DNA of 64,000 nt. Origin: Candidatus Tayloriibacteriota bacterium. Its GTDB lineage: Bacteria > Patescibacteriota > Minisyncoccia > Phycocordibacterales > PALSA-1337. The translations under genes and the position numbers were made by a program. The stretch spans positions 2,809 to 66,808 of the forward strand of contig JACRJP010000002.1 of NCBI GenBank assembly GCA_016215455.1, in the 5' to 3' direction. The first letter of the stretch is position 1, and each line of letters begins with the position of its first letter. The notes under the pieces are model-generated. The model ran no database searches. It worked only from the letters and a program-made list of their open reading frames with translations, and was not told the origin of the DNA. Of the stretch, positions 1 to 64,000 are shown one piece after another.

Positions 1-516
1 TTTTGCATTAGGATCTCGTGGAGCTGAGTATAAAGCAAGAGACAAACTTGATTTTGATGTTGTGATTTCAGCAGACTTTGCTAGTAATCCCGACATGAGA
101 TTATCTTCTCCATACGGAGCGTGTGCAAACGGTCCTATCTTTTTAACATATGCGTACGCTGTACCACCAAGAATTCCTAGAATGACGATAATAAGTACGA
201 GCGTTGCTACCTTTCTCGTACCATGACCTTGTGGTGTTACAGAGGGAGCTATAGGTGCAGTCCCCCCAGTATTTCCCGCAAAAGAAGTGATCGGAAAACC
301 CCTAGGAGATACTGGATTGGCCACCGGATCAGTCATTGGTTGTGGTGAAGGAATCATGCCTGGAGTTGATGGGTTTGCTGCAAATGAAGCAAAGGCTGCG
401 TTAATGTCTGCAGTAGTCCATCCAGCAGCTACAGCATCTTGTCGAATCTTTTCATCGGGAATTCCTGCCTTACGCGCTTGCGCAAATGCATTATCGAGAT
501 CAGGATGAATAGACAT
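1..516 (-). CDS. hypothetical membrane-anchored protein; 5' partial at the window edge (start ATG at 516, ORF runs off the window start)
   Basis: Open minus-strand frame from the ATG at 514-516 to position 1. My translation begins MSIHPDLDNAFAQARKAGIPDEKIRQ... and includes a hydrophobic helix (VATLVLIIVILGILGG). The ORF track omits it because it is truncated by the window edge. Confidence 0.4.
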   Translation of the reverse strand, partial: MSIHPDLDNAFAQARKAGIPDEKIRQDAVAAGWTTADINAAFASFAANPSTPGMIPSPQPMTDPVANPVSPRGFPITSFAGNTGGTAPIAPSVTPQGHGTRKVATLVLIIVILGILGGTAYAYVKKIGPFAHAPYGEDNLMSGLLAKSAEITTSKSSLSLALYSAPRDPNAK

Positions 517-618
517 AATATAAAGTACGTAAAATAATAATTAAACAAATTATATCTTGCGTCTATACATACCACAATGAACATTGTCCCCACCGACACA
601 ATAATAAACCTCCTAATG

Positions 619-692
619 CGCAGCTGACGGGGCTCGAACCCGCAACCTCTCCCGTGACAGGGGAGTGCTCTAACCAATTGAGCTACAGCTGC
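619..692 (-). tRNA. tRNA-Asp (anticodon GTC)
   Basis: 74-nt cloverleaf on the minus strand. Acceptor GCAGCTG/CAGCTGC, D-arm GCTC..GAGC, anticodon stem CTCCC/GGGAG with loop CTGTCAC, T-arm GCGGG TTCGAGC CCCGT, discriminator G. CCA is not encoded. Confidence 0.85.
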
Positions 693-783
693 ATGTGGCA
701 AAAATATAGCAAATTTGGCTAGTATAAGCAAACAAGATAACACTCTTCCCTTTCTAATAAAAATTAGTGAACTCCGCCTGAGG

Positions 784-1293
784 TCACCATTTCCAGGGAA
801 AAAATCGTGCAGAAAGCCCGACCGTAAATCCCTTTTCTTCAAACGAGGTGTGAAATCCACCTGGATACCGCGACTGAACGGAGAAAGAAATCTCAAGCCT
901 TTCCAATCGTTCAACCGGAATCTCCCCGACAAGCTCGTAAGTGTCGAGGCCATATCCACCGGACGCACTGCTCATGAAATACCGTTCGGTATTGAAGAGT
1001 GGTCCTTTGTAGCGCCACAGATCTCCCTCACGGAAACGAGGAGATTGCGAAGAAGAAAATTCTCCTCCTGAAGGCATGAATCGATCAACCCAAAAATCTT
1101 CGGTCGCCGGACACGACTTCGGGCACACAATGTGGCAACAAACTTGTTCGGAAATCCGATTCAAGGGAGTTGCTGGTAGGGTCGGTAACCCAAGAGCAGG
1201 ATCGTCCACATCGTGGTCATCTGCAGCTGCAGGAACACACGAAAGCGGAATGGCAGTAATGGCGAGGAGCAGGAGAGATCGGATGTAACACAT
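784..1293 (-). CDS. hypothetical secreted protein with N-terminal signal peptide; GC-rich islet
   Basis: 169-aa ORF with a hydrophobic N-terminus (MCYIRSLLLLAITAIPLSCVPAAA) and a Cys cluster (CCHIVCPKSCP). Local GC is visibly higher than the flanks. It abuts tRNA-Asp. Confidence 0.45.
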   Translation of the reverse strand: MCYIRSLLLLAITAIPLSCVPAAADDHDVDDPALGLPTLPATPLNRISEQVCCHIVCPKSCPATEDFWVDRFMPSGGEFSSSQSPRFREGDLWRYKGPLFNTERYFMSSASGGYGLDTYELVGEIPVERLERLEISFSVQSRYPGGFHTSFEEKGFTVGLSARFFPWKW

Positions 1294-1375
1294 AACAGAG
1301 TGAGTGGAGAGTGCTGCCGACAGAAAACTTCTGGCACAATTATACCCTTGCCATTTTTCTCACGCCACAGTCATG

Positions 1376-2668
1376 TTATGGATTCAAACGCTTTACATCT
1401 CGAGGTAAGTATGTTGCTTCGCGAACATTCGGAAGGTCAAGAATCTTCATAATAAGGCGTCCTGGCCCCATTCCAGCGCCACCGTGCGGAGGACAACCAA
1501 ATCTAAAGAAATTCAAATAATCTTTGAGAGCCTCGAGGTCCATACCTTTATCCACAGCCTGCTTTTCAAGAATTTCGATACGATGCTCACGCTGAGCGAG
1601 TGTAGTAACCTCAATTCCTCGGTACAAAAGATCGGCTCGGCGTGATCGATCTGAACCTTCAGTCAATCGCATATGATAGAACGCGCTCTTTGATTTATGG
1701 TATTCAGTGATGAATACAAAATCGTGATTCTTTGTCTTCTTTACATAGTCACATATCGCTCGTTCTTCTTCTGGAGAAAGATCATGTTCCTCACCAGAAG
1801 CTACACCCTCTTTAGCAAGAATTTCTTTTGCTTCAAGCATAGTGATACGAGGAAATGGTCGTGATGGTACTTCAATATTAAGTTCTGGAAAATCATTTTT
1901 AAGTTGCTCAAAAGCACTCACCAAAGCACCCTCCTCAGAATCCATGACATCCGCATGACTTTCGATATTTGAAATTTCAAAGTCAAAACCAGTAAATTCA
2001 GTAAGGTGTCGTGTTGTGAAAGAAAGTTCGGCACGAAATACAGGTCCAACCATAAACACCTTATCGAAACCTGACGCCATCGCCATTTGTTTATAAAACT
2101 GAGGTGACTGAGCAAGATATGCCTTACGATCAAAGTAATTAACCTCGAAAACCTCAGCCCCCGTTTCACTCGGTGTACTCATGAAAGACGGTGTATAGAT
2201 CTGAATATAGTCATTCTTGGCCCAATAAGCACGAAGACCTCTTTCGAATGATGTCCAGACCTTAAATATCTTTGTCTTTTCTGGCTTACGGAGATCAATC
2301 CAACGATAGTCAAAACGAGTTGTTGCTTCAGTCTCCTCCCCACCCTTAATCGTCACAACAGGAATTGGAAGTTCGGGAGCGGCGGCACCAAGTACTTCAA
2401 ATCCCGACACTTGAATTTCAACACCATTTGGAGCCTGTTTTGCAGTGACAAGTTTACCTCGCACAGAAATATATGACTCAAGAGTTAATTTTTTGAGTTC
2501 AGTAATAAGGGCTTCACCGAGAAACACACACTGTAAAATCCCTGAAACATTTCGAAGTGTAACAAATCCAATCTTTCCCTGATTACGGAGAAGATGAATA
2601 AAGCCGGCAACCTCTACTTCTTGATCAAGATGAGCTGGAAGTTCACTAATTTTTAATTGATGTTTCAT
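1376..2668 (-). CDS. aspS: aspartyl-tRNA synthetase, class II, archaeal/eukaryotic-type (short, no GAD insertion); likely non-discriminating
   Basis: 430 aa. Has the flipping-loop motif LAQSPQFYKQ, motif 2 (FRAE) and motif 3 (GGAGMGPGRL). The short length fits type-2 AspRS. gatC and gatA lie just upstream on the same strand. Confidence 0.85.
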   Translation of the reverse strand: MKHQLKISELPAHLDQEVEVAGFIHLLRNQGKIGFVTLRNVSGILQCVFLGEALITELKKLTLESYISVRGKLVTAKQAPNGVEIQVSGFEVLGAAAPELPIPVVTIKGGEETEATTRFDYRWIDLRKPEKTKIFKVWTSFERGLRAYWAKNDYIQIYTPSFMSTPSETGAEVFEVNYFDRKAYLAQSPQFYKQMAMASGFDKVFMVGPVFRAELSFTTRHLTEFTGFDFEISNIESHADVMDSEEGALVSAFEQLKNDFPELNIEVPSRPFPRITMLEAKEILAKEGVASGEEHDLSPEEERAICDYVKKTKNHDFVFITEYHKSKSAFYHMRLTEGSDRSRRADLLYRGIEVTTLAQREHRIEILEKQAVDKGMDLEALKDYLNFFRFGCPPHGGAGMGPGRLIMKILDLPNVREATYLPRDVKRLNP

Positions 2669-2691
2669 GGGATTGTTTATAATAAGTTTCT

Positions 2692-2749
2692 AATAAAAAC
2701 ACTCGTCCGTACAAAGTCGCTCAGAGAGTAACTTTGTACGGACGAGTGT
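2692..2749 (-). terminator. rho-independent terminator (19-bp perfect stem, 13-nt loop, T-run on the minus strand) between the CAT tRNAs and aspS
   Basis: ACACTCGTCCGTACAAAGT (2699-2717) pairs exactly with ACTTTGTACGGACGAGTGT (2731-2749). On the minus strand the hairpin is followed by TTTTTATTAG. Confidence 0.55.
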
Positions 2750-2893
2750 CATCGTGGTGCCACCGTACTTTATCGGCTCAACAGAATGTTGCCCGACCTC
2801 ATTCTACAAATTGTAAGCTCATCTGCTGTCACGGCAGGATCATTGCTTGTGTAGTAAGCGTAACATACCTCTATCGAAGTTTCAAACAATTTG

Positions 2894-2966
2894 TGTCGGG
2901 GGCGAGGATCGAACTCGCGACCCCAGGCTTATGAGTCCTGTGCTCTACCAACTGAGCTACCCCGAC
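2894..2966 (-). tRNA. tRNA with anticodon CAT (elongator Met or lysidine-type Ile2; cannot distinguish)
   Basis: 73-nt cloverleaf GTCGGGG..CCCCGAC+A. Anticodon loop CTCATAA, T-loop TTCGATC. G1-C72 argues against a bacterial initiator. Confidence 0.8.
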
Positions 2967-3105
2967 ATACCTTCCACCATTTACTGCGTCAGTCTAGCAA
3001 ATTTGTCAAAAATATCAAAATATCATCTCTGGACCAAAGACCAAAACAAAACGGCATTAAGCCGTTTTGTTTATAACTCCTCTATGGTAATCACACAATA
3101 CTTGT

Positions 3106-3175
3106 TGCGGAGGCCGGAGTTGAACCGGCAGTTTTCAGGTTATGAGCCTGACGGGTTACCGTTACCCTACCCCGC
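3106..3175 (-). tRNA. tRNA with anticodon CAT (Met/Ile2 type), short D-loop
   Basis: 70-nt cloverleaf GCGGGG..CCTCCGC+A. Anticodon stem TCAGG/CCTGA with loop CTCATAA. T-arm CCGG TTCAACT CCGG. Confidence 0.75.
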
Positions 3176-3244
3176 TGTGTAACAATAATATTACCACTAT
3201 TTTAAACTTTTGCAAGGCCACCTTTCCCCATACCCACTTTCTTG

Positions 3245-3832
3245 CTAAATATAATAAAACTCAGAAAATACCTGTTTGTAGAGGTTAATAATTCGTCGGG
3301 CTTCGTATTTATTAAGTTCGTAACTAGCACCATCGTGAGCAATGCGATTACGAACGAGGTGTGCTTCCCATGCAGAATCAAGAGTTGCAAAATCAGCCTT
3401 CTCAACACGTTTTAATTTTTCACCAATAGATTCTCCTTTATATCCTTGTTTTGTAAGAATTTCATCGAGAATAATATCAGCTTCGATAACAGCCTGACGC
3501 CAATCATTTTGATTTTCAGTTTCAAGGTGTTCAAGAATTTTTCTCCAACGATCTCCGAGTGCTGGATCAGCTTGTGTCACTACATCATGAGCAACAACTT
3601 CTTTAGGTGTGTCATATATCAATTCCTCTCTCTTTCGAATGCGCTTTAGACGTTCTACTGAGAGTACGATACCGATAATGAGAAGCAGTGAGACAGGTAT
3701 AGCAATGATCGTCAAATACGACATCGATACAATAAATCCATGTGCAACATCATCACGGTGTGCAAAGATAAACTTTACTACACGCTCTATGTAAGGAAGT
3801 ATGTCGAGTGATGGGGGTGATACGACGTCCAT
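3245..3832 (-). CDS. hypothetical membrane-anchored protein
   Basis: 195-aa ORF with one TM helix (YLTIIAIPVSLLLIIGIVL) followed by a charged soluble domain. No motif recognised. Confidence 0.5.
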   Translation of the reverse strand: MDVVSPPSLDILPYIERVVKFIFAHRDDVAHGFIVSMSYLTIIAIPVSLLLIIGIVLSVERLKRIRKREELIYDTPKEVVAHDVVTQADPALGDRWRKILEHLETENQNDWRQAVIEADIILDEILTKQGYKGESIGEKLKRVEKADFATLDSAWEAHLVRNRIAHDGASYELNKYEARRIINLYKQVFSEFYYI

Positions 3833-3850
3833 ATTGTAACTAAAGTAAAC

Positions 3851-5305
3851 TTACTTCTCTCCAAGGAATATCTTACCTGCTTCAAAAAGAGTCTTTTCGT
3901 CACCGTGACGAGCAACCATCTGAATACCAAGTGGTAACTTCTTTCCTTCTATCTCAGAAAAGCCTGAAGGAATCGACATTGCTGGCATACCTATCAAGTT
4001 TGGTGTCACAGTGAAAATATCCTCAAGGTACATGGCTAACGGATTTGATACTTTCTCACCAATCTTAAAGGCTGGGGCCGGAGTCGTCGGTGTGATAATT
4101 ATATCAACTTTCTCAAACGCTGTGTGAAAGTCATTGGTGATAAGTGTACGTGCAGCATTTGCTTTGTTGTAATACGCATCATAATAGCCTGACGATAATA
4201 CATATGTTCCAAGAAGAATTCGACGCCGAGCTTCTGTACCAAAACCAGCAGCGCGAGTTTTGAAATATTCATCTTTGAAATCTTTTCCTTCCTTATTAAA
4301 ACCGTATTTCACCCCATCATATCGAGCAAGATTTGAAGAAACCTCAGCAAAGTTCAAAATATAGTATACCGGCAGACAATTTGAAATATTCGGTAAGGAA
4401 ATATCTTTGACTTCAAATCCAAGCTTCTTAAAATGTTCGATACTCTGATTGAAATTCTCGAGAACATCTCGATCAATACCACTTTCCCCTTCACTACCAG
4501 AATTTGCTTTCAAGAATTCATACGGTACACCAATCACTGGCTTCGTTTTCCCCACTCGTTGCGGAGTATATGTTGTCTCAGAAATAGAAGTACCATCATG
4601 CTCATCTTTACCATGAATAGCTGTGAAGATAATCTCAGCATCAGTCACTGTCTTTGTAATTGGTCCAATTTGATCAAAAGAAGAAACCGCTGCCATGAGA
4701 CCATACCGAGAAACTCCACCATACGTAGGTTTTAATCCTACCAACCCACAGAATGATGCTGGCTGACGAATAGAGCCTCCTGTGTCTGATCCAAGAGCTA
4801 CCAAGGCCATGTCTGCGGCAACAGCAGCAGCTGAACCTCCTGATGTACCACCAGGAACACGAGTTATATCGTGAGGGTTTTTAGTTGCTCCATACGCTGA
4901 GTTTTCAGTAGAACCCCCCATCGCAAACTCATCCATATTCGTACGACCTATAAAGACAGCACCTTCTTTCTTGAGACGTGCAACTGCAGTGGCGTCATAT
5001 GTCGCATGATAGTTTTCCAACATCTTCGATCCCGAACTTGCAATCTTACCCTTCAATAAAATATTGTCTTTCAATGCAAAAGGTATTCCTGTGAGGAGCG
5101 TACTCTTTCCACTCTTAATTATTTCTTGAGCGAGATCTGCTTGCTGTAGAGCATCGGCATATACCTCAAGGTACGCATGAATGTCACCATCACGAGACTG
5201 TATTACATTAAGATATGCTTCAACAAGTTCTCGTACGGTAAAATCACCACGAACAAGTGCTTCGTGAGTATTTTGTATTGTGAGATTTTTAAGATCAATA
5301 GTCAT
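3851..5305 (-). CDS. gatA: Asp/Glu-tRNA amidotransferase subunit A (amidase signature family)
   Basis: 484 aa. Amidase signature GGSSGGSAAAVA with the catalytic Ser-cisSer-Lys context. Typical GatA length. gatC is adjacent. Confidence 0.9.
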   Translation of the reverse strand: MTIDLKNLTIQNTHEALVRGDFTVRELVEAYLNVIQSRDGDIHAYLEVYADALQQADLAQEIIKSGKSTLLTGIPFALKDNILLKGKIASSGSKMLENYHATYDATAVARLKKEGAVFIGRTNMDEFAMGGSTENSAYGATKNPHDITRVPGGTSGGSAAAVAADMALVALGSDTGGSIRQPASFCGLVGLKPTYGGVSRYGLMAAVSSFDQIGPITKTVTDAEIIFTAIHGKDEHDGTSISETTYTPQRVGKTKPVIGVPYEFLKANSGSEGESGIDRDVLENFNQSIEHFKKLGFEVKDISLPNISNCLPVYYILNFAEVSSNLARYDGVKYGFNKEGKDFKDEYFKTRAAGFGTEARRRILLGTYVLSSGYYDAYYNKANAARTLITNDFHTAFEKVDIIITPTTPAPAFKIGEKVSNPLAMYLEDIFTVTPNLIGMPAMSIPSGFSEIEGKKLPLGIQMVARHGDEKTLFEAGKIFLGEK

Positions 5306-5317
5306 ATCAAAGAATAA

Positions 5318-5608
5318 TTATTGAGCAATAATCTTCTGAACCGTAACATAGTCTCCTTCTCGATGTGGTGCCTCTGCCAAAATATCTTGAGTATGGCTAC
5401 TTGGCTCATTAAGAGCAATATCGGTACGAATGATATTTTTGACTGCTCCAAGTACTGGTTGAGTTTCGGTGTTTGATGAGATTTTTTGAATCTGAGCAAC
5501 ATACCCAAGAATTGCATCAATTTCTGGTGCAAGCTTCTGTTTCTCCTCTTCAGTAAGCTCAATACGAGCAAGTTGAGCGAGTTTTTCGATGTCAGATTGA
5601 CTAATCAT
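5318..5608 (-). CDS. gatC: Asp/Glu-tRNA amidotransferase subunit C
   Basis: 96-aa protein beginning MISQSDIEKLAQLARIELTEEEK, the canonical GatC N-terminus. It sits immediately upstream of gatA. Confidence 0.85.
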   Translation of the reverse strand: MISQSDIEKLAQLARIELTEEEKQKLAPEIDAILGYVAQIQKISSNTETQPVLGAVKNIIRTDIALNEPSSHTQDILAEAPHREGDYVTVQKIIAQ

Positions 5609-5629
5609 ATATGGGACGATTGTAGCATA

Positions 5630-7684
<2,055 letters not shown>

Positions 7685-7689
7685 CTAAA

Positions 7690-8304
7690 TTAGAGTTTGA
7701 GACGAATTGCGCGTTCCACCTTCTTTGGACTTGAACCTGTACAACTACCACTACCGGTTGTCACCCAACCCGCACTATATCCTCGCGATTCAACTACTAT
7801 ATTTTCGTAATTAGTATTACTTGTTCCATCCCATGCGTATCCTCGAGTGATAGAAACCTTTGCACATGTTGTTTCAGCTTTTCCTGTGTTTGTAGAAGAA
7901 AGATTTATATCAAAATCATATTTATATGCGGGAGTCACACTAAAAGTACCGTTCGAACTTGTTTGTACATTTCGAGTAAATCCTTTCCCTGTCACGGTAT
8001 ACCCTAAACCTCCGCAAAAGAAATTAGAAGTTTGAACATCAGCTGGTTGTGATGGTGATGGGAGTGTTGGTAGTGCTTGAGATGCTGTAGAGAACGCTCC
8101 AGCTTGATATTGATACACGACACATTCAATTCCTGTATCAGCTGCATAGATTGCAGATTGCGACTCTCGAGCAGCGCTCGCAAGAATACTTTCTTTACGT
8201 GTGATGTTGAGAATAGAGACGGCTACAGAAAGAACGAGAGAAGTCACCAACACCGCAAAAAGAAGTGTATAGCCATTTTTTTGTTGAGGGAAAATATTTT
8301 TCAT
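7690..8304 (-). CDS. type IV pilus minor pilin/pseudopilin (PilX-like), prepilin-type N-terminus
   Basis: N-terminus ...KNGYTLLFAVLVTSLVLSVAV resembles a class III signal with a hydrophobic helix. It is the first gene of the pilus cluster. Confidence 0.6.
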   Translation of the reverse strand: MKNIFPQQKNGYTLLFAVLVTSLVLSVAVSILNITRKESILASAARESQSAIYAADTGIECVVYQYQAGAFSTASQALPTLPSPSQPADVQTSNFFCGGLGYTVTGKGFTRNVQTSSNGTFSVTPAYKYDFDINLSSTNTGKAETTCAKVSITRGYAWDGTSNTNYENIVVESRGYSAGWVTTGSGSCTGSSPKKVERAIRLKL

Positions 8305-8307
8305 ATA

Positions 8308-8838
8308 TTATCGTATGGCATTATATATAGAACCATATAACACTTCTTCTGAAACAACTCCTCCAGGTCCATCCCAATACACTCGTATTTTTACAGAATA
8401 TTCATTGTCGTTAGTCGAAGCTTTTGTAAACTCCATAGTTCGACTAAACATTGTTCGAGTATTTGCTGCCGCACCGTTATGTGTAAACTTCCCTTCAGGA
8501 GTAAGATATAGTCGTGCTGGATCAGAGCTTTCTGCTCCGTTAGCACTCGAAATGCTTGGAGAATCACTTGCTGTATCTATTTTACAAACTGAATTCTTAC
8601 AACCATTTAGTGAAAGAGGAAGCCATACCGCACTGTCCTCTAAATATCCGTTATCTCGAATATTCTTAACCACTTCCAGAGCATCTTGTGCGAGATAGTT
8701 AGCAACAATCTGATCGCGTGCATACAAAGCAGACTTAAGAGATTTACTTGCAATTGTAAGTGGTCCTGCAATAGCGATCATAAGGACGGTGATCGCGACA
8801 AGAGTTTCTACAAGTGTAAATGCTCGTTGGGTATTCAT
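8308..8838 (-). CDS. prepilin-type pseudopilin (GspH/PilV-like)
   Basis: N-terminus RAFTLVETLVAITVLMIAIAGPL carries the prepilin cleavage/methylation motif. Its stop overlaps the start of the upstream gene. Confidence 0.65.
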   Translation of the reverse strand: MNTQRAFTLVETLVAITVLMIAIAGPLTIASKSLKSALYARDQIVANYLAQDALEVVKNIRDNGYLEDSAVWLPLSLNGCKNSVCKIDTASDSPSISSANGAESSDPARLYLTPEGKFTHNGAAANTRTMFSRTMEFTKASTNDNEYSVKIRVYWDGPGGVVSEEVLYGSIYNAIR

Positions 8839-8839
8839 A

Positions 8840-9463
8840 TTAGTTATTCATAAGACGAGGAGATACCGACGTCTGAAGTGAAAATGTTGTCTTTATTTTT
8901 TCTTTCGACCCTGAATATCCTTGAAGATTTATCTTGGCATATGGCTGACCTGGCATTCCCTTCACCGTAGGTATTATTACCGAAAAAGGATTGGTAGTTG
9001 TAATAACAATATCTTTTGCTGTGACATCGTCATATGTAGGAGTACTACCGCAACTAGTCTGTTCAGCTTTTTGAATCTTTCCTACCAAAGGATTTGCGCT
9101 CGTAACAAGCTTGTATACGTAAATCAAATTACATGTACCACCTGATCCATCAGGTGCTGCTACCGATGAACGAAAAGCCATGACACTACCTCCAGAACAA
9201 GCAGTCTTTGTGAAGGCTGTCCAACTTGGATCACTATTTCCACAGTAATAATCAGTTCCTACTCGCATTTCACGAGACATTGATTCAAGAGTGAAATTGA
9301 GATTATTAATAGCAGTTTTAAGAGCTTGGGCTTTTTTATTAGCATCAATGATTTTAATAAAAGCACCGAGCGCAACAACTGATACGAGTGCAAAAATACC
9401 CAATGAAACAATCATCTCAACGAGAGAGAAACCTTTTTTGTAATGATGTATAGAAAGTTTCAT
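8840..9463 (-). CDS. prepilin-type pseudopilin (PilW/GspJ-like)
   Basis: N-terminus KKGFSLVEMIVSLGIFALVSVVALG (G-F-x-x-x-E prepilin motif). Confidence 0.6.
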   Translation of the reverse strand: MKLSIHHYKKGFSLVEMIVSLGIFALVSVVALGAFIKIIDANKKAQALKTAINNLNFTLESMSREMRVGTDYYCGNSDPSWTAFTKTACSGGSVMAFRSSVAAPDGSGGTCNLIYVYKLVTSANPLVGKIQKAEQTSCGSTPTYDDVTAKDIVITTTNPFSVIIPTVKGMPGQPYAKINLQGYSGSKEKIKTTFSLQTSVSPRLMNN

Positions 9464-9466
9464 ATA

Positions 9467-10075
9467 TTAATCTTCAATAGAGATTTGTCCTGTTTTACGA
9501 ACTACAATATTTTTAAGATTACCTTGAGGAGACACCAATACTATTTTAACATACGACAACACCCCACTATTACCTGTGATAATAGCATCGGGATCAGGAC
9601 GTCGAAACGCAATACTCACATTTGGTGTGGTACTTGTACATCCTGAATTGGTACATATTTTCTGAACCACAATTCCTCTCTTGAGAACATACTTTGAAAT
9701 TGCTTCATCTACTGGAGTAGATGTATATATAGAGTTATTTTCAGTTGAATCAACAAAGAAGATAAACTGAGAGTTAGAACCACCTGTTGAACTTAGATAC
9801 ACACCGTATGCACACTGAAAGGTATCCGTACTGTTCACAGAGGAACAACTCGAAGGTGCTTCCTTTACGTTTAATCCGTACGTCTGTGCCTGACGAATTG
9901 TGAGAGCTACATCATATGCAAGATTTGTCACAATAATCCCCTGAGTCGCGTTTCCGTATTTAACAGCAAGAAATGCGGTCACAAAAGCAAAAATAGCAAC
10001 TGTGACCATGAGTTCAATCAAAGTGAACCCTCGAGATACCACAGACTGTGTTTTTTTATTGGAAAAAAAGCGCAT
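9467..10075 (-). CDS. prepilin-type pseudopilin (FimT/GspH-like)
   Basis: Motif SRGFTLIELMVTVAIFAF. I trimmed the start to the internal ATG at 10075 so that the overlap with pilD is only about 19 nt. Confidence 0.6.
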   Translation of the reverse strand: MRFFSNKKTQSVVSRGFTLIELMVTVAIFAFVTAFLAVKYGNATQGIIVTNLAYDVALTIRQAQTYGLNVKEAPSSCSSVNSTDTFQCAYGVYLSSTGGSNSQFIFFVDSTENNSIYTSTPVDEAISKYVLKRGIVVQKICTNSGCTSTTPNVSIAFRRPDPDAIITGNSGVLSYVKIVLVSPQGNLKNIVVRKTGQISIED

Positions 10076-10847
10076 TGAGGAACAAGAAATCAAGATGTCC
10101 AAACCATGCAATATACATGCCGAGAATGAGGTATGGAGCAAACGGAACCTCGACATTCCTAATTGTACGCTTTTTCTTGAGTATCACCAAGTAGATAACA
10201 CTGAAGACTGCCCCGAGCCAGAACGCCATAAAAATCCCTGATACACCGAAGACAAGTCCGGCAAGCCACCCAAGACTTACCACAAGTTTTGCATCACCAA
10301 ATCCAATCCATCGGCCTTTTGAAACAAACCAAAGTCCACCAAATACAGCAAAGAAGATAATACCCGACAAGAAATCAATGAGTTGAGGGAGATGGAGAAG
10401 TGACTCCCCTCCAACGAATAAACCTATGAATGAAACTGCCATGAGAGTAAATGAGAGGCTATCGGGAATAATCTTATGTCGTAGATCGTACACAAAAATA
10501 ACAATAAGAATAGCAGCAGCTATGGCATGAATAACAAAATACAGCATTGCGGGAAGTGTAAAAGGTTCGATACTGTAATACAGCAGTACAAAGAGAACTG
10601 CAGTAGCAGTTTCTACCATTGGATATTGATACGAGATATCACTTCGACAACTCCTACAACGTCCTCGGAGAAAAACAAAACTTACTAACGGTAGTAGTTC
10701 ATACCACTCGAGTTTTTTTGCACAAGAAAAGCATTGTGATCGTCCTCCTATCCCCTTACTACTGTTGTATCTTAAAATAACAACATTCAAAAAACTTCCG
10801 ATGATCAGACCAAATATTGCTACAAATACTCCGATAATGACCAGCAT
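10056..10847 (-). CDS. pilD: prepilin peptidase / N-methyltransferase (A24 family)
   Basis: 263-aa polytopic membrane protein. Has the N-terminal Zn tetracysteine (QCFSCAKK...RGRCRSCRSD) and the conserved catalytic aspartates of peptidase A24. Confidence 0.85.
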   Translation of the reverse strand: MLVIIGVFVAIFGLIIGSFLNVVILRYNSSKGIGGRSQCFSCAKKLEWYELLPLVSFVFLRGRCRSCRSDISYQYPMVETATAVLFVLLYYSIEPFTLPAMLYFVIHAIAAAILIVIFVYDLRHKIIPDSLSFTLMAVSFIGLFVGGESLLHLPQLIDFLSGIIFFAVFGGLWFVSKGRWIGFGDAKLVVSLGWLAGLVFGVSGIFMAFWLGAVFSVIYLVILKKKRTIRNVEVPFAPYLILGMYIAWFGHLDFLFLNALFFQ

Positions 10848-11369
10848 TTATTTTGAGGTAACTGCGTACGTGTTTGCACCAATAGTAATAGTAGTTCCAC
10901 TTATCAAGCCGCCTGTACCATTGGTACCGAACCAACCACTACCTCCAGCTACTCCACCTACGCCCTTATAACTATCAGCCAGAACACCATTTGTATTCTC
11001 AAGTGTTGTAGCGAGAACAAAGTCAGAACCCGCAGCATTTACAATATAGATATATTTTGTCTCAGATGTTCCACTAGGCGGATTTGGAATTTGTGAAATA
11101 AATGTCCCTCGATTTATCCCTGTAGGACACCCTGTGTTTACAAGAACATCAGACCCTACGATAAATAGACTTGTCGGGTACTGTCCACACTTATCAAAAT
11201 AAAGCTGTGCAACAAGCTGAAGCTGGTTGAGATCAGAAATACGTTTTGCATCACGAGACTTTGATTTTGCGGTATTAAGATTAGCAAGAACAACCGCAGA
11301 AATAATGGCAATAATAGCAATGACTACAAGAAGCTCGATAAGTGTGAATGCTTTTTTAGACTGTATCAT
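10848..11369 (-). CDS. type IV pilin (major-pilin-like)
   Basis: Motif KKAFTLIELLVVIAIIAIISAVVLANL, then a variable Gly/Thr-rich C-terminal domain containing a Cys pair. Confidence 0.75.
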   Translation of the reverse strand: MIQSKKAFTLIELLVVIAIIAIISAVVLANLNTAKSKSRDAKRISDLNQLQLVAQLYFDKCGQYPTSLFIVGSDVLVNTGCPTGINRGTFISQIPNPPSGTSETKYIYIVNAAGSDFVLATTLENTNGVLADSYKGVGGVAGGSGWFGTNGTGGLISGTTITIGANTYAVTSK

Positions 11370-11407
11370 AATGATGGGTAATATTATACCTATAGTATAT
11401 CATAGCC

Positions 11408-12496
11408 ATGTGCTACGATAATGATACCTACAATCTCATGAAAAAGATTCCCCTAGAAATTCTAATCGTATTCCTCCCTTGTGTCATTTTTCTCATACTC
11501 TCTCTGCTCTTTTTCCCAAAATTTCTGATCCTTATAACCCTCAACATACTTGATTTGAGTGGTTTCCAACTCATTATCGAAGGAGGAATACTCAAGGTAC
11601 TTGGAATAAGCTTCCTTATACTATCTATAAGCAGTATCCTATCTTTAATTTTTCTAAAAAAACAGTACTCTCTCAAAGACCTTACAAAAAGTTTCTGTTA
11701 CTTTTTACTTCTTGTTGGTGTGCCCGGATTCTTTTATTCATCATTAGCGTTTTACTTATTTACACATGCTGATATTCCTAAAGTAATAGAATACAGCAAA
11801 CTTTTTTCTCATTATGACAAAGTCATGTTCGGTACTGATATTTTCTTTACAATGCGACCTCTAGAAAAAATTCCTTTATTTGAATTTTTTGTTCTCCATA
11901 GCTATAGCTTATTAGTTCCTATATGTTCAGTATGTGCTCTTGGTATGTATATCTTCAAACCTCTTATATTTAGAAGATTCATTGCAAGCTTCTTTCTTGC
12001 TATGGCACTCGGCATCCCTATGTGGCATTACTTTCCAGCGGTAGCGCCAGCATCATTGTATCTCACTAATATTTTTAGACTCCACCTTGAACCAGAAGAT
12101 CAACAAGCTATCAACAATGACCGTATATCACCTCTTTTGCGAGAAAAACTAACCGAACAAAATAATCTGTATTTTGATCCTACCCTACGAAATATTAATA
12201 CGAGTAGTAATCCATCCATGCACGCAGCGTGGGGATTTATCATATTCTTCTATCTCTATATGTACTCAAAAAGATTGGTATACATCGCTGGAATCTATAG
12301 TATCCTCAATGTACTCGGGGCTCTCTATGTCGGACAACACTTTGGAATCGATATACTCACAGGTATATGTATTGCTATATTGAGTATATATACAGTCGAA
12401 AAAATCTTTACCCGATATGGTAAAGATTTTTTGGAAACACCGTATTATACAGTTAGCTACGCGATCAGAGGGATTATATACAAACTCCGTTATTGA
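11408..12496 (+). CDS. PAP2 (phosphatidic acid phosphatase type 2)-like polytopic membrane protein
   Basis: 362 aa with about 9 TM helices. Contains PSMHAAWG (like PSGH) and YVGQHFGIDILTG (like SRxxxxxHxxxD). It is the only plus-strand gene inside the pilus cluster. Confidence 0.45.
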   Translation: MCYDNDTYNLMKKIPLEILIVFLPCVIFLILSLLFFPKFLILITLNILDLSGFQLIIEGGILKVLGISFLILSISSILSLIFLKKQYSLKDLTKSFCYFLLLVGVPGFFYSSLAFYLFTHADIPKVIEYSKLFSHYDKVMFGTDIFFTMRPLEKIPLFEFFVLHSYSLLVPICSVCALGMYIFKPLIFRRFIASFFLAMALGIPMWHYFPAVAPASLYLTNIFRLHLEPEDQQAINNDRISPLLREKLTEQNNLYFDPTLRNINTSSNPSMHAAWGFIIFFYLYMYSKRLVYIAGIYSILNVLGALYVGQHFGIDILTGICIAILSIYTVEKIFTRYGKDFLETPYYTVSYAIRGIIYKLRY

Positions 12497-12980
12497 TCTG
12501 TGATGTTGTAATTGACGCTGCTGATGTAATAGATGGCCAAACTTTATTATTCCCTGAACTATCAACACACACAGTTCCAGATCCATCAGGTAAAACAGCT
12601 GCAACTGCCCACTTTGTTGCAGGACTTGTTGCACTCGAAACATCAAATGAACATATATAGTCAGTCGCAGCAGATAAGTTGTTAGTCAAACCAGTTCTGA
12701 TTGGTGTAACTGAAGTTGCAGCAAATGCACCGTTTGCACAACCTGTAGTATCACCCTTGCCAATAGCATAGTTTGTTGTTGCACCATATCCAGTTCCATC
12801 TGAATTGATTTCAAGCTGACTTCGAAGACTATTGAGAGTAGCTTTCACTGACGTAGCCTTACTTCTACTTCGAGCTGTACCAAGTGAGGCGAGTACAACT
12901 GAAGACAAAATACCAATAATAGCGATGACCACGAGCAATTCAATCAATGTGAAACCTTTTGAAAAACGATTATATTCCAT
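12474..12980 (-). CDS. type IV pilin (tandem paralog A)
   Basis: Motif SKGFTLIELLVVIAIIGILSSVVLASLGTARS followed by a Gly/Ser/Thr-rich domain with two Cys pairs. Confidence 0.75.
   Translation of the reverse strand: MEYNRFSKGFTLIELLVVIAIIGILSSVVLASLGTARSRSKATSVKATLNSLRSQLEINSDGTGYGATTNYAIGKGDTTGCANGAFAATSVTPIRTGLTNNLSAATDYICSFDVSSATSPATKWAVAAVLPDGSGTVCVDSSGNNKVWPSITSAASITTSQINNGVCI
12869..12957. repeat. 89-bp perfect direct repeat, copy 1 (5' end of pilin paralog A)
   Basis: Identical nucleotide string TTCGAGCTGTACCAAGTGAGGCGAGTACAACTGAAGAC...AATGTGAAACCT occurs again at 13424-13512. Confidence 0.8.
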
Positions 12981-13031
12981 GAGTAAATATTATTTTTTAA
13001 TACACTAAGTATATCATGCTTGAATAAAATC

Positions 13032-13068
13032 AAAAAAAACACCCGCCATACGACGGGTGTTTTTTTTG
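13032..13068. terminator. bidirectional rho-independent terminator
   Basis: A8 run, stem ACACCCG/CGGGTGT with an 8-nt loop, then T8 run. Confidence 0.7.
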
Positions 13069-13088
13069 ACAACAAACTAATTGAAATA

Positions 13089-13529
13089 TTAGTTACAGCC
13101 AGCTGATGCTACAACACCACTGATTGACTTAGCTGCACCTAAACTATCAACACACCAATTATTTCCTCCCTTGAGAGGTACTGACACTGCCCAATATGAA
13201 GCTGATGCTCCACAAGTAGCAGCACCTGCAGCGTTTGATGTTGTTGCTGAATTCAAAATATTCTTAACGGTAGCATCACCAAAGAGACCGAGAGTCTGGC
13301 AGTTCGCAGTTGAAGTTCCAGCTGTTCCAGAAGGCATATATGAATTATTTGAATCATAATAAAGTTCTGCCTGTGAACGAACCTGAGCGAGAGCTCCCTT
13401 AATTGCTGTGTCAGCAGCCTTAGTTCGAGCTGTACCAAGTGAGGCGAGTACAACTGAAGACAAAATACCAATAATAGCGATGACCACGAGCAATTCAATC
13501 AATGTGAAACCTGATGTCTTAATTTTCAT
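13089..13529 (-). CDS. type IV pilin (tandem paralog B)
   Basis: Motif TSGFTLIELLVVIAIIGILSSVVLASLGTART. The C-terminal domain carries Cys pairs. Confidence 0.75.
   Translation of the reverse strand: MKIKTSGFTLIELLVVIAIIGILSSVVLASLGTARTKAADTAIKGALAQVRSQAELYYDSNNSYMPSGTAGTSTANCQTLGLFGDATVKNILNSATTSNAAGAATCGASASYWAVSVPLKGGNNWCVDSLGAAKSISGVVASAGCN
13424..13512. repeat. 89-bp perfect direct repeat, copy 2 (5' end of pilin paralog B)
   Basis: Identical to 12869-12957 by direct comparison of the nucleotide string. Confidence 0.8.
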
Positions 13530-13688
13530 ATGTATTACTAATTTTAATATCTAAAGTGTAAGTCTACCTTACCTTTGTTCATAATTATAGCAAGATTAAC
13601 GGCCATTAATAGTAAAAAAGCTGTATTCTGTGGATAACTAGGGATTTCACCATATTTTATGGTGCATCGTCATCTTTTTTCTAACAAA

Positions 13689-14897
13689 CTACTGAGCAGC
13701 TGAGATGTTATAGATAGGAACAAGCACAGCAGCAAGAAGGAATGCTACACCGAGACCGAGCATAACAATCATAAGTGGCTCAATAAGATCAACAAGTGCA
13801 TCAACAGCCGTCTCTACTTCACGTGCATAGAATTTAGCGAGAGTCTTTAGGATGTTACCGAGTTCTCCTGTTTCTTCACCCACCTTAATCATTTGAATCA
13901 TGATACCTGGGATTTGATCGTTACCTGACAATGCCTCAGAAACAGGTTTACCTCCCTTCACTGCCTCTACGGCGCCTGCAATAATAGAGTTATATATCTT
14001 GTTATCAATCACTGATGAGGTGAGTTCAAGAGCTCGGATCATAGGAATACCCGATACAAGCATAGTATTCATGTTATCTGACAAACGTGAGAGATATAGC
14101 TTCTTATAAAGAGTACTGATATATGGAACAGAAAGCTTAAATCGATCAAACGCAATACTTCCTTCTGGAGTCTTCACAAAACGATAGATAAGGTACCCTA
14201 TAATCGCTGCAATACCAACAATAACGAAACCGTAGTGTACCAAACCGTTACTAATAGCGAGAACGACTTTGGTGTAGATAGGAATCTCCTGACCTGATTC
14301 AACAATAATTGCACTGATCTTTGGAATCACAACAGTAAACATGAGTACCATCACAGTAACGAATGTAAATACCACGAAAGCTGGGTAAATAAGAGCGCTC
14401 TTTGCCTTTGAGGTAAGTTCATATGAACGATCAAGGTAGTCAGCAAGATAATTGAATGTTTCATCAAGACGTCCTGATTCTTCACCTGCCTTTACCATAC
14501 TGATATAAAATTCAGAGAACACTGTTGGATGTTTTCCAAGAGAAGTTGAGATAGAACTACCACCCTGAAGATCATCTGCAATAGTTGCGAGTTTTACTCG
14601 AAGGAGTTTGTTCTCTGTTTCCTCCCCAAGAAGACGGAAGACTCGAAGCGCAGAGACCTGCGCCTGAAAAAGTGTTGAGAGTTGTCGTGACAAGATAACA
14701 ACATCCTTATTTGACACTCGCTCAAACCACGAAATATTTACATCAAAAATAGACTTCTTTCCTCCTGTTTCGTGAATATTTGTGATGACAAAGCCTCGTC
14801 GCTGGAGTGATGCAATAGCAATGTCGACATTAACAGCATCAATTGATCCTGTTTTTTTCTCTCCTTGAGCATCGACAGCTTGGTAAGTAAAAAGCAT
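13689..14897 (-). CDS. pilC: type IV pilus inner-membrane platform protein (GspF/PilC family)
   Basis: 402 aa with two GspF-like repeats and three TM segments. Confidence 0.85.
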   Translation of the reverse strand: MLFTYQAVDAQGEKKTGSIDAVNVDIAIASLQRRGFVITNIHETGGKKSIFDVNISWFERVSNKDVVILSRQLSTLFQAQVSALRVFRLLGEETENKLLRVKLATIADDLQGGSSISTSLGKHPTVFSEFYISMVKAGEESGRLDETFNYLADYLDRSYELTSKAKSALIYPAFVVFTFVTVMVLMFTVVIPKISAIIVESGQEIPIYTKVVLAISNGLVHYGFVIVGIAAIIGYLIYRFVKTPEGSIAFDRFKLSVPYISTLYKKLYLSRLSDNMNTMLVSGIPMIRALELTSSVIDNKIYNSIIAGAVEAVKGGKPVSEALSGNDQIPGIMIQMIKVGEETGELGNILKTLAKFYAREVETAVDALVDLIEPLMIVMLGLGVAFLLAAVLVPIYNISAAQ

Positions 14898-14902
14898 GGT
14901 GT

Positions 14903-15964
14903 TTATAACATTCTATCAAGAGTCTTAGGATTGAGCGAGTGTTGATATGCACTTTCTGCCGTAATTTCCCCTGCTCGAACAAGATCAGCGAGACATCGGT
15001 TCATATCGATCATACCTTCATTCGAACTTGTTTCAACAATAGTATTGATTTCATGAATACGTTTTTCACGAATGAGATTTGAAACAGCATTATTTGCAAT
15101 CAAAAGTTCGTATGCAGGGATAAGACCTCCTGATACTCGTGGAATAAGTCGTTGTGAAAAGATACCCGTAAGACTTCCTGCGAGCTGTACTCGAATCTGA
15201 TCCTGTTGTCCTGGTGGGAATGAGTCAATGATACGGTTAATGGTTTGTGAAGCATTATTCGTATGGAGTGTTGAGAAAATGAGGTGGCCAGTTTCAGCAG
15301 CTGTTACCGCTGTTGCCATAGTTTCGATATCTCGCATTTCACCAATAAGAGCAACGTTCACATCCTGACGAAGCATTCCAACAAGAGCTGTATGAAAATC
15401 CGGTGTATCAAAACGAACTTCTCGTTGATCGATAATCGACTTCTTTGATTCGTACATATACTCAACAGGATCTTCAATAGTAATGATATGCTCAGCTCGT
15501 GTCTGATTAATCATTTCAAGCATAGCTGCCAATGTGGTCGTCTTTCCTTGACCGATAGGTCCTACCACAAGAAAGAATCCCTGCTGTTTACGAGTGAATG
15601 TTTCAAGAATTGGAGGAAGATTAAGATCTTGAAGTGTCTTAATTGTTTTAGGAATCAAACGAAGTGCGACAGAAATAGCACCCTGACGATAAAAAGCATT
15701 TCCTCGAAAACGAGCGACACTCCCTACCGCATATGAGAAGTCCACTTCACGAAGCTCTTCAAATCGAGCTTTATTTTCTTTTGAAAGGAGCACATCGAGA
15801 AATCCATGAATATCCTTTTGAGTTAATTCAGTCTTTTTCACTAATGGCAAAAGTTGACTTGATACTCGAATGACTGGATGACGTCCTTCAGCAATGTGGA
15901 GATCAGAAGCCCCTTCTTTGAGCACCATATCTACCATTTCTTCAAGTTCTCTTTTGTAGTCCAT
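14903..15964 (-). CDS. pilT: type IV pilus retraction ATPase (PilT family)
   Basis: 353 aa. Walker A GPIGQGKTTT, Asp box, Walker B and a His box (TLHTN). Length is typical of PilT. Confidence 0.85.
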   Translation of the reverse strand: MDYKRELEEMVDMVLKEGASDLHIAEGRHPVIRVSSQLLPLVKKTELTQKDIHGFLDVLLSKENKARFEELREVDFSYAVGSVARFRGNAFYRQGAISVALRLIPKTIKTLQDLNLPPILETFTRKQQGFFLVVGPIGQGKTTTLAAMLEMINQTRAEHIITIEDPVEYMYESKKSIIDQREVRFDTPDFHTALVGMLRQDVNVALIGEMRDIETMATAVTAAETGHLIFSTLHTNNASQTINRIIDSFPPGQQDQIRVQLAGSLTGIFSQRLIPRVSGGLIPAYELLIANNAVSNLIREKRIHEINTIVETSSNEGMIDMNRCLADLVRAGEITAESAYQHSLNPKTLDRML

Positions 15965-15968
15965 ATGA

Positions 15969-16364
15969 TTAACCTTTTATTTTCTTATAAATCTTATTCA
16001 CCTCTTCAAGCACCTCCGATGGAATGGTTGAGGCTTTGATGATATATCCATCAACATGTAATTTCTGAGCTCGTTCAACATCAGAAGGAGCACTTTGATT
16101 AGTGAGCATGATCACCACAGCATTCGGAGCAAGTTTCTCTTTTCGAATTACCTCGAGAAGTTCAACCCCGTCCATTCCTGGCATTACCACATCAAGAAGA
16201 ATAATATCGGGTAACAAACCTCCATCTCGAAGTACTTTCAGTGTTTCTTCAGGCCCTGCTGCACAATGTACGTCATACCCATTCTTCGAAAACTTCAATG
16301 AGTACATATCAAGAAGGAATTTATCATCATCAACAAGAAGTAGAGAAATTGGTTTTGTAGACAT
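15969..16364 (-). CDS. single-domain response regulator (CheY-like receiver, PilH/PilG-like)
   Basis: 131 aa. Motifs LLVDDD, ...LLDVVMPGMDG, ...DGYIIK. Confidence 0.75.
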   Translation of the reverse strand: MSTKPISLLLVDDDKFLLDMYSLKFSKNGYDVHCAAGPEETLKVLRDGGLLPDIILLDVVMPGMDGVELLEVIRKEKLAPNAVVIMLTNQSAPSDVERAQKLHVDGYIIKASTIPSEVLEEVNKIYKKIKG

Positions 16365-16415
16365 AAAAGTTCTGAGTAATCTTATTATACTATAACTTCG
16401 ACCAAATTAATGACA

Positions 16416-18146
16416 TTACAGTGTATTAACTTCCTCAAATGGGATAAGTCCTTTAAATGCTTTTAACATAGCATCCTCTTTCATAGTAAGCATTCCCTTT
16501 TGACGAAGAATTTTTGAGATCTCAAGCTCTGTTGGACTTTTCATAAGAACTGATTCAATTTCTTTGTCCATCATAAACACTTCAAACACTGCCTGACGAC
16601 CTCGAGTTCCCTTTGGACATTCAGGAGTTGGTACCGCTTCATATACAGTCTTACCGATTTCAATTTGACTTCGAAATTCTGCAGGAAAATCACCGAATTG
16701 TTTGTCGACAATCGCTTTAATAGCACCTTCAACAGGAATAGGTTTTCCACCACCAGGACAGAGAGTACGAACGAGACGTTGAGCCATGGCACAGATAAGA
16801 GTTGGTGCAATAAGGTACGGATCAACTCCCATATCAATAAGACGAGGAATAACACCTGCAGCGTTATTGGTGTGAAGTGTAGAGAATACCAAGTGACCGG
16901 TAAGAGCAGCCTGTACAGCAAGCTGTGCAGTTTCTTTATCTCGAATTTCTCCCACCATGATCACATCAGGGTCCTGACGAAGTGTTGTACGGAGACCGGA
17001 CGCAAATGTATATCCAATTTCAGGGTGCACTTGTGACTGTGCAATTCCTTCCATGTTGTATTCCACTGGGTCTTCAAGTGAAAGTACGTTCATTGCCTCT
17101 TTATCAACCTCATTGAGCATGGAATATAGAGTTGTTGATTTACCGGAACCTGTTGGACCAGTAATCAAAATGAGACCGTACGGACGATGAATAGCGTCTC
17201 GAACACGAGCAAGATTGGTTGGAGTAAGCCCAACATCATCAAGTTTCTTTACCCCCTTATCAGGGTCAAGAATACGCATCACCACCTTTTCTCCGTAGTA
17301 TGCGGGGAATGTTGAGACTCGGAAGTCGATACGACGTCCTTCAATACGAGCAGAGAAACGTCCGTCTTGTGGCTTTCTCTTTTCATCAAGCTTCATGTTT
17401 GAAAGCACCTTAATACGAGCAACTACAGCGCTATGCACTTTCATTGGAAGAACAAGACTTGTATTAAGCACACCATCAACACGGAAACGAACTCGAAACT
17501 TATCATGCATTGGCTCAATATGCACATCGGATGCATTACCTTCTGTTGCATAACGAACAATCGTTGCCACAATTTTTACCACCGGAGCGTCTTCGATGAT
17601 AAGAGGTTCTGCTCCGCCAGCACTTCCAGGAATTGGCGCACCCTTTGGTGGAGTTACTGTTGAATCACTATCGACAGAGAGAACAGTTTCAAGTTCAGAG
17701 AGAGCTTTTGACACTTCCCCTGTAATACCTTTGTACATTTCAATGACCTTTTCAAAGTCTTGTGTACTGATAATAAAAATTTTATATGGAACATTTTTCT
17801 TTGCTGCAATAAAGTTCAAAGCATCACGTGCCTCAATGTTATCAGGATCAACAATACCAACTTCAAGTGCTCCATCTTTAAGAGCAAGTGGTACAAACTT
17901 ATAATGAATAGCTGATTCTTCAGGAATATACTCGAGAATTTCAAAAGGAATACTGATGTCTTGAAGAGCTCGAATTGGCACATTCATAAACTCCCCTTTT
18001 GCTATAAGAATATCTTCTGGTTTGACCCCACGATCAATCAAAGCTTTTTCAAGGGTAACATCCCCAGAGGCCGTCATCTTGCGGACCTCCTGCACATCTT
18101 CCTTTGTTATGACATTTTTCTTTAGCAGGATATCGACGACACTCAT
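16416..18146 (-). CDS. pilB: type IV pilus assembly ATPase (GspE/PilB family)
   Basis: 576 aa. N-terminal T2SSE_N-like domain, Walker A GPTGSGKSTT, His box TLHTNNA. Confidence 0.9.
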   Translation of the reverse strand: MSVVDILLKKNVITKEDVQEVRKMTASGDVTLEKALIDRGVKPEDILIAKGEFMNVPIRALQDISIPFEILEYIPEESAIHYKFVPLALKDGALEVGIVDPDNIEARDALNFIAAKKNVPYKIFIISTQDFEKVIEMYKGITGEVSKALSELETVLSVDSDSTVTPPKGAPIPGSAGGAEPLIIEDAPVVKIVATIVRYATEGNASDVHIEPMHDKFRVRFRVDGVLNTSLVLPMKVHSAVVARIKVLSNMKLDEKRKPQDGRFSARIEGRRIDFRVSTFPAYYGEKVVMRILDPDKGVKKLDDVGLTPTNLARVRDAIHRPYGLILITGPTGSGKSTTLYSMLNEVDKEAMNVLSLEDPVEYNMEGIAQSQVHPEIGYTFASGLRTTLRQDPDVIMVGEIRDKETAQLAVQAALTGHLVFSTLHTNNAAGVIPRLIDMGVDPYLIAPTLICAMAQRLVRTLCPGGGKPIPVEGAIKAIVDKQFGDFPAEFRSQIEIGKTVYEAVPTPECPKGTRGRQAVFEVFMMDKEIESVLMKSPTELEISKILRQKGMLTMKEDAMLKAFKGLIPFEEVNTL

Positions 18147-18157
18147 ATGTAGTTTAA

Positions 18158-18508
18158 TTATCTACCCGCAGCTGGAACACGTGGAGTTGAAGTAGTAGCA
18201 GAACGAGATGAAGATCCCAGTGGTGCGAATGGATTCACACGACCAATAGGGATTGCTGGAACTTCGATAGTATAGTCAACGAGTACCTTGTATTCGAGAG
18301 ATTCGAACAAAGAATTATCAATTTTAAGATTATTAAGTTGTACAAGAAGAGCTGCAATATCATCTCCTCCTGCAATAGAACCCTGAACCTCACCTGGAAT
18401 CATTGTGAAAGCTGGTTCATTGTTTCCAGAGAAACCAAAATAAGCGGCAACAGCTGCTGCTATCAGAATGACGATGATTATAATTGTTTTTGTATTTGAT
18501 CCGTTCAT
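18158..18508 (-). CDS. small signal-anchored protein in the pilus operon (possible PilP-like)
   Basis: 116 aa with one N-terminal TM helix. Located between the pilB and PilO-like genes. Confidence 0.4.
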   Translation of the reverse strand: MNGSNTKTIIIIVILIAAAVAAYFGFSGNNEPAFTMIPGEVQGSIAGGDDIAALLVQLNNLKIDNSLFESLEYKVLVDYTIEVPAIPIGRVNPFAPLGSSSRSATTSTPRVPAAGR

Positions 18509-18509
18509 G

Positions 18510-19112
18510 TTAGTTTTGGCGAAGCCAATATGTCTTAAGCTCTACAGAAAAGTCATACACATTTGAATCAGTTGGAGCAAATGAAATCTTTGTTATATCA
18601 AGAATACGAAGACTAAGTTCAAGATCGTGGAGAATATTAATAAAATTCTCATATGTCGTAGTGACATTAAAATTCATGGTCAAAGCATCATACTTTGAAA
18701 GAGATGCTGGGGCTTGCTGCTGAATACTTGGTGCTGGAGAACCAGACACACTTGCAGCACCTCCTGTTGCAGGTGCTGTCTTAGTTGAATTTCCTCCTCC
18801 TGTACGAACATTCTTGATCGAAACTCCTCGACGAGAAGTAATACCGTTGATATCGATAATCAAACGTATGTTATCAATATGATCAGGTAGCAATTTCTTG
18901 AGTCGTTCACGGTCCACCTCAGCAATACTGTTGTATGCATTAATAACTTGATCTCGTTTTTTGAGAAGCTCTTTTGAATCTTCAAGTGTCTTGCTGAATT
19001 GAGCATTTTCAGCCATGGCAGCACGCACCTTGTCATACTGACCGACAGTAAAGGTAAAGAAGATACCTATCGCGACTATTATGAGTACTAATGGAAGAAT
19101 GTTTCGGTTCAT
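18510..19112 (-). CDS. PilO-like pilus assembly protein
   Basis: 200-aa bitopic protein with a TM helix, a coiled-coil segment and a C-terminal domain. Its position follows the PilN-like gene. Confidence 0.55.
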   Translation of the reverse strand: MNRNILPLVLIIVAIGIFFTFTVGQYDKVRAAMAENAQFSKTLEDSKELLKKRDQVINAYNSIAEVDRERLKKLLPDHIDNIRLIIDINGITSRRGVSIKNVRTGGGNSTKTAPATGGAASVSGSPAPSIQQQAPASLSKYDALTMNFNVTTTYENFINILHDLELSLRILDITKISFAPTDSNVYDFSVELKTYWLRQN

Positions 19113-19117
19113 AATGG

Positions 19118-19837
19118 TTATTGACGAGTAGATGTTGCAGTTGTTGTTGCAGACGGAGTCGACACATCCGTAGGTGATGTTCCTCCACTCAAAGCACTTT
19201 CGATATATTTCTTAAATGAAATTTCTTGTGGATCAACTCCAGCACTGAAAGAAAATCCTACTGTCCCCTTATCATCGATACCGAAATCAGATACAACAGG
19301 ATCCTTGAGTACCTTACTTCCCCCGAAGACATCAGACTGGAATGCAAGCACAGGAAGAGATGTTCCTTCACCCTTCATACTCATAACAATTCTATCCTTA
19401 ACATTTGTTGGAAAAGTAACATCAAATGACTTAAATCGTACACTTGTTGTTGTTTCTCTCCCTATAACATCAAAGATATTCGCCACAGCGAGGTGGTTGT
19501 TGATTAATTCTCTCGAGAGATTTATTTTTGCATTGAAGCGCTCGAGAAACTTAATGTCTGTACCGAACTGTTCACGATTGTGTGTAATCTGTTTTTTATA
19601 ACTCTCCTGTTGCTTTTGTAATATTTTTGTCCAAGCAAATACTCCACCCGCCATAGCAACTGAGATAATGAAAACAAGAACACCAATGATACTAAAAAGA
19701 CTAACTGATTGGTGGATCTGTTGTCCTGTCTCCGGGACAAGTGGCTTTTTCGGTATGAATGATGTTTGAAATTTGGTTTCCATGGAAAAAAGGAACTGTA
19801 GTGAGTATATTATAGCCCAGAACAAACCTTCCGACAC
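19118..19837 (-). CDS. PilN-like pilus assembly protein (start may be the internal ATG near 19783)
   Basis: Bitopic protein with a Ser/Thr-rich tail. Lies immediately downstream of pilM. Confidence 0.55.
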   Translation of the reverse strand: MSEGLFWAIIYSLQFLFSMETKFQTSFIPKKPLVPETGQQIHQSVSLFSIIGVLVFIISVAMAGGVFAWTKILQKQQESYKKQITHNREQFGTDIKFLERFNAKINLSRELINNHLAVANIFDVIGRETTTSVRFKSFDVTFPTNVKDRIVMSMKGEGTSLPVLAFQSDVFGGSKVLKDPVVSDFGIDDKGTVGFSFSAGVDPQEISFKKYIESALSGGTSPTDVSTPSATTTATSTRQ

Positions 19838-19858
19838 TAGTAAAGTGTGTATATCTCG

Positions 19859-20980
19859 CTACTGAATTTCAGAAAGACGGCGTAGAGCAATACCTATAGC
19901 GACCGCGAATTCAGGACCGGCAGTTTTGAATTGTTCAGCAAGGAATGCAGGTGTTTCGAGCTTACCAAAAGGATCTGCGTATACAACATTGTTCTGGAAA
20001 CTCGTCTTAGCAAGTTCAGTAAAACCCTTAAGAAGTACTCCTCCCCCTGTAAGGATGATTTTACTGATATCTTTATTGTATTTTCTTTGATAGCCGAGCA
20101 TCACACGATTCGCTTCATAAAAAACATAGTCGAGAGTAAGACTAATAACGTCAGTTAATTCCTTATGTTCAGGTCCTCCCGTCAAACCATACACTCGCTT
20201 CATATTTTCTGCTTCAGTAACTGGAATACTCAGAGATTTTGAAATAGCTAATGTAATATCTTGTGATCCTCGATTAATAATATGAGATGTTCGCAAAAGC
20301 CCTCGCTCGATAATGTAGAGTTTTGTGGTACTTGCTCCCATATCTACCACCATATTTGCCTGAATACCTTGATCAAGTACTGCACGGAGTGAACTGAAGA
20401 GCTCTATCTCAAAGAATGATGATTGAAGTCCTGTCTTTGCCATAAGGCCTTGGTAGTTAGCGATAGATTCGTTGTGTATCGCAACAACAAGAACTTCACT
20501 TGTTCCTTTGTTGACTGGTGGTTGTGATCCAGCTGGAAGCGAAGTATCTTCAATTGCATCTTCTTTAGGAATTATTGACCAATCAAGGAGAACTTCAGTA
20601 ATTGGTACAGGAATATACTTTCGAGCTTCGAGAGTAATAATCTCTCCAATCTGTTTACTATCAGTAGCAGGGACATTAATAAAACTAATAAGGCTCGATG
20701 AGAGTGGTAATGCGGTACCACATGTCTTTGTTGTTGTTTTTGCTTCACGCAAAATATCAGTAAGCGCCTGAGCTGTTTTTTCGAGAGTAAGGTTAGTTGC
20801 ACGTCCAATTTCAGTGCCTCCATAAGGACCGAGAGCAAGTTCACCATAGGTTTCAAGAACAGCTCTTCCTTTCTTTTTCTTGATTTGTACAATCTTAATC
20901 GCTGACGAACCGATATCAATACCAAGAACACTTTGTTCCTTTTTGCCGAATATAGAAAAGATGTTCTTTAGAAAATCCAT
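19859..20980 (-). CDS. pilM: type IV pilus assembly protein PilM (actin-like ATPase fold)
   Basis: 373 aa. N-terminus GIDIGSSAIKIVQIKK... with FtsA/actin-like phosphate-binding motifs. Confidence 0.8.
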   Translation of the reverse strand: MDFLKNIFSIFGKKEQSVLGIDIGSSAIKIVQIKKKKGRAVLETYGELALGPYGGTEIGRATNLTLEKTAQALTDILREAKTTTKTCGTALPLSSSLISFINVPATDSKQIGEIITLEARKYIPVPITEVLLDWSIIPKEDAIEDTSLPAGSQPPVNKGTSEVLVVAIHNESIANYQGLMAKTGLQSSFFEIELFSSLRAVLDQGIQANMVVDMGASTTKLYIIERGLLRTSHIINRGSQDITLAISKSLSIPVTEAENMKRVYGLTGGPEHKELTDVISLTLDYVFYEANRVMLGYQRKYNKDISKIILTGGGVLLKGFTELAKTSFQNNVVYADPFGKLETPAFLAEQFKTAGPEFAVAIGIALRRLSEIQ

Positions 20981-21021
20981 ACAGAATATAGTCTAGTATA
21001 TCATAACTATTTGAGACTTTC

Positions 21022-21705
21022 TTGAGTATTCCTTCATGGTCAATATTTTATACTGCTCCCATGAAAAATATAGTGGCACATGTAGTAAACTTCATTTTCC
21101 CTAATAAAATCTCACAATGTGGTCTTACCATCAATACCCTACTTACCCAAGAACGCTATTGTTTTGAAGAACTATATCCCAAGATATACAGCATATGTCG
21201 TTACAAGAACACATTAATCCGCAACTTGATTCACCAAGTAAAGTTTAAGGGCGATGAAACGACAGCAGAAATCATAGCATCGTGCATAGCGCGACACATA
21301 GACACAATACTTGAGTCGCTATTAAGAAATCACCCTCCTGATCACAGATACAAAGTTATACTCATTCCCATACCTTCGAGTCATCGACGAAGAATGTCTC
21401 GTGGATGGAATCAGTGTGAGATAATTGCACGCCATATCCCCTCATGGAGCGTGTACCGCCCTCTCGTCGCTCTTCATATTCTCAAACGTTCTGAGACCAC
21501 CTCGTTTCAGAAAAAATTATCTCGCCACGAACGTCTCCAGGCTCAGAAAAATTCATTTACTGCATTTCCTCACCACTCTACTGATGAGACCATTGTAATT
21601 GTCATTGATGACATCGTCACAACTGGTGCGACACTTAGAGAAGCAATTACAACCTTAGAAAAAGGTGGCTATAGGAATGTATTCGGTATAGCGTTTGCTC
21701 ACTAA
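21022..21705 (+). CDS. comFC: ComF family protein (phosphoribosyltransferase-domain competence protein)
   Basis: C-terminal PRTase motif VIVIDDIVTTGATL. Transcribed divergently from pilM. Confidence 0.7.
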   Translation: MSIPSWSIFYTAPMKNIVAHVVNFIFPNKISQCGLTINTLLTQERYCFEELYPKIYSICRYKNTLIRNLIHQVKFKGDETTAEIIASCIARHIDTILESLLRNHPPDHRYKVILIPIPSSHRRRMSRGWNQCEIIARHIPSWSVYRPLVALHILKRSETTSFQKKLSRHERLQAQKNSFTAFPHHSTDETIVIVIDDIVTTGATLREAITTLEKGGYRNVFGIAFAH

Positions 21706-21709
21706 ACGA

Positions 21710-23122
21710 TTACTGAACACTGTCGACAATCGAAAAATAGTCATCACTTTGATCACACTTTGATGTACCAGCTAAACACACTTCAATCTTATAGTTGCCT
21801 TTAGGGATCGGTTTATTATCAATATCGGTACCGACGATCCAGTTATAGATTGTACTAACGGCTACATTCTTATCGAGAATTGCGGCTCGATACGTACAAT
21901 CGCGTGGTGGAAGTATCGTAAGTGAAGGTGACGTTACATCAGCAGTATCACTTTGCGTTGTAACACAGAGGGATGTGTTTAGGTACAAATCCAGTTTAGT
22001 TGTCGTAGTGGCATTCGTAGGAACCCAACTTATTTGAGGAGTAGACTTGAGAACCCACTGTTCACCACCATTCGGAGACGTAAGGCGTACTGATACAGGT
22101 TTTTCAGAGGTTCGCACATTTACCGTTGTGCTTGTTTGAGTAATAAGCCCTGAAGCATTACGTACTGTAAAAACAATCTTATACACACCCGCCTTTTCAT
22201 AGCTATGTGTAAATGTTGATGTTTGTACAAAAGGTTGAGGAGTTGGATTTGCAGCCGAGGTTCGAAGAAGTGTCGGAAGCGATACTGGTTCATCACCCCA
22301 TGTGACCATATAACTTAAGCTTGTATTTTGAGGATCAGAAGCATGAACAACCCATGTTCCTAATTGATCAACACTAAGCTCTACAGGAGCATCAAGACGA
22401 TCAATTACTGGAGATTTGATTGCGGTATTTGAACTAATAGTAAAAGGTCGACTTGTTGCACATACGGTAGATGTACCATTTTGACATATCTGAATTGTGT
22501 ACACACCATCAGATGGTGGAGTACCACCTAAGTTACTGATAAAGTCACCGACACGCCAATTATACAAATGCTGATCTACACTGATATTCTGAGCAATTAC
22601 GTATGAGACATTTGGCTGACATACATATCCTTGAGGACAAGCAGGAGCAACAGGAGCAAGAATAATATGGCCATAGGTCGCACGAACGAATGCAGGGGCA
22701 TTCCAAAGAATTGTTTCGGTTGAACCTCGTTTCCAATTCTCACCACCTCGAGGAGAAGTGATCTTAAAAGACATCTCCTGAGATTCATTATTTAACTTAG
22801 CTCGAGTAAGAGGACCGACGTATCCTGTACTCGCAACACCAACCGAAGCTTGGAATTTTTCAACTGCACGTTTTGTTTGTTCACCAAAGTACCCCTTTGG
22901 AGTAGCATTTGAACTCACCGAAGGTATATCGAATCCTTGATTAATAAGAAGAGTCTGTAATTCAGCTACATCAACATTTGATGAGCCAATCGACATGTCT
23001 TTTTCAAATACATAATTTCCTGCCGATACACTTGAGGTCAAAGAAAGAATTGCAGCCACCACAAATACCGGTAATAATTTTTTCATAGTCATACAGTAAG
23101 TATACACAAAAACGAACGACAC
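21710..23122 (-). CDS. secreted protein with an N-terminal peptidoglycan-binding-like domain and internal repeats
   Basis: Signal peptide. PG_binding_1-like motif (VDVAELQTLLINQGFDI...GYFGEQTKRAVEKFQ). Contains a repeated ~40-aa module (YNWRVGDF...YTIQICQNGTS and YNWIVGTD...YKIEVCLAGTS). Confidence 0.6.
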   Translation of the reverse strand: MSFVFVYTYCMTMKKLLPVFVVAAILSLTSSVSAGNYVFEKDMSIGSSNVDVAELQTLLINQGFDIPSVSSNATPKGYFGEQTKRAVEKFQASVGVASTGYVGPLTRAKLNNESQEMSFKITSPRGGENWKRGSTETILWNAPAFVRATYGHIILAPVAPACPQGYVCQPNVSYVIAQNISVDQHLYNWRVGDFISNLGGTPPSDGVYTIQICQNGTSTVCATSRPFTISSNTAIKSPVIDRLDAPVELSVDQLGTWVVHASDPQNTSLSYMVTWGDEPVSLPTLLRTSAANPTPQPFVQTSTFTHSYEKAGVYKIVFTVRNASGLITQTSTTVNVRTSEKPVSVRLTSPNGGEQWVLKSTPQISWVPTNATTTTKLDLYLNTSLCVTTQSDTADVTSPSLTILPPRDCTYRAAILDKNVAVSTIYNWIVGTDIDNKPIPKGNYKIEVCLAGTSKCDQSDDYFSIVDSVQ

Positions 23123-23185
23123 ACATATTTTCTACTTCCCCACTTTTTCATACAAAGACCGAACATTCGAGTCTCATTTCTTTAA

Positions 23186-23274
23186 GGCGGAGAGAGCGAG
23201 ATTCGAACTCGCGGTTCCAATTAAGGAACGGCGGTTTAGTAAACCGCTGGTTTAAACCACTCACCCATCTCTCC
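23186..23274 (-). tRNA. class II (long variable arm) Ser-like tRNA; the anticodon reads ACT by my parse
   Basis: Acceptor GGAGAGA/TCTCTCC with discriminator G. Anticodon stem GCGGT/ACCGC with loop TTACTAA. Variable arm GTTCC-TTAATT-GGAAC. T-arm GCGAG TTCGAAT CTCGC. A partial CC 3' end is encoded. Confidence 0.6.
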
Positions 23275-23347
23275 ATGTACGCTATCCTACAACATACTGA
23301 GATTTTTTGCGATAGTACATGAGTACAATCAACCAAAATAAAAACCA

Positions 23348-23384
23348 CCTCATCAATGATGAAGTGGTTTTTATTTGACTTACA
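23348..23384. terminator. rho-independent terminator downstream of the SWIB gene
   Basis: Stem of about 14 bp (AAAACCACCTCATCA / TGATGAAGTGGTTTT, one mismatch) followed by TTTTTATTT. Confidence 0.55.
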
Positions 23385-23390
23385 ACTTAT

Positions 23391-23639
23391 TTATGAAAGG
23401 TGTCCAGAAACAAGCTTTGTCATTTCAAACATGTTTACCATAGACTTTCCTCCAAAAACTTTCTTAAGCTTTTCATCAGCATTGATGTTTCGCTTATTCT
23501 TTTCGTCCTGGAGCTTATTTTCCTTGATGTAAACCCAGATCTGCTTAACTACCTCACCTCGTGACATAGGTCCTGCACCGATAACAGCCGCTAATTCCGG
23601 ACTGATCTTCATTGGCTTCGAAAGTGCTGCATTTGGCAT
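23391..23639 (-). CDS. SWIB/MDM2-domain protein
   Basis: LSPELAAVIG...MSRGEVVKQIWVYIKENKLQDEKNKRNINADEKLKKVFG...MFEMTKLVSGHL tracks the SWIB consensus closely. I trimmed the start to the internal ATG at 23639. Confidence 0.7.
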   Translation of the reverse strand: MPNAALSKPMKISPELAAVIGAGPMSRGEVVKQIWVYIKENKLQDEKNKRNINADEKLKKVFGGKSMVNMFEMTKLVSGHLS

Positions 23640-23761
23640 TGTCTTTATGATATTTACTTGTATGGGGTATAGTATAGCGCTTTTAAGGGATTTTGGAAGG
23701 AGGGCAAATAAACTACTCAATATCCAGACCTGAAGTTAAGATGTACGGACCATAACTCTAC

Positions 23762-24190
23762 CTACGCATCCCAATAATTCTTACCGGTCTTGTATGCTTC
23801 TATATAACTAGGAATTGAACTAAAGAGTGGCTCGGGTAATTCATTGATATCATACCAATTCCATTCTTCAATTTTTTCTGGTTCCATAATCTCCGGTTCA
23901 CCGCTTTTCCAATCTGCAATGAGACCAATATCTACGTAGTGTTTTGGTGCATACGTTTTGAGATTCATGAGTCGTAGAAAACGAACATTGTGAATCTGTA
24001 TTCCAGTCTCTTCTAGAGTCTCTCGCTTAGCACAGTCTTGAAAGGATTCCATATACTCCATATGACCGCCCGGCCAAGCATACTCTCCTTCTCCGTGAGA
24101 ACCCTTACGTTTTCCGAGCAAGACCTTGTTATCTTTAATAATCATTACACCAATACCAACTTTTGGTCTTTCCTCGTGTGACATAGTCAA
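23762..24190 (-). CDS. NUDIX hydrolase
   Basis: Nudix box GGHMEYMESFQDCAKRETLEETGI. Confidence 0.8.
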   Translation of the reverse strand: MTMSHEERPKVGIGVMIIKDNKVLLGKRKGSHGEGEYAWPGGHMEYMESFQDCAKRETLEETGIQIHNVRFLRLMNLKTYAPKHYVDIGLIADWKSGEPEIMEPEKIEEWNWYDINELPEPLFSSIPSYIEAYKTGKNYWDA

Positions 24191-24255
24191 ATTATAACCT
24201 AATCACTATTTCTTAGATACTTGAATCTACCAATAACAACCACCTCATCTTTAAT

Positions 24256-24882
24256 TTAACAAATATACTCACATCTAAGGATTTCCATAGCATCCTGGAC
24301 CTGACCAAACAGTGGAAACAGTCCCTGTCGTTTTGGCTCCTTCTGTTCCAGGTGGAATATCAATATTCGCAGCAGCTGAAGAAACACCGATGCTTGTTCT
24401 GCCACTACTACCAATACAAAAAATCCGTTTTTCCCTGGGAGATAGGCCATAATTGACCAAACTTTTGTGGAGTCCCAGTTTGTTCCATTCACTCCATTAT
24501 ATAAAATATCATTTCGTACTGATCCAACTGTATTTACAATACTCTTACACAAATCTATACCCTGGTTTGCAAAATTTGAAGCTGAAGATACAAATGGAGA
24601 TACTGTCGTATCAACTGATGTCTCTCCAGTACAAAGACGATACCCACTACCAACACCTGTTGTATTCCTCCATGCTCCCCGATTAAAATTTGAGTATGTA
24701 TTTTTTTCTGAAAACTCTAGAGCATGGAGGGTTGCTAATTGTCTCACTTCTTGCATAATTTTTGCATCTTTTGCTTTATCACGAGCCGAGTTCAGACCTG
24801 CAAGGACTATACTACTAAACAGTCCGATGATTGATATAACTACCAATAATTCGATGAGAGTAAAACCTTTGTTTAAATTCAT
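24256..24882 (-). CDS. prepilin-type protein, probably frameshifted near 24418-24432
   Basis: N-terminus KGFTLIELLVVISIIGLFSSIVLAGL. The last ~55 aa of the main frame look non-proteinaceous. An alternative frame (ORF 24275..24460) encodes a pilin-like Gly/Thr-rich tail with a Cys pair. Confidence 0.55.
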   Translation of the reverse strand: MNLNKGFTLIELLVVISIIGLFSSIVLAGLNSARDKAKDAKIMQEVRQLATLHALEFSEKNTYSNFNRGAWRNTTGVGSGYRLCTGETSVDTTVSPFVSSASNFANQGIDLCKSIVNTVGSVRNDILYNGVNGTNWDSTKVWSIMAYLPGKNGFFVLVVVAEQASVFLQLLRILIFHLEQKEPKRQGLFPLFGQVQDAMEILRCEYIC

Positions 24883-24930
24883 TCTAAAATTGTAACATAC
24901 TAAATACTACATCTGTATCATTTTGGATAA

Positions 24931-25545
24931 TTAAAGTGAAGTGTGTAGGTTGGAAGCATAAATATCAAACGTCATAATATTATCGCTATAATTGACATGT
25001 TTACTAATTTTGCTTCCTTCTGTCACAATAACATCTTTAAATATTCCTTTTAGTAATTTCTCTATTTGTTCTATCGGGTATGAGTATCTCGGTACATCAA
25101 TTTCTTTCCTATTGAAAATCCCACCCTTAGTATTGTAGCTAAGCAACAGGAATCCATCTGACCTAAGTCCTTCTTTTATTTTTTGAATAAGGAAAGATAA
25201 TTCCTCTGGATTAAGATACTGGATTACTCTTGAGACAATAATTGCCTGATATTGTGAAGCTTTATAGTGATATTCAAGGATATCTGATTTTTGAAAATAG
25301 ATTTTGTTTTGTAAATGAATTGGTAGTTTTTCTTTCCACTTTAAATCTGTCACATCGAAACATGCTATTTCACATCCTCGCTCAGCAAGAAAAATCGAGT
25401 TTCTTCCACTTCCACAGCCGACGTCAAGTACCCAATCTCCTGGCTGTAGTCTACCTATATATTTTGAAACCAAAATACTTGGAATGAGTGTTTTAATCTC
25501 AAATTTCTTCTCTTTCCACACTTGTTCCCACTTGTGTTTTTTCAT
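24931..25545 (-). CDS. class I SAM-dependent methyltransferase
   Basis: Motif I LDVGCGSGRNSIFLAERG plus an acidic-loop motif. Confidence 0.75.
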   Translation of the reverse strand: MKKHKWEQVWKEKKFEIKTLIPSILVSKYIGRLQPGDWVLDVGCGSGRNSIFLAERGCEIACFDVTDLKWKEKLPIHLQNKIYFQKSDILEYHYKASQYQAIIVSRVIQYLNPEELSFLIQKIKEGLRSDGFLLLSYNTKGGIFNRKEIDVPRYSYPIEQIEKLLKGIFKDVIVTEGSKISKHVNYSDNIMTFDIYASNLHTSL

Positions 25546-25585
25546 ACGAAATTAGGTACCCGGATCATGTCGATACTTTATTTTT

Positions 25586-25675
25586 TGGCGGAATCGGAGG
25601 GATTCGAACCCTCGAGACCTGTTAGGGCCTGCCTCTTTAGCAAAGAGGTATGTTAGACCACTCCACCACGATTCC
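25586..25675 (-). tRNA. tRNA-Ser (anticodon GCT), class II, CCA encoded
   Basis: Acceptor GGAATCG/CGATTCC with discriminator G. Anticodon stem CCTCT/AGAGG with loop TTGCTAA. Long variable arm. T-loop TTCGAAT. 3' CCA present. Confidence 0.85.
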
Positions 25676-26561
25676 AGATGAACGCATTCTTGCATATTTT
25701 GCCCTTTTTATCAAAAATAAGGCTATACTCAATACCGTGAAAAATTCTACCTTTATCAAAAAAATTTGGGATTACTCTGCTCAACATCGTCGTGATATGA
25801 GTTGGAGAAAAAACATTACCCCATATCGTATTGTTGTCTCTGAAATCATGCTGCAACAAACTCAAGCTGATCGAGTTGCTAAAAAGTTTGATGGATTTAT
25901 TCGACGTTTCCCTTCATGGAAAGCTCTTGCACTTGCTCCAACTAAAGATGTTCTCGAGGAATGGCAAGGACTCGGATATAATAGACGTGCACTCAATCTA
26001 CAAAAATGCGCACGTGCTGTTGTAGAGCAACATAAAGGTAAACTTCCCCAAACACCCGAAGAACTCATCGAACTTCCAAGTATCGGACCGAATACTGCTG
26101 GTTCGATCCTAGCCTTTGCATTCAACATTCCCCACCCTTTTATAGAAACAAATATTCGTTCGGTATATATCCATCATTTCTTTAGCAAGAAATCTACAAC
26201 TACAAAAATATCTGACAAAGAAATTCTTCAAAAGGTTACCGAAACACTCGATCAAGAAAACCCTCGAGAATGGTACTACGCTCTCATGGACTATGGTACT
26301 CATCTCAAAAAACTACACATAAATCCAAGTCGTAAGAGTAAGCATCACAAATCCCAATCAAAATTTAAAGGTTCGCATCGAGAATTACGCGCGCACATCC
26401 TTAAATTACTCATTAAAGAACCCTATTCATATACCAATCTCATCACCACCCTTCAGACATGGAGAAAAACTTTATCAATCGATGAATCCGAGCTTGCAAT
26501 TTCAGAACTTGAACAAGAAGGTTTTATTATGTTAAATAAAAATTTATATACTATCGTCTAG
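25650..26561 (+). CDS. HhH-GPD DNA glycosylase (MutY/Nth-like); the C-terminus has no 4Fe-4S cysteine cluster; the start is probably downstream of 25675
   Basis: LQQTQADRV..., the HhH-GPD motif LPSIGPNTAGSILAFAF and a catalytic-Asp context. The first ATG overlaps tRNA-Ser on the opposite strand. Confidence 0.75.
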   Translation: MLDHSTTIPDERILAYFALFIKNKAILNTVKNSTFIKKIWDYSAQHRRDMSWRKNITPYRIVVSEIMLQQTQADRVAKKFDGFIRRFPSWKALALAPTKDVLEEWQGLGYNRRALNLQKCARAVVEQHKGKLPQTPEELIELPSIGPNTAGSILAFAFNIPHPFIETNIRSVYIHHFFSKKSTTTKISDKEILQKVTETLDQENPREWYYALMDYGTHLKKLHINPSRKSKHHKSQSKFKGSHRELRAHILKLLIKEPYSYTNLITTLQTWRKTLSIDESELAISELEQEGFIMLNKNLYTIV

Positions 26562-26583
26562 AGAAATAACGTATAATGGGAAC

Positions 26584-27195
26584 ATGTCACCAACAATCAA
26601 ACAGCACAAGGTAGGTATCGCTGCTTTAGTCTTACTCCTTATTCTCGGATGTATATATGTAAGTCTACGTGATACAGCACAAAACAACGCGGTCTTCTGT
26701 ACTATGGATGCAAAGCAGTGTCCTGATGGTTCATACGTCGGTCGTGTTGGACCTTCGTGTGAATTCTCTCCTTGTCCTACCCCACCTCAAGTAACACAAA
26801 AGAAGATCGAGGCCGTACACCTTTCGGATGTTGTACCTGTCGCGACATCGTCTCTTCAAATATTTACTCCGGTACAACTCCCTAAAGCATCAGCAACAGT
26901 TCGCTATAGTGAGTTGGGTTTTCTTGCAGCTACAACAACTATCAAGCAATATCAAACTGTTGATTTTATTAATACATCAAATCATTCATTCTGGCCCGCT
27001 TCAAATGATCATCCTGGCCACACACTCTATCCAGAATTTGATGCACGTACCCCTATCACCACAGGAAACAAATTCACCTTCACCTTCAATGTTCCAGGTG
27101 TATGGAATTATCACAACCACCTCAAACCATCACAACACGGTGTCATTATTGTCACCCCTGTTCCAACAGCAACAAGTACAGGTGGCACCCTCTAA
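26584..27195 (+). CDS. hypothetical signal-anchored protein (possibly a cupredoxin-like beta domain)
   Basis: N-terminal TM helix followed by a His-rich beta-type C-terminal segment (HPGHTLYPEFD...NYHNHLKPSQHGVIIV). No defining motif. Confidence 0.45.
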   Translation: MSPTIKQHKVGIAALVLLLILGCIYVSLRDTAQNNAVFCTMDAKQCPDGSYVGRVGPSCEFSPCPTPPQVTQKKIEAVHLSDVVPVATSSLQIFTPVQLPKASATVRYSELGFLAATTTIKQYQTVDFINTSNHSFWPASNDHPGHTLYPEFDARTPITTGNKFTFTFNVPGVWNYHNHLKPSQHGVIIVTPVPTATSTGGTL

Positions 27196-27204
27196 CATTA
27201 CCCT

Positions 27205-29445
27205 ATGACATTCGAGACTCCTCTTCAGGACATCGTTCGTACTACGGAAGTCCAGAAGAAGGCTTTGGCTCGACTTGGTATTATCACTATTCGTGATATT
27301 CTCTATCACTTCCCTGTACGCTATGGTAATACATCTGAGACACAAAACATCGCCTCTCTAACAAAAAGCATTCCTGCTGTTATTTTTGGAAAAATATCCT
27401 CACTCAAAACAAGTAAAGGATTTCGATCAAAAATCCCAATGTCGACAGCGACCATTACCGATGATAGCGGGAGTATCAAAGTAGTATGGTTCAACCAACC
27501 CTACATTGCAAAGATGATAGCCGACAACAGTCTAGTACGTATTGAAGGTAAAGTAAGTCAACGACGACCTAAGGCACGTACATCGACTAATGAAACAGAA
27601 GATGTGGTCGAAGCACCTCAAGGTGAACTATATTTTTCAAACCCGAAAATAGAAAAGGTTGATACCGTACCAATTGGAGTTGGAGCATCACTGTTTGGTG
27701 ATCAAAGCATCGAACACACTCTCTATCCTGTATACCCAGAAACAAAAGGTATTACTTCAAATTGGCTCTACCATGCCCTGCAGAGAGTTTTGAAAACGGG
27801 AGTTCTCGAAACACTCACTGACCCTATTCCTGACGATATTCTTAAAAAATATAACCTCCCATCAATTACCACAGCATTCATTTGGATTCACACACCACTC
27901 AAGGAAAGTGATGCACTTGCCGCACGTAAACGTTTTGCATTTGAAGAAGTCTTTTTTATACAACTCGAAAAACAGCGGGCTCGAGCAGAGTATCAACAAA
28001 CAAAAGCATTCATCATTACACCCGATCAAAAACATGTTGATGATTTCATCAAACGGTTTCCCTTTGATGCAACCGATGCACAGAGAAAAGCAATTCACAC
28101 TATTGTTGCTGATTTCAAAAAAGGCTATGCCATGTCACGACTCCTTGAAGGTGATGTAGGATCAGGTAAAACAGCTGTTGCAGCAGCAACCGTTCATAGT
28201 GTTGCAACAACTCGTCCTAAGGGACAAAATTTTGGTAGTCTTCAAACAGCATACATGTGCCCCACTGAAATACTTGCAACTCAACATTTTGAATCATTTA
28301 TTCAATATTTTTCATATCTTGGTATTAATATTGGACTCATGACAGGTTCAGGGTGTCGTAAGTTTCCTTCAAAAATAAATCCAAAGGGTTGGACAAATAT
28401 TTCTCGTGCACAATTACTCAAATGGGTCGCTAATGGCGAGATTCCAATCCTCATTGGAACTCATGCACTCATCCAAAAAACAGTGAAGTTTAAAAACCTT
28501 GCATACGTCATCATTGATGAACAACATCGTTTTGGTACCGCACAACGTGCAAAATTAGTACGCAAAGATACTGATGGTCAGACTCGTGCACCTCACCTTC
28601 TTTCAATGACCGCAACCCCTATTCCTCGTACATTGGCCCTCACTGTATACGGAGACCTCGATCTCACCCTTCTTGATGTCATGCCCCATGGTCGTAAACC
28701 AATTATTACAGAAATCGTCGCCCCAAATACCGATCGAAAAGAAGTGTATGAAAAAGTACGCGCGCAACTCCGCGAAGGTCGACAAGCATATATTATTTGT
28801 CCACGTATCGATGAACCTGATCCTGACAAAGAATTACGAGTTGAAGCTCGATCAGTCACTGAGGAAGCAAAGCGACTCAAAAAAGAAGTCTTCAAGGAAT
28901 ATGAGATTGGAATTCTTCATAGCAAAATGACTCCTGCTGAAAAAGATAAAGCTATGATGGCATTCAAAAATGGTAAGACTCATATTCTCTGTGCAACATC
29001 TGTCGTTGAAGTTGGTGTGAATGTTCCTAATGCCAATACCATCATCATTGAAGGTGGTGAACGATTTGGTCTTGCTCAACTACATCAACTCCGTGGACGT
29101 GTCATTCGAGGAAATCATCAGCCCTACTGTTTTGTGTTTGCAGAAAGTATGAGTGATAAGACTCGTGATCGTCTCACTGCATTGAAGACTGCTAAAAATG
29201 GTTTCGAACTAGCCGAATATGACCTACAGTTCCGTGGTGCTGGAGTTTTGTACAGTGGTAAACAATGGGGTATCTCAGATGTTGCTATGGAAGCCCTCAA
29301 AAATATTAAAATGGTAGAAGCAGCACGATTCGAAGCAACAACCATTATCGAATCAGAAAAAACACCTGATAGTGCACTCGCTCTCTTCCCCTTCATTAAA
29401 GCTGAACTCGCACGTCGTGCCAACGATCAGATTCACTTTGAGTAA
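27205..29445 (+). CDS. recG: ATP-dependent DNA helicase RecG
   Basis: 746 aa. N-terminal wedge/OB domain, helicase motif I DVGSGKTAVAAA, motif II IIDEQHRFG, motif VI QLRGRVIRG. Confidence 0.9.
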   Translation: MTFETPLQDIVRTTEVQKKALARLGIITIRDILYHFPVRYGNTSETQNIASLTKSIPAVIFGKISSLKTSKGFRSKIPMSTATITDDSGSIKVVWFNQPYIAKMIADNSLVRIEGKVSQRRPKARTSTNETEDVVEAPQGELYFSNPKIEKVDTVPIGVGASLFGDQSIEHTLYPVYPETKGITSNWLYHALQRVLKTGVLETLTDPIPDDILKKYNLPSITTAFIWIHTPLKESDALAARKRFAFEEVFFIQLEKQRARAEYQQTKAFIITPDQKHVDDFIKRFPFDATDAQRKAIHTIVADFKKGYAMSRLLEGDVGSGKTAVAAATVHSVATTRPKGQNFGSLQTAYMCPTEILATQHFESFIQYFSYLGINIGLMTGSGCRKFPSKINPKGWTNISRAQLLKWVANGEIPILIGTHALIQKTVKFKNLAYVIIDEQHRFGTAQRAKLVRKDTDGQTRAPHLLSMTATPIPRTLALTVYGDLDLTLLDVMPHGRKPIITEIVAPNTDRKEVYEKVRAQLREGRQAYIICPRIDEPDPDKELRVEARSVTEEAKRLKKEVFKEYEIGILHSKMTPAEKDKAMMAFKNGKTHILCATSVVEVGVNVPNANTIIIEGGERFGLAQLHQLRGRVIRGNHQPYCFVFAESMSDKTRDRLTALKTAKNGFELAEYDLQFRGAGVLYSGKQWGISDVAMEALKNIKMVEAARFEATTIIESEKTPDSALALFPFIKAELARRANDQIHFE

Positions 29446-29449
29446 ATTG

Positions 29450-29523
29450 TGCGCCTGCTTGGATTCGAACCAAGGACCCCAAAGGTATAAGCTTTGTGCT
29501 CTAACCAACTGAGCTACAGGCGC
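29450..29523 (-). tRNA. tRNA-Ile (anticodon TAT, reads AUA)
   Basis: Cloverleaf GCGCCTG..CAGGCGC+A. Anticodon stem CAAAG/CTTTG with loop CTTATAC. T-loop TTCGAAT. Confidence 0.8.
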
Positions 29524-29662
29524 ATATTAAATTTTGCAAACTAACTAATACAACCACAATACTAGTTGAAATTTAACTAAACATCAACTCATTCTACAGT
29601 AGACTTGATTATATTGATAATATGTGGTACGGTATTTTCAGTCCCTCATTTACAGGAAGATT

Positions 29663-30127
29663 ATGGCTACTGTTTGCTTTCTCGCTCCTCGCGACAACCA
29701 CGAATCAACAGCTCAAGCGGTTGGCACATTTGGTCGTGCCTTCATCGACTTCGGACACTTTAGCAATGACGAAGCCGGTTGGCTTGAGTGTGCAAAAAAA
29801 CATGGAGAACACAAGATCGGTGATGTTCTCTTTGTCGATGTTACCGATCACAGCAAAGAGTTGGTGGAAAAACCTCCCATGCTTTCATTCATGGAACAAT
29901 ACCCGTTCGCACCGTGTGCGATCGTCTACGTCATGTTTGAGGCTCCGGACGGAAGCAAGGTTATCTCGTTTTACCACCGTCCACAACGGACTTTCATCAG
30001 ACTTCATAGGTTCACCGATGATCCTGACTGGAAGACTATCTTTGAGAAGTTGATCGACCTCTTCGGAGAAATGGAGCCGGCGTCAACTTTGCGGCAACTG
30101 TTACAAAAAGCCTCTACGGCACGTTAG
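29663..30127 (+). CDS. hypothetical protein in a GC-rich islet next to tRNA-Ile
   Basis: ATG at 29663 is preceded by AGGAAG. 154 aa with no recognised motif. GC rises sharply at about 29650. Confidence 0.45.
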   Translation: MATVCFLAPRDNHESTAQAVGTFGRAFIDFGHFSNDEAGWLECAKKHGEHKIGDVLFVDVTDHSKELVEKPPMLSFMEQYPFAPCAIVYVMFEAPDGSKVISFYHRPQRTFIRLHRFTDDPDWKTIFEKLIDLFGEMEPASTLRQLLQKASTAR

Positions 30128-30191
30128 TCATTCATGCTCAGCAATGTTCCCGGAACATTTGCTCGAGCTTTTTATTTAATCCATCTCTTCT

Positions 30192-32204
30192 CTAGGCTTG
30201 ATGTTCTATATCAAGTTTCTTTTTTGGTTGAATTCCGTGAGCGATGATTATTTTTTCATACTCATCTCGTTCGATTGTTTCAACTTCAATGAGTCGCTTC
30301 GCGATAGCATCAAGGGCAGCTTTGTGTTCAGTAACTACCTTTTCAGCCCGAGCAAATGCTTCTGACATAATTCGAGAGACTTCAGCGTCAATATCAGCGC
30401 TTACTTTCTCAGAATACTCTTTATCCTCAAGTCCTTTACCGAACATTGCACGGCCCCCATTCCCTTCAAACGCAAGAGCCCCCAACTTATCAGACATACC
30501 GTATTTCGTGACCATATCACGTGCGAGTGCAGTTGAAACTTGGAGATCATTTGATGGACCAGTTGTTACATCACCGAATGTTTGCTTTTCGACAACATAT
30601 CCTCCGAGTGACACAGCAATGTCATCAAGAAATTCTTTCTTCGATTGCATTTTTCGATCTTCAAGTGGTAGATGAAGTGTATACCCTGCAGCACGACCTC
30701 GAGAGATAATTGATATCTTATGAACAGGATCAGCATACATGAGGACTGAAGATACTAGAGCATGTCCTGCTTCGTGGTATGCCGTAATTTCTTTTTCTTT
30801 CTTTGAAAGAATGTGACTCTTTCGTTCAGGGCCGAGCATGACTTTTTCAATTGCACGAATGAGATCAAACTGAGCAACTTTCACTCGACTTTCTCGAGCG
30901 GCAAGAATCGCACCCTCGTTCATGAGAGAATACAGATCAGCACCTGAGAAACCTGGAGTTCTCTCAGCTATCACCACAAGATTCACATCCTCAGCAAGAG
31001 GTTTTTTCTGAGAATGAATCTTCAAGATTTCTTCACGATCATGTCGATCAGGAAGATCAATAGTTACCCGTCGATCAAAACGACCTGGACGAAGTAGTGC
31101 TGGATCAAGAACGTCAGGACGATTCGTTGCAGCCATGACAATTACTTTTTCTGTTGGTTCAAAACCATCCATTTCCACAAGAATCTGGTTGAGTGTTTGT
31201 TCGCGTTCATCATTTCCCCCTCCAACGCCTCCCCCTCGTACACGTCCCACCGCATCAATTTCGTCAACGAATATAATGGCAGGAGATGCCTCTTTTGCCA
31301 TCTTGAAAAGATCACGCACTCGAGATGCACCAACACCCACAAACATCTCAACGAATTCAGATCCAGAAATTGAAAAGAAAGCGACACCTGCTTCACCTGC
31401 AACCGCTCGTGCAAGTAGTGTTTTACCTGTTCCTGGAGCACCCATGAGAAGTACACCCTTTGGAATCTGTGCGCCGATTTCAATAAACTTTTTAGGATTA
31501 CGGAGGAAGTCAACAATTTCGAGAAGTTCTTGCTTAGCTTCTTTCGCACCAGCAACATCCTTAAATGTCACTTTTTGTTTTGTATCTTCTGGAAGAATGA
31601 TACGAGCTTTTGACTGACCAAATGATAGAGCTTGCACACCTGCCCCCTTCACCTGACGTGTGAGAAACCAAATGATGAGTCCAATAAAAAGAAGTGGAAC
31701 AAGAAATGGTGTGAGCTGAGCGAGCCAATACACAAATCCACCTGGACCTTGAATATCAATTTGTACAAGTGAAAGTTTTTCAGAAGAAACACCGTATCGC
31801 ACTAGAGTTTCAGTGAGTGAAGAGTCTGATTCTTTTGTTGAATGCTTTGTTAAAAGTTCAAGAGTTGCAGGAGATGTTGAAGAAAGAGTTCCTGTTCCAA
31901 GGCTTGCTGTAATAGGTGTCGTTAATACAGGTGTTGTTGATGCAAGACTTGGTTTGTATGTAATGGTAAGATCATCACCTTGTACAACAATCTTTGCTAC
32001 CTTTGACTGATTTACATCCTGAGCAAGCTGCGACAGACTCACTTCAGGTGTACTACCTGAAATATCTGAAATGAGTGAGTACGTACCTGTCACAAAAATG
32101 AGAGCAAGAATAATACCACTCAATGTATTGAGAATTGCAAAGCGTCCCTTTCGTGGCCCTCCACCATTCTTATTCGATTCTTTAGGATTCTTTTGTTTCT
32201 TCAT
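30192..32204 (-). CDS. ftsH: ATP-dependent zinc metalloprotease FtsH
   Basis: 670 aa. Two N-terminal TM helices, AAA Walker [15 protein letters not shown], and the Zn site HEAGHAL. Confidence 0.9.
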
Positions 32205-32239
32205 ATATTATGTGATGATATAAGGGATTATATAGAATC

Positions 32240-32704
32240 GTGAGAAAAGCGCCAGTCATGAGTACATATATTACGAATAAAAAAATAGGGCTCGACTATG
32301 AAATTCTCGAACGATTCGAGGCTGGTATTAAGCTATCAGGAATTGAGGTAAAGTCAGTCCGTCAGAATCAAGGCAATCTTCTTGGTGCACACATAACAGT
32401 TCGTGGAGGTGAAGCGTATCTCATGAATGCTTTTATCCCTCCCTATCAAGAAAAGAACACTCCTGCATCATATGACCCGTATCGCAAACGTATTCTTCTT
32501 CTCAAAAAATCAGAGCTCAAAAGCCTTGCGACACAGGAGTCCCAGAGAGGTTTGACAGTAGTGCCGATTTCAATGTATAATAAAGGAAGGGTTATCAAAG
32601 TGGATATCGCAATTGTTCGTGGAAAGAAAAAACATGACAAACGCGAAACCCTAAAAAAGCGACAATCAGACCGTGACGTCGCTCGTGAGTTTCGAGATCG
32701 TTAA
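32240..32704 (+). CDS. smpB: SsrA-binding protein
   Basis: 154-aa protein that matches the SmpB consensus throughout. It lies immediately upstream of the tmRNA. Confidence 0.9.
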   Translation: MRKAPVMSTYITNKKIGLDYEILERFEAGIKLSGIEVKSVRQNQGNLLGAHITVRGGEAYLMNAFIPPYQEKNTPASYDPYRKRILLLKKSELKSLATQESQRGLTVVPISMYNKGRVIKVDIAIVRGKKKHDKRETLKKRQSDRDVAREFRDR

Positions 32705-32710
32705 AAATAT

Positions 32711-33123
32711 GGGGATGATTGGCTTCGACGTATGATTCCCTTGTACATATGCACTGGAGAGCTCCATTAACTCTTAAATCTGATGGAAATCGCAACTGCA
32801 AAAAATTCAGTCGCAAAGGCAGTTCGTTCACCGTTTTTCACGGCTAACGATTTTGCTTTCGCTTACGCACGAGCTTAAACACTCTGCCTAATCGACACTT
32901 CTTCCCTATGATCCTGTAGTTGGGCTGAAGTGATATATCCTCAGGATAGGATGTGTACTGTCTCATTACACCTCCGAAACTTAGAGACTCGTATCATGAT
33001 CATTTAGTCCGTTTATAGTTCATGATATTAAAGTGTCACGCAAGTGACACACGAAGCGTACTAACCAGCGTAGAAATATATACAAAGATTATATGCACCC
33101 GGGTTCGATTCCCGGCATCTCCA
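32711..33123 (+). ncRNA. ssrA: transfer-messenger RNA (tmRNA, SsrA)
   Basis: 5' GGGGATGATTGGCTTCGACG... The 3' tRNA-like end is ...GGGTTCGATTCCCGGCATCTCCA. The internal tag ORF ends GCT AAC GAT TTT GCT TTC GCT TAC GCA CGA GCT TAA. The context AAAAAUUCAGUC GCA resembles the E. coli resume-codon context. Confidence 0.8.
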
Positions 33124-33227
33124 CAACTTTATAACAAAAGCACCCATGAGGGTGCTTTTGTGTTTATGGTTGATTTTTTCCACCACCTAATCTAAGCTAG
33201 CCACAGACAACATCGATACTTACTGCT

Positions 33228-33683
33228 ATGTATAGCATCCCTGCAATTAGCCCTGCTGACCTGCTCAGCCGTATTCAACACATTGTCCAGGCGTTGGGTG
33301 GAAAACTGTTCTGGTTCGAAAGTCCTCGAAACTACCACTATCCGTTCAGAGAACCTTCTGGACACATCAGCACTCATCTCGGTGAACGACACGAGAATTA
33401 CAGCTTTTCAAATGGAGAATGTGGGGTCGCAGTTCATGCATCAGATGACAAAGTGGATACGGCACATGGAGTTTTCCTTTTGGTGAATCTCTACCTACTT
33501 CAGCCTGAGAAAGGTAAGATCAAAATCGCTGAAGTTGCGTATTTCACACACCCCACACAAGGAACCTTCAGATCAATTCGCAACAGCGATATCACCAACG
33601 AATTTGAATCTGTTGAAGAACTTCGACGGGTAACCGAAAAGGTTGTCGAGTTTGCAGAAGCTATAACTCGAGCTATTGAATAG
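33228..33683 (+). CDS. hypothetical protein (first gene after the tmRNA)
   Basis: 151-aa ORF with no recognised motif. Lies inside the candidate island at the tmRNA 3' end. Confidence 0.4.
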   Translation: MYSIPAISPADLLSRIQHIVQALGGKLFWFESPRNYHYPFREPSGHISTHLGERHENYSFSNGECGVAVHASDDKVDTAHGVFLLVNLYLLQPEKGKIKIAEVAYFTHPTQGTFRSIRNSDITNEFESVEELRRVTEKVVEFAEAITRAIE

Positions 33684-33698
33684 CGTGTTCTTCAGTTT

Positions 33699-33756
33699 CC
33701 TTTTTATTACCCACCTCTTCTCTACATCTCCCATGAGACTTTTTACAAACTCTTTT
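33699..33756. repeat. imperfect ~58-bp direct repeat, copy 1 (remnant of a gene 3' end)
   Basis: TTTTTATTACCCACCTCTTCTCTACATCTCCCATGAGACTTTTTACAAACTCTTTTA matches 34345-34404 with about 4 differences. Both copies encode ...KEFVKSLMG(D/G)VEK on the minus strand. Confidence 0.6.
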
Positions 33757-33778
33757 AATATGCTAGGGTGTACGATGG

Positions 33779-34330
33779 ATGAACACACTGGCACAATTAA
33801 TTCAAGAATATCTTGAGGCTAAAGACAAAAGTGAGTCCGGTCTAGCAAGAGTAGCTCGGGTCAACGAGCTACTCTTGAGACTCATCACTAACGTCGAAAA
33901 GAAACCGTTCATACATGGTAAGAAACTTATCCATGTCTTAACCAGGAGTATCCGCTACATCGCCTACATCAAGATGCAGGAGGATGTCGCAGAATTACGA
34001 GAATTACTCGCAGACTATGATCGGGTGAGTAACTGGAGTCGAGGACAAGAAAATCTCCAAGTGATCAAAGACCTTCACCAAAAATGGTCTTTGAAAGTAA
34101 AGCTCCCATTACTTTTGTCTCCATTCGCGTACGCAGCTCATTTTGAAGAAGCTACATATGCGAGTATTCCGTCCGCAAGACGCGACGAAGCTACCACCGA
34201 AATCACCATAGAGGTGGCACGTATCATTGCGCTTGAAACCACACATAGTCTCTTAAGTGACGACATGGACAAAAATCTTGAATACGTAGAGACTCTCAAC
34301 GATGTTCTCTTACGAGCGCTCTTAGAATAA
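33779..34330 (+). CDS. hypothetical protein bracketed by the direct repeats
   Basis: 183-aa ORF with no recognised motif. Confidence 0.4.
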   Translation: MNTLAQLIQEYLEAKDKSESGLARVARVNELLLRLITNVEKKPFIHGKKLIHVLTRSIRYIAYIKMQEDVAELRELLADYDRVSNWSRGQENLQVIKDLHQKWSLKVKLPLLLSPFAYAAHFEEATYASIPSARRDEATTEITIEVARIIALETTHSLLSDDMDKNLEYVETLNDVLLRALLE

Positions 34331-34344
34331 CTAAAAGTGAGCAT

Positions 34345-34404
34345 TTTTATTACCTACCCTTTCTTCTCTACACCTCCCATGAGACTTTTTACAAATTCTT
34401 TTAC
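34345..34404. repeat. imperfect ~58-bp direct repeat, copy 2 (true 3' end of gene 34354..35061)
   Basis: See copy 1. Confidence 0.6.
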
Positions 34405-35061
34405 CTTTGAACTATAGTACGTATAATTTCCTTTTTCAGCAGAGAATGTAATCTTAGCTGTCTTACCTGTCCCATCAAGGAAAAATAGTGCGTGTATATC
34501 ATTACCGAGATTCTGCTTTTCAATATGATAGATTCTCATGCCGGTTTCTTCGTTAAGAATCACCTCTGAGTTGAGTATGGTCATCCCCGACTTTAACTCA
34601 CTTTCATAGAGCCACTGTGCATTAAAGTTTTCATCGGTAGCTTGAGTGTATATAACAATATCAGAAAAATCTTTCGTATCACTTGTTGGTGTGCGAGGTG
34701 TAACAACTATAGTGTTTCCATCTTCACTATCAGTCATCATCCAATTTTGAACAATCCATTCTGGAATACTTAGAGTAAAGGCTCCTCCAGCAATATACCC
34801 GACAACATTACTAATATTTGAAGCACGAGGTGTGGAACCAAACACATGAGATGGAGGTAACGATAGTATCGGAGGATTTATTTCAGAGACCTCAAGAATA
34901 GTTACTTCGCCATCAAATTCACTTATACGAGAATTATCTTCAGTCTGCTGTACAGTAGAACCGTGATACTTTTGACTCAATGTATATCCACTCAAAGCAG
35001 CAAGAACAACTACCCCGATAACGAGAACAGGAATCCACGTACGAGAATGGTAAGGATTCAT
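34354..35061 (-). CDS. hypothetical signal-anchored or secreted protein
   Basis: 235 aa with an N-terminal TM/signal sequence (WIPVLVIGVVVLAALSGYTL). Confidence 0.45.
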   Translation of the reverse strand: MNPYHSRTWIPVLVIGVVVLAALSGYTLSQKYHGSTVQQTEDNSRISEFDGEVTILEVSEINPPILSLPPSHVFGSTPRASNISNVVGYIAGGAFTLSIPEWIVQNWMMTDSEDGNTIVVTPRTPTSDTKDFSDIVIYTQATDENFNAQWLYESELKSGMTILNSEVILNEETGMRIYHIEKQNLGNDIHALFFLDGTGKTAKITFSAEKGNYTYYSSKVKEFVKSLMGGVEKKG

Positions 35062-35339
35062 ATATTATTTTGAATCACCACCTCCTTTTTTCTGATCAAA
35101 TTTACCATCACCTTTTGAATCTTTCTTCTTTGATCGAGTATGTGGACCGAGTAATACATAGAGCACCACTATGACACCTGCAGCAATGAGTATATCCATA
35201 AATAATACGTTATGCGTGTAATTATAAACCTAACTTGTATAAAAAGAAACGGATGATCATATATATCTTCCCTACCTTTTCTCATATATAATTATGATAA
35301 AGGTCGCACAACTTTAATAAAAATAATTGTACTACGATT

Positions 35340-35417
35340 ATGGCAATATGCGTTGGATGCGGTCACGAACACACAGGTCCTAATGGGACATGCACATGTG
35401 GATGTGAGACAAAATAA
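35340..35417 (+). CDS. candidate small Cys-rich peptide (25 aa: MAICVGCGHEHTGPNGTCTCGCETK)
   Basis: Short ORF directly followed by a strong terminator at 35427-35456. No clear Shine-Dalgarno sequence. Confidence 0.3.
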   Translation: MAICVGCGHEHTGPNGTCTCGCETK

Positions 35418-35426
35418 ATAACCTAT

Positions 35427-35456
35427 AAAAAATCACTCGTATGAGTGATTTTTTAT
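35427..35456. terminator. bidirectional rho-independent terminator
   Basis: A6 run, stem ATCACTC/GAGTGAT with loop GTAT, then T7 run. Confidence 0.6.
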
Positions 35457-36373
35457 TTCTCTTGCACCACCAACCTCTTAACAACAGGTGCTTCAGCGAG
35501 ATACATTGATCGAATCTGAGAATCAGCTAAAGCATTACTATAGATATGTACTTCATCAATTACCCCAAGAAAATTATTCCAATCAGCAGTCGAGTCCTGT
35601 TGTCCTAATATAATCGTAGCACCCGAAAGATCACCTGCTTCAGTGTACTGTGCCTCAGAAATTTTTGTTCCATTTAAATAACCTTTCATAGTTTGTGTAC
35701 TTCCTGATGCACCACCTGTCCATGAAAGTGCTACGTTAGTCCATTCCCCAACTTTAGCTTCACCTATATTTAGATTAGTCGCACTCGAGCCCCTCACCAC
35801 TGATACTGTACTTCCAAGTATTCGTAAATAAATTCGATTTGATCCAGACCCTACTGCAAAAAAGAGAATTCTCTGTCCCTGACCAGCTGCACTCAAGTCA
35901 CTAGGCTTAAACCACAAAGATACAGTTCCTCCTTTACTGGTAATACCTGAAAGAGCTGAGGTCGCAGGAACTGTTATCGATAATCTATCTGCACTTGATT
36001 GAAAATTGATCGCATTACCTAAAATCCCTGATACAACCTGAGGAGCACCCGCAACACTGAGGTTGAGTAAATTCCCTGAAAGGTCACTCACCCTTGTTGG
36101 ACTCGTATCAATTGCATCCATACTCCAATAGACAGGTGCATCAGCGCCGTACGCATGATACGTACTTGCATCAAATTGTTTACCCGCCGCAAGTTTAGCT
36201 TTCGTTCGAGTTGTAGTAAGACTTGCAAGTACCACCGAAGAAAGTAGTCCAATGATTGATATAACTACAAGTAGCTCAATGAGCGTAAAGGCTTTTGTAG
36301 AAAATACAGAGAATGATTTCATGTACGTAAATAATAACACACTCAATAAAATGATTACCACTTTTTTATCCAT
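35453..36373 (-). CDS. prepilin-type N-terminus fused to a LamG/concanavalin-A-like lectin domain (candidate adhesive tip pilin)
   Basis: Motif KAFTLIELLVVISIIGLLSSVVLASL. The C-terminus shows the LamG_3-type signature ...GEWTNVALSW...LGVIDEVHIYSNALADSQI. An alternative start lies at the internal ATG near 36322. Confidence 0.65.
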   Translation of the reverse strand: MDKKVVIILLSVLLFTYMKSFSVFSTKAFTLIELLVVISIIGLLSSVVLASLTTTRTKAKLAAGKQFDASTYHAYGADAPVYWSMDAIDTSPTRVSDLSGNLLNLSVAGAPQVVSGILGNAINFQSSADRLSITVPATSALSGITSKGGTVSLWFKPSDLSAAGQGQRILFFAVGSGSNRIYLRILGSTVSVVRGSSATNLNIGEAKVGEWTNVALSWTGGASGSTQTMKGYLNGTKISEAQYTEAGDLSGATIILGQQDSTADWNNFLGVIDEVHIYSNALADSQIRSMYLAEAPVVKRLVVQEK

Positions 36374-36379
36374 ACTTTG

Positions 36380-36680
36380 ACAGATTCAAAAATATACGAT
36401 ATCGTATTGTCATGACACATTTGTCAAATATACAGCTTCATACAGTTTGGATGCCGGTGTTTGCCGGGTACCAGAAGACCGACCTTATCTCACGAGGTCT
36501 CTTTATGCTTATGTCTAGCCGAAATATTTGTAGTATGTAATCTTTAATCTCATACAAACATAGAAATATCCCGGCTGAATGTAAGTCGGGATTTTCTTTT
36601 TCTAACATTCAGTAGACGTACTCATTGTGCGCAATTCGGGTATGTACCCGTAAGTTCTTTACAACCAACTCCCTACTACT
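36380..36680 (+). promoter_or_regulatory. 300-nt structured non-coding leader upstream of the MFS transporter, with a terminator-like hairpin (candidate riboswitch or attenuator)
   Basis: Hairpins CCGG-TGTTTG-CCGG and AGACC...GGTCT. Near 36581-36615, ATCCCGGCT..AGTCGGGAT is followed by TTTCTTTTTC. No upstream plus-strand gene is present for that hairpin to terminate. Confidence 0.25.
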
Positions 36681-37874
36681 ATGAATCGACAGTATCGCAA
36701 TGCGGCACTCTACATTCCCTTTGCTATCTTCAGTGAACCTCTATTCTGGGGACCAATCCTCACAAAAACAGTTGTGGAACTCGGCAAACTCAGTCTTTCA
36801 GAAATGTATTTTCAAGAAGCTGTGTGTGTTGTCCTCATGTTTCTCATCGATATTCCCACAGGAGCTATCGCAGATATAATTGGACGAAAACGCACACTGA
36901 TTATTGGTCAATCATTTCTCCTTGTAAGCTACATTCTGTTTGCACTCATGAGCGAACCTCTGCACACATGGCTCGCAAATATCTGTTGGGCTATTGGAGC
37001 AGCATTTCGTTCAGGTGCTGATAGTTCACTTATCTACGAATCACTGCCTCTCGAAAATCGTGATGCGGTCTATCATAAGCTTGAGTCAAAAGTTCAAGGT
37101 TGGAAACTTGCACTTATGGCGATAGGGGCTCTGGCATCAGGCTGGATGGCACATATTGATTTACGCCTCCCTCTCTTGGTATCAGTTCCTTTTGTCGGCA
37201 TCTCATTCATCACGACATTCTTTCTTGTTGAAGAACACTCTCATCACACATTACGAGAAGTGAAATATTCTTTTCGTGAACACCTTCATAAAATGTATGA
37301 GGGATTGATGTATACAGTTCATATCAAAAAGATTTTGTGGCTCATGTGTTTCTCTGCACTTCTCAGTGCGGCAGGTAAATTATGGTTCTTCACCTACAAC
37401 CCCTACTTTGAAAAAGTCGGTCTGGATGTGCAAGAATTTGGGTATATATTTTTCATGCTCAACATTGTTGGATGGGCCGCAAGCCACTTCAATCAAAAGA
37501 TGCTTGAAAAATTAGGAGAACGAACCATGCTCATCACATTACTTCTCTCTACTGCTATTCCCATTATGATCATGGGTATATTCCCTCTCAAGATTATGGC
37601 GCTCGGGGTATTCTTCCAGAATATTACCCGAGGTGGTTTACCACCACTATTTTTGGCAATGTCCCAAAAATACATCACGAATAATGCAATTCGAGCAACG
37701 ACATTGTCGGTAAAGTCATCTATTGGTGCTTTGGCGGGTGCAGGATCACAGATAGTTTTTGGTTATGCACTTACTCAAGCTGGTTTCCTTTCAACACTTA
37801 CCGGACTGGGAGTAGTGACCTTAATTCTTGGACTACTATGCATGACATGGTATGGAAAGTTGTTCAAAAAATAA
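36681..37874 (+). CDS. MFS transporter
   Basis: 397 aa with about 12 TM helices. MFS motif A DIPTGAIADIIGRKRTLIIG. Confidence 0.75.
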   Translation: MNRQYRNAALYIPFAIFSEPLFWGPILTKTVVELGKLSLSEMYFQEAVCVVLMFLIDIPTGAIADIIGRKRTLIIGQSFLLVSYILFALMSEPLHTWLANICWAIGAAFRSGADSSLIYESLPLENRDAVYHKLESKVQGWKLALMAIGALASGWMAHIDLRLPLLVSVPFVGISFITTFFLVEEHSHHTLREVKYSFREHLHKMYEGLMYTVHIKKILWLMCFSALLSAAGKLWFFTYNPYFEKVGLDVQEFGYIFFMLNIVGWAASHFNQKMLEKLGERTMLITLLLSTAIPIMIMGIFPLKIMALGVFFQNITRGGLPPLFLAMSQKYITNNAIRATTLSVKSSIGALAGAGSQIVFGYALTQAGFLSTLTGLGVVTLILGLLCMTWYGKLFKK

Positions 37875-37997
37875 CATCATCGCTCGTCGTATGACGGGTG
37901 ATTTTTTATTGGACTTTTTTGAATAAAACAGTAGTATAGAAATACCACGAAAGACGTGGTTGTCCTTCACATCAATCCTCAATCCCTCGAACAAACC

Positions 37998-38810
37998 ATG
38001 AAACGTTTGCTCCAATGGCTCGCTGCTTTTGCAGTGATCTTGTCCACCAATGCCGCCATCAATATCGAGGTGAGCTACGCGCTCGCTCCGAATGCATTCG
38101 GAAGTCCGAATTACGCTGCGTGGGTTGGTAACACCACCTACGCCGTCGAAAACGGCCTCACCAGCTATGGTGCTCCTGGCCCCGGACAATACAACCGTGT
38201 GGCGGGGAATCTCGACTACAACCAGATCGTCGTCACGGGGTTCCCCTCGTGGCTCGGCAATGCTGACCCGGCAGGGACATTCGGTCCCGCCTACGCAGCT
38301 GAACTCGGCAATCGTCTTCACGCACCCCTGCACATTGTGGGGACAGGTGGAACGACATTCTCGATCGACAAGCTGTCATTCACCATGACATCTTCAGATC
38401 CCGGAAACGGGCTAGGATTTTCCTTCGCCGCTGGAAGTTACACTTACAGCAGTCAGTATTATGGCATTCAATATGGTCTCAATGGAGTCAAAGGCGGAGG
38501 TGACGATGTCATCATCACCTCCGGACCGAGCTCAGTGCTCGTAAACGAGATCATCGGTCGTGGGAGTGGCAATGCTTATGCCGCCTACTCCACTGATCCT
38601 GGTGCCAGCAATCAGGACAAGATTTTCAATCTGATCGCGAACTTCAGCGACGATGGTCCGTTCACCGTGACCGCTACTTACAGCCTTGAAGACTCGAGTG
38701 GCTCCGCGGAAGTCCTCATCGGGACAGAAGTCCCTGAAAATTCGACATGGGCAGCTATTGCGTTTCTCACTCTCCCTGTCGGATGGGTTGTCCTTCGGCG
38801 ACGAAAGTGA
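37998..38810 (+). CDS. secreted protein with a PEP-CTERM-like C-terminal sorting signal; GC-rich islet
   Basis: Signal peptide MKRLLQWLAAFAVILSTNAA. The C-terminus reads ...EVPENSTWAAIAFLTLPVGWVVLRRRK (VPE, then a TM helix, then RRRK). Local GC is much higher than the flanks. Confidence 0.5.
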   Translation: MKRLLQWLAAFAVILSTNAAINIEVSYALAPNAFGSPNYAAWVGNTTYAVENGLTSYGAPGPGQYNRVAGNLDYNQIVVTGFPSWLGNADPAGTFGPAYAAELGNRLHAPLHIVGTGGTTFSIDKLSFTMTSSDPGNGLGFSFAAGSYTYSSQYYGIQYGLNGVKGGGDDVIITSGPSSVLVNEIIGRGSGNAYAAYSTDPGASNQDKIFNLIANFSDDGPFTVTATYSLEDSSGSAEVLIGTEVPENSTWAAIAFLTLPVGWVVLRRRK

Positions 38811-38899
38811 TTGATCACGAACTTTGATACGGCGCACACGTGGCGCTATTTTTATTTCACACAAACACAAAGATACTCCTTTAGGTTCCAAAATATGCT

Positions 38900-40009
38900 A
38901 TGATGATCCATCATATGACAACATCGACTACCGCTCCGAGCGAGACTCGCTGGTCACTCTACACCTCCCCTACAACTACATGGGAAGCAATATTTGCAGC
39001 ATGCGAACAAGCGACACAAAGTATTGATTTAGAACAATTTATTTTCGTCGATGACGAAATCGGAAGAAAACTTCTTGATATTTGTGCAACAAAGGCACAA
39101 CAAGGAGTGCGTGTACGTTTACTATGGGACGGTGCAGGAAGTTTTAATCTTTTTGGAAATTTCTTAATCTCAGAACTAAGTCAGAAACATATTCAAGTTG
39201 CCTTTTTTAACACAATACTTCCTCGAGCATTCCACAATCATCGTTGGTGGTTTTTTAGAAATCATCGACGTTCTATTGTAATCGACAAAACTATTGCTTT
39301 TACTGGTAGTTTCTCAATATGGGAAAAAACAAAAGAATGGCGTGATACAACCGTTAGAATTGAAGGGAGTATTGTTGCAAGTATTGAAGCTTCATTTGAG
39401 GTGATGTGGGCACGTGCGCATAATATAAAAACAGATTGGAGTGCACGTGCAGTCTCATCTGAAGATGGTTTCAGTTATGTTACCAATAGTCCTGTTCCTG
39501 GAAAACAGTTCCTCTACCACCGTATCATCGATGCTATTCGTAATGCACGTTCATATATTTGTATCACTACTCCCTATTTTGTCCCCGATCGACGACTTAT
39601 ACGCGTACTCCGACTTGCAGCACGTCGCAATGTCCTCGTACAAATTATTATTCCAGAATCTTCTGATCATCCCGTTGTCGACCTTGGTGCAGAATCATAT
39701 TTCCATGTCTTATTAACCGCTGGTGTCAAAATATTTAGAATTAAACAACCTCTCATTCACAGTAAATCAATTGTTATCGATGATGACTGGGCAACAATTG
39801 GAACAATGAACCTCGATAGTGTGAGTCTCCACTACAATTTCGAAGCAAATATCGTTAGTAACAAGCGTGAATTTGTAGAAGAAATAAAAACAATATTCTA
39901 TCAAGATCTTGAGATCGCAACTGAGGTACAACCACATATTTGGGAATCACGCCCCTTTACCCAAAAATGGCTCGAATTTCTCGTTAGGTTTGTTCGTACT
40001 TTTCTATAA
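38900..40009 (+). CDS. phospholipase D / cardiolipin synthase family protein (two HKD motifs)
   Basis: HRRSIVIDKTIAFTGSFSI and HSKSIVIDDDWATIGTMNLD. Both fit the HxKxxxxD consensus. Confidence 0.8.
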   Translation: MMIHHMTTSTTAPSETRWSLYTSPTTTWEAIFAACEQATQSIDLEQFIFVDDEIGRKLLDICATKAQQGVRVRLLWDGAGSFNLFGNFLISELSQKHIQVAFFNTILPRAFHNHRWWFFRNHRRSIVIDKTIAFTGSFSIWEKTKEWRDTTVRIEGSIVASIEASFEVMWARAHNIKTDWSARAVSSEDGFSYVTNSPVPGKQFLYHRIIDAIRNARSYICITTPYFVPDRRLIRVLRLAARRNVLVQIIIPESSDHPVVDLGAESYFHVLLTAGVKIFRIKQPLIHSKSIVIDDDWATIGTMNLDSVSLHYNFEANIVSNKREFVEEIKTIFYQDLEIATEVQPHIWESRPFTQKWLEFLVRFVRTFL

Positions 40010-40052
40010 AATATAGACAATTAAACCAAATTATGCTTAAATATAACAACAA

Positions 40053-40565
40053 ATGAGCACCCCTAAGGTTCGTATCAATCATCAGATCAAAGCCCCTGAA
40101 CTCCGTGTTATAGGAAGTGAGGGACAAAACTATGGTGTTATCCCTCTTTCTGAGGCTCTTAAGCATGCAGAAGAGGCTCACCTTGATCTTATTGAAATTT
40201 CCCCTACCGCAGTCCCTCCGGTTGCAAAAATCATGGATTATGGTAAATTTCAGTACGACGAGAAGAAGAAACAAAAGGTGGCAAAAGCTCGTACACAGAC
40301 CACTGAACTCAAGAATATTCAGGTAAAAATCGGCACTGGAGAGCACGATCTCGAGCTCAAAGCCAAAAAAGCCTCAGAATGGCTTGCCGAAGGTCATCGT
40401 GTAAAAATCGACCTGTTCCTCATTGGGCGCTCAAAATATATGGATTTTAAATTCCTTAAGGAACGTATGGATCGTATATTTCGTCTCATAACTACTGAAT
40501 ACAAGGTATCAGAAGAACCAAAGAAAGGTCCCAAAGGTCTCACCGCCGTTATTGAAAAGAAGTAA
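40053..40565 (+). CDS. infC: translation initiation factor IF-3
   Basis: 170 aa that matches the IF-3 N- and C-domain consensus. Followed by rpmI and rplT. Confidence 0.9.
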   Translation: MSTPKVRINHQIKAPELRVIGSEGQNYGVIPLSEALKHAEEAHLDLIEISPTAVPPVAKIMDYGKFQYDEKKKQKVAKARTQTTELKNIQVKIGTGEHDLELKAKKASEWLAEGHRVKIDLFLIGRSKYMDFKFLKERMDRIFRLITTEYKVSEEPKKGPKGLTAVIEKK

Positions 40566-40592
40566 GTTAGAACTAGCTATAGCAAAAATTTT

Positions 40593-40781
40593 ATGATGAA
40601 AACAAACAAATCTTATATGAAGCGGCTTAAGATCACTAAGAACAAGAAGATCTTAGCTCGAGCACCTGGACAGAACCATTTTAATTCAAAAGAAAGTCGC
40701 CGAAGTCAGCTCAATAAGAAGCGAATGGGTAACTTCCCTATCAGTAACAAGGCAAAGACACGACTTTTGGTGAATGCTTAA
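40593..40781 (+). CDS. rpmI: 50S ribosomal protein L35
   Basis: 62-aa basic protein (MKTNKSYMKRLKITKNKKI...). Confidence 0.85.
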   Translation: MMKTNKSYMKRLKITKNKKILARAPGQNHFNSKESRRSQLNKKRMGNFPISNKAKTRLLVNA

Positions 40782-40807
40782 TTAATCAGAACTATTAGAA
40801 AACTAAC

Positions 40808-41152
40808 ATGGTACGAGTAAAGAAAGGTGTTAACGCACTTAAAACACGAAGAAATATATTAAAGCAGGTAAAAGGCTATCGTTTTCGTCGAAGTAAGACT
40901 GAACGAGCTGCATACGAAGCTATCTCACACGCTGGTGCATATGCTTTTGCACACCGACGAGACAAGAAGGGTGACTTCCGCCGAGTATGGAATGTGAAGA
41001 TCAACGCAGCCCTACGACCATTGGGTATGTCATACAGTAAGTTCATGGGAGCAGTAAAGAAGAATAAGATTGAACTCGATCGAAAATCTCTCGCAACTCT
41101 CGCTGAATTCCACCCAAAGACATTCGAAGCAGTAGCAAAGAAGGTTGCGTAA
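40808..41152 (+). CDS. rplT: 50S ribosomal protein L20
   Basis: N-terminus MVRVKKGVNALKTRRNILKQVKGYRFRRSK... Confidence 0.9.
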   Translation: MVRVKKGVNALKTRRNILKQVKGYRFRRSKTERAAYEAISHAGAYAFAHRRDKKGDFRRVWNVKINAALRPLGMSYSKFMGAVKKNKIELDRKSLATLAEFHPKTFEAVAKKVA

Positions 41153-41167
41153 TATCTACAAGACCAA

Positions 41168-41205
41168 ACAAAAAAACTACCGCAAGGTAGTTTTTTTGTT
41201 TGTAA
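41168..41205 (+). terminator. rho-independent terminator after rplT
   Basis: A7 run, stem CTACC/GGTAG with loop GCAA, then T7 run. Confidence 0.7.
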
Positions 41206-41238
41206 TTAAAAAGGGTTAGTCGAATCAAAGGAGGCTGA

Positions 41239-41577
41239 TTACGCCAACTGTTCCTGGAGCACAGCGGCTCGAGAAAGCGCTGCGTAGTCATTCTCCATTG
41301 GTTCTGTTTCGACCGCACCGCCGAACCAAGGCAAACCGAAATGAGCGAAGGCAAGCTTCAATGTCTCGATGGCGTCCTCATAAGCGAGGCGCACAAGATC
41401 ACCGATTTCAGACAATTCCTGACGACAGAACTCAGCAATTTCGCCACCGAACATCTCCGAGACCCGAGAAAGGAAGGTTCCTTTCGCCGGACGGTAGAGA
41501 CGGTGGTCCAATTGATGATGAAGGATCGTCTTCTTGTTGGAATGATGACGTGCTGAGGATTTGCGGTGAGCACTCAT
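41239..41577 (-). CDS. hypothetical protein in a GC-rich islet
   Basis: The open frame has visibly higher GC than its surroundings. I trimmed the start to the ATG at 41577 to avoid overlapping the stop of the upstream gene. No recognised motif. Confidence 0.35.
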   Translation of the reverse strand: MSAHRKSSARHHSNKKTILHHQLDHRLYRPAKGTFLSRVSEMFGGEIAEFCRQELSEIGDLVRLAYEDAIETLKLAFAHFGLPWFGGAVETEPMENDYAALSRAAVLQEQLA

Positions 41578-41660
41578 GACTTCGGGGGGTGTAATATTTG
41601 AGAGAACACCAGTTATGGTAACTGGATAATTCACGAGGACATCTGGATAGGGATTATACA

Positions 41661-43034
41661 CTAAATCAGTTCATATGTCACCCCCTTCTCAGGACACACG
41701 GTGGATATCCCTATCTCATCATGAAGACGCTGGGCAAGGAATAATGCGGACTTTGGCTCCCCCATTGCAATGAATACCTTCTTCAAACTCGAAGCTCCTG
41801 TTGCAACAAACTTCACAAGATTATCAGAATCCTTATGAGCTGAATATCCAAATATTTCTTCGATATGAGCACGCACCGGAACTTTCTCTCCATCAATACT
41901 TACTTTCTTTTCTCCGTTCTGAAGAAGTCTTCCGAGAGTTCCAAGTGGTTGGTATCCAACAAGAAGAATTGTATTTTTTGCTTCAGGAAGATATGCAGAT
42001 TCATGTTGGCGCACACGACCACCGGAAGACATTCCTGAACCAGCGATGATAATCTTCGCATCCATATTTCGATCAATCGACTGAGAATCCTTACTATTCG
42101 CTACAAATTTTAATCGAGGAAAGGCAAACACATCATCCCCTCCCTTAATACGCTTCTGTGTTTCTTCATTAAATACATGAGTATTTGATCGATACACTTC
42201 AGTTACTTTTGTTGCAAGTGGTGAGTCGATATATACAGGTAATTCAGGAACAGCCCCTGATTCAACAACGTCATTAAGCTCATACAACAATACTTGTGTT
42301 CGTTCTACTGAAAAAGCAGGGATCACAAGAGTACCTCCCCGCGAAAATGTATCCTGAATAACCTTAATTAATTTAGCTCGACGCTCATCCTTTGATTCAT
42401 GGTTACGATCACCATAGACACTTTCCATAATAAGATACTCAGCACCTTCGATTGACTCAGTATCACGAAGTAATGGACTTGGAGAATTTCCAAGATCTCC
42501 TGTAAACACAACCTTTGTAATTCCCTTCTCCACTGTAAAAGAACACTCAAACATTGATGAACCGAGAATATGTCCCGCGTCTTTTGCATACAGAGAAAAA
42601 CCTTCGTACAACATAACTGGTGTATGGTATTCAATGGTCTTCCACATAGTTAGAGCCTTAGCCACATCTTCCTTATCATATATAGTAAGTACTCCTTTCT
42701 GACGGGCATCTTTTTCAAGTAATATCACCGCATCTTCCATGATGTATTGAGCAATAGCAAATGTTTGTGAGGTTGAATAAATAACACCCTTAAATCCATC
42801 CTTCACCAATTTTCCAATACGACCAACATGATCGAGATGACCATGAGTAACAAGCAGGATGTCTATCCCTGCAGGATCATACGCAAATGGCTTATGATTT
42901 TCAGCATCAGCTTCCGGACTTCCTTGAGCTAAACCACAATCAACAAGAACTTTTTTACCACCATACTCAATCATGAAGTTTGCTCCAGTAACGCTCCCTA
43001 CCCCTCCGTAGCATGTGAGTTTAGGATTAGACAT
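41661..43034 (-). CDS. MBL-fold beta-CASP family hydrolase (RNase J/CPSF-like RNA-metabolising nuclease)
   Basis: Metallo-beta-lactamase motifs (LVTHGHLDHVG plus downstream His/Asp ligands). The ~450-aa length fits beta-CASP enzymes. Confidence 0.65.
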   Translation of the reverse strand: MSNPKLTCYGGVGSVTGANFMIEYGGKKVLVDCGLAQGSPEADAENHKPFAYDPAGIDILLVTHGHLDHVGRIGKLVKDGFKGVIYSTSQTFAIAQYIMEDAVILLEKDARQKGVLTIYDKEDVAKALTMWKTIEYHTPVMLYEGFSLYAKDAGHILGSSMFECSFTVEKGITKVVFTGDLGNSPSPLLRDTESIEGAEYLIMESVYGDRNHESKDERRAKLIKVIQDTFSRGGTLVIPAFSVERTQVLLYELNDVVESGAVPELPVYIDSPLATKVTEVYRSNTHVFNEETQKRIKGGDDVFAFPRLKFVANSKDSQSIDRNMDAKIIIAGSGMSSGGRVRQHESAYLPEAKNTILLVGYQPLGTLGRLLQNGEKKVSIDGEKVPVRAHIEEIFGYSAHKDSDNLVKFVATGASSLKKVFIAMGEPKSALFLAQRLHDEIGISTVCPEKGVTYELI

Positions 43035-43422
43035 TTTTTCGAGAAATTAACCATGCACCTGCTCCACCAATTATATCGAGAACAATATCAGTCATTGTAT
43101 CTGGCCAATATGATTGACCTGGTAGGACAGCAATATCCGCAATATATTCAAATACCTCCCACACAACACCTATAGCTATAACACCCAAAATGACCACCCA
43201 AAACTTTCGAGTAAATGTAAACCTTGGAAAAATACGTGAGCACAAGACAACACAGAACCCTATAGCAACACCTCCTAAAAAATGGACAAGACTATCGTAT
43301 CCATAAATAGATGCATATGCTCCCTGCATTCCATAAAAATGCGCACCACACACAACTATTGCTCCTAAAAGTGCCACGATATACATTCGCATGTGCTCCA
43401 GTATAGCAGGAAATAGAATCAT
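43027..43422 (-). CDS. small polytopic membrane protein (VanZ-like)
   Basis: 131 aa with 4 TM helices. Conserved E and D residues in WEVFEYI...DIVLDIIGG. Confidence 0.4.
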   Translation of the reverse strand: MILFPAILEHMRMYIVALLGAIVVCGAHFYGMQGAYASIYGYDSLVHFLGGVAIGFCVVLCSRIFPRFTFTRKFWVVILGVIAIGVVWEVFEYIADIAVLPGQSYWPDTMTDIVLDIIGGAGAWLISRKNV

Positions 43423-43660
43423 TCAAAAATATAAAAACACCTCCCTTAGAGGAGGCGTTCTTATGCGGTTACTTGTGTGTTACGACCTAGAGTTGTACTA
43501 GGTGGGTTTCTTCACGGCAAACGCCAAGGCGCGGCCGAATATGAATGCTTCTAGGTTCGTCAGAATCCCGTTAAATTGTTATAGAGGTAACACACGAGCA
43601 ACCTATTTATTATTATATTCTCCCCCGCAAGCAAAACAAGAGTGCATAACTAGTGCGAAA

Positions 43661-44269
43661 CTATTCAAGAATTCCGTCGAGATTGACATCATACAAAATC
43701 TTTTCTTGAACAAGAGTGTAGTTCACAAGCTCTTCAGCCGTGAACCAGTGTTTAATCTCATCTTCTGCTTCTTTTGGAGAGCCTGATGCATGGACGAGAT
43801 TACGTACTGAACGACCATCGGTATCAGTCATCTGGTACGAATCGAGCACAAAGTCACCACGAATTGTCCCGACATCTGATGTGAGAGGTTCAGTACCACC
43901 AGTGATTTTGCGAATGATTTTTACCGCATGCGCACCCTCCCAGACCATAGCAATGACAGGACCAGCGGTGATATATTTTACCAATTTCTTGAGTAGTACT
44001 TCAGTAATCTTAAGAGGATCACTTTCAGGAACAGGAAGACCTTTGTCGATATAACCTTTGATCGTCTTCTCCCCTGTTACACGACGCCACTCTGGATCAA
44101 GAGTATAGTGTTGCTCAACAAGTTCAGCTGTTGGTACCAACATCTTTATTGCCACAAGCTTGAGCCCTACTCTTTCATATCTACCGATAATTTCACCAAT
44201 GAGTGATCGCTGAATTCCATCTGGTTTGATAATGACAAGTGATCGTTCGTATTTGTGGTGTTGTTTCAT
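43661..44269 (-). CDS. ndk: nucleoside diphosphate kinase with a ~50-aa C-terminal extension
   Basis: RSLVIIKPDGIQRSLIGEIIGRYERVGLKLVAIK... and the catalytic-His context NLVHASGSPKEAEDEIKHWF. 202 aa, compared with about 140 typical. Confidence 0.8.
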   Translation of the reverse strand: MKQHHKYERSLVIIKPDGIQRSLIGEIIGRYERVGLKLVAIKMLVPTAELVEQHYTLDPEWRRVTGEKTIKGYIDKGLPVPESDPLKITEVLLKKLVKYITAGPVIAMVWEGAHAVKIIRKITGGTEPLTSDVGTIRGDFVLDSYQMTDTDGRSVRNLVHASGSPKEAEDEIKHWFTAEELVNYTLVQEKILYDVNLDGILE

Positions 44270-44310
44270 AAAGTCATTATACAGAATATGCTTCAGAATT
44301 TACATACCTC

Positions 44311-44991
44311 CTACTTCGGAGGTTCTTTCTCTAAAAGTCCCTGCTTATAAAGTTTTCGTTCTGCATCATTAAACTCTTTTACAGTTTTCTTGATCTGAGG
44401 GTTAATATAGAAATAATGACGTGCTTCAATTTCTGCTGAAGCTGCATCAATAGCTGTGATGTAGAACGATTCACCGTATCGTTCATCTCGCATGACATAT
44501 GATTGAGGTGAATCTTGCATGCTAAATAATTTCATTTCACCGTCTTCAACAATAACTGTCTTACCTGTTGGATTAAATCCTTCTTGTACTTGTCTCTTCA
44601 TCTTTGCTTGGTGATCCTCAAGATTAAGCCATTTAAAAAGCCACCTATGATCCTTCACCTCTTGTGCTGTTGGGTGCATATCATCAAATTCACGACTAAT
44701 ATATCGTGCAATATCCTCATCGGAATATCCGACATCATGAAGATCGGTACTCAATCGAAACAACTTCGCCTCAGAACCCTCATTTGCAAACGTATCAATC
44801 TCCACACGAGCTTTGGTTGGCGAATCAACTCCAGACTGACGATACGTGTCTGATGCTTGTAAAGTATCAGGTGACATATACCCCATTGCAATTGCAGCGG
44901 CTAGACTTACCGTCTTCTTTATTGAATGCATGAATCCTTTTTCAGGTTTTTCCTCTACAGACTCTTCATGAGACTGAATAAATTTTTCCAT
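44311..44991 (-). CDS. hypothetical signal-anchored protein in the ATPase operon
   Basis: 226 aa with an N-terminal TM helix (VSLAAAIAMGYM) and an acidic soluble domain. Confidence 0.45.
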   Translation of the reverse strand: MEKFIQSHEESVEEKPEKGFMHSIKKTVSLAAAIAMGYMSPDTLQASDTYRQSGVDSPTKARVEIDTFANEGSEAKLFRLSTDLHDVGYSDEDIARYISREFDDMHPTAQEVKDHRWLFKWLNLEDHQAKMKRQVQEGFNPTGKTVIVEDGEMKLFSMQDSPQSYVMRDERYGESFYITAIDAASAEIEARHYFYINPQIKKTVKEFNDAERKLYKQGLLEKEPPK

Positions 44992-44995
44992 AGGA

Positions 44996-47902
44996 TTAGA
45001 TTGGGAGATTTACAGGAGGTTGTTGTGTAGGTTTCGATACCGGAACATCAGAGGTTCGTGATACTGGTGGGGTATCCACAACGAAGCGTGGAGTCGTATT
45101 AAGTGGGGTGCGAGGTACTGTCGGAGTCGCAGATGGTAGTTTTGGACGTTCATACTTCTTCATGACCTCACTTTCAACAATACTTCGTTCACGACCATAC
45201 TTCAAATATGAGAGTTCCTTAAGATTTGGAACAATTCCCTTGTCACCCGCTACTGGAGCGATAGTTTCAATATCAAAGGGTTTAATTGGTTGACCATTTG
45301 AGAGGATCTTGAGATACGCATGACGGTTCTCAATATTCATGAGGTCTTTTGCAGTAAAGACTGGTGAGAACTGCTTTTCAAGATATTCAGCATCGTCAGC
45401 ACCTACACGAAATACTGCCATTGAACCGACGTTACCGAACACTGAATCACGAATACCCTCTTCAAGTTGGGCGATAAACTGATGCGCGATATTAAGTGAC
45501 AACTTATACTTTCGAGCTTCAGACAAAATGGTTGAAATAGAATTTGTTGTAACATTCTGGAATTCATCGATATACAAATAGAATGATGGCAAATTCTGAC
45601 CGAGTGAATCAACACGTGAAAGTGCTGCCATAAGAATTTTACCCACAAGAATGAGACCAATGAGATTAGCATTGATATCTCCAAGACGTCCCTTTGAAAG
45701 ATTAACCAAAAGAATCTTCTTTGAGTCCATGATCTCACGGAAATTAAACGTCGATTTCTCTTGAGCAACAATCGGACGCATAATATCATTCGACAAAAAC
45801 ACATCGAATTTACTTGTGATATACGGCACAATATTTGAAAGAGATGCTTCCCCTCCCGCCTTCTCAGCGACATCTCTCCAGAACTGAACAACAATTGGAT
45901 TCTTACATCGTGAAAGTTTAAGTTCACGATATTGTTTCTGAGCAAGAACGCGTGATACATCAAGGAGTGTATTTCCTGATTCAGGATCTTCCATGACAAG
46001 AAGTACTGCGTTACGGAAATACTGCTCAAACATTGGACCTCCTGCCGTCTTCATATCAAACAACTTATTAAATATCGACAACATCTCATTCACCACGAAT
46101 GTTTTTTGTTCAGGATATCGAGCATCAAACTCAAGCATGTTGAGTCCCATCGGGCGATCGGTGTATCCAGGATCAAAATAAATAACGTCTTCATATCGAT
46201 GTCGTGGAATCGCAGCTAGAATATCCTGGATGTCAGAGCCGTGAGGGTCAATCATACACACACCGTCTCCCCTCTCAATATCCTGAATGATCATGTTCTT
46301 GAGAAGTGTTGTCTTACCGGTACCTGTCTGACCAATAGCGTAGAAGTGGCGTAGACGATCTTCATCAGTAAGGAATATTTTTGTTGTGATATTTCGATGG
46401 TGATTAAGACCGAGCACAGTACCTTGCTGTGGCAAATCGATTGGTGCAGGAGCACCACCAGCCTTTGATATTTTGAGTTGAGGAGCTGTTCGTATAACCG
46501 TTGATGGAAAATGGACCATACTTGTAAGTTCTCGGAAACTTAGAGGAATCTTCTGATCCTCATCAAAAAGACGGAAAGTAAAATCATGAATACCGTGTGC
46601 TAGACCATTACCAATCAAACGATTAAATCGAATTCGATTTCCGGTTGGATTATCAAATTGATTAAATGCAGATTCAATCTCCCCCAACACATTACTTGCA
46701 GTCATTTCATCTTTAGCTGATGCGACAATACGAATATTCGCCAAGACAATTGGACTTGAAATTTTATTCTTAATATTCTCAACTGCAATCGCATCAACAG
46801 GAACAGTTTCTTCCTCCTTCTTTTCAGAAAAAGTTTTTACAATATCCTTACCAAATGCCCATATATGTTCAAACTTAGACTCAGGTATATCAATCGCTTC
46901 TTTAACCTTTGTTCCTTTATTAATCTTATCAATTGCCTTCTTGTACGCTCCTGTGTACTTATCACCACAAGGATTAAATATCATCTGAAGAGCTGCCCCC
47001 TGACCATCCTTAGCTATCTTTGAAAATGAATTGAGAATAACATTGAGTGGATCATGATCAAATTGTTCATATGTCTTGAGAGAAAATATCGGCTTACGAC
47101 CTGACATAGCATACGACATTTTGGTAACACCCTTTTCAGAAAAGATATTATAATCATCTTTTTTCTCAACTATCTTTGCATTATGGAAGATAGAGAGAAT
47201 CTGTTTTTCAAGAAGATTCCTTTTTGTATCATGGACAGCGACATAGAAAACAAACTCATCGCTATGATTCGCTACTGCAATTTCAAAAGCAAAAAAATTG
47301 GTACCATCCTGATTATCATCATTAACCGACAACATACCTGCATAGAATTGTTCCATTGATGAGACAAGTTCTTTGAGATTCTTTTGCTCAGCATCCTTGC
47401 CCGCTTCAGGAAGTGTCACTTCATAGAGAGTTACTTTCAATGCACGATACAAAGAGTCGCTTTCTTTAAGACCTGGAATAGGAAAACCTGCCTTAATATA
47501 CTGCACAAGAAAACGTTCGAAGTCATCCTCAATATGTGGATCCTTCAGATTTTTTACAATTGTAAGAGCGTTTTTAAAACCTTTTTCTCGAAAGATTCCA
47601 ACAAGTTCAGCCATCGTATCATCATGCGTCTCGGGAGTAAGTTCAAGAACAATAGCCTCGGTTTCGCGTGCTGAAGCAGCATACTCCGGATGCAACACTT
47701 CCCCTGGATGAACTTGACCGTACTCTTTAATAACCTCACGTGCAATATGAGACTGTTCAGAAGAAGAGATGTTGGCAAGTTTACCTTCAACTTTACGCGA
47801 TGCTAGTTCACGTTCTTTTTCAGCAACTTGAGCACGTAGATATGCAAGCTCCTGTTCAGGATTACGAAGACCCGCTTGAATATCAAGAGAAAACTTTTCC
47901 AT
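44996..47902 (-). CDS. large soluble P-loop ATPase of the FtsK/HerA/T4CP (TraG-VirD4)/VirB4-like class, with a ~480-aa N-terminal domain and a Pro-rich tail
   Basis: 968 aa. Walker A HFYAIGQTGTGKTT. About 260 aa downstream is a Walker B-like motif YLYIDEFQN, followed by AHQ. No TM helix. The C-terminal ~60 aa are Pro/Thr-rich. Confidence 0.6.
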   Translation of the reverse strand: MEKFSLDIQAGLRNPEQELAYLRAQVAEKERELASRKVEGKLANISSSEQSHIAREVIKEYGQVHPGEVLHPEYAASARETEAIVLELTPETHDDTMAELVGIFREKGFKNALTIVKNLKDPHIEDDFERFLVQYIKAGFPIPGLKESDSLYRALKVTLYEVTLPEAGKDAEQKNLKELVSSMEQFYAGMLSVNDDNQDGTNFFAFEIAVANHSDEFVFYVAVHDTKRNLLEKQILSIFHNAKIVEKKDDYNIFSEKGVTKMSYAMSGRKPIFSLKTYEQFDHDPLNVILNSFSKIAKDGQGAALQMIFNPCGDKYTGAYKKAIDKINKGTKVKEAIDIPESKFEHIWAFGKDIVKTFSEKKEEETVPVDAIAVENIKNKISSPIVLANIRIVASAKDEMTASNVLGEIESAFNQFDNPTGNRIRFNRLIGNGLAHGIHDFTFRLFDEDQKIPLSFRELTSMVHFPSTVIRTAPQLKISKAGGAPAPIDLPQQGTVLGLNHHRNITTKIFLTDEDRLRHFYAIGQTGTGKTTLLKNMIIQDIERGDGVCMIDPHGSDIQDILAAIPRHRYEDVIYFDPGYTDRPMGLNMLEFDARYPEQKTFVVNEMLSIFNKLFDMKTAGGPMFEQYFRNAVLLVMEDPESGNTLLDVSRVLAQKQYRELKLSRCKNPIVVQFWRDVAEKAGGEASLSNIVPYITSKFDVFLSNDIMRPIVAQEKSTFNFREIMDSKKILLVNLSKGRLGDINANLIGLILVGKILMAALSRVDSLGQNLPSFYLYIDEFQNVTTNSISTILSEARKYKLSLNIAHQFIAQLEEGIRDSVFGNVGSMAVFRVGADDAEYLEKQFSPVFTAKDLMNIENRHAYLKILSNGQPIKPFDIETIAPVAGDKGIVPNLKELSYLKYGRERSIVESEVMKKYERPKLPSATPTVPRTPLNTTPRFVVDTPPVSRTSDVPVSKPTQQPPVNLPI

Positions 47903-47983
47903 GTCCTCTATTATACCCTACCTATATCAAACAAAAATTGCCCTCAGAGCAATTTTTGTTGATAACAAATATAACTCGAGTGG

Positions 47984-48271
47984 TTATTTTGCAAGCTTCC
48001 CTCGCACACCCATGAGATTGATCTTATCATCAGCTTCGGTACTTGCTTTTTTAAGTTCCCGAAGTCCCTCTACTACATTCTCAAGCACAGCCTTATATCT
48101 TCGGTTAATTGCGTTATCGAGCTTAAGCTTTGCAACAGCAAGTTGTGTATACACTGCCCCTTGTTCTGCTTCAGATAAGTCTGCCGCAAACATTTCAGCA
48201 ATCATTGCTTTTGCTTCATCAATTTTCTTTGCCTCGAGAAGAGCTTCGAATTTTTCAGTATTAAATGTCAT
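47984..48271 (-). CDS. small alpha-helical protein (95 aa) in the ATPase operon
   Basis: Charged, helical and probably coiled-coil. Positioned between the 424-aa and 968-aa genes. Confidence 0.4.
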   Translation of the reverse strand: MTFNTEKFEALLEAKKIDEAKAMIAEMFAADLSEAEQGAVYTQLAVAKLKLDNAINRRYKAVLENVVEGLRELKKASTEADDKINLMGVRGKLAK

Positions 48272-48276
48272 GGTGA

Positions 48277-49551
48277 TTATTTAGTTATTTTAGAAAGCTT
48301 TCGACGAGCAGCGGCGATAAGAATCTTTTTTGTATTCGTCTCTGGAGAGTCAGGCATTGTCGCTTGTATTTCATCAAGAGTTGCCAGAACAAACCACTTC
48401 ACATTCCCTCCCTTAGTTGCACCAAGTTTTTCTCGGTTGATAAGCTCACTAAGACCAGCAACCATTTCATCAAGCGGCTTACTTCCTACGGTTGTAGTAT
48501 CGATCACGGCCTCGAGTTGATTAGTCACCGCAACCTCTACCATAGCACTGATCTTATCGGCAAAAGCCTTTTGATCGGCTCCGATATCTGACTTTGTATC
48601 CTCCTCAAACTGTTCAAGCTTTTCTAAAAAATTACTTGCTTCATCAACTGCAGGAAGATCGTACCCCTTAGCAAGCGCCTCCATCTTTTTTGTAACGGCA
48701 GCAAGAGCAACATTTTTGATCGCCTCCTCTGACATTAATGTACCAAGAAGTTTTTCATTAACTTTTTTCAATGAAGTATCCTTATCAGCTTTTAGAGAGT
48801 TAAGTTCATCAACACTTGCAAGTTTTTCTTGAATTTTTGCAATAGAAGCTTCGATATTTTTAATTTCATCTTTAATACCGAAAGAAGGTACGATCGGAGC
48901 TTTATCAAAAAAACCTACATCATACCCATACTGAGCCTTAAGAGCAGCTCGAGAATCTTTGTATTCTTTAAATGCTTGTTTTCCTGCACGAAAAGCTCCA
49001 ATGATATCACCTCCCCCGATCCAAAATGAAGAAAGCGGAGCTTTGATAATATTCATACTCGAAGCTTTTTCAAAAGTATCTTTTTTCTGCTCGAGTTGAC
49101 CTATAGTTGCCATGTGCTGCTCAATACCACCAAGATCTTTCACTTGTTGTTCTAGTCCAGCAATATCAGCGGATAAAGTTTCCGCTTCTTCAAAAGTTTT
49201 AATGATATCAAAAACATAATCAGGATTTTCTACCAACTGATCAGTTACATGCTCACGAATACCATTTATTGCTTTTTCAGGAATTTTTACACCCAACCGT
49301 TCACTAAACTCAGTGGTAATAAAACCATTCAACTTATCAATTGCTATAGTACCTTTATCAAACAATTCTTTTTTCTCAAGAATTTTCTCTGGATTTTTAT
49401 CAACATCTTTTACAAGATTTGCTTCAGCAGGATACTTACCAAGAAAAGCAACGAACTGAGGATCATTCAGGGCTTCAAATAATTTTTCTTCATTACTTGC
49501 TTTCTCTGCAGCAATAGCCTCTGGATCTCCGGTTGGTACTTTTGGTGTCAT
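48277..49551 (-). CDS. acidic coiled-coil protein (424 aa), first gene of the ATPase operon
   Basis: Long heptad-like stretches (LEQQVKDLGGIEQHMATIGQLEQKKD...). No enzymatic motif. Confidence 0.45.
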   Translation of the reverse strand: MTPKVPTGDPEAIAAEKASNEEKLFEALNDPQFVAFLGKYPAEANLVKDVDKNPEKILEKKELFDKGTIAIDKLNGFITTEFSERLGVKIPEKAINGIREHVTDQLVENPDYVFDIIKTFEEAETLSADIAGLEQQVKDLGGIEQHMATIGQLEQKKDTFEKASSMNIIKAPLSSFWIGGGDIIGAFRAGKQAFKEYKDSRAALKAQYGYDVGFFDKAPIVPSFGIKDEIKNIEASIAKIQEKLASVDELNSLKADKDTSLKKVNEKLLGTLMSEEAIKNVALAAVTKKMEALAKGYDLPAVDEASNFLEKLEQFEEDTKSDIGADQKAFADKISAMVEVAVTNQLEAVIDTTTVGSKPLDEMVAGLSELINREKLGATKGGNVKWFVLATLDEIQATMPDSPETNTKKILIAAARRKLSKITK

Positions 49552-49590
49552 AATTATCTGCTTAAGTATATGCAGAAATTATATCACAAT

Positions 49591-50355
49591 CTATACAGTC
49601 AATATCTCAGCATCACCCTTTGTAATCAGGATAGTATGTTCAAAATGAGCACTTGGCTTACCATCTTTTGTCTTATAGGTATAACCATCCTTATCAAGAA
49701 ATACCTTATGAGTCCCTAAATTGAGCATAGGTTCAATAGCAAGCACCATACCAGGAACAAGCTTAGGACCTGTCTTTGGTTCACCATAGTTAGGTACATA
49801 TGGATCTTCGTGTACTTTATACCCCACACCATGACCCACAAGCTCTTCAATAAGGCCGTAACCATATGGCAATGCTGTTCGTTCAATAGCGGAACCAATA
49901 TCCCCTACAGTCTTTCCTGCTTTTGCTGCTTTGATACCAGCCATGAGTGCTGCTTTAGTAACACTGAGTAATCGTTCAACATCAGTACTAATTTTTCCAA
50001 CGGGAACGGTAACAGCAGCATCTGTAAAAAGACCTCCGTGAATAAGTCCGAGATCAATACTTACAATATCCCCCTCTTTCAAAATATGCTCTGTTCCTGG
50101 AAGACCGTGAACTACTTCGTCATTAATCGAAGTACAGATACTCGCAGGATATGGATAGGCTGCACCCTCTGGTTGATAGCCGAGAAATGATGAGGTATCG
50201 CCTCCTTCTTTGATGAGAGTAAACGCAAGATCATCAAGTTCTTTTGTTGAAACGCCCGGTGCTACTTTTGCAGTAATAGCCTTAAGAATTTCGGCATGAC
50301 GTTTACCACCCTCTCGTAGAATTCGTATATCGTCTTTTGTCTTAATAGTAATCAT
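49591..50355 (-). CDS. map: methionine aminopeptidase, type I
   Basis: 254 aa with the conserved metal-ligand D, D, H, E, E pattern and the MetAP-I consensus. Confidence 0.9.
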   Translation of the reverse strand: MITIKTKDDIRILREGGKRHAEILKAITAKVAPGVSTKELDDLAFTLIKEGGDTSSFLGYQPEGAAYPYPASICTSINDEVVHGLPGTEHILKEGDIVSIDLGLIHGGLFTDAAVTVPVGKISTDVERLLSVTKAALMAGIKAAKAGKTVGDIGSAIERTALPYGYGLIEELVGHGVGYKVHEDPYVPNYGEPKTGPKLVPGMVLAIEPMLNLGTHKVFLDKDGYTYKTKDGKPSAHFEHTILITKGDAEILTV

Positions 50356-50948
50356 GAGAATTTTGCGATATGTTCCACAATATCAGCATGCACTACATCA
50401 ATAGGTCGATCACCATTAATTTCTATAAAATTATAATGTGGATTATTACGATAATACTCAATAGTAGGAATCACATTAGAATCAAACCATGTCAGACGTT
50501 CTTCAATTTCCTCTTTATGATCATCACCACGACCTCGAGCAAGAAGTCGCTCGACTGAAGTGCTTTTTGGTACATTAATATACACAACAAAAGGTTTTGA
50601 AAGATTATAGAAACCAAATAGTGAATGAAGAACACCCGCTTCGTGCACTTTGCGTGGTGTACCATCAATAATGAGATGTTCTCCACCAGTATATGATTGA
50701 ATCATTCGATTTGCCCACATATAGATCATCAAAAATTCTGGTTCGAGATCCCCTCGATCATATATTTCTTTAGCAAAGCGTTGTGTCACACCATCATGGG
50801 CAATAAACTCACGAAGTTCACTTCCACTCTGTAAGTAAAGAACTCTCTTTTCGTTAGAATTTTTCTTGAGATACTCGGAAAGAAGCGTACCCTGCGTACC
50901 CTTCCCACACCCTGAACGACCCATAAGAATAATAGCTGTTTGATGCAT
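50352..50948 (-). CDS. adk: adenylate kinase
   Basis: P-loop GRSGCGKGTQG and LID/NMP-binding motifs. It overlaps the map start by 4 nt. Confidence 0.85.
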   Translation of the reverse strand: MHQTAIILMGRSGCGKGTQGTLLSEYLKKNSNEKRVLYLQSGSELREFIAHDGVTQRFAKEIYDRGDLEPEFLMIYMWANRMIQSYTGGEHLIIDGTPRKVHEAGVLHSLFGFYNLSKPFVVYINVPKSTSVERLLARGRGDDHKEEIEERLTWFDSNVIPTIEYYRNNPHYNFIEINGDRPIDVVHADIVEHIAKFS

Positions 50949-51182
50949 ACACCCTAGTATAGCCTAAATATATCAAAAAAGTAAGAAAATAGGCCTAAAA
51001 ATAGCCTCTTATATGAGTTTTCCACAGTATCCACATTGAGTGGATAAGTCTTTACTTGACGAGGGTAAGTATGGTATAATACGCCTAGACACGCAGAACT
51101 TCGAAAGTTCACCCGATTCGCACCTGTAGTGCGTCTTGACTGTGTCTTGTCTCAACCTCAACATAACGAAAGGACCGAAGCC

Positions 51183-52154
51183 ATGAAACGCTTCCTTCTC
51201 ATCGTGAGCCTCGCGCTCACACTCGGTATCGCTGGGGTTGCACAAACCCCTTCTAGCAACTCGGTCTCTCTCGCAACTCAGCTCCCTCTCGGGACCGCTG
51301 AGCGGCTTGAGGAGAATGCGCGTTCGCGCATTACTTACCTGACCGTATTCCTCTGGTTCACTGACTCGACCAAACTGATCAAGGAGTTCACTCCTGTGAG
51401 GTTTGATTCGACCAGTGAAGACCTCGAGACCTTTGTTCCTCGAGTCCTTGGAGAAAAGCTTGCGCTTCTCAACAGTCTCGCTATCACCAATACGGGGCGG
51501 CCTATACAGCTCGCCTACAAGTTTGTTGATAGTCGACTCATCATGCTGTTTTTTGGCACAGCTGAATTCACGTTGGAAAACCGCAACGGACAGTGCTCTG
51601 CACCGCTCGATGTGGAATACAACTGGCAGCTGCGCCCAGGATACGCTACTGGGTTTGGGATGCATGTCCCTGGGATTGTGAAGGCACATCTTGTTGCCCA
51701 AGACGGGACAAACACACTCTTTGACAAGGAGATCGATCGGAACACCAACGACAATGGGTTCGGAATCATGTCGACCATCGACTATCTCTTTCTCCCTCCT
51801 GAAGCCATCACCAATGGCTACAACGGAGAGTTGACGATATGGGTCAAGGACGGCAGTGACCCAAGTGGTCTCAGAATGGCGACCTACGACCTCCAAACAG
51901 GGGTTCGAACGTCTCCCATTCATCTGACCATGACCGCCTACTATCAAGGGGTCACGATCAAGATCACTGGGTCTCCAGGAAAGTCGGTAGCGCTTTGCCG
52001 CTCTACCACTCTTGGGGAGACACCTACAGTCTTTCAAACATTCATCTTGGACAGTGGTGGTGCCACCACTGTCCACATCAGCACAGAGGACACTGACTCT
52101 GTCACCGGATTCTTCAGCGCAAAGTATGTCGCAAGCGACAGTGCTAAGCGTTGA
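51183..52154 (+). CDS. hypothetical secreted protein in a GC-rich islet between adk and secY
   Basis: AAAGGA Shine-Dalgarno sequence before the ATG. Signal peptide MKRFLLIVSLALTLGIAGVAQ. Followed by a strong terminator. The antisense 355-aa ORF is treated as a shadow. Confidence 0.5.
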   Translation: MKRFLLIVSLALTLGIAGVAQTPSSNSVSLATQLPLGTAERLEENARSRITYLTVFLWFTDSTKLIKEFTPVRFDSTSEDLETFVPRVLGEKLALLNSLAITNTGRPIQLAYKFVDSRLIMLFFGTAEFTLENRNGQCSAPLDVEYNWQLRPGYATGFGMHVPGIVKAHLVAQDGTNTLFDKEIDRNTNDNGFGIMSTIDYLFLPPEAITNGYNGELTIWVKDGSDPSGLRMATYDLQTGVRTSPIHLTMTAYYQGVTIKITGSPGKSVALCRSTTLGETPTVFQTFILDSGGATTVHISTEDTDSVTGFFSAKYVASDSAKR

Positions 52155-52195
52155 ATCAGGGGGAAGCTATCGGAGCTGACCCTTTTTATTTTAAA

Positions 52196-52227
52196 CAAAA
52201 AAACAGACCTCTGGTCTGTTTTTTTAA
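52196..52227. terminator. bidirectional rho-independent terminator
   Basis: A8 run, stem ACAGACC/GGTCTGT with loop TCT, then T8 run. Confidence 0.65.
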
Positions 52228-52244
52228 CTCTATGTATTAATAGA

Positions 52245-54290
52245 TTAGAATTCTTCGATTGCCGGATCAACAGCTGTCACATCAATCGTCCTCCACACGT
52301 TACCACCCGCCCCAGCAGAATACTGGCATCGCATTTCATATCGAACCTGTCGAGCAGATTGTGTAATAGGTGTCTCTGCAGAATATACTGAGAAATCTTT
52401 ACTACTGTTATCCTGCCAAGCTGAATTTGATGTACTATTCCACACATTACATCCAAGGTTAAAACTACCAGACGAAGATGTCATCTCACCGAACAACTTA
52501 AATGGCTTATTCTTCTTCACTCTAAGAGTTCCTGTTGTTCCATTGAGTGAGTATTCAGACTTACCCTTAAGAACAAAGTTTGGAGTTGCAGAAGGACTTG
52601 TAACAGATATCGAACCACAAGCAAGTGATGAAGACTCTCCAGGTGTAGCTGATGTATCTCGTGCTTTAACCTGGAATGAGTGTGTTACTGGAGTCGAGTT
52701 AGTGTAGGTAAATATCTTTGATGGTGAAGACGTGTATGCACTCCATACCCCACTTTCATCTGTCCATGAATATTGATATGTACCATTACCTCCACTTGCT
52801 CCTGAAGCAGTTACCGTAACATCATACGGTGAACTCGATGTTGTACGTGTTGTTGGACTTACTGAACAAGAACCAACTGTTACAGATCTTAATCCTGTAC
52901 ATGGATTTTGCGGACCAGTGACGATAAACTCATTCGAAGAGAAAGAAGGATACTCAACATTTGAAATCACTGGAACAATCTTATATGTATATGGTGTACC
53001 AACAACAAGTGATGATGTATCGGTGTATGTCAGACCAGAAACACTCGCTAATGCTGTTGTTGGATATGTAGCGTCTGTTCCAAGCTTTCTATACACCTTA
53101 TATGTCGCAGTTCCTGAGTATGCATCCGTCCATGTTAATGTCACTGACGGCACAGCAGGACTCACACATTGATTTCCTCCAAGAGTTGAACCATTCAATT
53201 CAGGACCCTTAGATACTGTTACGTTAAATGTTGTTGTTTTAGTAATTGCAGGTGTACCGCCAGAAGTAGACGATGTACTTGAGCATGTAAAGCCTGTACT
53301 TGCATTTATCTCATTTCCCGTCAACGTCCAGTTATTAGTACCACACATAGCATTTGCTCGAGATCGTCGCCATTCTACAACAGTTCGTGATCCTGCGGAT
53401 GGATTGAGGTATGCATTTGAACCAACAACCTTACAATCCCCTTCATCGAAGTTAATACACTTTGTTGATTGAAAACCACCGGCTTCATAATCAGTTTTTG
53501 GATTAAACCCTGATTCGCTACTACAACCAAAGTAGAAACCGTCGTACTGATGATTTCCAGGATTACCATCAGAACCTGTCTGCCACACAATCGAACAAGG
53601 AGTAGTCGCTCCAGCGGTAACTGTAGTACCACTTGTAGCTGGCACAGTACCTGTAACAGTGACAGTGTACGTACCAAGTAGTGTATCTGACGAAGTGAGA
53701 AGCTTAAGATGCGAATTACTTGCTGGATTTGCCGGCAAGACTGGATTCGTACTGAAAGGTGCGACCAGAGGATCGATTTGTAATCCTGTTGTTGTATTCA
53801 AACGATTAGCACCTGATGTATCACCTACGAGCACAGCAGAGGTAACTGCTAGTGTAACGTTTTTTGATAGTGTTGAATCGGCGGATAGTAAGGTATTGAT
53901 CACTTCATCAATAGCATTCCCTGCTGTAACACTCTTATTTCCATCATTAGTTAAAGAGAAATCAAACACCGGTGTGGTAGTAACAACCTCAGACGTTGAA
54001 AAAGTAACAGACTGACAATAGAGACTGCCGACAGTACTGTAACTTCCTCCCATGTTGTATAAAGTAAAACCAACCATGACTGACCCAGAAGGACACGAAG
54101 AGTTTTGCTGGTATGTAGTGTTCGTTGTTCCTCCCCACGCACTTTCAACAACGGGCTTATTTTCATAACTCGTAACAGGACCTAGGATAAATGTCTGGCT
54201 CTGAGCTAAAACATGAGGTATCTGCGAACCACCCAACACACAAAGTGCCAAAGCTATAACAACCGACGAAAATATTTTTTTTAGTTTCAT
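52245..54290 (-). CDS. large secreted Ser/Thr-rich beta protein with an N-terminal ~60-aa Cys-pair domain
   Basis: Signal peptide. Domain ...VVESAWGGTTNTTYQQNSSCPSGSVMVGFTLYNMGGSYSTVGSLYC..., then about 550 aa that are Thr/Ser/Gly-rich. Confidence 0.5.
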   Translation of the reverse strand: MKLKKIFSSVVIALALCVLGGSQIPHVLAQSQTFILGPVTSYENKPVVESAWGGTTNTTYQQNSSCPSGSVMVGFTLYNMGGSYSTVGSLYCQSVTFSTSEVVTTTPVFDFSLTNDGNKSVTAGNAIDEVINTLLSADSTLSKNVTLAVTSAVLVGDTSGANRLNTTTGLQIDPLVAPFSTNPVLPANPASNSHLKLLTSSDTLLGTYTVTVTGTVPATSGTTVTAGATTPCSIVWQTGSDGNPGNHQYDGFYFGCSSESGFNPKTDYEAGGFQSTKCINFDEGDCKVVGSNAYLNPSAGSRTVVEWRRSRANAMCGTNNWTLTGNEINASTGFTCSSTSSTSGGTPAITKTTTFNVTVSKGPELNGSTLGGNQCVSPAVPSVTLTWTDAYSGTATYKVYRKLGTDATYPTTALASVSGLTYTDTSSLVVGTPYTYKIVPVISNVEYPSFSSNEFIVTGPQNPCTGLRSVTVGSCSVSPTTRTTSSSPYDVTVTASGASGGNGTYQYSWTDESGVWSAYTSSPSKIFTYTNSTPVTHSFQVKARDTSATPGESSSLACGSISVTSPSATPNFVLKGKSEYSLNGTTGTLRVKKNKPFKLFGEMTSSSGSFNLGCNVWNSTSNSAWQDNSSKDFSVYSAETPITQSARQVRYEMRCQYSAGAGGNVWRTIDVTAVDPAIEEF

Positions 54291-54313
54291 AATAGTAATA
54301 TGTTATAGACGTA

Positions 54314-54952
54314 TTAAGGCTCTTGTGTATTTCTAAGTCGAGTTCTGTATCCATCGACATATCCAGAATCAGTCGAATTATCAATATAATCACCTGTTGT
54401 AGTTGTCTGGGGACTATCACCAACAGTACCCGTTGTACTACCTGTACCTGTAGCAGGAATTACATCTTTTGCTGACAATACTTCACGACAATACAACATT
54501 CCAGCTGTACTATAGTTGTCACCCATATTGATAAGATTAAAACCAACTAATACTGAACCATCAGAACATCTAGCATTTTGAATCTGCTCATCTGTCGTTG
54601 CAGGGCCACCCCATGGGTTTTCAATAACAAATTTCTGTTGAGCGACAATTGGTCCAAAATTTAATGCAACAGTCTTACAATACAAACTACCAACAACACT
54701 ATAATTTGAACCGACGTTAAGGAGGTTAAAGCCGACCAAGACTGATCCGTCAGGACAAGAAGACGCAGCTATCTGGGTTGTATTACCAGCAGCTCCCCAT
54801 GGACTTTCAATGACATTTTTATCATATCGAACAAGAGGACCAAAGTTCGTAGAACTTGTCTGAGCAATTGCATATGACGCACCAGTATAACTGGCAATAA
54901 AAACCCCTACCAATATCACTGCTTTGAAAATTTTTGTTGTATCGTGGCTCAT
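54314..54952 (-). CDS. secreted protein with two tandem copies of the same Cys-pair domain
   Basis: Signal peptide. ...ESPWGAAGNTTQIAASSCPDGSVLVGFNLLNVGSNYSVVGSLYC... and ...ENPWGGPATTDEQIQNARCSDGSVLVGFNLINMGDNYSTAGMLYC... Confidence 0.5.
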   Translation of the reverse strand: MSHDTTKIFKAVILVGVFIASYTGASYAIAQTSSTNFGPLVRYDKNVIESPWGAAGNTTQIAASSCPDGSVLVGFNLLNVGSNYSVVGSLYCKTVALNFGPIVAQQKFVIENPWGGPATTDEQIQNARCSDGSVLVGFNLINMGDNYSTAGMLYCREVLSAKDVIPATGTGSTTGTVGDSPQTTTTGDYIDNSTDSGYVDGYRTRLRNTQEP

Positions 54953-54971
54953 ATTTTTCTTGAATTAGTGA

Positions 54972-55331
54972 TTAATGTGTATTTAGAGCAGTGATAATCA
55001 AATGCTTCTCTGTATCATTGAGTACCCTAGAGAGGCTTGCATATGCATCCAATATAGCTCGACGTTCACTTGGATAGAGAGGTTGTTGACCAACAGTAGC
55101 TACACGCGCAAGTATAGCCGCCTTTGTATCAGCAGTCTTTTGTTGTGGAGTAATAGTTAACCACTTGAGATCAGGCCGTGGTGTTGCTGGTGGATAACTG
55201 ACTACCGGTCCAGTATCAAAACTATTTTCATCAGTTGAAAAATTCCAATAAGAGTACCCTGCCCCTATCAAACACGCTACGAGTAATATAACGAGTATAA
55301 CCAACCTATGGTGTAGTGAATGATCTTGCAT
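54972..55331 (-). CDS. hypothetical signal-anchored protein
   Basis: 119 aa with an N-terminal TM helix. Confidence 0.4.
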   Translation of the reverse strand: MQDHSLHHRLVILVILLVACLIGAGYSYWNFSTDENSFDTGPVVSYPPATPRPDLKWLTITPQQKTADTKAAILARVATVGQQPLYPSERRAILDAYASLSRVLNDTEKHLIITALNTH

Positions 55332-55403
55332 AAGAACATTGTAACAAAAATCCCCATTGACTGGGGATTTTTGTTTGTGGATAACAAGAGAAACGATGTG
55401 TTT

Positions 55404-56675
55404 CTAATATTCTCGCATTGACGCCTGAGCATCGATTCGCTTGATGAGATCAAGTACTACTGACACCACAATGAGAAGTGCTGTACCGCCAATATTGAGT
55501 GCAGTGTTACCTGTCACTCCCTGCATGATAACAGGAAGAATCGCAATAATACCGAGGAATAATGCACCAACAAGAGTGATTCTTGTTACGATCTTTCCAA
55601 GATATTCTGATGTAGCTTCACCTGGACGTACTCCTGGAATGAATGCACCTCCCTTCTGTAGGTTTGTTGAAATCTGTACTGGATCAAATGTTACTGCAGT
55701 ATAGAAGTAAGTAAACACAAACACAAAGAAGAAGTACACAATTCCATGGAACCACTGATTGTTTAAGAATACCGTTACCTGACTTGCGATATCAGCAATT
55801 TGAGTATTTGATGATTGAGCAAGGAAGTTGGTAATGATCTGTGGCAAAAGGAGGATTGAGAGTGCGAAGATAATCGGAATAACTCCTGATTGATTCAATC
55901 GAAGAGGAATGTATGTTGATACACCTCCGTACACTTTATTTCCTCGAACTTGCTTTGCATACGTAACAGGAATTGGTCGTTCAGCTTCAGTTACAATTAC
56001 CACTGCTGCGATAATCGCAACAGCTGCTACAAGGAAACCGAGGTACAAAGGAATTTGTCCTGGATCAAATGTACTCACGAACTGTGCAATGTGTGTTGGA
56101 AGTACCGCTACGATACCAGCAAAGATGATGAGTGAAACTCCGTTTCCGATGCCGAATTCAGAGATAAGTTCACCGATCCACATAAGGAGCACAGAACCTG
56201 CTGTAACAACGAATACGTTGACAAAGAATTCAAGACCGGTAAATGCTGGAATGATATTCTGATTTTGCAAAAGTGTAAGGAACCCAAATGCCTGAAGAAA
56301 AGCGAGGGGTACACTCAAGTATCGAGAGTATTGAGAGAACTTGAGACGTCCTGCCTCCCCTTCTTCTTGGTACATTGCCTTAAGCTTTGGTGACATCATC
56401 GTAAAGAGCTGCATGATAATCGATGCAGTAATGTACGGACTCACACCGAGCATAACGATTGAAAGTCGTGATATACCTCCTCCTGAGAAGATATCAAGAA
56501 GTCCAAGAAACTGGTTACCATCAAGCAATTGTCCAAGTCGTAATGCATCAATACTTGGAATTGGAATCGCTGACAGAAGTCGGAAACCGATAAGTGCAGC
56601 AACAGTGAAAATGATACGAAGTCGCATTGATCGATCATTGAGCACCACTCCAAGTTTTTGGAAAAAGTTTTTCAT
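55404..56675 (-). CDS. secY: preprotein translocase subunit SecY
   Basis: 423 aa with 10 TM helices. Matches the SecY consensus. Confidence 0.9.
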   Translation of the reverse strand: MKNFFQKLGVVLNDRSMRLRIIFTVAALIGFRLLSAIPIPSIDALRLGQLLDGNQFLGLLDIFSGGGISRLSIVMLGVSPYITASIIMQLFTMMSPKLKAMYQEEGEAGRLKFSQYSRYLSVPLAFLQAFGFLTLLQNQNIIPAFTGLEFFVNVFVVTAGSVLLMWIGELISEFGIGNGVSLIIFAGIVAVLPTHIAQFVSTFDPGQIPLYLGFLVAAVAIIAAVVIVTEAERPIPVTYAKQVRGNKVYGGVSTYIPLRLNQSGVIPIIFALSILLLPQIITNFLAQSSNTQIADIASQVTVFLNNQWFHGIVYFFFVFVFTYFYTAVTFDPVQISTNLQKGGAFIPGVRPGEATSEYLGKIVTRITLVGALFLGIIAILPVIMQGVTGNTALNIGGTALLIVVSVVLDLIKRIDAQASMREY

Positions 56676-57118
56676 TATTTTTTAACTGAACCACCTGCTT
56701 TTTCAATTTTTGCTTGTACTGCCTTTGAAACGAGGCATCCAGTTACAGTTAATTTCTTTGTAAGATCTCCTGTTCCCAAGAGTTTAATCTGTGGAACTTT
56801 ACCTTTGACGGTACTAACAAGTTTCTTTTCGATGAGTGTTGCTGGAGATACAGTATCCCCTGCTGCGAATGTTGCTTCGAGATCACCAATGTTGATAACG
56901 AATGGCTTTATTTCAAAACCTTTCAAACTGTTTACTCCTCGGCCTCGAAGCTTAGGAATTCGTTTGATAAAGTCTCGCATTTCTGGACGCTTCTTGTGTC
57001 CAGCTCGAGCGTTCTGACCTTTTGTTCCTCGGCCAGCTGTCTTTCCTCGACGACCACCACGACCCACAATCATCTTTGGCTTATTTTTTGTAACAGGTTT
57101 AAGAGTATGAAGTTGCAT
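56675..57118 (-). CDS. rplO: 50S ribosomal protein L15
   Basis: MQLHTLKP...GRGGRRGKTAGRGTKGQ..., a Gly/Arg-rich L15 N-terminus. Confidence 0.9.
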   Translation of the reverse strand: MQLHTLKPVTKNKPKMIVGRGGRRGKTAGRGTKGQNARAGHKKRPEMRDFIKRIPKLRGRGVNSLKGFEIKPFVINIGDLEATFAAGDTVSPATLIEKKLVSTVKGKVPQIKLLGTGDLTKKLTVTGCLVSKAVQAKIEKAGGSVKK

Positions 57119-57123
57119 GGTAG

Positions 57124-57783
57124 TTATTTAGTCACTGACTTATCCGTTGCTAATGTAGCGACCTTTGAATGTTTTGTGATTTTGCCGAGAGCAAGAACGG
57201 CTGCTCGAGCATTGTTAACTTTATTTTTACTTCCTGAGAAGAGTTTTGCACATACATCCTTAACTCCTCCGAGTTCAAGAACGTTTCGTACAGAACTTCC
57301 AGCAATGACTCCTCGTCCCTTAGCTGGCATGATCATTACTCGAGCTGAGGTGAATTTTGCTTCAACTGCATGTGCAATTGAACCTGATGGGGTTGTAACA
57401 ACCTTAATCATATTCTTCTTAGCATCTCGAGTTGCCTTATCAATAGCAAGAGATGTATCCCCTGCCTTTCCAAGACCAACACCTACGCGACCCTTTCGAT
57501 CACCAGCAACGACAGCAACACTGAAACTAAATCGTCGTCCTCCTGATGCAACTCGAGTCACTCGGCGAATACTGATAATCTTTGAATCGAACTCTGGCTT
57601 TACTCGTTCTTTATCTCCACGGCCTGTGCCTGGCTTTCGAGGACCTCGGCGAAAACCGCCCTGTCCATCACGAGGTGCACCATATGAACCACGGCCTGCT
57701 GGAGCTGCTGTAGTCGCTACAGGTGCTACTGGAGCCTTTGTTTCTGCACTCTCTACTGTATTTGGTGTAGTATTTGTATCCAT
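57124..57783 (-). CDS. rpsE: 30S ribosomal protein S5 (with an N-terminal low-complexity extension)
   Basis: S5 core ...IISIRRVTRVASGGRRFSFSVAVVAGDRKGRVGVGLGKA... Confidence 0.9.
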   Translation of the reverse strand: MDTNTTPNTVESAETKAPVAPVATTAAPAGRGSYGAPRDGQGGFRRGPRKPGTGRGDKERVKPEFDSKIISIRRVTRVASGGRRFSFSVAVVAGDRKGRVGVGLGKAGDTSLAIDKATRDAKKNMIKVVTTPSGSIAHAVEAKFTSARVMIMPAKGRGVIAGSSVRNVLELGGVKDVCAKLFSGSKNKVNNARAAVLALGKITKHSKVATLATDKSVTK

Positions 57784-57788
57784 AATAG

Positions 57789-58139
57789 TTAGAATTTAAG
57801 GCCGCCCTCACGTGCTCCGTCAGCGACAGCTTTAATTTTACCTGTATAAAGATAGCCTCCTCGATCGAAGACGACCTTCTCGATCTTTGCTGCGAGACCC
57901 TTCTTTGCAATATTCACACCTACTTCTTTTGCTTGTTCTGCTTTACCCTTCAACTTTGAATCGATTGAAGAAGCTGCTGCAAGAGTGTTTCCCTTCTCAT
58001 CGTCGATAAGCTGAGCATACACATATTTGTTTGATTTAAATACTGACAATCGAGGGATTGCTGCAGTACCTGAAATCACTGAACGAATACGTCGGTGACG
58101 TCGCTCAATGTTTGTTAGTTTTTTTATAAGATTACTCAT
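57789..58139 (-). CDS. rplR: 50S ribosomal protein L18
   Basis: Motif ...[22 protein letters not shown]... Confidence 0.9.
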
Positions 58140-58164
58140 GATAGTTAATTAGGTTATATAAGGA

Positions 58165-58698
58165 TTAGACCGATTTCTTACCCTGCTTTCGGCGGATAAC
58201 CTCACCATCATATCGAATACCCTTACCCTTATATGGTTCAGGCTTCTTTTGTGAGCGGACCTTTGCAACAAACTGTCCAACAACTTCGATATCGAGACCT
58301 GATACAGTGATAACGTTCTTATCTGCTGTAACTTTAAGAGTTTCAGGAATTGTGAGTTTTACTGGATGTGAAAAACCAAGTGACATGTGGAGTTCCTTAC
58401 CCTTCACATCTGACTTGTATCCAATACCTTCAACAATCAATTTCTTTTCAAATGGCTTATGTACACCAGCAATCATATTTCGGAGGTGTGCTGCATATGT
58501 ACCCCAGAGAGCAAGTGTCTCAAGAGTCTGGTTATGAGGAGTGAGTACAACACCTTCAGGTGTTACTTCAATTCCGATGACCGGTTTGAAATATCGTGTA
58601 AGAGTTCCAAGAGGACCCTTCACTGTAACAGTACCGTTTGCATTGGTGATCTCTGTCTTTTCTGGAACTACGAGTGGTTTTTTTGCGATTCGTGACAT
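58165..58698 (-). CDS. rplF: 50S ribosomal protein L6
   Basis: N-terminus MSRIAKKPLVVPEKTEITNANGTVTVKGPLGTL... Confidence 0.9.
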   Translation of the reverse strand: MSRIAKKPLVVPEKTEITNANGTVTVKGPLGTLTRYFKPVIGIEVTPEGVVLTPHNQTLETLALWGTYAAHLRNMIAGVHKPFEKKLIVEGIGYKSDVKGKELHMSLGFSHPVKLTIPETLKVTADKNVITVSGLDIEVVGQFVAKVRSQKKPEPYKGKGIRYDGEVIRRKQGKKSV

Positions 58699-58708
58699 AG
58701 TAGTAGAT

Positions 58709-59101
58709 TTACCAAATTTTAAATAGTACTTCTCCTCCGACCTTGAGCTTCTTTGCTTCGACGTCGCTCAATATACCCTTTGGGGTTGAAAAGATGTACG
58801 CACCGAATCCACTCTTGAATGAACGGATATCTCGTGCTCGCTGATAAATACGGCGAGAAGACTTAGAAATTCTTTCTACTCCGTGAACTCGAGGCTCATC
58901 ACCAATGTAGATAAGCTCAATATCAAGAGTCTTAATTAATTTCTTTCCTTTCTTTGCCACTGATTTTACAAATCCACTCTTTTCGAGAGAATGTGCAATT
59001 GATTCCTTAAGTTGTGAATAAGGAATAGATACTGTTGCCTTCCGTGCAGCACTAGCATTAGTGATGCGTGTTATGAAATCTGAAATAGGATCTGTTACCA
59101 T
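58709..59101 (-). CDS. rpsH: 30S ribosomal protein S8
   Basis: N-terminus [27 protein letters not shown]... Confidence 0.9.
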
Positions 59102-59280
59102 GATGATTTTTTAATACCTGGAATATTTCCCTCGTTTGCATGTTCGCGGAAGCAGATTCGACAAAGATCAAAATCTCGCATGTATCCACGCTTTCGACCA
59201 CATCGAAAACATCGTCGAACCACTCGGCTCGCGAATTTCGGCTTTTTCTCTGACCGCACAATAACTGATGTTTTTGCCAT
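59095..59280 (-). CDS. rpsZ: 30S ribosomal protein S14, Zn-binding type Z
   Basis: 61 aa with the motif [23 protein letters not shown]. Confidence 0.9.
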
Positions 59281-59482
59281 AGAATATATTACTAATAATT
59301 AACCTCCCATATAACAAAAAGAGTGTTGGTGAGCTTCCCTGCACCTTTGGGATATATCCCTCGAGTTACGGTATCGCTTCCAACCTGTTTTTGTGTATAT
59401 TTTCAATCAAACACACACCTTTTTCGCACTACTACTCACTCCTGCGAATATCCACAGACTACCAAAATAGACCCTATAAGTC

Positions 59483-59506
59483 AAACAAAAAAGGGCCGCA
59501 GCCCTT
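59483..59506 (-). terminator. terminator-like hairpin immediately after the rplE stop, inside the ribosomal-protein cluster
   Basis: Stem AAGGGC/GCCCTT with loop CGCA, followed by a T6 run on the minus strand. After it comes a ~200-nt untranslated gap before rpsZ, which contains the palindrome GGGATATATCCC. Confidence 0.45.
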
Positions 59507-59511
59507 ATTTG

Positions 59512-60063
59512 TTATTTCTTCCCTTTTTCTTCTTTCTTAAATGGGAAATTGAGAGCTTCGAGGAAAGCGAGCGTATGCTCTGGCTTCTTTGAAGTTGTCA
59601 CGAATGTAATACCAACTCCGAATACATCCTTGAGTTCTTCATCAGTATTTTCTGGGAAAATAGTATTTTCCTTGATACCGAGACTGTAGTTACCCATATT
59701 GTCGATACCGTTTCGAGAAATACCTCGGAAGTCCTTTGTTCGAGGAAGAGCAATGTTCAAGAGTTTATCAATGAAATCATACATTCGCTCACCACGGAGA
59801 GTTACCTGGTATCCTACTGGATCACCCTGGCGAACCTTAAATGAAGCAATAGACTTCTTACTTCCTCGAAGAGCTGCCTTCTGGCCAGTAATACGTGCCA
59901 TACGATCAGCGATGAGTTCAAGCTTTTTCTTATCCTTCACTGAACCTACACCAGTACTCACGACAACCTTAGTGAAGCGAGGAGATTGCATGACACTTGT
60001 AAAGCCGAACTTCTTTTTGAGAACTTCGCCTGCAAGCTTTTGATTTTCTTTAATCGTTTTCAT
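59512..60063 (-). CDS. rplE: 50S ribosomal protein L5
   Basis: 183 aa that matches the L5 consensus. Confidence 0.9.
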   Translation of the reverse strand: MKTIKENQKLAGEVLKKKFGFTSVMQSPRFTKVVVSTGVGSVKDKKKLELIADRMARITGQKAALRGSKKSIASFKVRQGDPVGYQVTLRGERMYDFIDKLLNIALPRTKDFRGISRNGIDNMGNYSLGIKENTIFPENTDEELKDVFGVGITFVTTSKKPEHTLAFLEALNFPFKKEEKGKK

Positions 60064-60082
60064 GGGTTGTTATTAAAAATTA

Positions 60083-60364
60083 CTACTTTGTCTCCTCTTT
60101 CTTCTTAGCTGCTACCTTCTTTGGAGATTTCTTAGCTTCACTCGCAAGTTTAACATTTGAAATATGCATAGGAAGAGAAACCTCTACAACCTGACCCTTC
60201 TGACCACTCTTTCGAGGTCGCTGGTGCTTCTTAACTGTATTCACTCCTTCAACAAGGACTCGAGACTCCTTAGGAAAAACCTTAAGAACCTTTGCTGTCT
60301 TACCCTTATCTCGGCCAGTGAGTACTGTTACACTGTCATTTTTTTTAATAGTCTGTTTTGCCAT
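60083..60364 (-). CDS. rplX: 50S ribosomal protein L24 (Lys-rich C-terminal tail)
   Basis: KOW motif ...DSVTVLTGRDKGKTAKVLKV... Confidence 0.9.
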   Translation of the reverse strand: MAKQTIKKNDSVTVLTGRDKGKTAKVLKVFPKESRVLVEGVNTVKKHQRPRKSGQKGQVVEVSLPMHISNVKLASEAKKSPKKVAAKKKEETK

Positions 60365-60381
60365 GGTGGTGATGTTAGAAG

Positions 60382-60753
60382 TTATACGATTTCAGGAGCT
60401 TTTGACGCAATTGTCTGGAAGCCTTTTTCACCAATTTCTCGTGGGATTGGACCGAAGATACGACCAGCAAGAGGCTCTCCCTTTCCTTTGTCGAGAATAA
60501 CTACTGCGTTCTCATCAAATCGAATATATGAACCATCCTTTCGTCGGAAAGGTTTTACTGTACGTACAACAACTGCCTGAAGAACGTCTTTCTTCTTGAT
60601 AGATTTTCGTGGTTCTGCCTTCTGTACTGAAAGAATAACAAGATCACCAAGCTCTGCATAGCGCTTCTTTGAACTGCCGAGCACCTTGAAAATACGGCCA
60701 ATCTTTGCGCCTGTGTTATCTGTTATTCGTACTATTGAGCGTGGTTGAATCAT
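60382..60753 (-). CDS. rplN: 50S ribosomal protein L14
   Basis: N-terminus MIQPRSIVRITDNTGAK... Confidence 0.9.
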   Translation of the reverse strand: MIQPRSIVRITDNTGAKIGRIFKVLGSSKKRYAELGDLVILSVQKAEPRKSIKKKDVLQAVVVRTVKPFRRKDGSYIRFDENAVVILDKGKGEPLAGRIFGPIPREIGEKGFQTIASKAPEIV

Positions 60754-60759
60754 GGTAGT

Positions 60760-61023
60760 TTATTTTTCGACAATCTGGAAGAACTTATGTCGTGAGATAG
60801 GTCGGCATGACTCAATAGTCACCTTCTCCCCCACTTTCTTAGTATTTCCAGGATTATGCACCTTATAGCGCTTTCGAAGATTCAAGAACTTCTGGTACTT
60901 AGTATCTTTGACGTAACGCTCAACGAGAACAACGACCGTGTCCTTCATTTTATCAGACACAACAACACCCGAAAGAGTCTTTCGTTGTGCGGCTGTATTC
61001 TTTTGTTCGGTCTTTGTTGTCAT
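60760..61023 (-). CDS. rpsQ: 30S ribosomal protein S17
   Basis: Motif ...LSGVVVSDKMKDTVVVLVERYVK... Confidence 0.9.
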   Translation of the reverse strand: MTTKTEQKNTAAQRKTLSGVVVSDKMKDTVVVLVERYVKDTKYQKFLNLRKRYKVHNPGNTKKVGEKVTIESCRPISRHKFFQIVEK

Positions 61024-61031
61024 ATGATTGC

Positions 61032-61223
61032 TTATTTCTTATTCTGCTTGCGAAGTGATACTTCTGTCAAGATCTGTGCTATTTCTTTTCGAGTCTTCTT
61101 TCCTACCTTAACATCTCGAGTCTTACTTCCTGCCATTCCGAATCGAAAGTCTCGGAGGACTGTCTGCTTCTCACTGAGAAGCTTTGCCAATTCTTGTTCT
61201 GATTTATTTTTGAGTTCTTTCAT
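61032..61223 (-). CDS. rpmC: 50S ribosomal protein L29
   Basis: N-terminus MKELKNKSEQELAKLLSEKQTVL... Confidence 0.85.
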   Translation of the reverse strand: MKELKNKSEQELAKLLSEKQTVLRDFRFGMAGSKTRDVKVGKKTRKEIAQILTEVSLRKQNKK

Positions 61224-61233
61224 GGTAATAAAT

Positions 61234-61659
61234 TTAGAACAATTCTCGACTAATAACCTTTGTCTTTACTGGAAGCTTTGCTCCTGCTTTCTTGAGAGCT
61301 TCGATAGCAACAGTCCCTTCAACACCGTCCACTTCAAAGAGAATGCGACCTGGCTTAACAATTGCCACGAATCCTACTGGATCACCCTTTCCCTTTCCCA
61401 TCTTTACTTCTGCAGGTTTCTGAGTGAAAGGTCGATCAGGGAAAATTCGAATCCAAACCTTTCCTGACTTTGATGCGTAGCGAGCTACCACCTTTCGTGC
61501 AGCTTCAATTTGGTTTGAAGTAACTCGATCATGAGTGATTGCCTTGAGTCCATATGAACCGAAAGCAAGTTTTGTACCACGAGTTGCAACACCAACCTTA
61601 TCAGGATGTTCTCGGCCGGTAAACCACTTTCGAAATTTAACTTTTTTAGGGAAAAGCAT
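61234..61659 (-). CDS. rplP: 50S ribosomal protein L16 (start trimmed to the internal ATG)
   Basis: MLFPKKVKFRKWFTGR... is the canonical L16 N-terminus. The longer ORF would overlap rpsC. Confidence 0.9.
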   Translation of the reverse strand: MLFPKKVKFRKWFTGREHPDKVGVATRGTKLAFGSYGLKAITHDRVTSNQIEAARKVVARYASKSGKVWIRIFPDRPFTQKPAEVKMGKGKGDPVGFVAIVKPGRILFEVDGVEGTVAIEALKKAGAKLPVKTKVISRELF

Positions 61660-61669
61660 GATAGTGTAA

Positions 61670-62353
61670 TTATTTCTGCTGAGCAGCTTTAAGATCCTTT
61701 GCAAAGACCTGTCCCTTATAAATCCACACCTTAATACCAATATCACCGTATGTCATGTGAGCCTTCTCACGAGCGAAGTCGATATTTGCACGAAGTGTCT
61801 GAAGAGGAATTTGTCCCTTTTTGAGGTCTTCCTGGCGTGCCATTTCAGCACCTCCAAGTCGTCCTGAAAGCTTAATCTTCACTCCAAGAACATCTCGATT
61901 AGCAACAACTTTTTCAATTGTCTGCTTGAGTACTCGTCGGAATGGAAGACGCTTCTCAAGTGCTTCAGCAACCATCATACCGACAACAGCAGCATCAGTT
62001 TCAGGAGCTTTAATTTCTTCAACATCAATCTTGAGTTCTTGCTTACCAAGAACGAGTTTGTTTCGGGCAATAACCTTAAGGAGTTTTTCACGAAGCTTTA
62101 CTACCCCATCACCTGATCGGCCGATAAGCATACCCGGTCGTGAAGTCTTGATGATGATTCGAAGGAATTTCTGATTTCGTTCGATTTCAATACCACCAAT
62201 AAAAAATGGTCGAAGTTCTTTTGTAAGGAATTCTCGGAGTGTAATGTCTGCCTTAAGAAACTTTCGGTATTCTGAAGGTGCACCAAACCAACGACTCTTC
62301 CAGTCGCGAATGATTCCAAGTCTATGTGAATATGGGTGTACTGAATGTGACAT
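61670..62353 (-). CDS. rpsC: 30S ribosomal protein S3
   Basis: N-terminus MSHSVHPYSHRLGIIRDWKSRWFG..., with KH and S3-C domains. Confidence 0.9.
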   Translation of the reverse strand: MSHSVHPYSHRLGIIRDWKSRWFGAPSEYRKFLKADITLREFLTKELRPFFIGGIEIERNQKFLRIIIKTSRPGMLIGRSGDGVVKLREKLLKVIARNKLVLGKQELKIDVEEIKAPETDAAVVGMMVAEALEKRLPFRRVLKQTIEKVVANRDVLGVKIKLSGRLGGAEMARQEDLKKGQIPLQTLRANIDFAREKAHMTYGDIGIKVWIYKGQVFAKDLKAAQQK

Positions 62354-62354
62354 A

Positions 62355-62705
62355 TTATTTCTTTGGTTCTTTTACTGCTTTTGGAGCAAGTACAAGTGAT
62401 ACATGACTTGTTCGCTTATTGATTGGAAACGCACTTCCCCGAGCTCGAGGCATACGTCGCTTCAAAATCTGACCACCATCAACACGAATCTCTTTTACAA
62501 ACAATGCATCCTTTTCAATATTAAAATTATGCTTTGCATTTGCGACTGCTGATGCAATGAGTGTTTGGAGTGGACTTGTTGCTCGCTTTGTAACGTTCTC
62601 GAGAATAGCGAGAGCTTGAACAACATTCTTACCACGAACAAGAGCTGCTACAAGGCGAACCTTTCGTGGAGACTGTCGATAATTGTTGAGAGTTGCAGTA
62701 ATCAT
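62355..62705 (-). CDS. rplV: 50S ribosomal protein L22
   Basis: 116 aa that matches the L22 consensus. Confidence 0.9.
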   Translation of the reverse strand: MITATLNNYRQSPRKVRLVAALVRGKNVVQALAILENVTKRATSPLQTLIASAVANAKHNFNIEKDALFVKEIRVDGGQILKRRMPRARGSAFPINKRTSHVSLVLAPKAVKEPKK

Positions 62706-62714
62706 GATCGTCTA

Positions 62715-63065
62715 TTATTTCTTTGCTGCTGGAGCGGCAGTATCAGCCTTAGCAGATTTAGCTGCTGAGATTTCTGCTTCCTTCTTCTTAAGTTCAAGCT
62801 CCTTCTGCATCTTACCTCCGTGTCGGATAAACTTACGTGTTGGAGAGAACTCACCAAGACGATGTCCTACCATTTCTTCAGCAACAAGAACTTCTACGTG
62901 TTCACGACCGTTGTATACACCAAACTTAAAACCTACCATTTCTGGAGAGATTTGACTTCGGCGGTACCATGTCTTAATAAGACCTGTTTCTTGAGGCTTC
63001 TTTCCGGCGATCTTTTTGATGAGTCGCTCTTCGACGTATGGTCCTTTTTTAAGTGATCGTGTCAT
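62715..63065 (-). CDS. rpsS: 30S ribosomal protein S19 (with a Lys/Ala-rich C-terminal extension)
   Basis: Motif ...[14 protein letters not shown]...[26 protein letters not shown]... Confidence 0.9.
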
Positions 63066-63146
63066 GTTTCTAAAAAAATAGCTCTTGGTGAGAGCGTGCG
63101 TTCCATACTAACGAAACGCAGCCCTAAAGTCAAGAAATTACTTGGT

Positions 63147-63998
63147 TTACTCGGCCTTTTTCTGCTTACCAACTCGTCGGCGTGAGACGATGAAGACATT
63201 TGAGTACTTCTTTGGAGTACGTGTCTTCTGTCCCTTGCCTGTTGGCTTTCCCCATCGACTCTTCGCACGTCGAAGACCTCGACCTTGTCGACCTTCACCT
63301 CCTCCGTGTGGGTGATCCACTGGGTTCTGTGCAGTACCTCGAACAGTTGGTCGAATACCCAACCATCGACTACGGCCAGCCTTTCCAATGTTTACGAGAC
63401 GAGATTCTTCATTTGAAACAGCACCGACAGATGCCCATGCAGTATCGATGATCTTTCGCACTTCTGTTGAAGGCATCTTTACGTGAGTATATCCAGAATC
63501 ATTTGCAATTACCTGAGCAAAACTACCTGCTGATCGAACGAGTCGAGCACCATTACCTGGTTTAATTTCAACGTTGTACACGAATGTACCTACAGGGATT
63601 TTTCGAAGAGGAAGTCGGTTACCTGGAGTAACTGGGGCTGTTTCAGAAACAATGAATGTATGACCCACCTTCACAGACTGAGGAAGAAGAACGTAACGCT
63701 TCTGTCCATCTAGATATTGAACAAGAGCAATGAAACCAGTTCGGAATGGATCGTATTCAACGGTAAGCACCTTTGCTACCATATCCTTCTTGTCATAGAC
63801 AAAGTCAACAAGTCGGTACAACTTTCGATGTCCACCTCCCTTGTGTCGAACAGTAATGCGACCCTGAGAGTTGCGTCCCATGTCACGCTTGAAGCCAACA
63901 GTGAGAGCCTTGTGTGGTTCAGACACCGTAAGATGATCTCGATACGAGATCGTTGTCATATGGCGTCGTGATTTTGTATGTGGGTGGTATCGTTTCAT
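63147..63998 (-). CDS. rplB: 50S ribosomal protein L2
   Basis: 283 aa. Motif ...GRNSQGRITVRHKGGGHRKLYRLVDF... Confidence 0.9.
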   Translation of the reverse strand: MKRYHPHTKSRRHMTTISYRDHLTVSEPHKALTVGFKRDMGRNSQGRITVRHKGGGHRKLYRLVDFVYDKKDMVAKVLTVEYDPFRTGFIALVQYLDGQKRYVLLPQSVKVGHTFIVSETAPVTPGNRLPLRKIPVGTFVYNVEIKPGNGARLVRSAGSFAQVIANDSGYTHVKMPSTEVRKIIDTAWASVGAVSNEESRLVNIGKAGRSRWLGIRPTVRGTAQNPVDHPHGGGEGRQGRGLRRAKSRWGKPTGKGQKTRTPKKYSNVFIVSRRRVGKQKKAE

Positions 63999-64000
63999 GG

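What the first reader, a model, noticed from the sequence alone, without database searches (positions are those of the whole stretch)
35453..36373. Pilin N-terminus fused to a LamG/lectin-like domain, a candidate host-binding tip pilin
The class-III signal and hydrophobic helix (KAFTLIELLVVISIIGLLSSVVLASL) are followed by a ~250-aa domain with laminin-G/concanavalin-like signatures (…GEWTNVALSW…VIDEVHIYSNALADSQI). Such a fusion would place a carbohydrate- or protein-binding module on a type IV pilus. That fits an episymbiotic or attached lifestyle. The gene sits apart from the main pilus cluster, next to the candidate tmRNA-associated island.
Basis: partly seen in the sequence, partly recalled or inferred. 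Interest (0 to 1): 0.5.

Follow-up and report, generated by a model that had tools for sequence, protein, structure and literature searches.

The report
LamG-headed type IV pilin, strain-variable head
This gene encodes a type IV pilus subunit whose usual small head is replaced by a lectin-like LamG domain; that design is already catalogued and common in ultrasmall (CPR) bacteria, but here the binding head has been swapped wholesale between two otherwise nearly identical strains.

Summary
A 306-codon ORF lies on the minus strand at 35453-36373, with the start more likely at M18 (36322), giving 289 aa. It has a prepilin N-terminus (MKSFSVFSTKA|FTLIELLVV; Ala -1, Phe +1, Glu +5), which passes the PF07963 and TIGR02532 cut-offs. 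It also has a Laminin_G_3 domain (64.5 bits against a cut-off of 27.6).

The kind is known. The identical protein is deposited (MBI5126190.1, Candidatus Taylorbacteria MAG). More than 1,000 relatives share the architecture. Published work lists it among the commonest modular pilins and describes lectin-like minor pilins in Saccharibacteria.

"Tip" and "host-binding" remain inference. The protein keeps Glu5, and its alpha1 matches the putative major pilins rather than the minor-pilin operon, which has its own Glu5-less cap candidate.

One new point: between strains whose flanking genes are about 98-100% identical in protein, the LamG core is only ~45% identical (dS 1.75 against 0.01-0.03). This indicates exchange of the head module by recombination.

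The parts
35453..36322 (-). Coding sequence of the LamG-headed prepilin (289 aa plus stop, start at M18)
   Evidence: ORF. 100% identical to NCBI MBI5126190.1, which is 289 aa. Pfam PF07963 and PF13385 both score above their cut-offs.
36323..36373 (-). 17 in-frame upstream codons (MDKKVVIILLSVLLFTY); an alternative start used by one gene caller, probably not translated
   Evidence: (Logan calls of 306/297 aa) against (NCBI call of 289 aa). Family leader lengths have a median of 9 residues. The segment is modelled only as a low-confidence helix in allele B.
36290..36322 (-). Class III leader peptide MKSFSVFSTKA. The predicted PilD cleavage site lies after Ala (-1) and before Phe (+1, 36287-36289).
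   Evidence: Motif scan. Family alignment: F+1 in 55/55, E+5 in 55/55, and -1 is G in 44 and A in 11.
36140..36289 (-). alpha1 helix (the hydrophobic alpha1N with Glu5, plus the amphipathic alpha1C): the constant 'stalk'
   Evidence: AF2 helix at residues 14-61. 86% mean pairwise identity across the family for alpha1N. 96% identical between alleles A and B.
35540..36133 (-). LamG / ConA-like beta-sandwich head, starting two residues after alpha1
35558..36115 (-). Divergent head cassette: the stretch with no blastn match to the sister strain, although the flanks are 95-99% identical
   Evidence: breakpoints 35557 and 36116 in two independent assemblies. (identity profile, with indels). (dS 1.75, dN 0.50).
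35456..35530 (-). Conserved C-terminal helical tail (LADSQIRSMYLAEAPVVKRLVVQEK), identical in both alleles
   Evidence: 96% identity. AF2 helices at 267-288 with low-to-moderate confidence; a single helix at 275-296 in allele B.
35425..35456 (-). Intrinsic-terminator-like hairpin overlapping the stop codon
   Evidence: 14-pair stem followed by a T run. The sequence is visible.
36391..36418 (-). Candidate sigma-70-like promoter (GTGTCA-16-TATATT); a consensus match only
   Evidence: The number of such sites in the region does not exceed the shuffled expectation, so this is weak.
10056..10847 (-). Prepilin peptidase (PilD-type, A24), the enzyme expected to cleave the leader
   Evidence: PF06750 102.9 bits and PF01478 40.7 bits.
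12474..13529 (-). Two tandem small pilins (about 140-160 aa), candidate major pilins whose alpha1N matches the target 24-26/30
   Evidence: The alpha1-coding DNA repeat family D1 includes the target.
13689..20980 (-). Pilus assembly machinery: PilC (13689-14897), PilT-like ATPase (14903-15964), PilB (16416-18146), PilO-like (18510-19112), PilM (19859-20980)
7690..10077 (-). Minor-pilin operon: three divergent pilins (8308-8838, 8840-9463, 9467-10077) plus a Glu5-less pilin-like ORF (7690-8304, G|YTLLF), the more likely cap of the filament

Best explanation
The gene encodes an accessory (non-core) type IV pilin of a Candidatus Taylorbacteria (Paceibacteria/CPR) bacterium. In it, a LamG/ConA-like jelly roll takes the place of the usual pilin head.

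Proposed mechanism:
1. The prepilin inserts in the membrane through alpha1N.
2. The PilD-type peptidase encoded at 10056-10847 removes the 11-residue leader after Ala-1 and methylates Phe+1.
3. The PilB/PilC/PilM-O machine of the same window then lifts the subunit into the filament. Its major-pilin-like alpha1 with Glu5 packs among the small major pilins.
4. Because the roughly 200-aa head is bulky and joins the helix without a linker, it is probably incorporated rarely. The likely positions are near the tip, below the Glu5-less cap and the operon minor pilins, or sparsely along the shaft.
5. There it displays a ligand-binding surface, most likely for a glycan on a partner or host cell envelope.

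The head is a strain-variable module. The constant alpha1 stalk and C-terminal tail are kept, while whole LamG cores of ancient divergence are exchanged by homologous recombination. This would change binding specificity or surface antigenicity.

Shown: the gene, the signal motif, the fold, the machinery, the widespread family and the mosaic allele structure. Inferred: cleavage, incorporation, position in the filament, the ligand class, and the selective reason for the head exchange.
For: - Prepilin motif and LamG domain both score above curated cut-offs.
- F+1, E+5 and alpha1N are invariant in 55 relatives.
- The AF2 model has pLDDT 87.9 and pTM 0.84, with helix 14-61 followed by a beta-sandwich at 64-261. 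Allele B gives the same design, pLDDT 88.3.
- AbnA domain 4 binds arabinan on its own with a Kd of 1.4-11 uM (PMC9110388).
- PilC's lectin module binds human glycans and sits in a tip complex although it has Glu5 (PMC9934059).
- Saccharibacteria PilX1 and PilX2 are lectin-like minor pilins, and rhamnose blocks host binding (PMC11623550).
- PilD, PilB, PilC, PilT and PilM/O are all in the window.
- alpha1N matches the candidate major pilins 24-26/30, against 8-9/30 for the operon minor pilins.
- A Glu5-less cap candidate lies at 7690-8304.
- Mosaic alleles: flanking proteins are 97.8-100% identical, except orf151 beside the tmRNA at 77%, while the pilin is 61%. The termini are about 96-100% identical and the core about 45%, with indels. 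Core dS is 1.75 and dN/dS 0.28, against flank dS of 0.013-0.034. Allele B occurs in two independent samples.
- Head and stalk groupings disagree. B's head is 63-64% identical to the heads of P0004 and P0006, whose tails are only 35% and 62% identical to B's.
Against: - There are no expression, proteomic or binding data.
- The model's coordinates could not be inspected. Packing of alpha1C on the sandwich and steric fit in a filament are therefore untested.
- No ligand-site residues are conserved across the family. The conserved head positions (W137, W194, Y215, G218, D256) are the core motifs of PF13385.
- The best Foldseek matches (neurotoxin H_CN) have no established sugar-binding role (stated from memory), so the fold alone does not prove lectin activity.
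- The gene has its own terminator and is 14 kb from the machinery, so co-regulation with the pilus is not shown.
- Only two alleles were recovered at this locus. The parallel case (P0004/P0005/P0009) has more diverged flanks, 82-97% nt, and rearranged gene order.
Confidence: 0.6

Rival explanations
1. It is a dedicated tip subunit, part of the priming/cap complex. It would be assembled first with the operon minor pilins and sit at the very end of the filament as the adhesin.
For: The bulky head joins the helix without a linker. Raynaud et al. argue that modular pilins are most probably exposed at the tip. S. sanguinis PilC, which has a lectin module and Glu5, is modelled in a tip complex.
Against: It is not encoded with the minor-pilin operon. 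Its alpha1N resembles the major pilins (24-26/30), not the minor pilins (8-9/30). It keeps Glu5, and the operon has its own Glu5-less cap candidate. In relatives the gene sits in various contexts: sometimes next to a small pilin, and once beside the pilus cluster.
Confidence: 0.2
2. It is the major structural subunit of a second, thicker filament built by the same machinery, with a LamG domain on every subunit.
For: alpha1N is nearly invariant and of the major-pilin type, with Glu5. The family is very large, and several paralogues can occur on one contig: P0014 and P0017 are on the same 217-kb contig. Saccharibacteria do build two distinct pili.
Against: A head of about 200 aa on every subunit is much larger than the heads of the 140-160-aa pilins next to the machinery, which are the obvious major pilins. 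No second set of assembly genes lies nearby. Whole-head replacement between strains would have to preserve all head-to-head contacts in a homopolymer.
Confidence: 0.1
3. It is not part of a long pilus. Instead it forms a short pseudopilus or surface-anchored display, comparable to the archaeal 'bindosome' of class-III-signal sugar-binding proteins (recalled from memory). The LamG domain would capture polysaccharide or nutrients at the cell surface.
For: The closest solved homologue is a carbohydrate-binding module of a polysaccharide-degrading enzyme. The neighbouring gene is an MFS transporter. CPR bacteria depend on scavenging (abstracts).
Against: The MFS gene is divergently transcribed, and the pairing is not conserved in more distant relatives. 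The machinery in the window includes a PilT-like retraction ATPase, typical of true T4a pili. Head hypervariability fits recognition of variable partners better than binding of a generic polymer.
Confidence: 0.08
4. The head divergence is produced in place, either by a diversity-generating retroelement or by rapid positive selection, rather than by import of old alleles.
For: DGRs are reported to be frequent in CPR bacteria (from memory). The variable segment is sharply bounded.
Against: The alleles differ by several indels and at every kind of site. Synonymous divergence is saturated (dS 1.75) with dN/dS of 0.28, the signature of long purifying evolution. No template-like repeat of the head exists in the window. 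B's head is closer to heads in other lineages than to A's.
Confidence: 0.02

Closest known systems
Modular type IV pilins with the IPR012902 + PF13385 (ConA-like lectin) architecture, as catalogued by Raynaud et al. 2021 (PMC8179133)
   Same: An N-terminal prepilin motif followed by a PF13385 domain. The architecture is listed among the 15 most frequent of more than 1,200 modular pilins, and several of the representative proteins come from CPR phyla. The top 120 relatives here nearly all carry PF07963 + PF13385, and some sources name them 'LamG-like jellyroll fold domain-containing protein'.
   Different: The published definition assumes a complete pilin module joined by a short linker to the extra module. 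Here the model leaves no room for a separate pilin beta-sheet: the sandwich starts two residues after alpha1. No member of this CPR subfamily has been studied experimentally, as far as the searched literature shows.
Streptococcus sanguinis PilC (minor pilin with a lectin module; PDB 7oa7)
   Different: PilC is 52.8 kDa, with a short pilin moiety plus an Ig-like module plus a galectin-like lectin. It is encoded in the pil operon and needs PilA for stability. The present protein is about 30 kDa, has no Ig module, lies at a separate locus, shares only 13% identity, and belongs to the Laminin_G_3/H_CN/AbnA-D4 branch of the fold.
Nanosynbacter lyticus TM7x PilX1 (Saccharibacteria lectin-like minor pilin; PMC11623550)
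   Same: A CPR bacterium, a pilin with a jelly-roll domain resembling L-type lectins, and proposed glycan-mediated host binding. Exogenous rhamnose blocks attachment.
   Different: PilX1 carries the jelly roll as an additional C-terminal domain on a lollipop pilin and is encoded within the pilus locus. NCBI CD-Search does not recognise its domain, whereas this head is a clear PF13385 member.
AbnA domain 4 of Geobacillus stearothermophilus (5hon/5ho0) and the S-layer-domain protein 4qvs
   Different: They are domains of a secreted glycoside hydrolase and of an S-layer protein, not pilins. Conservation of the sugar-binding residues was not examined.
Non-core minor pilins of Neisseria (PilV, PilX, ComP), and pilin allele exchange in Neisseria and Pseudomonas aeruginosa (recalled from memory, not tested)
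   Same: They have a major-pilin-like alpha1 with Glu5, are encoded away from the machinery, and add a function such as adhesion or DNA binding. They combine a constant N-terminus with a variable, recombining C-terminal head.
   Different: Those pilins have ordinary small heads. Variation in Neisseria uses silent pilS cassettes in the same genome, and none was found in this 64-kb window. Here the C-terminal tail is also constant.

Membership tests
Type IV pilin / class III signal peptide proteins (PF07963, TIGR02532) | Profile match above the curated cut-off | tested here: met
   PF07963 scores 23.5 against 21.2. TIGR02532 scores 25.4 against 16.3.
Type IV pilin / class III signal peptide proteins (PF07963, TIGR02532) | A short basic leader ending in Gly/Ala at -1, Phe/Met at +1, Glu at +5, and about 20 hydrophobic residues | tested here: met
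   MKSFSVFSTKA|FTLIELLVVISIIGLLSSVVLASL. In the family, -1 is G in 44 and A in 11 members, and F+1 and E+5 are present in 55/55.
Type IV pilin / class III signal peptide proteins (PF07963, TIGR02532) | An extended N-terminal alpha1 helix of about 50 residues | tested here: met
   AF2 helix at residues 14-61, pLDDT 83-92. The same is seen in allele B.
Type IV pilin / class III signal peptide proteins (PF07963, TIGR02532) | A canonical pilin head: alpha1C packed on a dedicated 4-5-stranded antiparallel beta-sheet | tested here: not met
Type IV pilin / class III signal peptide proteins (PF07963, TIGR02532) | A cognate prepilin peptidase and assembly ATPase/platform in the genome | tested here: met
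   The A24 peptidase at 10056-10847, plus PilB, PilC, PilT-like, PilM and PilO-like proteins.
Type IV pilin / class III signal peptide proteins (PF07963, TIGR02532) | Actual cleavage, N-methylation and incorporation into a filament | not testable with these tools
   This needs biochemistry or proteomics.
Laminin_G_3 / concanavalin A-like lectin-glucanase superfamily | Profile match above the gathering score | tested here: met
   PF13385 scores 64.5 bits against 27.6, E 1.6e-17, covering profile positions 12-150 of 151.
Laminin_G_3 / concanavalin A-like lectin-glucanase superfamily | A two-sheet jelly-roll beta-sandwich fold | tested here: met
Laminin_G_3 / concanavalin A-like lectin-glucanase superfamily | A functional carbohydrate- or calcium-binding site | not tested
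   Only core residues are conserved in the family. Residue-level superposition on AbnA-D4 or CBM40 ligand sites was not possible without coordinates.
Modular pilins sensu Raynaud/Pelicic | [quoted passage not shown] | tested here: met
Modular pilins sensu Raynaud/Pelicic | A complete pilin module joined to the functional module by a short linker | tested here: not met
   There is no separate pilin beta-sheet and no linker: the helix ends at residue 61 and the first strand starts at 64.
Core minor pilins of the tip/priming complex (HIJK-type; cap subunit K) | Encoded in the minor-pilin operon, with a divergent alpha1N, and the cap subunit lacking Glu5 | tested here: not met
   The locus is separate. 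Glu5 is present. alpha1N matches the major-type pilins 24-26/30 and the operon pilins 8-9/30. The Glu5-less candidate is a different ORF, 7690-8304.
DGR variable proteins | A variable region differing from a nearby template repeat at adenine-templated sites, with a reverse transcriptase nearby | tested here: not met
   The alleles show indels, saturated dS and dN/dS of 0.28. No repeat of the head is present in the window. A reverse transcriptase gene was not searched for systematically.

The most novel reading that the evidence does not exclude
In Paceibacteria-type CPR bacteria, the LamG head of this pilin family may be an exchangeable specificity cassette. The invariant alpha1 stalk and the conserved C-terminal tail would double as homology arms. 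Whole heads of ancient divergence would then move between strains, and even between lineages, switching which partner or host surface the pilus recognises (or evading phages that use it). The head type would then be a genomic marker of host range in uncultivated episymbionts.
Probability: 0.3. Interest if true: 0.55.

Novelty: new member of a known kind. Interest (0 to 1): 0.3.

Why it matters
How ultrasmall CPR/Patescibacteria find and hold their hosts is largely unknown outside a few cultivated Saccharibacteria. Pili with lectin-like subunits are the leading candidates. This gene adds no new kind of protein. It does give a clean natural example in which, between two nearly identical strains, the only strongly diverged feature of this locus apart from the tmRNA-adjacent orf151 is the binding head of a pilin. 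That is the pattern expected of a specificity determinant. If head type tracks host identity, the family could be used to predict partners of uncultivated Paceibacteria from metagenomes. The two heads (alleles A and B) would also be a ready-made pair for glycan-array or host-binding experiments.

Tried and rejected
(1) DGR or in-place hypermutation as the source of head divergence. Rejected on indels, saturated dS, dN/dS of 0.28 and the absence of a template repeat.

(2) Silent donor cassettes in the window. tblastn with both heads found only the gene itself. The rest of the 245-kb contig could not be examined.

(3) Collecting more alleles through conserved neighbours. The search for related loci with the MFS protein (metagenome contigs) and with orf235 (genome contigs) both returned nothing. 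An exact look-up of P0001 was not on record. An exact look-up of the invariant 44-aa neighbour gave only three assemblies.

(4) A four-gamete recombination argument from the 284-aa versus 270-aa calls of the neighbouring ORF. Dropped because L007, which carries the 270-aa call, is 100% identical to the window over 10,135 bases; at least that length difference is a start-codon call.

(5) Sizing the fused family with the exhaustive representative search. The profile is swamped by giant multi-LamG proteins (766,548 hits at E<=0.001, and the best 150 hits are 1.3-7.7 kaa proteins with 6-38 repeats). The counts therefore describe the LamG domain, not the pilin fusion.

(6) The afdb50 fold library was unavailable.

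(7) A tmRNA-integrated island containing the pilin. There is no duplicated tmRNA 3' end, and the pilin block is shared by both strains.

(8) The second lineage (P0004/P0005/P0009) as an independent clean replicate. It is only suggestive, because the flanks are 82-97% identical and the gene order differs.

(9) Weak hits to Pentaxin, Toxin_R_bind_N, TafC and the Verru_Chthon cassette proteins all fall below their cut-offs. They reflect the shared fold or the shared N-terminus only.
Full report
OBSERVATION. It lies on the minus strand at 35453..36373 (306 codons), and the translation contains both quoted motifs. Pfam finds Laminin_G_3 (PF13385; E 1.6e-17; 64.5 bits against a gathering score of 27.6; residues 142-287). 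It also finds the prokaryotic N-terminal methylation motif (PF07963; 23.5 bits against 21.2; residues 27-49). NCBIfam's TIGR02532 'IV_pilin_GFxxxE' also passes its cut-off (25.4 against 16.3). The equivalog models for particular pilins (GspG, GspH, ComG) match only the first ~35 residues and fall far below their cut-offs. An intrinsic-terminator-like hairpin overlaps the stop codon (35425-35456).

START CODON AND CLEAVAGE SITE. The sequence around the processing site is MKSFSVFSTKA|FTLIELLVV, with Ala at -1, Phe at +1 and Glu at +5. The identical protein in NCBI (MBI5126190.1, a Candidatus Taylorbacteria MAG, on a 245-kb contig) is called from M18 and is 289 aa. A different gene caller used the upstream ATG, giving 306 aa. 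In 55 aligned relatives the leader has a median length of 9 residues, F+1 and E+5 are invariant, and -1 is Gly in 44 and Ala in 11. Three of the eight prepilin-type N-termini in this window also have Ala at -1. That prepilin peptidases tolerate Ala at -1 is my recollection of the Pseudomonas PilD mutagenesis literature, not something tested here. M18 (36322) is therefore the more likely start, and either start yields the same mature protein.

A profile of the family matches 4qvs (an S-layer-domain protein) at E 6.4e-22 and AbnA at 6.4e-21 by sequence alone. The second refutation condition, 'no LamG-like profile or structural similarity', is therefore also not met. The post-helix region is fully occupied by the sandwich. 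There is no separate pilin beta-sheet and no linker, so the LamG domain is the pilin's head rather than an appendage to a complete pilin. I could not view the coordinates, so the packing of alpha1C on the sandwich is unverified.

CONTEXT. The window encodes a complete type IV pilus system:
- prepilin peptidase, 10056-10847
- PilC platform protein, 13689-14897
- PilT-like ATPase, 14903-15964
- PilB with an MshEN domain, 16416-18146
- PilO-like protein, 18510-19112
- PilM, 19859-20980

Seven other prepilin-type genes are present. They comprise two tandem small pilins (12474-13529) next to the machinery, one beside PilD (10848-11369), three divergent ones in an operon (8308-10077), and a lone one (24256-24882; N_methyl only). 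The target's first 30 mature residues match the two small tandem pilins at 26/30 and 24/30, but the three operon pilins at only 8-9/30. The ORF that ends the operon (7690-8304) begins MKNIFPQQKNG|YTLLF. It is pilin-like but has Phe instead of Glu at +5, the hallmark the literature ascribes to the capping 'K' subunit. The immediate neighbours of the target are an MFS transporter (divergent), a PLD-family protein, and several ORFs with no Pfam match. SmpB, a bona fide tmRNA (ARAGORN, and Rfam at 103.7 bits) and FtsH lie 2.3 kb away and beyond.

HOW COMMON IT IS. The word-indexed search returned 1,057 relatives at E<=0.001 among the 8,000 candidates scored. Of the best 120, all but two carry PF07963 + PF13385. 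Where named, they are 'prepilin-type N-terminal cleavage/methylation domain-containing protein' or 'LamG-like jellyroll fold domain-containing protein', from Paceibacterota, Patescibacteria or Taylorbacteria MAGs. Raynaud et al. (PMC8179133) defined 'modular pilins' and found more than 1,200 of them in 264 architectures. They list PF13385 among the modules of the 15 most frequent architectures, and several of the representative proteins come from CPR phyla. Shahin et al. (PMC9934059) solved S. sanguinis PilC and showed that its lectin module binds human glycans. They modelled it in a tip complex although it has a canonical Glu5. Grossman et al. (PMC11623550) describe lectin-like minor pilins in a cultivated Saccharibacterium and sugar-inhibitable host binding. 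The kind is thus established. This particular CPR subfamily, with the LamG domain directly on alpha1, has not been studied experimentally in anything I could find.

AN UNEXPECTED FEATURE: THE HEAD IS A SWAPPED MODULE. The closest relative, P0002 (63% identity), sits in the same gene order: PLD, orf284, MFS, pilin, orf44, orf235, orf183, orf151. Seven neighbouring proteins were compared. Six are 97.8-100% identical between the two strains. The exception is orf151, beside the tmRNA, at 77%. The pilin is only 61% identical. At the DNA level, 36116-40250 is 98.8% identical and 33168-35557 is 95.2% identical, yet blastn finds no match at all across 35558-36115. The protein alignment shows residues 1-79 and the last ~25 residues essentially identical, while the core is about 45% identical with several indels. 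Nei-Gojobori estimates are:
- core: dS 1.75, dN 0.50, dN/dS 0.28
- N-terminal stretch: dS 0.10
- C-terminal stretch: dS 0.12
- four flanking genes: dS 0.013-0.034

The core is therefore not evolving fast in place. Two anciently diverged heads, each under purifying selection, occupy the same slot, which means replacement by recombination. Allele A (the window) recurs with 100% identity over 10 kb in an independent Logan assembly, which may derive from the same sample as the MAG. Allele B occurs in two different runs, so assembly artefact is unlikely. Neither head has a second copy in the window, and both heads have ordinary GC content. Allele B models as the same stalk-plus-sandwich design (pLDDT 88.3).

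Head and stalk also give incongruent groupings. B's head is 63-64% identical to the heads of P0004 and P0006, whose tails are only 35% and 62% identical to B's. A's head has no relative above 49%. A second lineage (P0004/P0005/P0009) repeats the pattern, with stalk 96%, tail 88-92% and head 46-56% identity. Its flanks are only 82-97% identical and the gene order differs, so I count it as suggestive only. Across all 55 relatives, mean pairwise identity is 86% for alpha1N, 49% for alpha1C, 24% for the head and 33% for the tail.

MECHANISM (shown versus inferred). Shown: the gene, the signal motif, the fold, the machinery, the size of the family and the mosaic alleles. Inferred: PilD cleaves after Ala-1; the PilB/PilC machine incorporates the subunit through its major-pilin-like alpha1; and the bulky, linker-less head restricts it to rare incorporation, either near the tip below the Glu5-less cap or sparsely along the shaft. 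Also inferred: the head binds a ligand, most likely a glycan, because the closest solved homologue, AbnA domain 4, binds arabinan on its own with a Kd of 1.4-11 uM, and because characterised lectin pilins bind glycans. Head replacement between strains is what one expects of a specificity or antigenic determinant. Whether the selective agent is host identity or phage and predator pressure cannot be decided here. No ligand-site residues are conserved in the family. That fits diverse specificities, but it is equally what a non-binding scaffold would show.

RIVALS. The alternatives considered are a dedicated tip subunit (0.2), a major subunit of a second filament (0.1), a short surface display or pseudopilus for polymer capture (0.08), and in-place diversification by a DGR or hypermutation (0.02, effectively refuted). 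They are set out in the structured fields with their tests.

THE 'tmRNA ISLAND' REMARK. Synteny with strain B stops at 33168, which is 44 nt after the tmRNA 3' end and just past its terminator hairpin. Strain B carries Peripla_BP_6 and TrmB genes there that are absent from the window, and no tmRNA 3'-end repeat is present. Something strain-specific does border the tmRNA. But the pilin and the four ORFs between it and the tmRNA are common to both strains, so the pilin is not inside such an island.

VERDICT. The architecture is right, while 'tip' and 'host-binding' remain hypotheses, with some evidence against a capping role. It is a new member of a known kind and is already deposited and correctly annotated at the domain level. 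Its main added value is the strain-level head swap. Interest is 0.3.

Noticed in passing
window 33716-33757 and 34362-34403: A 42-nt direct repeat (95% identical) brackets orf183 (33779-34330, +). One copy is the 3' end of orf235 (...KEFVKSLMGGVEKKG). The other lies in a 73-aa minus-strand ORF (33573-33794...KEFVKSLMGDVEKR...). It looks like a duplicated gene end left by an insertion or rearrangement around orf183, and it is also present in strain B.
   Followed up: partly
window 33168 (just 3' of the tmRNA at 32711-33126); L001 7057-10771: Synteny with the sister strain ends 44 nt after the tmRNA, right after its terminator hairpin. The sister strain has Peripla_BP_6 / TrmB / Peripla_BP_6 genes there, none of which occur in the window. 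No tmRNA 3'-end duplication was found.
   Followed up: partly
window 33228-33683 (+), orf151: This ORF next to the tmRNA is only 77% identical (dS 0.77) between the two strains, while its neighbours are 98-100% identical. It is a second locally diverged gene in the region. It has no Pfam match.
   Followed up: no
window 37956-38810 (+), orf284: A secreted-looking protein with no Pfam match and GC of 0.545, against 0.41 for the window. Its C-terminus (VPENSTWAAIAFLTLPVGWVVLRRRK) resembles a PEP-CTERM-type sorting tail. That resemblance is from memory and was not tested.
   Followed up: no
window 7690-8304 (-): The 204-aa ORF at the end of the minor-pilin operon has a prepilin-like start, MKNIFPQQKNG|YTLLF, with Phe instead of Glu at +5. 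This makes it a candidate GspK/PilX-type cap subunit. It has no Pfam match.
   Followed up: partly
window 23186-23274 and 29449-29523 (-): ARAGORN calls tRNA-Ser with anticodon ACT and tRNA-Ile with anticodon TAT, both unusual anticodons for bacteria. They were not examined further.
   Followed up: no
window 11261-11352, 12866-12957, 13421-13512, 36202-36293: The alpha1N-coding DNA of four pilin genes forms a direct-repeat family. The two tandem small pilins are 99% identical over 92 nt, and the target is 64% identical to them. This is shared sequence that could support recombination among pilin genes.
   Followed up: no
L003 6001-7431; L009 5402-6849; L012 349-2099: In a related groundwater lineage, the LamG pilin is paired with a ~192-aa small pilin whose position (before or after) differs between assemblies. 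A third head variant sits on short contigs from the same samples. This suggests a locally rearranging or strain-variable pilin locus.
   Followed up: partly
protein library hits P0122-P0271: The same LamG_3 subtype is repeated 6-38 times in giant proteins of 1.3-7.7 thousand residues, and these dominate the exhaustive profile search. Their organisms and roles are unknown.
   Followed up: no

Follow-up and report, generated by a model that had tools for sequence, protein, structure and literature searches.

One subclass of PEP-CTERM sorting signals, PEPxxWA-CTERM (NF035944), is typical of Alphaproteobacteria, and bacteria of the candidate phyla radiation (CPR) are, to our knowledge, generally considered to have no outer membrane. 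Descriptions of PEP-CTERM proteins have come only from bacteria whose envelope has both an inner and an outer membrane, EpsH being present in every such genome, and they are usually numerous, with a median of 8 per genome (PMC1569441). The genes of sorting enzymes with numerous substrates often lie at a distance from the substrate genes (10.1101/2023.06.07.544157). With regard to gene transfer, passages of a study of Patescibacteria describe hundreds of islands and individual transfers, most of which took place between Patescibacteria and only a few of which came from other phyla (mSystems 2025, PMC12455944). In a search of the indexed literature, PEP-CTERM and the candidate phyla radiation occurred together in one paper, in which PEP-CTERM stands only in the reference list, and exosortase was not found together with Patescibacteria or Saccharibacteria.

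Here, we analyzed a 64-kb stretch of DNA (hereafter the window) from Candidatus Taylorbacteria, in which a single protein, the target, ends in a PEP-CTERM-type tail (...GTEVPENSTWAAIAFLTLPVGWVVLRRRK). The initial annotation, made without knowledge of the CPR host, had described this gene as located in the most GC-rich islet of the window and ending in a PEP-CTERM-like signal; it was read as probably foreign with its sorting system missing, or else as processed by an unrelated sortase- or archaeosortase-like enzyme. We compared the gene and its tail with homologs from other phyla and considered how the protein might be held at the cell surface.

The gene, its flanks and its composition

The target gene is an intact open reading frame (ORF) of the 64-kb window, encoding 270 amino acids followed by a stop codon, and an in-frame alternative GTG start is present at position 37956. 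The features of the gene and its flanks are as follows (family loci are designated by L numbers).

37879–37908, forward strand: terminator-like hairpin (10-bp stem with 5 GC pairs, TTTTTATTGG tail) that ends the upstream MFS transporter gene and forms the 5΄ edge of the unit
37909–37937, forward strand: putative weak sigma-70-type promoter, TTGGAC-17 nt-TAGTAT, inferred by eye and under the consensus-scan threshold
37944–37968, forward strand: candidate 5΄ leader hairpin ACCACG-AAAGA-CGTGGT followed by GTCCTTC, the support for which is purely comparative
37998–38810, forward strand: coding sequence of the target, 270 amino acids plus stop (NCBI MBI5126192.1, HZA80_00285; annotated as 'hypothetical protein', Candidatus Taylorbacteria)
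37998–38057, forward strand: probable signal peptide, residues 1–20 (MKRLLQWLAAFAVILSTNAA), from sequence features, a model helix at residues 3–11 with lower pLDDT, and similar N-termini of homologs
38058–38720, forward strand: mature domain, residues 21–241, a predicted beta-sandwich with three helices (pLDDT 97–99; 12/12 invariant residues)
38730–38741, forward strand: degenerate PEP motif V245-P246-E247-N248 (Asn at 248 only here; Pro in 106/115 homologs)
38742–38795, forward strand: predicted hydrophobic C-terminal transmembrane helix, residues 249–266 (STWAAIAFLTLPVGWVVL), from alignment and model; PE-N-ST-WA matches the PEPxxWA pattern
38796–38807, forward strand: basic cluster RRRK, predicted cytoplasmic stop-transfer anchor (R/K at 267–269 in >90% of homologs)
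38831–38857, forward strand: terminator-like hairpin GGCGCACACGTGGCGCT (38831–38847) followed by ATTTTTATTT, which aligns with the hairpin and T-run of locus L003

The gene content of the window includes a ribosomal-protein operon, SecY, tmRNA, a type IV pilus cluster and a TrwB-like ATPase. By exact sequence match, FtsH, RecG, IF-3 and the target were assigned to the proteins of a Candidatus Taylorbacteria MAG. The gene order around the target (LamG-type pilin-like gene, MFS, target, PLD and IF-3) was repeated in two Logan contigs, one of 49 kb and one of 6.7 kb from another run, the latter differing by 15 nt in the target, and the same junctions were also present in a 245-kb NCBI MAG contig. 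Moreover, in a distant relative represented by locus L003, whose FtsH, RecG and PLD proteins are 91%, 88% and 79% identical, respectively, to those of the window, a homolog 52–54% identical to the target lies directly upstream of the PLD gene and carries the tail VPEP. GC content steps sharply at the borders of the coding sequence, as might be seen if a fragment from a GC-rich organism had been joined to a CPR contig during assembly or binning. However, such an artefact would have to account for the same junctions in three contigs, one of which differs by 15 substitutions, and for a homolog at the same position beside the PLD gene in L003, and we regard it as scarcely credible.

We examined nucleotide composition along the window and found the maximum in the 1-kb bin 38001–39000 (0.530 versus ~0.40), in agreement with the initial annotation. 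In 200-bp steps, GC content climbed from the start codon of the target, reached a top of 0.62 and dropped just past the stop codon. The coding sequence has a GC content of 0.549 and a GC3 of 0.587, compared with a GC3 of 0.25–0.39 in the adjoining genes, 0.30 in the ribosomal-protein genes and 0.29 in the housekeeping genes of the same window; likewise, the fraction of C-ending codons is 0.40 in the target versus 0.13 in housekeeping and ribosomal genes. Translational selection was ruled out as the source of the high GC3, since the ribosomal-protein genes reach a GC3 of only 0.30. Two opposite-strand ORFs (37836–38333 and 38532–38891) were treated as shadows of the GC-rich frame. A second GC-rich islet of the window was considered as another traceable transfer and rejected, its search having returned no homolog besides itself.

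The putative promoter is AT-rich and of native composition, and it matches a similar stretch upstream of the syntenic L003 copy. At the position of the leader hairpin, L003 carries CCTGC...GCAGG followed by GTTCTTC; because these segments also pair, the stem appears to have been retained despite changes on both sides. The folding energy of the leader hairpin was no better than that of shuffled sequences (z –0.5), and no Rfam match for the leader was found. A hairpin with a T-run was present no more than ~80 nt past the stop codon in every CPR copy of the family. Given the terminator-like hairpins on both sides, the target can be described as a single-gene unit. We also searched for integration scars between ssrA (32711–33126) and the target, and found no repeat of the tmRNA 3΄ end, no integrase and no transposase. 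An 11-nt direct repeat (GGTTGTCCTTC, at 37958 and 38786) was rejected as a scar: it lies partly within the coding sequence and is near chance expectation.

The C-terminal tail and the mature domain

The three elements that the initial annotation had read in the C-terminus, namely a VPEx motif, a hydrophobic helix and an Arg/Lys cluster, are present at V245-P-E-N248, 249–266 and R267-R-R-K270. We searched the target with the corresponding profile models. TIGR02595 aligned with residues 245–270 over model positions 1–23 of 24, with a score of 13.8 bits (E 0.079) against the curated cut-off of 16 bits, and the Pfam scan reported no PF07589 match to the target protein at E ≤ 10 or 0.01. The score falls below the threshold because the second Pro of the PEP motif is Asn, so that Pro-Glu-Pro is replaced by Pro-Glu-Asn.

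The tails of the homologs were then compared over 118 family members. PF07589 was matched by 85 of them, and the NCBIfam matches were TIGR02595 (66), PEPxxWA-CTERM (NF035944; 30), VPLPA-CTERM (6) and VPDSG-CTERM (1). The target tail aligns column by column with those of the homologs, in which Pro occupies position 246 in 114, Glu position 247 in 95 and Pro position 248 in 106 of 115 aligned tails. Two family members end in VPEA/VPES-STWAMM and likewise lack the second Pro, and VPEN is also found in a strain variant whose gene is 98% identical to the target. Since 85 of the 118 homologs carry PF07589, the target tail is taken to descend from a PEP-CTERM-type signal; it is of the PE-x-ST-WA flavour and has lost its second Pro. 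The PEP-CTERM-like reading of the initial annotation would have fallen had the model missed the C-terminus and had no homolog carried the domain; it stands, with 66 of the 118 homologs matched by the very model it had proposed for checking, although the target itself scores below the cut-off of that model. At the other end of the protein, the sequence MKRLLQWLAAFAVILSTNAA|INIE resembles a Sec-type signal peptide.

We next considered the region between the two signals. In the AlphaFold model of the target (pLDDT 92, pTM 0.84), residues 21–241 are predicted to form a beta-sandwich with three helices, connected by a short linker to a C-terminal helix at 249–267. No Pfam or NCBIfam model was found over the mature domain, and no PDB relative of it was found. 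The domain carries the family motifs APNAFGSP, ELGNR and GRGSGN, and the target retains all 12 invariant residues of the family (P31, N32, S36, N45, W85, E102, G104, R106, Y150, G156, G189 and G191), 11–12 of which are kept in the other CPR copies. The predicted fold, together with the alternative anchors and tandem modules of the family described below, suggests a structural or adhesive surface protein, and a role in adhesion or host contact may be inferred for the target.

Substitution patterns were consistent with functional constraint. The dN/dS ratio was ~0.17 between the target and L003 and ~0.11 in another orthologous CPR pair, L006/L090; the 98%-identical variant differs from the target gene by 15 nt (9 synonymous and 6 nonsynonymous changes), which gives a dN/dS of roughly 0.2 resting on just those 15 differences. 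From these comparisons, we judge the target to be a real gene under purifying selection. It could be supposed instead that the gene is a neutral passenger heading for decay, recently inserted without a role, with PEN as the first sign of erosion; its composition is unadjusted to the host genome, PEN is unique within the family and the tail scores under the HMM threshold. This seems improbable, however, given that at least three assemblies and the strain variant preserve an intact ORF, that all 12 invariant residues are kept with a dN/dS of about 0.1–0.2, that a copy occupies the same locus in a relative for which synonymous sites of the housekeeping genes are saturated, and that the target has its own leader and terminator.

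Family distribution and transfers into CPR genomes

A homolog search at a threshold of E ≤ 0.01 returned 160 homologs, of which the best apart from the target itself (E 7e-74) were 52–55% identical; the named ones among these were from Acidobacteria and Bryobacteraceae. A profile search of 1.84 billion representatives yielded 1075 family members at E ≤ 0.001, some of which are giant proteins with 2–4 copies of the domain. When one genome per species was scanned, 80 loci containing the family were obtained. The non-CPR loci belong to Bryobacteraceae and other Acidobacteria, Verrucomicrobia, Planctomycetes (Gemmatales, Pirellulaceae and Phycisphaerae), Sphingomonas and Phenylobacterium of Alphaproteobacteria, and Armatimonadetes. 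The family, which is of modest size and uncharacterised, is native to Acidobacteria, Verrucomicrobia, Planctomycetes, Alphaproteobacteria and Armatimonadetes, and its copies from diderm soil bacteria carry exosortase-type tails (PEP-CTERM, PEPxxWA, VPLPA and VPDSG).

Eleven of the 80 loci were from CPR MAGs, including Taylorbacteria, Moranbacteria and seven labelled 'uncultured Candidatus Saccharibacteria'. One of the loci carrying the 'Saccharibacteria' label, L018, was taken as a genuine CPR contig because the GAPDH encoded beside the family gene is 91% identical to Parcubacteria proteins. The GC content of the family gene equals that of its flanks in the non-CPR loci, and it lies above that of the flanks by 6–19 points in every CPR locus of the genome scan. 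Further GC-rich, CPR-like loci were obtained in a metagenome scan, including a contig from the 0.1-μm fraction of Hainich groundwater and a borderline locus (L093) in which the gene is only ~4 points above its flanks. In total, ~17 CPR-like loci carry the family gene as a GC-rich single-gene islet. In several CPR loci, PEP-CTERM-tailed genes lie side by side within 20 kb, all of them GC-rich (three in L015 and two each in L003, L048 and L160). The canonical motif of its own tail type is retained in 12 of 13 CPR copies.

To place these copies, we trimmed off the tails and constructed a neighbour-joining tree from the mature domain alone (216 columns, 13 CPR copies). Monophyly of all CPR copies was recovered in 0 of 100 bootstraps. 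Instead, L018 from Parcubacteria groups with an Acidobacterium (L017) at a bootstrap of 98 and 71% identity, L015 pairs with another Acidobacterium (bootstrap 92), and L072 falls within Phycisphaerae (bootstrap 66); Pirellulaceae and Alphaproteobacteria are neighbours of CPR copies with weaker support. Two CPR copies, L008 and L009, pair with each other at 90, and their flanks share no synteny, the family gene being all that they have in common. The nearest relatives of the target are other CPR copies (56–58%) and Bryobacteraceae (55%), with bootstraps of at most 29, and in its mature domain it clusters apart from the copies of Alphaproteobacteria. The tail type follows the domain: L072 carries VPLP like its Phycisphaerae neighbours, and the Moranbacteria copy ends in IPEPASWAMM like those of Alphaproteobacteria. 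These results support the view that the CPR copies are polyphyletic and probably derive from several separate transfers. They also support the foreign origin of the target in the Taylorbacteria genome, as the initial annotation had proposed, in line with its codon usage unlike that of the housekeeping and ribosomal genes and with the nativeness of the family to diderms.

We further examined how far the captured genes have adjusted to their host genomes. The GC3 of the CPR copies is below that of their nearest diderm relatives (e.g. 0.69 versus 0.82 and 0.67 versus 0.85); therefore, their composition appears to be drifting toward the host genome. In the orthologous CPR pairs window/L003 and L006/L090, synonymous sites are saturated, with a dS of 1.2–3.4 in flanking genes and ~2.6 in the target, and in both members of each pair the GC3 of the family gene is 0.56–0.59, compared with 0.25–0.41 in the neighbours. 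L006/L090 is the cleaner pair, its copies being each other's closest relatives. The drift to host composition thus seems to lag behind the expectation of a simple model; as dS at saturation is a rough measure, we note this as an oddity rather than a finding. The persistence of GC-rich codon usage in saturated orthologous pairs may hint that something beyond recent arrival maintains the composition.

Sorting or anchoring of the tail and comparison with known systems

We scanned ORFs with at least three predicted transmembrane segments in the window and the CPR-like loci against Pfam and NCBIfam, looking for an EpsH/Xrt exosortase, a type of enzyme with eight or more such segments and Cys, Arg and His residues. 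Within the 64-kb window, neither an exosortase nor a sortase was found, all polytopic ORFs being identified as PilD (prepilin peptidase), PAP2, PilC, MFS, SecY, FtsH or DUF2238, and no EPS locus was found there. In the flanks of the ~17 CPR-like loci (roughly 200 kb), the ORFs that are polytopic or GC-rich likewise included no exosortase or sortase. The further polytopic candidates comprised PrsW, a VTT/DedA-like protein, MacB/FtsX, ZIP, DUF2339 and DoxX, none of which is an exosortase. An exosortase may be encoded elsewhere in the same Taylorbacteria genome; because the genes of multi-substrate enzymes often lie well away from those of the proteins they process, its absence near the gene is not decisive for the missing sorting system proposed in the initial annotation.

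The target might accordingly be a working exosortase substrate, in which case an exosortase, an archaeosortase or an unrecognized analogue encoded outside the window would cleave at VPEN and join the protein to an acceptor, either a lipid or the cell wall; other CPR genomes with such genes would likewise encode an enzyme of this kind. The grouping of several PEP-CTERM genes in CPR loci recalls the 'many per genome' signature (PMC1569441), and, combined with the canonical motifs of 12 of the 13 CPR copies, it is the pattern expected with a sorting enzyme present. Moreover, VPE-ST-AAI is common to the target and L003 despite an identity of 52–54%, and sorting enzymes are commonly encoded apart from their substrates (10.1101/2023.06.07.544157). 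However, the enzyme was absent from the window and the roughly 200 kb of CPR flanks, the target has lost the near-invariant second Pro, and we found no support in the literature. CPR bacteria are, in addition, generally held to lack the outer membrane, and with it the envelope type that defines PEP-CTERM. On balance, we consider exosortase processing unlikely, albeit an explanation that deserves serious attention.

A CPR sortase, a transpeptidase of the LPXTG type, might alternatively recognize the tail and link the protein to the cell wall. The three-part design of PEP-CTERM signals is also that of LPXTG signals (PMC1569441), and Taylorbacteria encode sortases: a PF04203 gene lies 5 kb from the family homolog in L004. 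The substrate beside this sortase, however, ends in FPSTG followed by a helix and basic residues, while VPENST of the target lacks the Thr-Gly scissile pair, and the window itself contains no sortase. We therefore regard sortase linkage as very improbable, and the corresponding suggestion in the initial annotation is not borne out by the FPSTG-type substrate of Taylorbacteria.

The explanation that we favor, and that we hold to be somewhat probable, is that the target is a horizontally acquired, functional surface protein that is Sec-exported and anchored by its C-terminal helix without exosortase cleavage; export, topology and the lack of cleavage are here deduced from sequence features. A single gene would have entered the Taylorbacteria lineage by horizontal transfer and would now be preceded by a promoter and leader that are AT-rich and look native, and followed by its own terminator. 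Led by its signal peptide, the protein would cross the single membrane until halted by the C-terminal helix, the RRRK of which would stay in the cytoplasm; the domain would remain displayed at the cell surface, held in the membrane by its tail (type I topology) and escaping exosortase cleavage. The PEP motif would have decayed to PEN in the Taylorbacteria lineage because it was no longer needed.

More generally, we tentatively suggest, with rather low confidence, that monoderm, host-dependent CPR bacteria repeatedly capture and keep diderm PEP-CTERM surface proteins and use them without a classical exosortase, either tail-anchored or through an unrecognized enzyme. The donors of the captured proteins would be the diderm soil bacteria living alongside the CPR bacteria, possibly their hosts. 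The window alone would be an ordinary case of horizontal acquisition with a slightly degenerate signal; the added interest comes from the CPR setting and from the recurrence of intact, constrained and often clustered PEP-CTERM-tailed genes in CPR genomes, outside the outer-membrane and exosortase definition. Two outcomes can be envisaged, in which either ultrasmall episymbionts possess an unnoticed sorting enzyme or the tail is reused as a plain membrane anchor. The family could also help to point to the physical partners of uncultured CPR bacteria, the tree neighbours being Acidobacteria and Phycisphaerae and, with weaker support, Pirellulaceae and Alphaproteobacteria. If the capture reading is true, these genes would serve as natural markers for the pairing of CPR bacteria with their hosts and could lead to a new sorting system.

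Compared with the PEP-CTERM/exosortase system (EpsH, XrtA; TIGR02595, PF07589; Haft et al. 2006, PMC1569441), the homologs of the target are bona fide PEP-CTERM proteins, and the target has a predicted N-terminal signal peptide, a hydrophobic stretch and a terminal basic cluster, as in the known domain. It differs in that it carries PEN and scores under both curated thresholds, in its CPR host, and in that the window contains no EpsH/Xrt and no EPS locus. With respect to the PEPxxWA-CTERM subclass, P-E-x-S-T-W-A of the target fits the spacing, although the protein does not reach the NF035944 model. The ~220-amino-acid domain of the family resembles 'choice-of-anchor' domains in that it occurs with PEP-CTERM, PEPxxWA, VPLPA, VPDSG-like and other tails, and in tandem modules. 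The LPXTG/sortase system of monoderms, which would be the system expected for a CPR-type envelope, likewise uses a three-part C-terminal signal; the target, however, lacks an LPXTG-like Thr-Gly, in contrast to the Taylorbacteria sortase substrate with FPSTG. Finally, the target resembles the transfers described in the passages of the Patescibacteria study (PMC12455944) in that, by its sequence, a single gene of deviant composition was transferred into a CPR genome of the streamlined type. PEP-CTERM and Acidobacteria are absent from the passages of that study retrieved by term search, and, relative to what those passages describe, the target family is distinguished by being native to diderm phyla and by apparently having been acquired several times.

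Composition and domain architecture of the family gene

Synonymous sites were saturated between orthologous copies of the family gene carried by CPR genomes, both between the window and L003, a locus from a more distant relative, and between the members of the orthologous pair L006 and L090. All four copies have kept a GC3 of 0.56-0.59, with native genes at these loci at approximately 0.25-0.41. It seems that the family gene drifts to host composition more slowly than expected, that its composition is selected, or that the gene has been repeatedly replaced.

The window contains a second GC-rich islet, with long ORFs on both strands:

51183-52154, +, second GC-rich islet (GC 0.53, GC3 0.60)
51009-52076, -, overlapping ORF opposite the islet

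The third-position base use of 51183-52154 was almost identical to that of the target gene, and its product, of 323 aa, has a signal peptide (HZA80_00360); a homolog search with HZA80_00360 returned only the protein itself. Gene callers picked opposite strands for this islet in two assemblies.

The family domain also occurs in other architectures, as exemplified by P0251 (2964 aa) and P0253 (2525 aa), both from the profile search, and by the loci L068 and L084. Giant proteins of 2400-2960 aa in Armatimonadetes and others hold the domain 2-4 times, and in Verrucomicrobia it is found in proteins of approximately 575 aa that end in ...LFFRLK and not in a PEP-CTERM tail.

Further PEP-CTERM-like genes and a recombinase at CPR loci

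In CPR contigs, extra GC-rich genes whose secreted products carry PEP-CTERM-like tails cluster beside the family gene, and a recombinase gene was found at one further locus:

L003, 6171-6791 and 7008-7793, extra PEP-CTERM-like genes
L015, 8111-8638 and 9008-9703, -, extra PEP-CTERM-like genes
L048, 3126-3842, extra PEP-CTERM-like gene
L160, 1520-2476, extra PEP-CTERM-like gene
L072, 9294-9728, extra PEP-CTERM-like gene
L009, 12438-13949, +, large serine recombinase gene (Resolvase, Recombinase and Zn-ribbon domains; GC 0.59)

By BLASTP (E 2e-7), the second extra gene of L003 is distantly related to the N-terminal half of the target, and the tails of the two proteins are nearly the same: EVPEPSTWAAI in L003 and EVPENSTWAAI in the window. 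In the CPR contig L009, the recombinase gene lies 1.6 kb downstream from the family gene; it was the sole mobile-element gene seen adjoining any CPR family copy.

A leader motif and repeats around the target

As a post-hoc observation, GTTCTT recurred in the 5' leaders of CPR copies: in 8-10 of approximately 16 CPR-borne family copies, in unrelated contexts, the exact motif lies in the 60 nt before the start codon. The observation concerns the following leaders:

Window, 37909-37968
L003, ~9940-9975
Upstream regions of L005, L018, L020, L061, L072 and L160

The motif was present within 160 nt upstream in only 3-4 of approximately 125 non-CPR family copies and within 80 nt upstream in 7/184 native CPR ORFs, one of which is the MFS gene directly upstream of the target. 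In CPR leaders, GTTCTT is usually placed directly 3' of a small hairpin and 5' of the Shine-Dalgarno site, and for L061 and L072 base pairing of the motif with the ribosome-binding region is predicted. An Rfam search with the leader gave no match.

Two direct repeats were observed around the target:

37958-37968 and 38786-38796, perfect 11-nt repeat GGTTGTCCTTC
33701-33757 and 34344-34403, repeat of ~57 nt, copies spaced 645 bp

One copy of the former lies in the 5' leader of the target and the other inside the codons of the C-terminal helix; because chance alone would give approximately 0.3 such repeats per 1.5 kb, it is probably meaningless. The longer repeat (95% identity over 42 nt and 86% over an adjoining 21 nt) flanks the unannotated ORF 33779-34330 on both sides, in the variable stretch between the tmRNA and the LamG gene.

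Surface and DNA-transfer genes of the window

Several other genes of the window are of the cell surface or of DNA transfer:

35453-36373, -, pilin-like gene (N-terminal methylation motif, LamG domain)
~8300-20980 and 44996-47902, type IV pilus set and coupling-protein-like gene

The pilin-like gene is a hypervariable surface gene beside the target, since its copies in the window and in L002, the contig with the strain variant, share only 62.5% identity amid flanking genes that are 99-100% identical. The type IV pilus genes comprise several pilins, PilD, PilC, PilM and PilO, and the set is complete with two ORFs within 14903-18146 that are presumed from their position to be ATPases. The pilus genes and the 968-aa TrwB/DUF8128 coupling-protein-like gene are typical of the surface and DNA-transfer apparatus of CPR bacteria, and all of them may have a bearing on DNA uptake.

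What the first reader, a model, noticed from the sequence alone, without database searches (positions are those of the whole stretch)
43661..49551. Five-gene minus-strand operon built around a 968-aa soluble T4CP/VirB4-like ATPase with coiled-coil partners and an extended NDK
Genes 48277..49551 (424-aa acidic coiled-coil protein), 47984..48271 (95-aa helical protein), 44996..47902 (968-aa ATPase), 44311..44991 (226-aa signal-anchored protein) and 43661..44269 (ndk with a ~50-aa C-terminal extension) lie on one strand with short gaps. The ATPase has Walker A HFYAIGQTGTGKTT. It also has a Walker B-like motif YLYIDEFQN about 260 residues downstream and an AHQ motif; that spacing and the DEF signature are typical of type IV coupling proteins and VirB4 rather than FtsK. 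Unlike those proteins it has no transmembrane anchor. It also carries a ~480-aa N-terminal domain with no motif I recognise, plus a Pro/Thr-rich tail. None of the partner proteins resembles a known T4SS or competence component. I infer a possible nucleic-acid or protein translocation/segregation module. It may work with the nearby type IV pilus competence machinery; no comEC-like channel gene is present in this window. A stem-loop at 47936-47962 may separate a sub-operon.
Basis: partly seen in the sequence, partly recalled or inferred. Interest (0 to 1): 0.7.

Follow-up and report, generated by a model that had tools for sequence, protein, structure and literature searches.

The report
Orphan soluble VirB4/VirD4-hybrid ATPase of Patescibacteria
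The 968-aa protein belongs to a widespread, uncharacterised family of Patescibacteria (CPR) ATPases: a secretion "coupling protein" motor that has no membrane anchor and instead carries an N-terminal domain folded like that of the VirB4 secretion ATPase; it sits among housekeeping genes, and only two of its four proposed partners recur with it.

Summary
All five ORFs, the Walker A/B and AHQ motifs, the missing TM anchor and the Pro/Thr tail are confirmed. The window is from a Paceibacteria-type CPR bacterium.

The ATPase belongs to the DUF8128 (PF26449) + TrwB_AAD_bind/TraG-D_C family, which has hundreds of relatives at 54-78% identity. It evolves as slowly as SecY or Map.

The five-gene operon is not a conserved unit:
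- The widespread order is secY-adk-map-ATPase-ndk-DUF2238-betaCASP RNase.
- The 424-aa and 95-aa proteins form a fast-evolving pair. It abuts the ATPase in 16 of 82 related loci, on either side.
- The 226-aa protein has no homologue in any locus.
- The ndk is an ordinary long-type NDK, not C-terminally extended by 50 aa.

No T4SS, relaxase or ComEC genes were found in the window, and the type IV pilus genes lie about 25 kb away. Orphan T4CP homologues in Patescibacteria were reported in 2025, with function unknown. This is a new variant of a known kind, of moderate interest.

The parts
44996..47902 (-). 968-aa soluble ATPase with a DUF8128 (VirB4-NTD-like) domain and a VirD4/T4CP-like ATPase domain
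   Evidence: ORF. Pfam TrwB_AAD_bind 25.2 bits (cut-off 20.5) and TraG-D_C 23.7 bits (cut-off 22). The 99%-identical P0001 carries precomputed PF26449, PF10412 and PF12696; PF26449 is named DUF8128. The search found 1881 homologues; the best 120 listed are 62-99% identical.
47483..47902 (-). N-terminal helical extension (residues 1-140), specific to the ~910-970-aa subfamily
   Evidence: Helices 15-138 in both AF2 models. Relatives of ~800-840 aa start at profile position ~137-144. The PHROG match starts at residue 169.
46493..47482 (-). DUF8128 core (residues ~141-470), predicted to have the VirB4 N-terminal-domain fold
45152..46420 (-). FtsK/HerA-superfamily ATPase domain (residues ~495-917). 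Walker A is at 46310-46333, Walker B YLYIDEFQN at 45554-45580, IAHQF at 45476-45490, and a helical insert lies between the Walker motifs (residues ~597-764).
44999..45148 (-). Pro/Thr-rich disordered C-terminal tail (residues 919-968)
   Evidence: 13 P and 8 T in 50 residues. pLDDT is below 50. Only the closest relative has a similar total length (970 aa); other relatives are ~909-949 aa.
48277..49551 (-). 424-aa acidic helical protein with a basic amphipathic C-terminal tail. It evolves fast and is the first gene of a conserved pair.
   Evidence: jackhmmer finds 14 homologues in 80 loci, always directly followed by the 95-aa family and always abutting the ATPase. Identity to the orthologue in the 78%-identical genome is 27%. 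The last 25 aa carry net +2 to +7 in 16 of 17 family members, in otherwise acidic proteins. No Pfam, NCBIfam, PADLOC or PHROG family matched.
47984..48271 (-). 95-aa helical protein, the second gene of the conserved pair
   Evidence: 14 homologues in 80 loci, each immediately after a 424-aa-family gene. Also present in L085 (55% identity) and L086 (33% identity). No family matched.
47925..47964 (-). Terminator-like hairpin between the 95-aa gene and the ATPase, followed by TATAAT and AGAGGA just before the ATG
   Evidence: Fold of -25.7 kcal/mol, z -5.15. Sequence. TATAAT plus SD recur in L085 and L086, and L086 also has a hairpin with a U-run.
44311..44991 (-). 226-aa lineage-specific protein (probable signal peptide if started at M21), occupying a variable slot
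   Evidence: No homologue in 80 loci. Absent in L085, where ndk follows the ATPase directly. In L086 the slot holds three small ORFs. No family matched.
43661..44269 (-). ndk, a long-type nucleoside diphosphate kinase. It is a syntenic neighbour, not shown to be part of the machine.
   Evidence: Pfam NDK 2e-37. Full-length alignment to P. aerophilum NDK 1xqi, E 1.5e-45. Found downstream of the ATPase in 45 of 80 loci.
49591..50948 (-). adk and map, the tail of the ribosomal-protein/secY cluster and upstream members of the same co-directional run
   Evidence: ORFs. map is upstream of the ATPase in 43 of 80 loci and adk in 36, with map abutting the ATPase directly in 17. ADK and Peptidase_M24 Pfam labels in L085 and L086.
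43431..43464 (-). Strong terminator-like hairpin ending the adk-to-ndk run
   Evidence: 15-pair stem with 5 GC pairs, followed by a T-run.

Best explanation
The centre of the finding is a chromosomal, vertically inherited member of the patescibacterial DUF8128-T4CP family.

**Architecture.** It is a soluble P-loop motor of the FtsK/HerA superfamily. Its ATPase half is VirD4/TraD/TrwB-like by sequence. Its N-terminal half is predicted to have the fold of the VirB4 N-terminal domain, in place of the transmembrane anchor of classical coupling proteins.

**Proposed mechanism (inferred).**
- It assembles into a ring ATPase, as its superfamily relatives do.
- It is recruited to a membrane complex through the VirB4-like N-domain. 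In VirB4 that domain mediates VirB4-VirB4 and VirB3/VirB8 contacts. The target here would most plausibly be the patescibacterial T4SS inner-membrane complex, which also contains VirB4 and the VirB4-NTD-like TrsD. A still unidentified channel is the alternative.
- There it would energise or gate transfer of a macromolecular substrate.

**The other genes.**
- The 424-aa and 95-aa proteins are its only credible accessory factors. The 424-aa protein is acidic with a conserved basic amphipathic C-terminus. That fits either a membrane tether or adaptor for the anchorless ATPase, or a fast-evolving substrate with a positively charged C-terminal signal, with the 95-aa protein as its chaperone.
- adk, map and ndk are housekeeping neighbours at the end of the ribosomal/secY cluster.
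- The 226-aa gene is a lineage-specific insertion.

**Shown:** family membership, domain architecture, fold match, conservation, synteny and pair linkage.
**Inferred:** oligomeric state, docking site, substrate, and the role of the pair.
For: **Identity**
- Pfam TrwB_AAD_bind and TraG-D_C score above their cut-offs. NCBIfam VirD4-like CD1115 aligns over residues 497-838.
- Relatives carry PF26449 (DUF8128) with PF10412, PF01935, PF12696 and PF02534.
- Shorter relatives match T4SS-DNA_transf and TrwB_AAD_bind over the whole nucleotide-binding domain.
- hhalign gives TrwB 93.6% probability against TrwK 12.9%.

**N-domain fold**
- The AF2 model has pLDDT 84.7.
- Foldseek finds only TrwK chains significant.

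**Core-like conservation**
- Identity to two relatives is 78% and 67%. SecY gives 80% and 64%, Map 80% and 65%.
- The N-domain profile finds 2085 clusters at 50% identity, including Roizmanbacteria, Sungbacteria and Parcubacteria.

**Not mobile**
- No relatives in IMG/VR.
- Fixed position after secY-adk-map in about half of the loci.
- GC content equals that of the flanks.

**Partner pair**
- Always in the order cc then h95, on the same strand, and abutting the ATPase. It lies upstream in 9 loci, downstream in 5, and upstream in both close relatives.
- The basic C-tail is conserved in 16 of 17 members.

**Literature**
- PMC12102498 reports 5,713 VirD4-like homologues in 2,918 of 3,035 Patescibacteria genomes. 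Only 148 lie near virB4, and the authors say exaptation cannot be ruled out.
- The same paper reports that TrsD, a VirB4-NTD-like protein, is the most abundant component found with the patescibacterial T4SS.
Against: - No T4SS gene (VirB3, VirB4, VirB6, VirB8 or pilins), relaxase or channel gene is in the 64-kb window among the roughly 45 ORFs scanned.
- PMC12102498 reports that T4CP homologues occur in more genomes (2,918) than VirB4 (2,417). It also reports that the Southlakia homologue is not essential although the T4SS is. Both points argue against an obligatory T4SS role.
- The ATPase-domain model is low-confidence at residues 702-754 and 781-825. Structure therefore cannot discriminate VirB4-type from VirD4-type in the C-terminal half.
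- All sequence matches to curated T4CP equivalogs are far below their cut-offs.
- The pair is adjacent in only about 20% of loci, so it may be dispensable or encoded elsewhere.
- No interaction, oligomer or substrate was tested.
Confidence: 0.5

Rival explanations
1. Housekeeping DNA translocase. The protein would act on the cell's own chromosome (segregation, dimer resolution or repair, in the manner of FtsK/SftA or HerA) rather than in secretion. Its place in the secY-adk-map cluster would reflect constitutive co-expression with core genes.
For: - It evolves as slowly as SecY and Map.
- It is near-universal in the clade.
- It has a fixed housekeeping context.
- It is soluble, like SftA and HerA.
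- A shorter paralogue-type member lies next to an FtsQ-like POTRA_1 gene.
- No FtsK was seen in the window.
Against: - FtsK_SpoIIIE scores 14 bits against a cut-off of 24, and no FtsK gamma domain was hit.
- There is no HAS-barrel, and no NurA, Mre11 or Rad50 neighbours.
- Sequence profiles favour T4CP.
- The VirB4-type N-domain is known only from secretion ATPases.
- PMC12102498 reports the Southlakia T4CP homologue as non-essential.
- FtsK is mentioned in Saccharibacteria transcriptome papers.
Confidence: 0.15
2. Nucleic-acid import motor for nucleotide scavenging. The ATPase would pull host- or environment-derived RNA or DNA into the cell. The imported polymer would then feed the neighbouring enzymes: the beta-CASP RNase, Adk and Ndk.
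For: - The ATPase lies between adk and ndk, with a beta-CASP/RMMBL nuclease two genes further on, in many species.
- Weak NCBIfam similarity to CedD, a DNA-translocating ATPase.
- The bioRxiv preprint 10.64898/2026.06.21.733656 reports that a cultivated patescibacterium takes up host RNA and converts it via PNPase, Adk and Ndk. It calls the uptake mechanism unresolved.
Against: - adk-map is the ordinary end of the spc/secY operon in bacteria generally (established knowledge).
- ndk is separated from the ATPase by a variable slot, and the RNase by a strong terminator.
- The synteny was seen only within closely related Paceibacteria-type genomes and is absent in about 40% of loci.
- No channel gene is present. 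The CedD hit covers only the P-loop region (E 7e-4).
- PMC12857230 reports that a comEC deletion does not affect viability in Southlakia.
Confidence: 0.12
3. Remnant or cargo of a mobile element or defence island: a conjugative T4CP, a phage-derived ATPase or an anti-phage system.
For: - PHROG phrog_5156 matches residues 169-916 at E 3e-78.
- Homologues occur in Bacillus phage G, Geobacillus TP-84, PBC5 and D6E.
- PADLOC mad8 at 5e-11 and weak HerA hits.
- The flanking slot genes are variable.
Against: - There is no integrase, relaxase, repeat or tRNA boundary.
- GC content matches the flanks.
- The gene holds the same chromosomal position across dozens of species.
- Its conservation is like that of housekeeping genes.
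- There are no relatives in IMG/VR.
- Phage homologues are only 21-24% identical.
Confidence: 0.03

Closest known systems
Orphan VirD4-like T4CP homologues of Patescibacteria (Quinonero-Coronel et al. 2025, PMC12102498); Pfam architecture DUF8128 (PF26449) + TrwB_AAD_bind/DUF87/TraG-D_C
   Same: Same family. The 99%- and 62-78%-identical relatives carry exactly this precomputed architecture and are named [quoted passage not shown], "TraM recognition domain-containing protein" or "DUF87 domain-containing protein" in MAG annotations. Like most of those homologues, this one is encoded away from virB4.
   Different: Nothing essential differs. This copy adds a ~140-aa helical N-extension, typical of the ~910-970-aa Paceibacteria-type subfamily, and a ~50-aa Pro/Thr tail. 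Only its closest relative has a similar total length (970 aa). I did not find the N-domain's VirB4-like fold, the secY-adk-map/ndk synteny or the linked gene pair described in the papers read.
Type IV coupling proteins VirD4/TrwB/TraD/TraG
   Same: Walker A and B motifs separated by about 250 mostly helical residues. DEF and AHQ motifs. Pfam TrwB_AAD_bind and TraG-D_C score above their cut-offs. hhalign gives 93.6% probability to TrwB.
   Different: No N-terminal transmembrane anchor. It carries a ~480-aa N-terminal region instead. It is not next to a relaxase or mating-pair-formation genes. It is chromosomal, with core-like conservation. Scores are far below the NCBIfam equivalog cut-offs (49 against 366 bits).
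VirB4/TrwK/TraC/CagE T4SS ATPases
   Different: No sequence-level membership: TIGR00929 scores 15.7 against 643 bits, there is no CagE_TrbE_VirB or AAA_10 hit, and hhalign to TrwK gives 12.9%. It is not clustered with VirB3, VirB6 or VirB8. Per PMC12102498, Patescibacteria have a separate bona fide VirB4, encoded near dnaA/dnaN.
Anchorless Gram-positive coupling proteins recruited by a partner (for example TraJ of pIP501; from my own knowledge, not tested here)
   Same: A soluble T4CP-type ATPase that needs another protein to reach the membrane.
   Different: Those proteins lack a VirB4-like N-domain and are plasmid-borne within a T4SS operon.
phrog_5156 phage proteins (Bacillus phage G gp156, Geobacillus phage TP-84 754-aa protein)
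   Same: They share both the DUF8128 core and the ATPase domain (residues 169-916, E 3e-78 to the PHROG profile).
   Different: 21-24% identity. They lack the helical extension, lie in the early regions of Firmicutes siphovirus and jumbo-phage genomes, and also have no known function.

Membership tests
DUF8128-T4CP family of Patescibacteria | N-terminal DUF8128 (PF26449) followed by a TrwB_AAD_bind/DUF87/TraG-D_C ATPase region | tested here: met
   P0001 (99% identical, full length) and all 120 listed homologues carry PF26449 plus T4CP-type domains. The local Pfam copy lacks PF26449 but gives TrwB_AAD_bind and TraG-D_C above their cut-offs. The name DUF8128 appears.
DUF8128-T4CP family of Patescibacteria | Full-length homology to family members from Patescibacteria genomes | tested here: met
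   62-78% identity over 93-100% of the length to MAG proteins of Taylorbacteria, Nomurabacteria, Paceibacterota and Parcubacteria.
Type IV coupling protein (VirD4/TrwB/TraD/TraG) | Nucleotide-binding domain matching the T4CP profiles (TrwB_AAD_bind, T4SS-DNA_transf, TraG-D_C) | tested here: met
   TrwB_AAD_bind 25.2 bits (cut-off 20.5) and TraG-D_C 23.7 bits (cut-off 22). Relatives P0372 and P0379 match T4SS-DNA_transf positions 44-379 of 468 and TrwB_AAD_bind 10-312 of 387. hhalign to TrwB gives 93.6%. NCBIfam equivalog cut-offs are not reached.
Type IV coupling protein (VirD4/TrwB/TraD/TraG) | N-terminal transmembrane anchor | tested here: not met
   No 19-residue window with KD >= 1.6 lies outside the ATPase core. 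The N-terminal 490 residues model as a soluble helical plus alpha/beta domain.
Type IV coupling protein (VirD4/TrwB/TraD/TraG) | Encoded with a relaxase and/or T4SS mating-pair-formation genes | tested here: not met
   None found in the window or in the flanks of 80 related loci, which instead hold secY, adk, map, ndk, DUF2238 and a beta-CASP gene.
Type IV coupling protein (VirD4/TrwB/TraD/TraG) | All-alpha domain inserted between Walker A and Walker B | tested here: inconclusive
   Residues ~597-764 are predicted helical, but part of that stretch (702-754) has pLDDT below 50.
VirB4 (TrwK/TraC/CagE/PrgJ) | VirB4-type N-terminal domain | tested here: met
VirB4 (TrwK/TraC/CagE/PrgJ) | Sequence membership in the VirB4 profiles (TIGR00929, CagE_TrbE_VirB, AAA_10) | tested here: not met
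   TIGR00929 scores 15.7 bits against a cut-off of 643. There are no Pfam VirB4 hits. hhalign to TrwK gives 12.9% probability over the P-loop only.
VirB4 (TrwK/TraC/CagE/PrgJ) | Clustered with VirB3, VirB6 and VirB8 homologues | tested here: not met
   No such genes are in the window or in related loci.
FtsK/SpoIIIE | FtsK_SpoIIIE motor domain, gamma (KOPS-binding) domain, N-terminal TM segments | tested here: not met
   FtsK_SpoIIIE scores 14 bits against a cut-off of 24. There is no gamma-domain hit and no TM segment.
HerA | HAS-barrel N-domain, DUF87 core, NurA partner | tested here: not met
   DUF87 scores 22.4 bits, below the 23.2 cut-off, and covers the P-loop only. The N-domain matches VirB4, not HerA. 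There is no NurA neighbour.
Hexameric translocating ring ATPase (functional class) | Oligomeric ring with a central pore and pore loops; substrate-stimulated ATPase activity | not testable with these tools
   Only monomer models were available. This needs multimer prediction, cryo-EM or biochemistry.

The most novel reading that the evidence does not exclude
DUF8128-T4CP would be the missing cytoplasmic motor by which Patescibacteria move host-derived nucleic acid (RNA or DNA) or other macromolecules through their T4SS-like apparatus. It would dock through a VirB4-type N-domain instead of a membrane anchor. Its recurrent placement between adk and ndk and beside a beta-CASP RNase would then reflect a nucleotide-scavenging supply line. 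A corollary is that it is a surviving VirB4-to-VirD4 evolutionary intermediate: a VirB4 N-domain retained on a VirD4-type motor.
Probability: 0.1. Interest if true: 0.85.

Novelty: new variant of a known kind. Interest (0 to 1): 0.5.

Why it matters
Patescibacteria make up a large share of bacterial diversity and depend on hosts for nucleotides, lipids and amino acids. Their T4SS is essential in the one genetically tractable species, yet it has no recognisable in-cluster coupling protein (PMC10633639). How they acquire host macromolecules is also unresolved (bioRxiv 10.64898/2026.06.21.733656).

This family is a near-universal ATPase conserved at housekeeping level. It joins a VirB4-type N-domain to a VirD4-type motor. 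That makes it a concrete candidate for the missing motor, or for an unrecognised core function.

It also bears on how VirD4 arose from VirB4-like ancestors. The linked 424-aa/95-aa pair gives a first handle for interaction experiments. The immediate finding is more modest: the window holds an ordinary member of an already catalogued, uncharacterised family, and the proposed five-gene module does not hold together.

Tried and rejected
- **PDB by sequence.** A phmmer search and an hmmsearch with the family profile found only P-loop-level hits to TrwB and DotL. They were not informative beyond a lean towards T4CP.
- **Full-length AF2 model.** Mean pLDDT was 69.9, and the ATPase core was partly below 50. 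It could not separate a VirB4-type from a VirD4-type C-terminal domain.
- **Database search with the N-domain alone** returned only fragments of the same family.
- **Database search with the 424-aa protein** found only itself. The family was recovered instead by jackhmmer on ORFs of the related loci.
- **The 226-aa protein** has no homologue anywhere and no family hit.
- **Defence-system reading.** PADLOC mad8 (5e-11) and weak HerA hits were judged to be generic ATPase similarity. The fixed housekeeping locus argues against a defence island.
- **Viral origin.** There are no relatives in IMG/VR. Phage homologues are only 21-24% identical, and the TP-84 neighbourhood gave no functional clue.
- **Context of a shorter (804-aa) family member** (L082). 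It holds an FtsQ-like gene, a multi-TM GT-like protein and small membrane proteins, with no recognisable T4SS.
- **Reverse test of pair-ATPase linkage.** A metagenome scan with the 95-aa family failed because the alignment was too divergent to derive search patterns.
- **AFDB Foldseek** was unavailable.
- **Literature searches** for FtsK status in Parcubacteria and for PF26449 found nothing useful.
- **Link to the type IV pilus** was rejected. PilB, PilT, PilC, PilD and PilM lie at about 10-21 kb of the window.

Full report
**1. The observation**

The five minus-strand ORFs exist exactly as listed: 424, 95, 968, 226 and 202 aa. In the 968-aa protein, HFYAIGQTGTGKTT is at residues 519-532, YLYIDEFQN at 775-783 and IAHQF at 805-809. 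Its only strongly hydrophobic 19-mer (residues 743-761) lies inside the ATPase core, so there is no membrane anchor. The last 50 residues are Pro/Thr-rich.

The stem-loop between the 95-aa gene and the ATPase is real. The 88-nt intergenic RNA folds at -25.7 kcal/mol, with z = -5.15 against shuffles.

Three details need correction.
- The co-directional run also includes adk and map directly upstream. It ends at a strong terminator-like hairpin at 43464-43431 after ndk.
- The ndk aligns over residues 7-182 with the 195-aa Pyrobaculum aerophilum NDK (1xqi, E 1.5e-45). Its extra length is mostly an internal insertion shared with that enzyme, plus a tail of about 20 aa. It is not a 50-aa C-terminal extension.
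- The type IV pilus genes (PilD, PilC, PilT, PilB, PilM) lie at about 10-21 kb of the window, roughly 25 kb or more away.

**2. Where the window comes from**

The neighbours are ribosomal proteins L2, L5 and L6, SecY, Adk, Map, IF3, L35, L20, FtsH, RecG and LigA. All close homologues of the ATPase come from Patescibacteria MAGs: Taylorbacteria, Nomurabacteria, Zambryskibacteria, Paceibacterota and Parcubacteria. The window is a chromosomal segment of a Paceibacteria-type CPR bacterium. The GC content of the locus (0.39-0.40) matches its surroundings.

**3. What the ATPase is**

Pfam gives TrwB_AAD_bind (25.2 bits, cut-off 20.5) and TraG-D_C (23.7 bits, cut-off 22). DUF87 and FtsK_SpoIIIE fall below their cut-offs. 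NCBIfam gives weak matches to TraD-type models, and to the VirD4-like CD1115 model across residues 497-838. All are far below the curated cut-offs.

The 5.8-billion-protein search returned 1881 homologues. The best 120 are full length and mostly 909-949 aa. Apart from one 99%-identical copy they are 62-78% identical. They are annotated with PF26449 plus PF10412, PF01935 and PF12696. PF26449 is DUF8128.

A genome scan confirmed relatives in at least 591 species-representative genomes. A profile of the N-domain alone finds 2085 clusters at 50% identity. These include forms of about 800-840 aa that lack the first ~140 residues. They come from Roizmanbacteria, Sungbacteria and Parcubacteria. Their C-terminal halves match T4SS-DNA_transf and TrwB_AAD_bind over essentially the whole nucleotide-binding domain.

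hhalign of the family profile against R388 proteins gives 93.6% probability for TrwB (T4CP) and 12.9% for TrwK (VirB4). By sequence, then, the motor half is VirD4/T4CP-like.

**4. The N-terminal domain**

The architecture is as follows:
- a helical extension (residues 1-140);
- a VirB4-NTD-like DUF8128 core (~141-470);
- a T4CP-like ATPase (~495-917);
- a disordered Pro/Thr tail.

I did not find this VirB4-like assignment of DUF8128 in the papers I read.

**5. Gene order in relatives**

I compared 80 related genomic loci.
- map lies upstream of the ATPase in 43 loci and adk in 36. map is the immediately adjacent gene in 17.
- ndk lies downstream in 45 and is the immediately adjacent gene in 23.
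- A DUF2238 membrane protein and a beta-CASP/RMMBL RNase commonly follow ndk.

The widespread pattern is therefore secY-adk-map-ATPase-ndk-DUF2238-RNase. That places the ATPase at the tail of the ribosomal-protein/secY cluster.

jackhmmer shows that the 424-aa and 95-aa proteins belong to two families that always occur as a pair. The large gene comes first, then the small one, on the same strand as the ATPase and directly abutting it. The pair lies upstream in nine loci and downstream in five.

The two closest relatives examined also have the pair upstream. They are L085 (ATPase 78% identical) and L086 (67%). Persistence of adjacency on either side of the ATPase is reasonable evidence of functional linkage. 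However, the pair is seen in only about 20% of loci.

The 226-aa protein has no homologue in any locus. In L085 ndk follows the ATPase directly. In L086 the slot holds three unrelated small ORFs.

**6. Evolutionary rates**

The table gives identity of the window proteins to L085 and L086.

| Protein | L085 | L086 |
|---|---|---|
| ATPase | 78% | 67% |
| SecY | 80% | 64% |
| Map | 80% | 65% |
| Ndk | 77% | 67% |
| Adk | 65% | 41% |
| beta-CASP RNase | 70% | 55% |
| 95-aa protein | 55% | 33% |
| 424-aa protein | 27% | not detected by tblastn |

The ATPase is under housekeeping-level constraint. The 424-aa protein evolves very fast and varies in size from 412 to 1645 aa.

Members of that family are acidic overall, with net charge -3 to -41. 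Yet 16 of 17 end in a basic amphipathic tail, for example KKILIAAARRKLSKITK. The last 25 residues carry net +2 to +7, and only 4.4% of all 25-residue windows in these proteins reach +4. Such a tail could be a membrane-targeting helix or a T4SS-type C-terminal signal. Neither possibility was tested.

**7. Transcription signals**

The hairpin after the 95-aa gene is followed by TATAAT and AGAGGA immediately before the ATG. TATAAT plus a Shine-Dalgarno sequence recur at the same place in L085 and L086. L086 also has a large hairpin with a U-run. The generic promoter scan is not enriched over shuffles, so this remains a suggestion.

**8. Other contexts**

PHROGs contains a family of unknown function, phrog_5156, that matches residues 169-916 at E 3e-78. 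tblastn finds 21-24%-identical proteins in Bacillus phage G, Geobacillus phage TP-84, PBC5 and D6E. The TP-84 neighbourhood gives no functional clue.

No relatives occur in IMG/VR. PADLOC gives only generic ATPase-level hits: mad8 at 5e-11 and weak HerA.

**9. Literature**

- Quinonero-Coronel et al. 2025 (PMC12102498) found 5,713 VirD4-like homologues in 2,918 of 3,035 Patescibacteria genomes. Only 148 were near virB4, whereas VirB4 itself was present in 2,417 genomes. They noted that the Southlakia homologue is non-essential, unlike the T4SS genes. [quoted passage not shown]
- The same paper reports that TrsD, a protein remotely homologous to the VirB4 N-terminus, is the most abundant T4SS-associated component in the phylum.
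- Wang et al. 2023 (PMC10633639) noted that the essential Southlakia T4SS lacks recognisable coupling and relaxase proteins.
- A 2026 preprint (10.64898/2026.06.21.733656) reports uptake of host RNA by a cultivated patescibacterium. It describes a PNPase/Adk/Ndk salvage route and an unresolved uptake mechanism.

**10. Interpretation**

*Shown:* the protein is an ordinary member of the patescibacterial DUF8128-T4CP family. It is soluble, strongly conserved, chromosomal and embedded among housekeeping genes. It combines a VirB4-type N-domain (by predicted fold) with a VirD4-type motor (by sequence).

*Inferred:* it forms a ring ATPase. Lacking an anchor, it reaches a membrane complex through its VirB4-like N-domain. 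The most plausible target is the patescibacterial T4SS inner-membrane complex, which already uses VirB4 and VirB4-NTD-like TrsD modules. There it would energise or gate transfer of a macromolecule. The 424-aa/95-aa pair would be a tether or adaptor, or a substrate with its chaperone.

I put about 0.5 on this overall: high for identity and architecture, modest for mechanism.

The rivals are:
- a housekeeping chromosome translocase (0.15);
- a nucleic-acid import motor feeding nucleotide salvage (0.12);
- a mobile or defence element (0.03).

The broader distribution of T4CP homologues compared with VirB4, and the reported non-essentiality in Southlakia, keep the non-T4SS readings alive.

**11. 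Verdict**

Its interpretation is partly supported. The five-gene module does not hold together: there are two credible partners, two housekeeping neighbours upstream and one downstream, and one lineage-specific insertion.

The family is already catalogued (Pfam DUF8128, MAG annotations), and its orphan status is published. What this analysis adds:
- the VirB4-like fold of DUF8128;
- the hybrid architecture;
- the housekeeping synteny and evolutionary rate;
- the linked gene pair with a basic C-tail.

I classify it as a new variant of a known kind, with interest 0.5.

Noticed in passing
window 51009-54952: Lineage-specific genes are inserted between secY (55404-56675) and adk. They are a 212-aa ORF and a 681-aa Ser/Thr-rich protein with an N-terminal signal-like segment, neither with a Pfam hit. 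Two fully overlapping ORFs on opposite strands follow (51129-52154 +, 341 aa; 51009-52076 -, 355 aa), in a stretch of higher GC (0.453). The plus-strand ORF has a signal peptide from M19 (MKRFLLIVSLALTLGIAGVAQ) and is probably the real gene. The 78%-identical relative L085 has different small genes (90 and 285 aa) in this slot.
   Followed up: partly
window 43027-43422 and 41661-43034: The 131-aa four-TM protein is a DUF2238 (PF09997) family member, as labelled in L085 and L086. Its gene overlaps the start of a beta-CASP/RMMBL metallo-beta-lactamase RNase by 8 nt. This pair is conserved downstream of ndk in many related genomes. Relatives of the RNase also carry a weak Anti-Pycsar_Apyc1 Pfam label.
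   Followed up: partly
window 43661-44269: The ndk is the long insertion-bearing type, otherwise known from the archaeon Pyrobaculum aerophilum (PDB 1xqi). It also has a conserved C-terminal tail (...YDVNLDGILE) shared by Paceibacteria relatives.
   Followed up: partly
L040 1661-6598; L049 2010-5663; L086 3516-6575: Homologues of the 424-aa protein are expanded to 1645, 1217 and 1019 aa in some genomes while keeping the conserved C-terminal module. This size plasticity and fast divergence resemble effector or surface-protein evolution.
   Followed up: partly
L081 (Geobacillus phage TP-84) 6782-9046; Bacillus phage G 90946-93063: Firmicutes phages encode distant homologues (phrog_5156) that share both the DUF8128 core and the ATPase domain. 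Their function is unknown. In TP-84 the gene overlaps a preceding small membrane-protein gene.
   Followed up: partly
L082 4604-14582: A shorter (804-aa) DUF8128-T4CP member sits in a co-directional cluster. The cluster holds an FtsQ-like POTRA_1 protein, a 597-aa multi-TM protein, a 162-aa acidic protein, four small multi-TM proteins and a 532-aa Pro-rich secreted protein. It may be a membrane machine partnered with this ATPase class.
   Followed up: partly
window ~8300-21000 and 35453-36373: A type IV pilus cluster is present: the PilD prepilin peptidase (10056-10847), PilC, PilT, PilB and PilM (19859-20980). Elsewhere there is a pilin-like protein with an N_methyl motif fused to a Laminin_G_3 domain. 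No ComEC was found among the ORFs scanned.
   Followed up: partly
window 47903-47925; L085 6985-7000; L086 6985-7000: A TATAAT box followed by a purine-rich Shine-Dalgarno sequence lies within about 15 nt of the ATPase start codon in three relatives. That implies either a very short leader or coincidental AT-rich sequence.
   Followed up: partly
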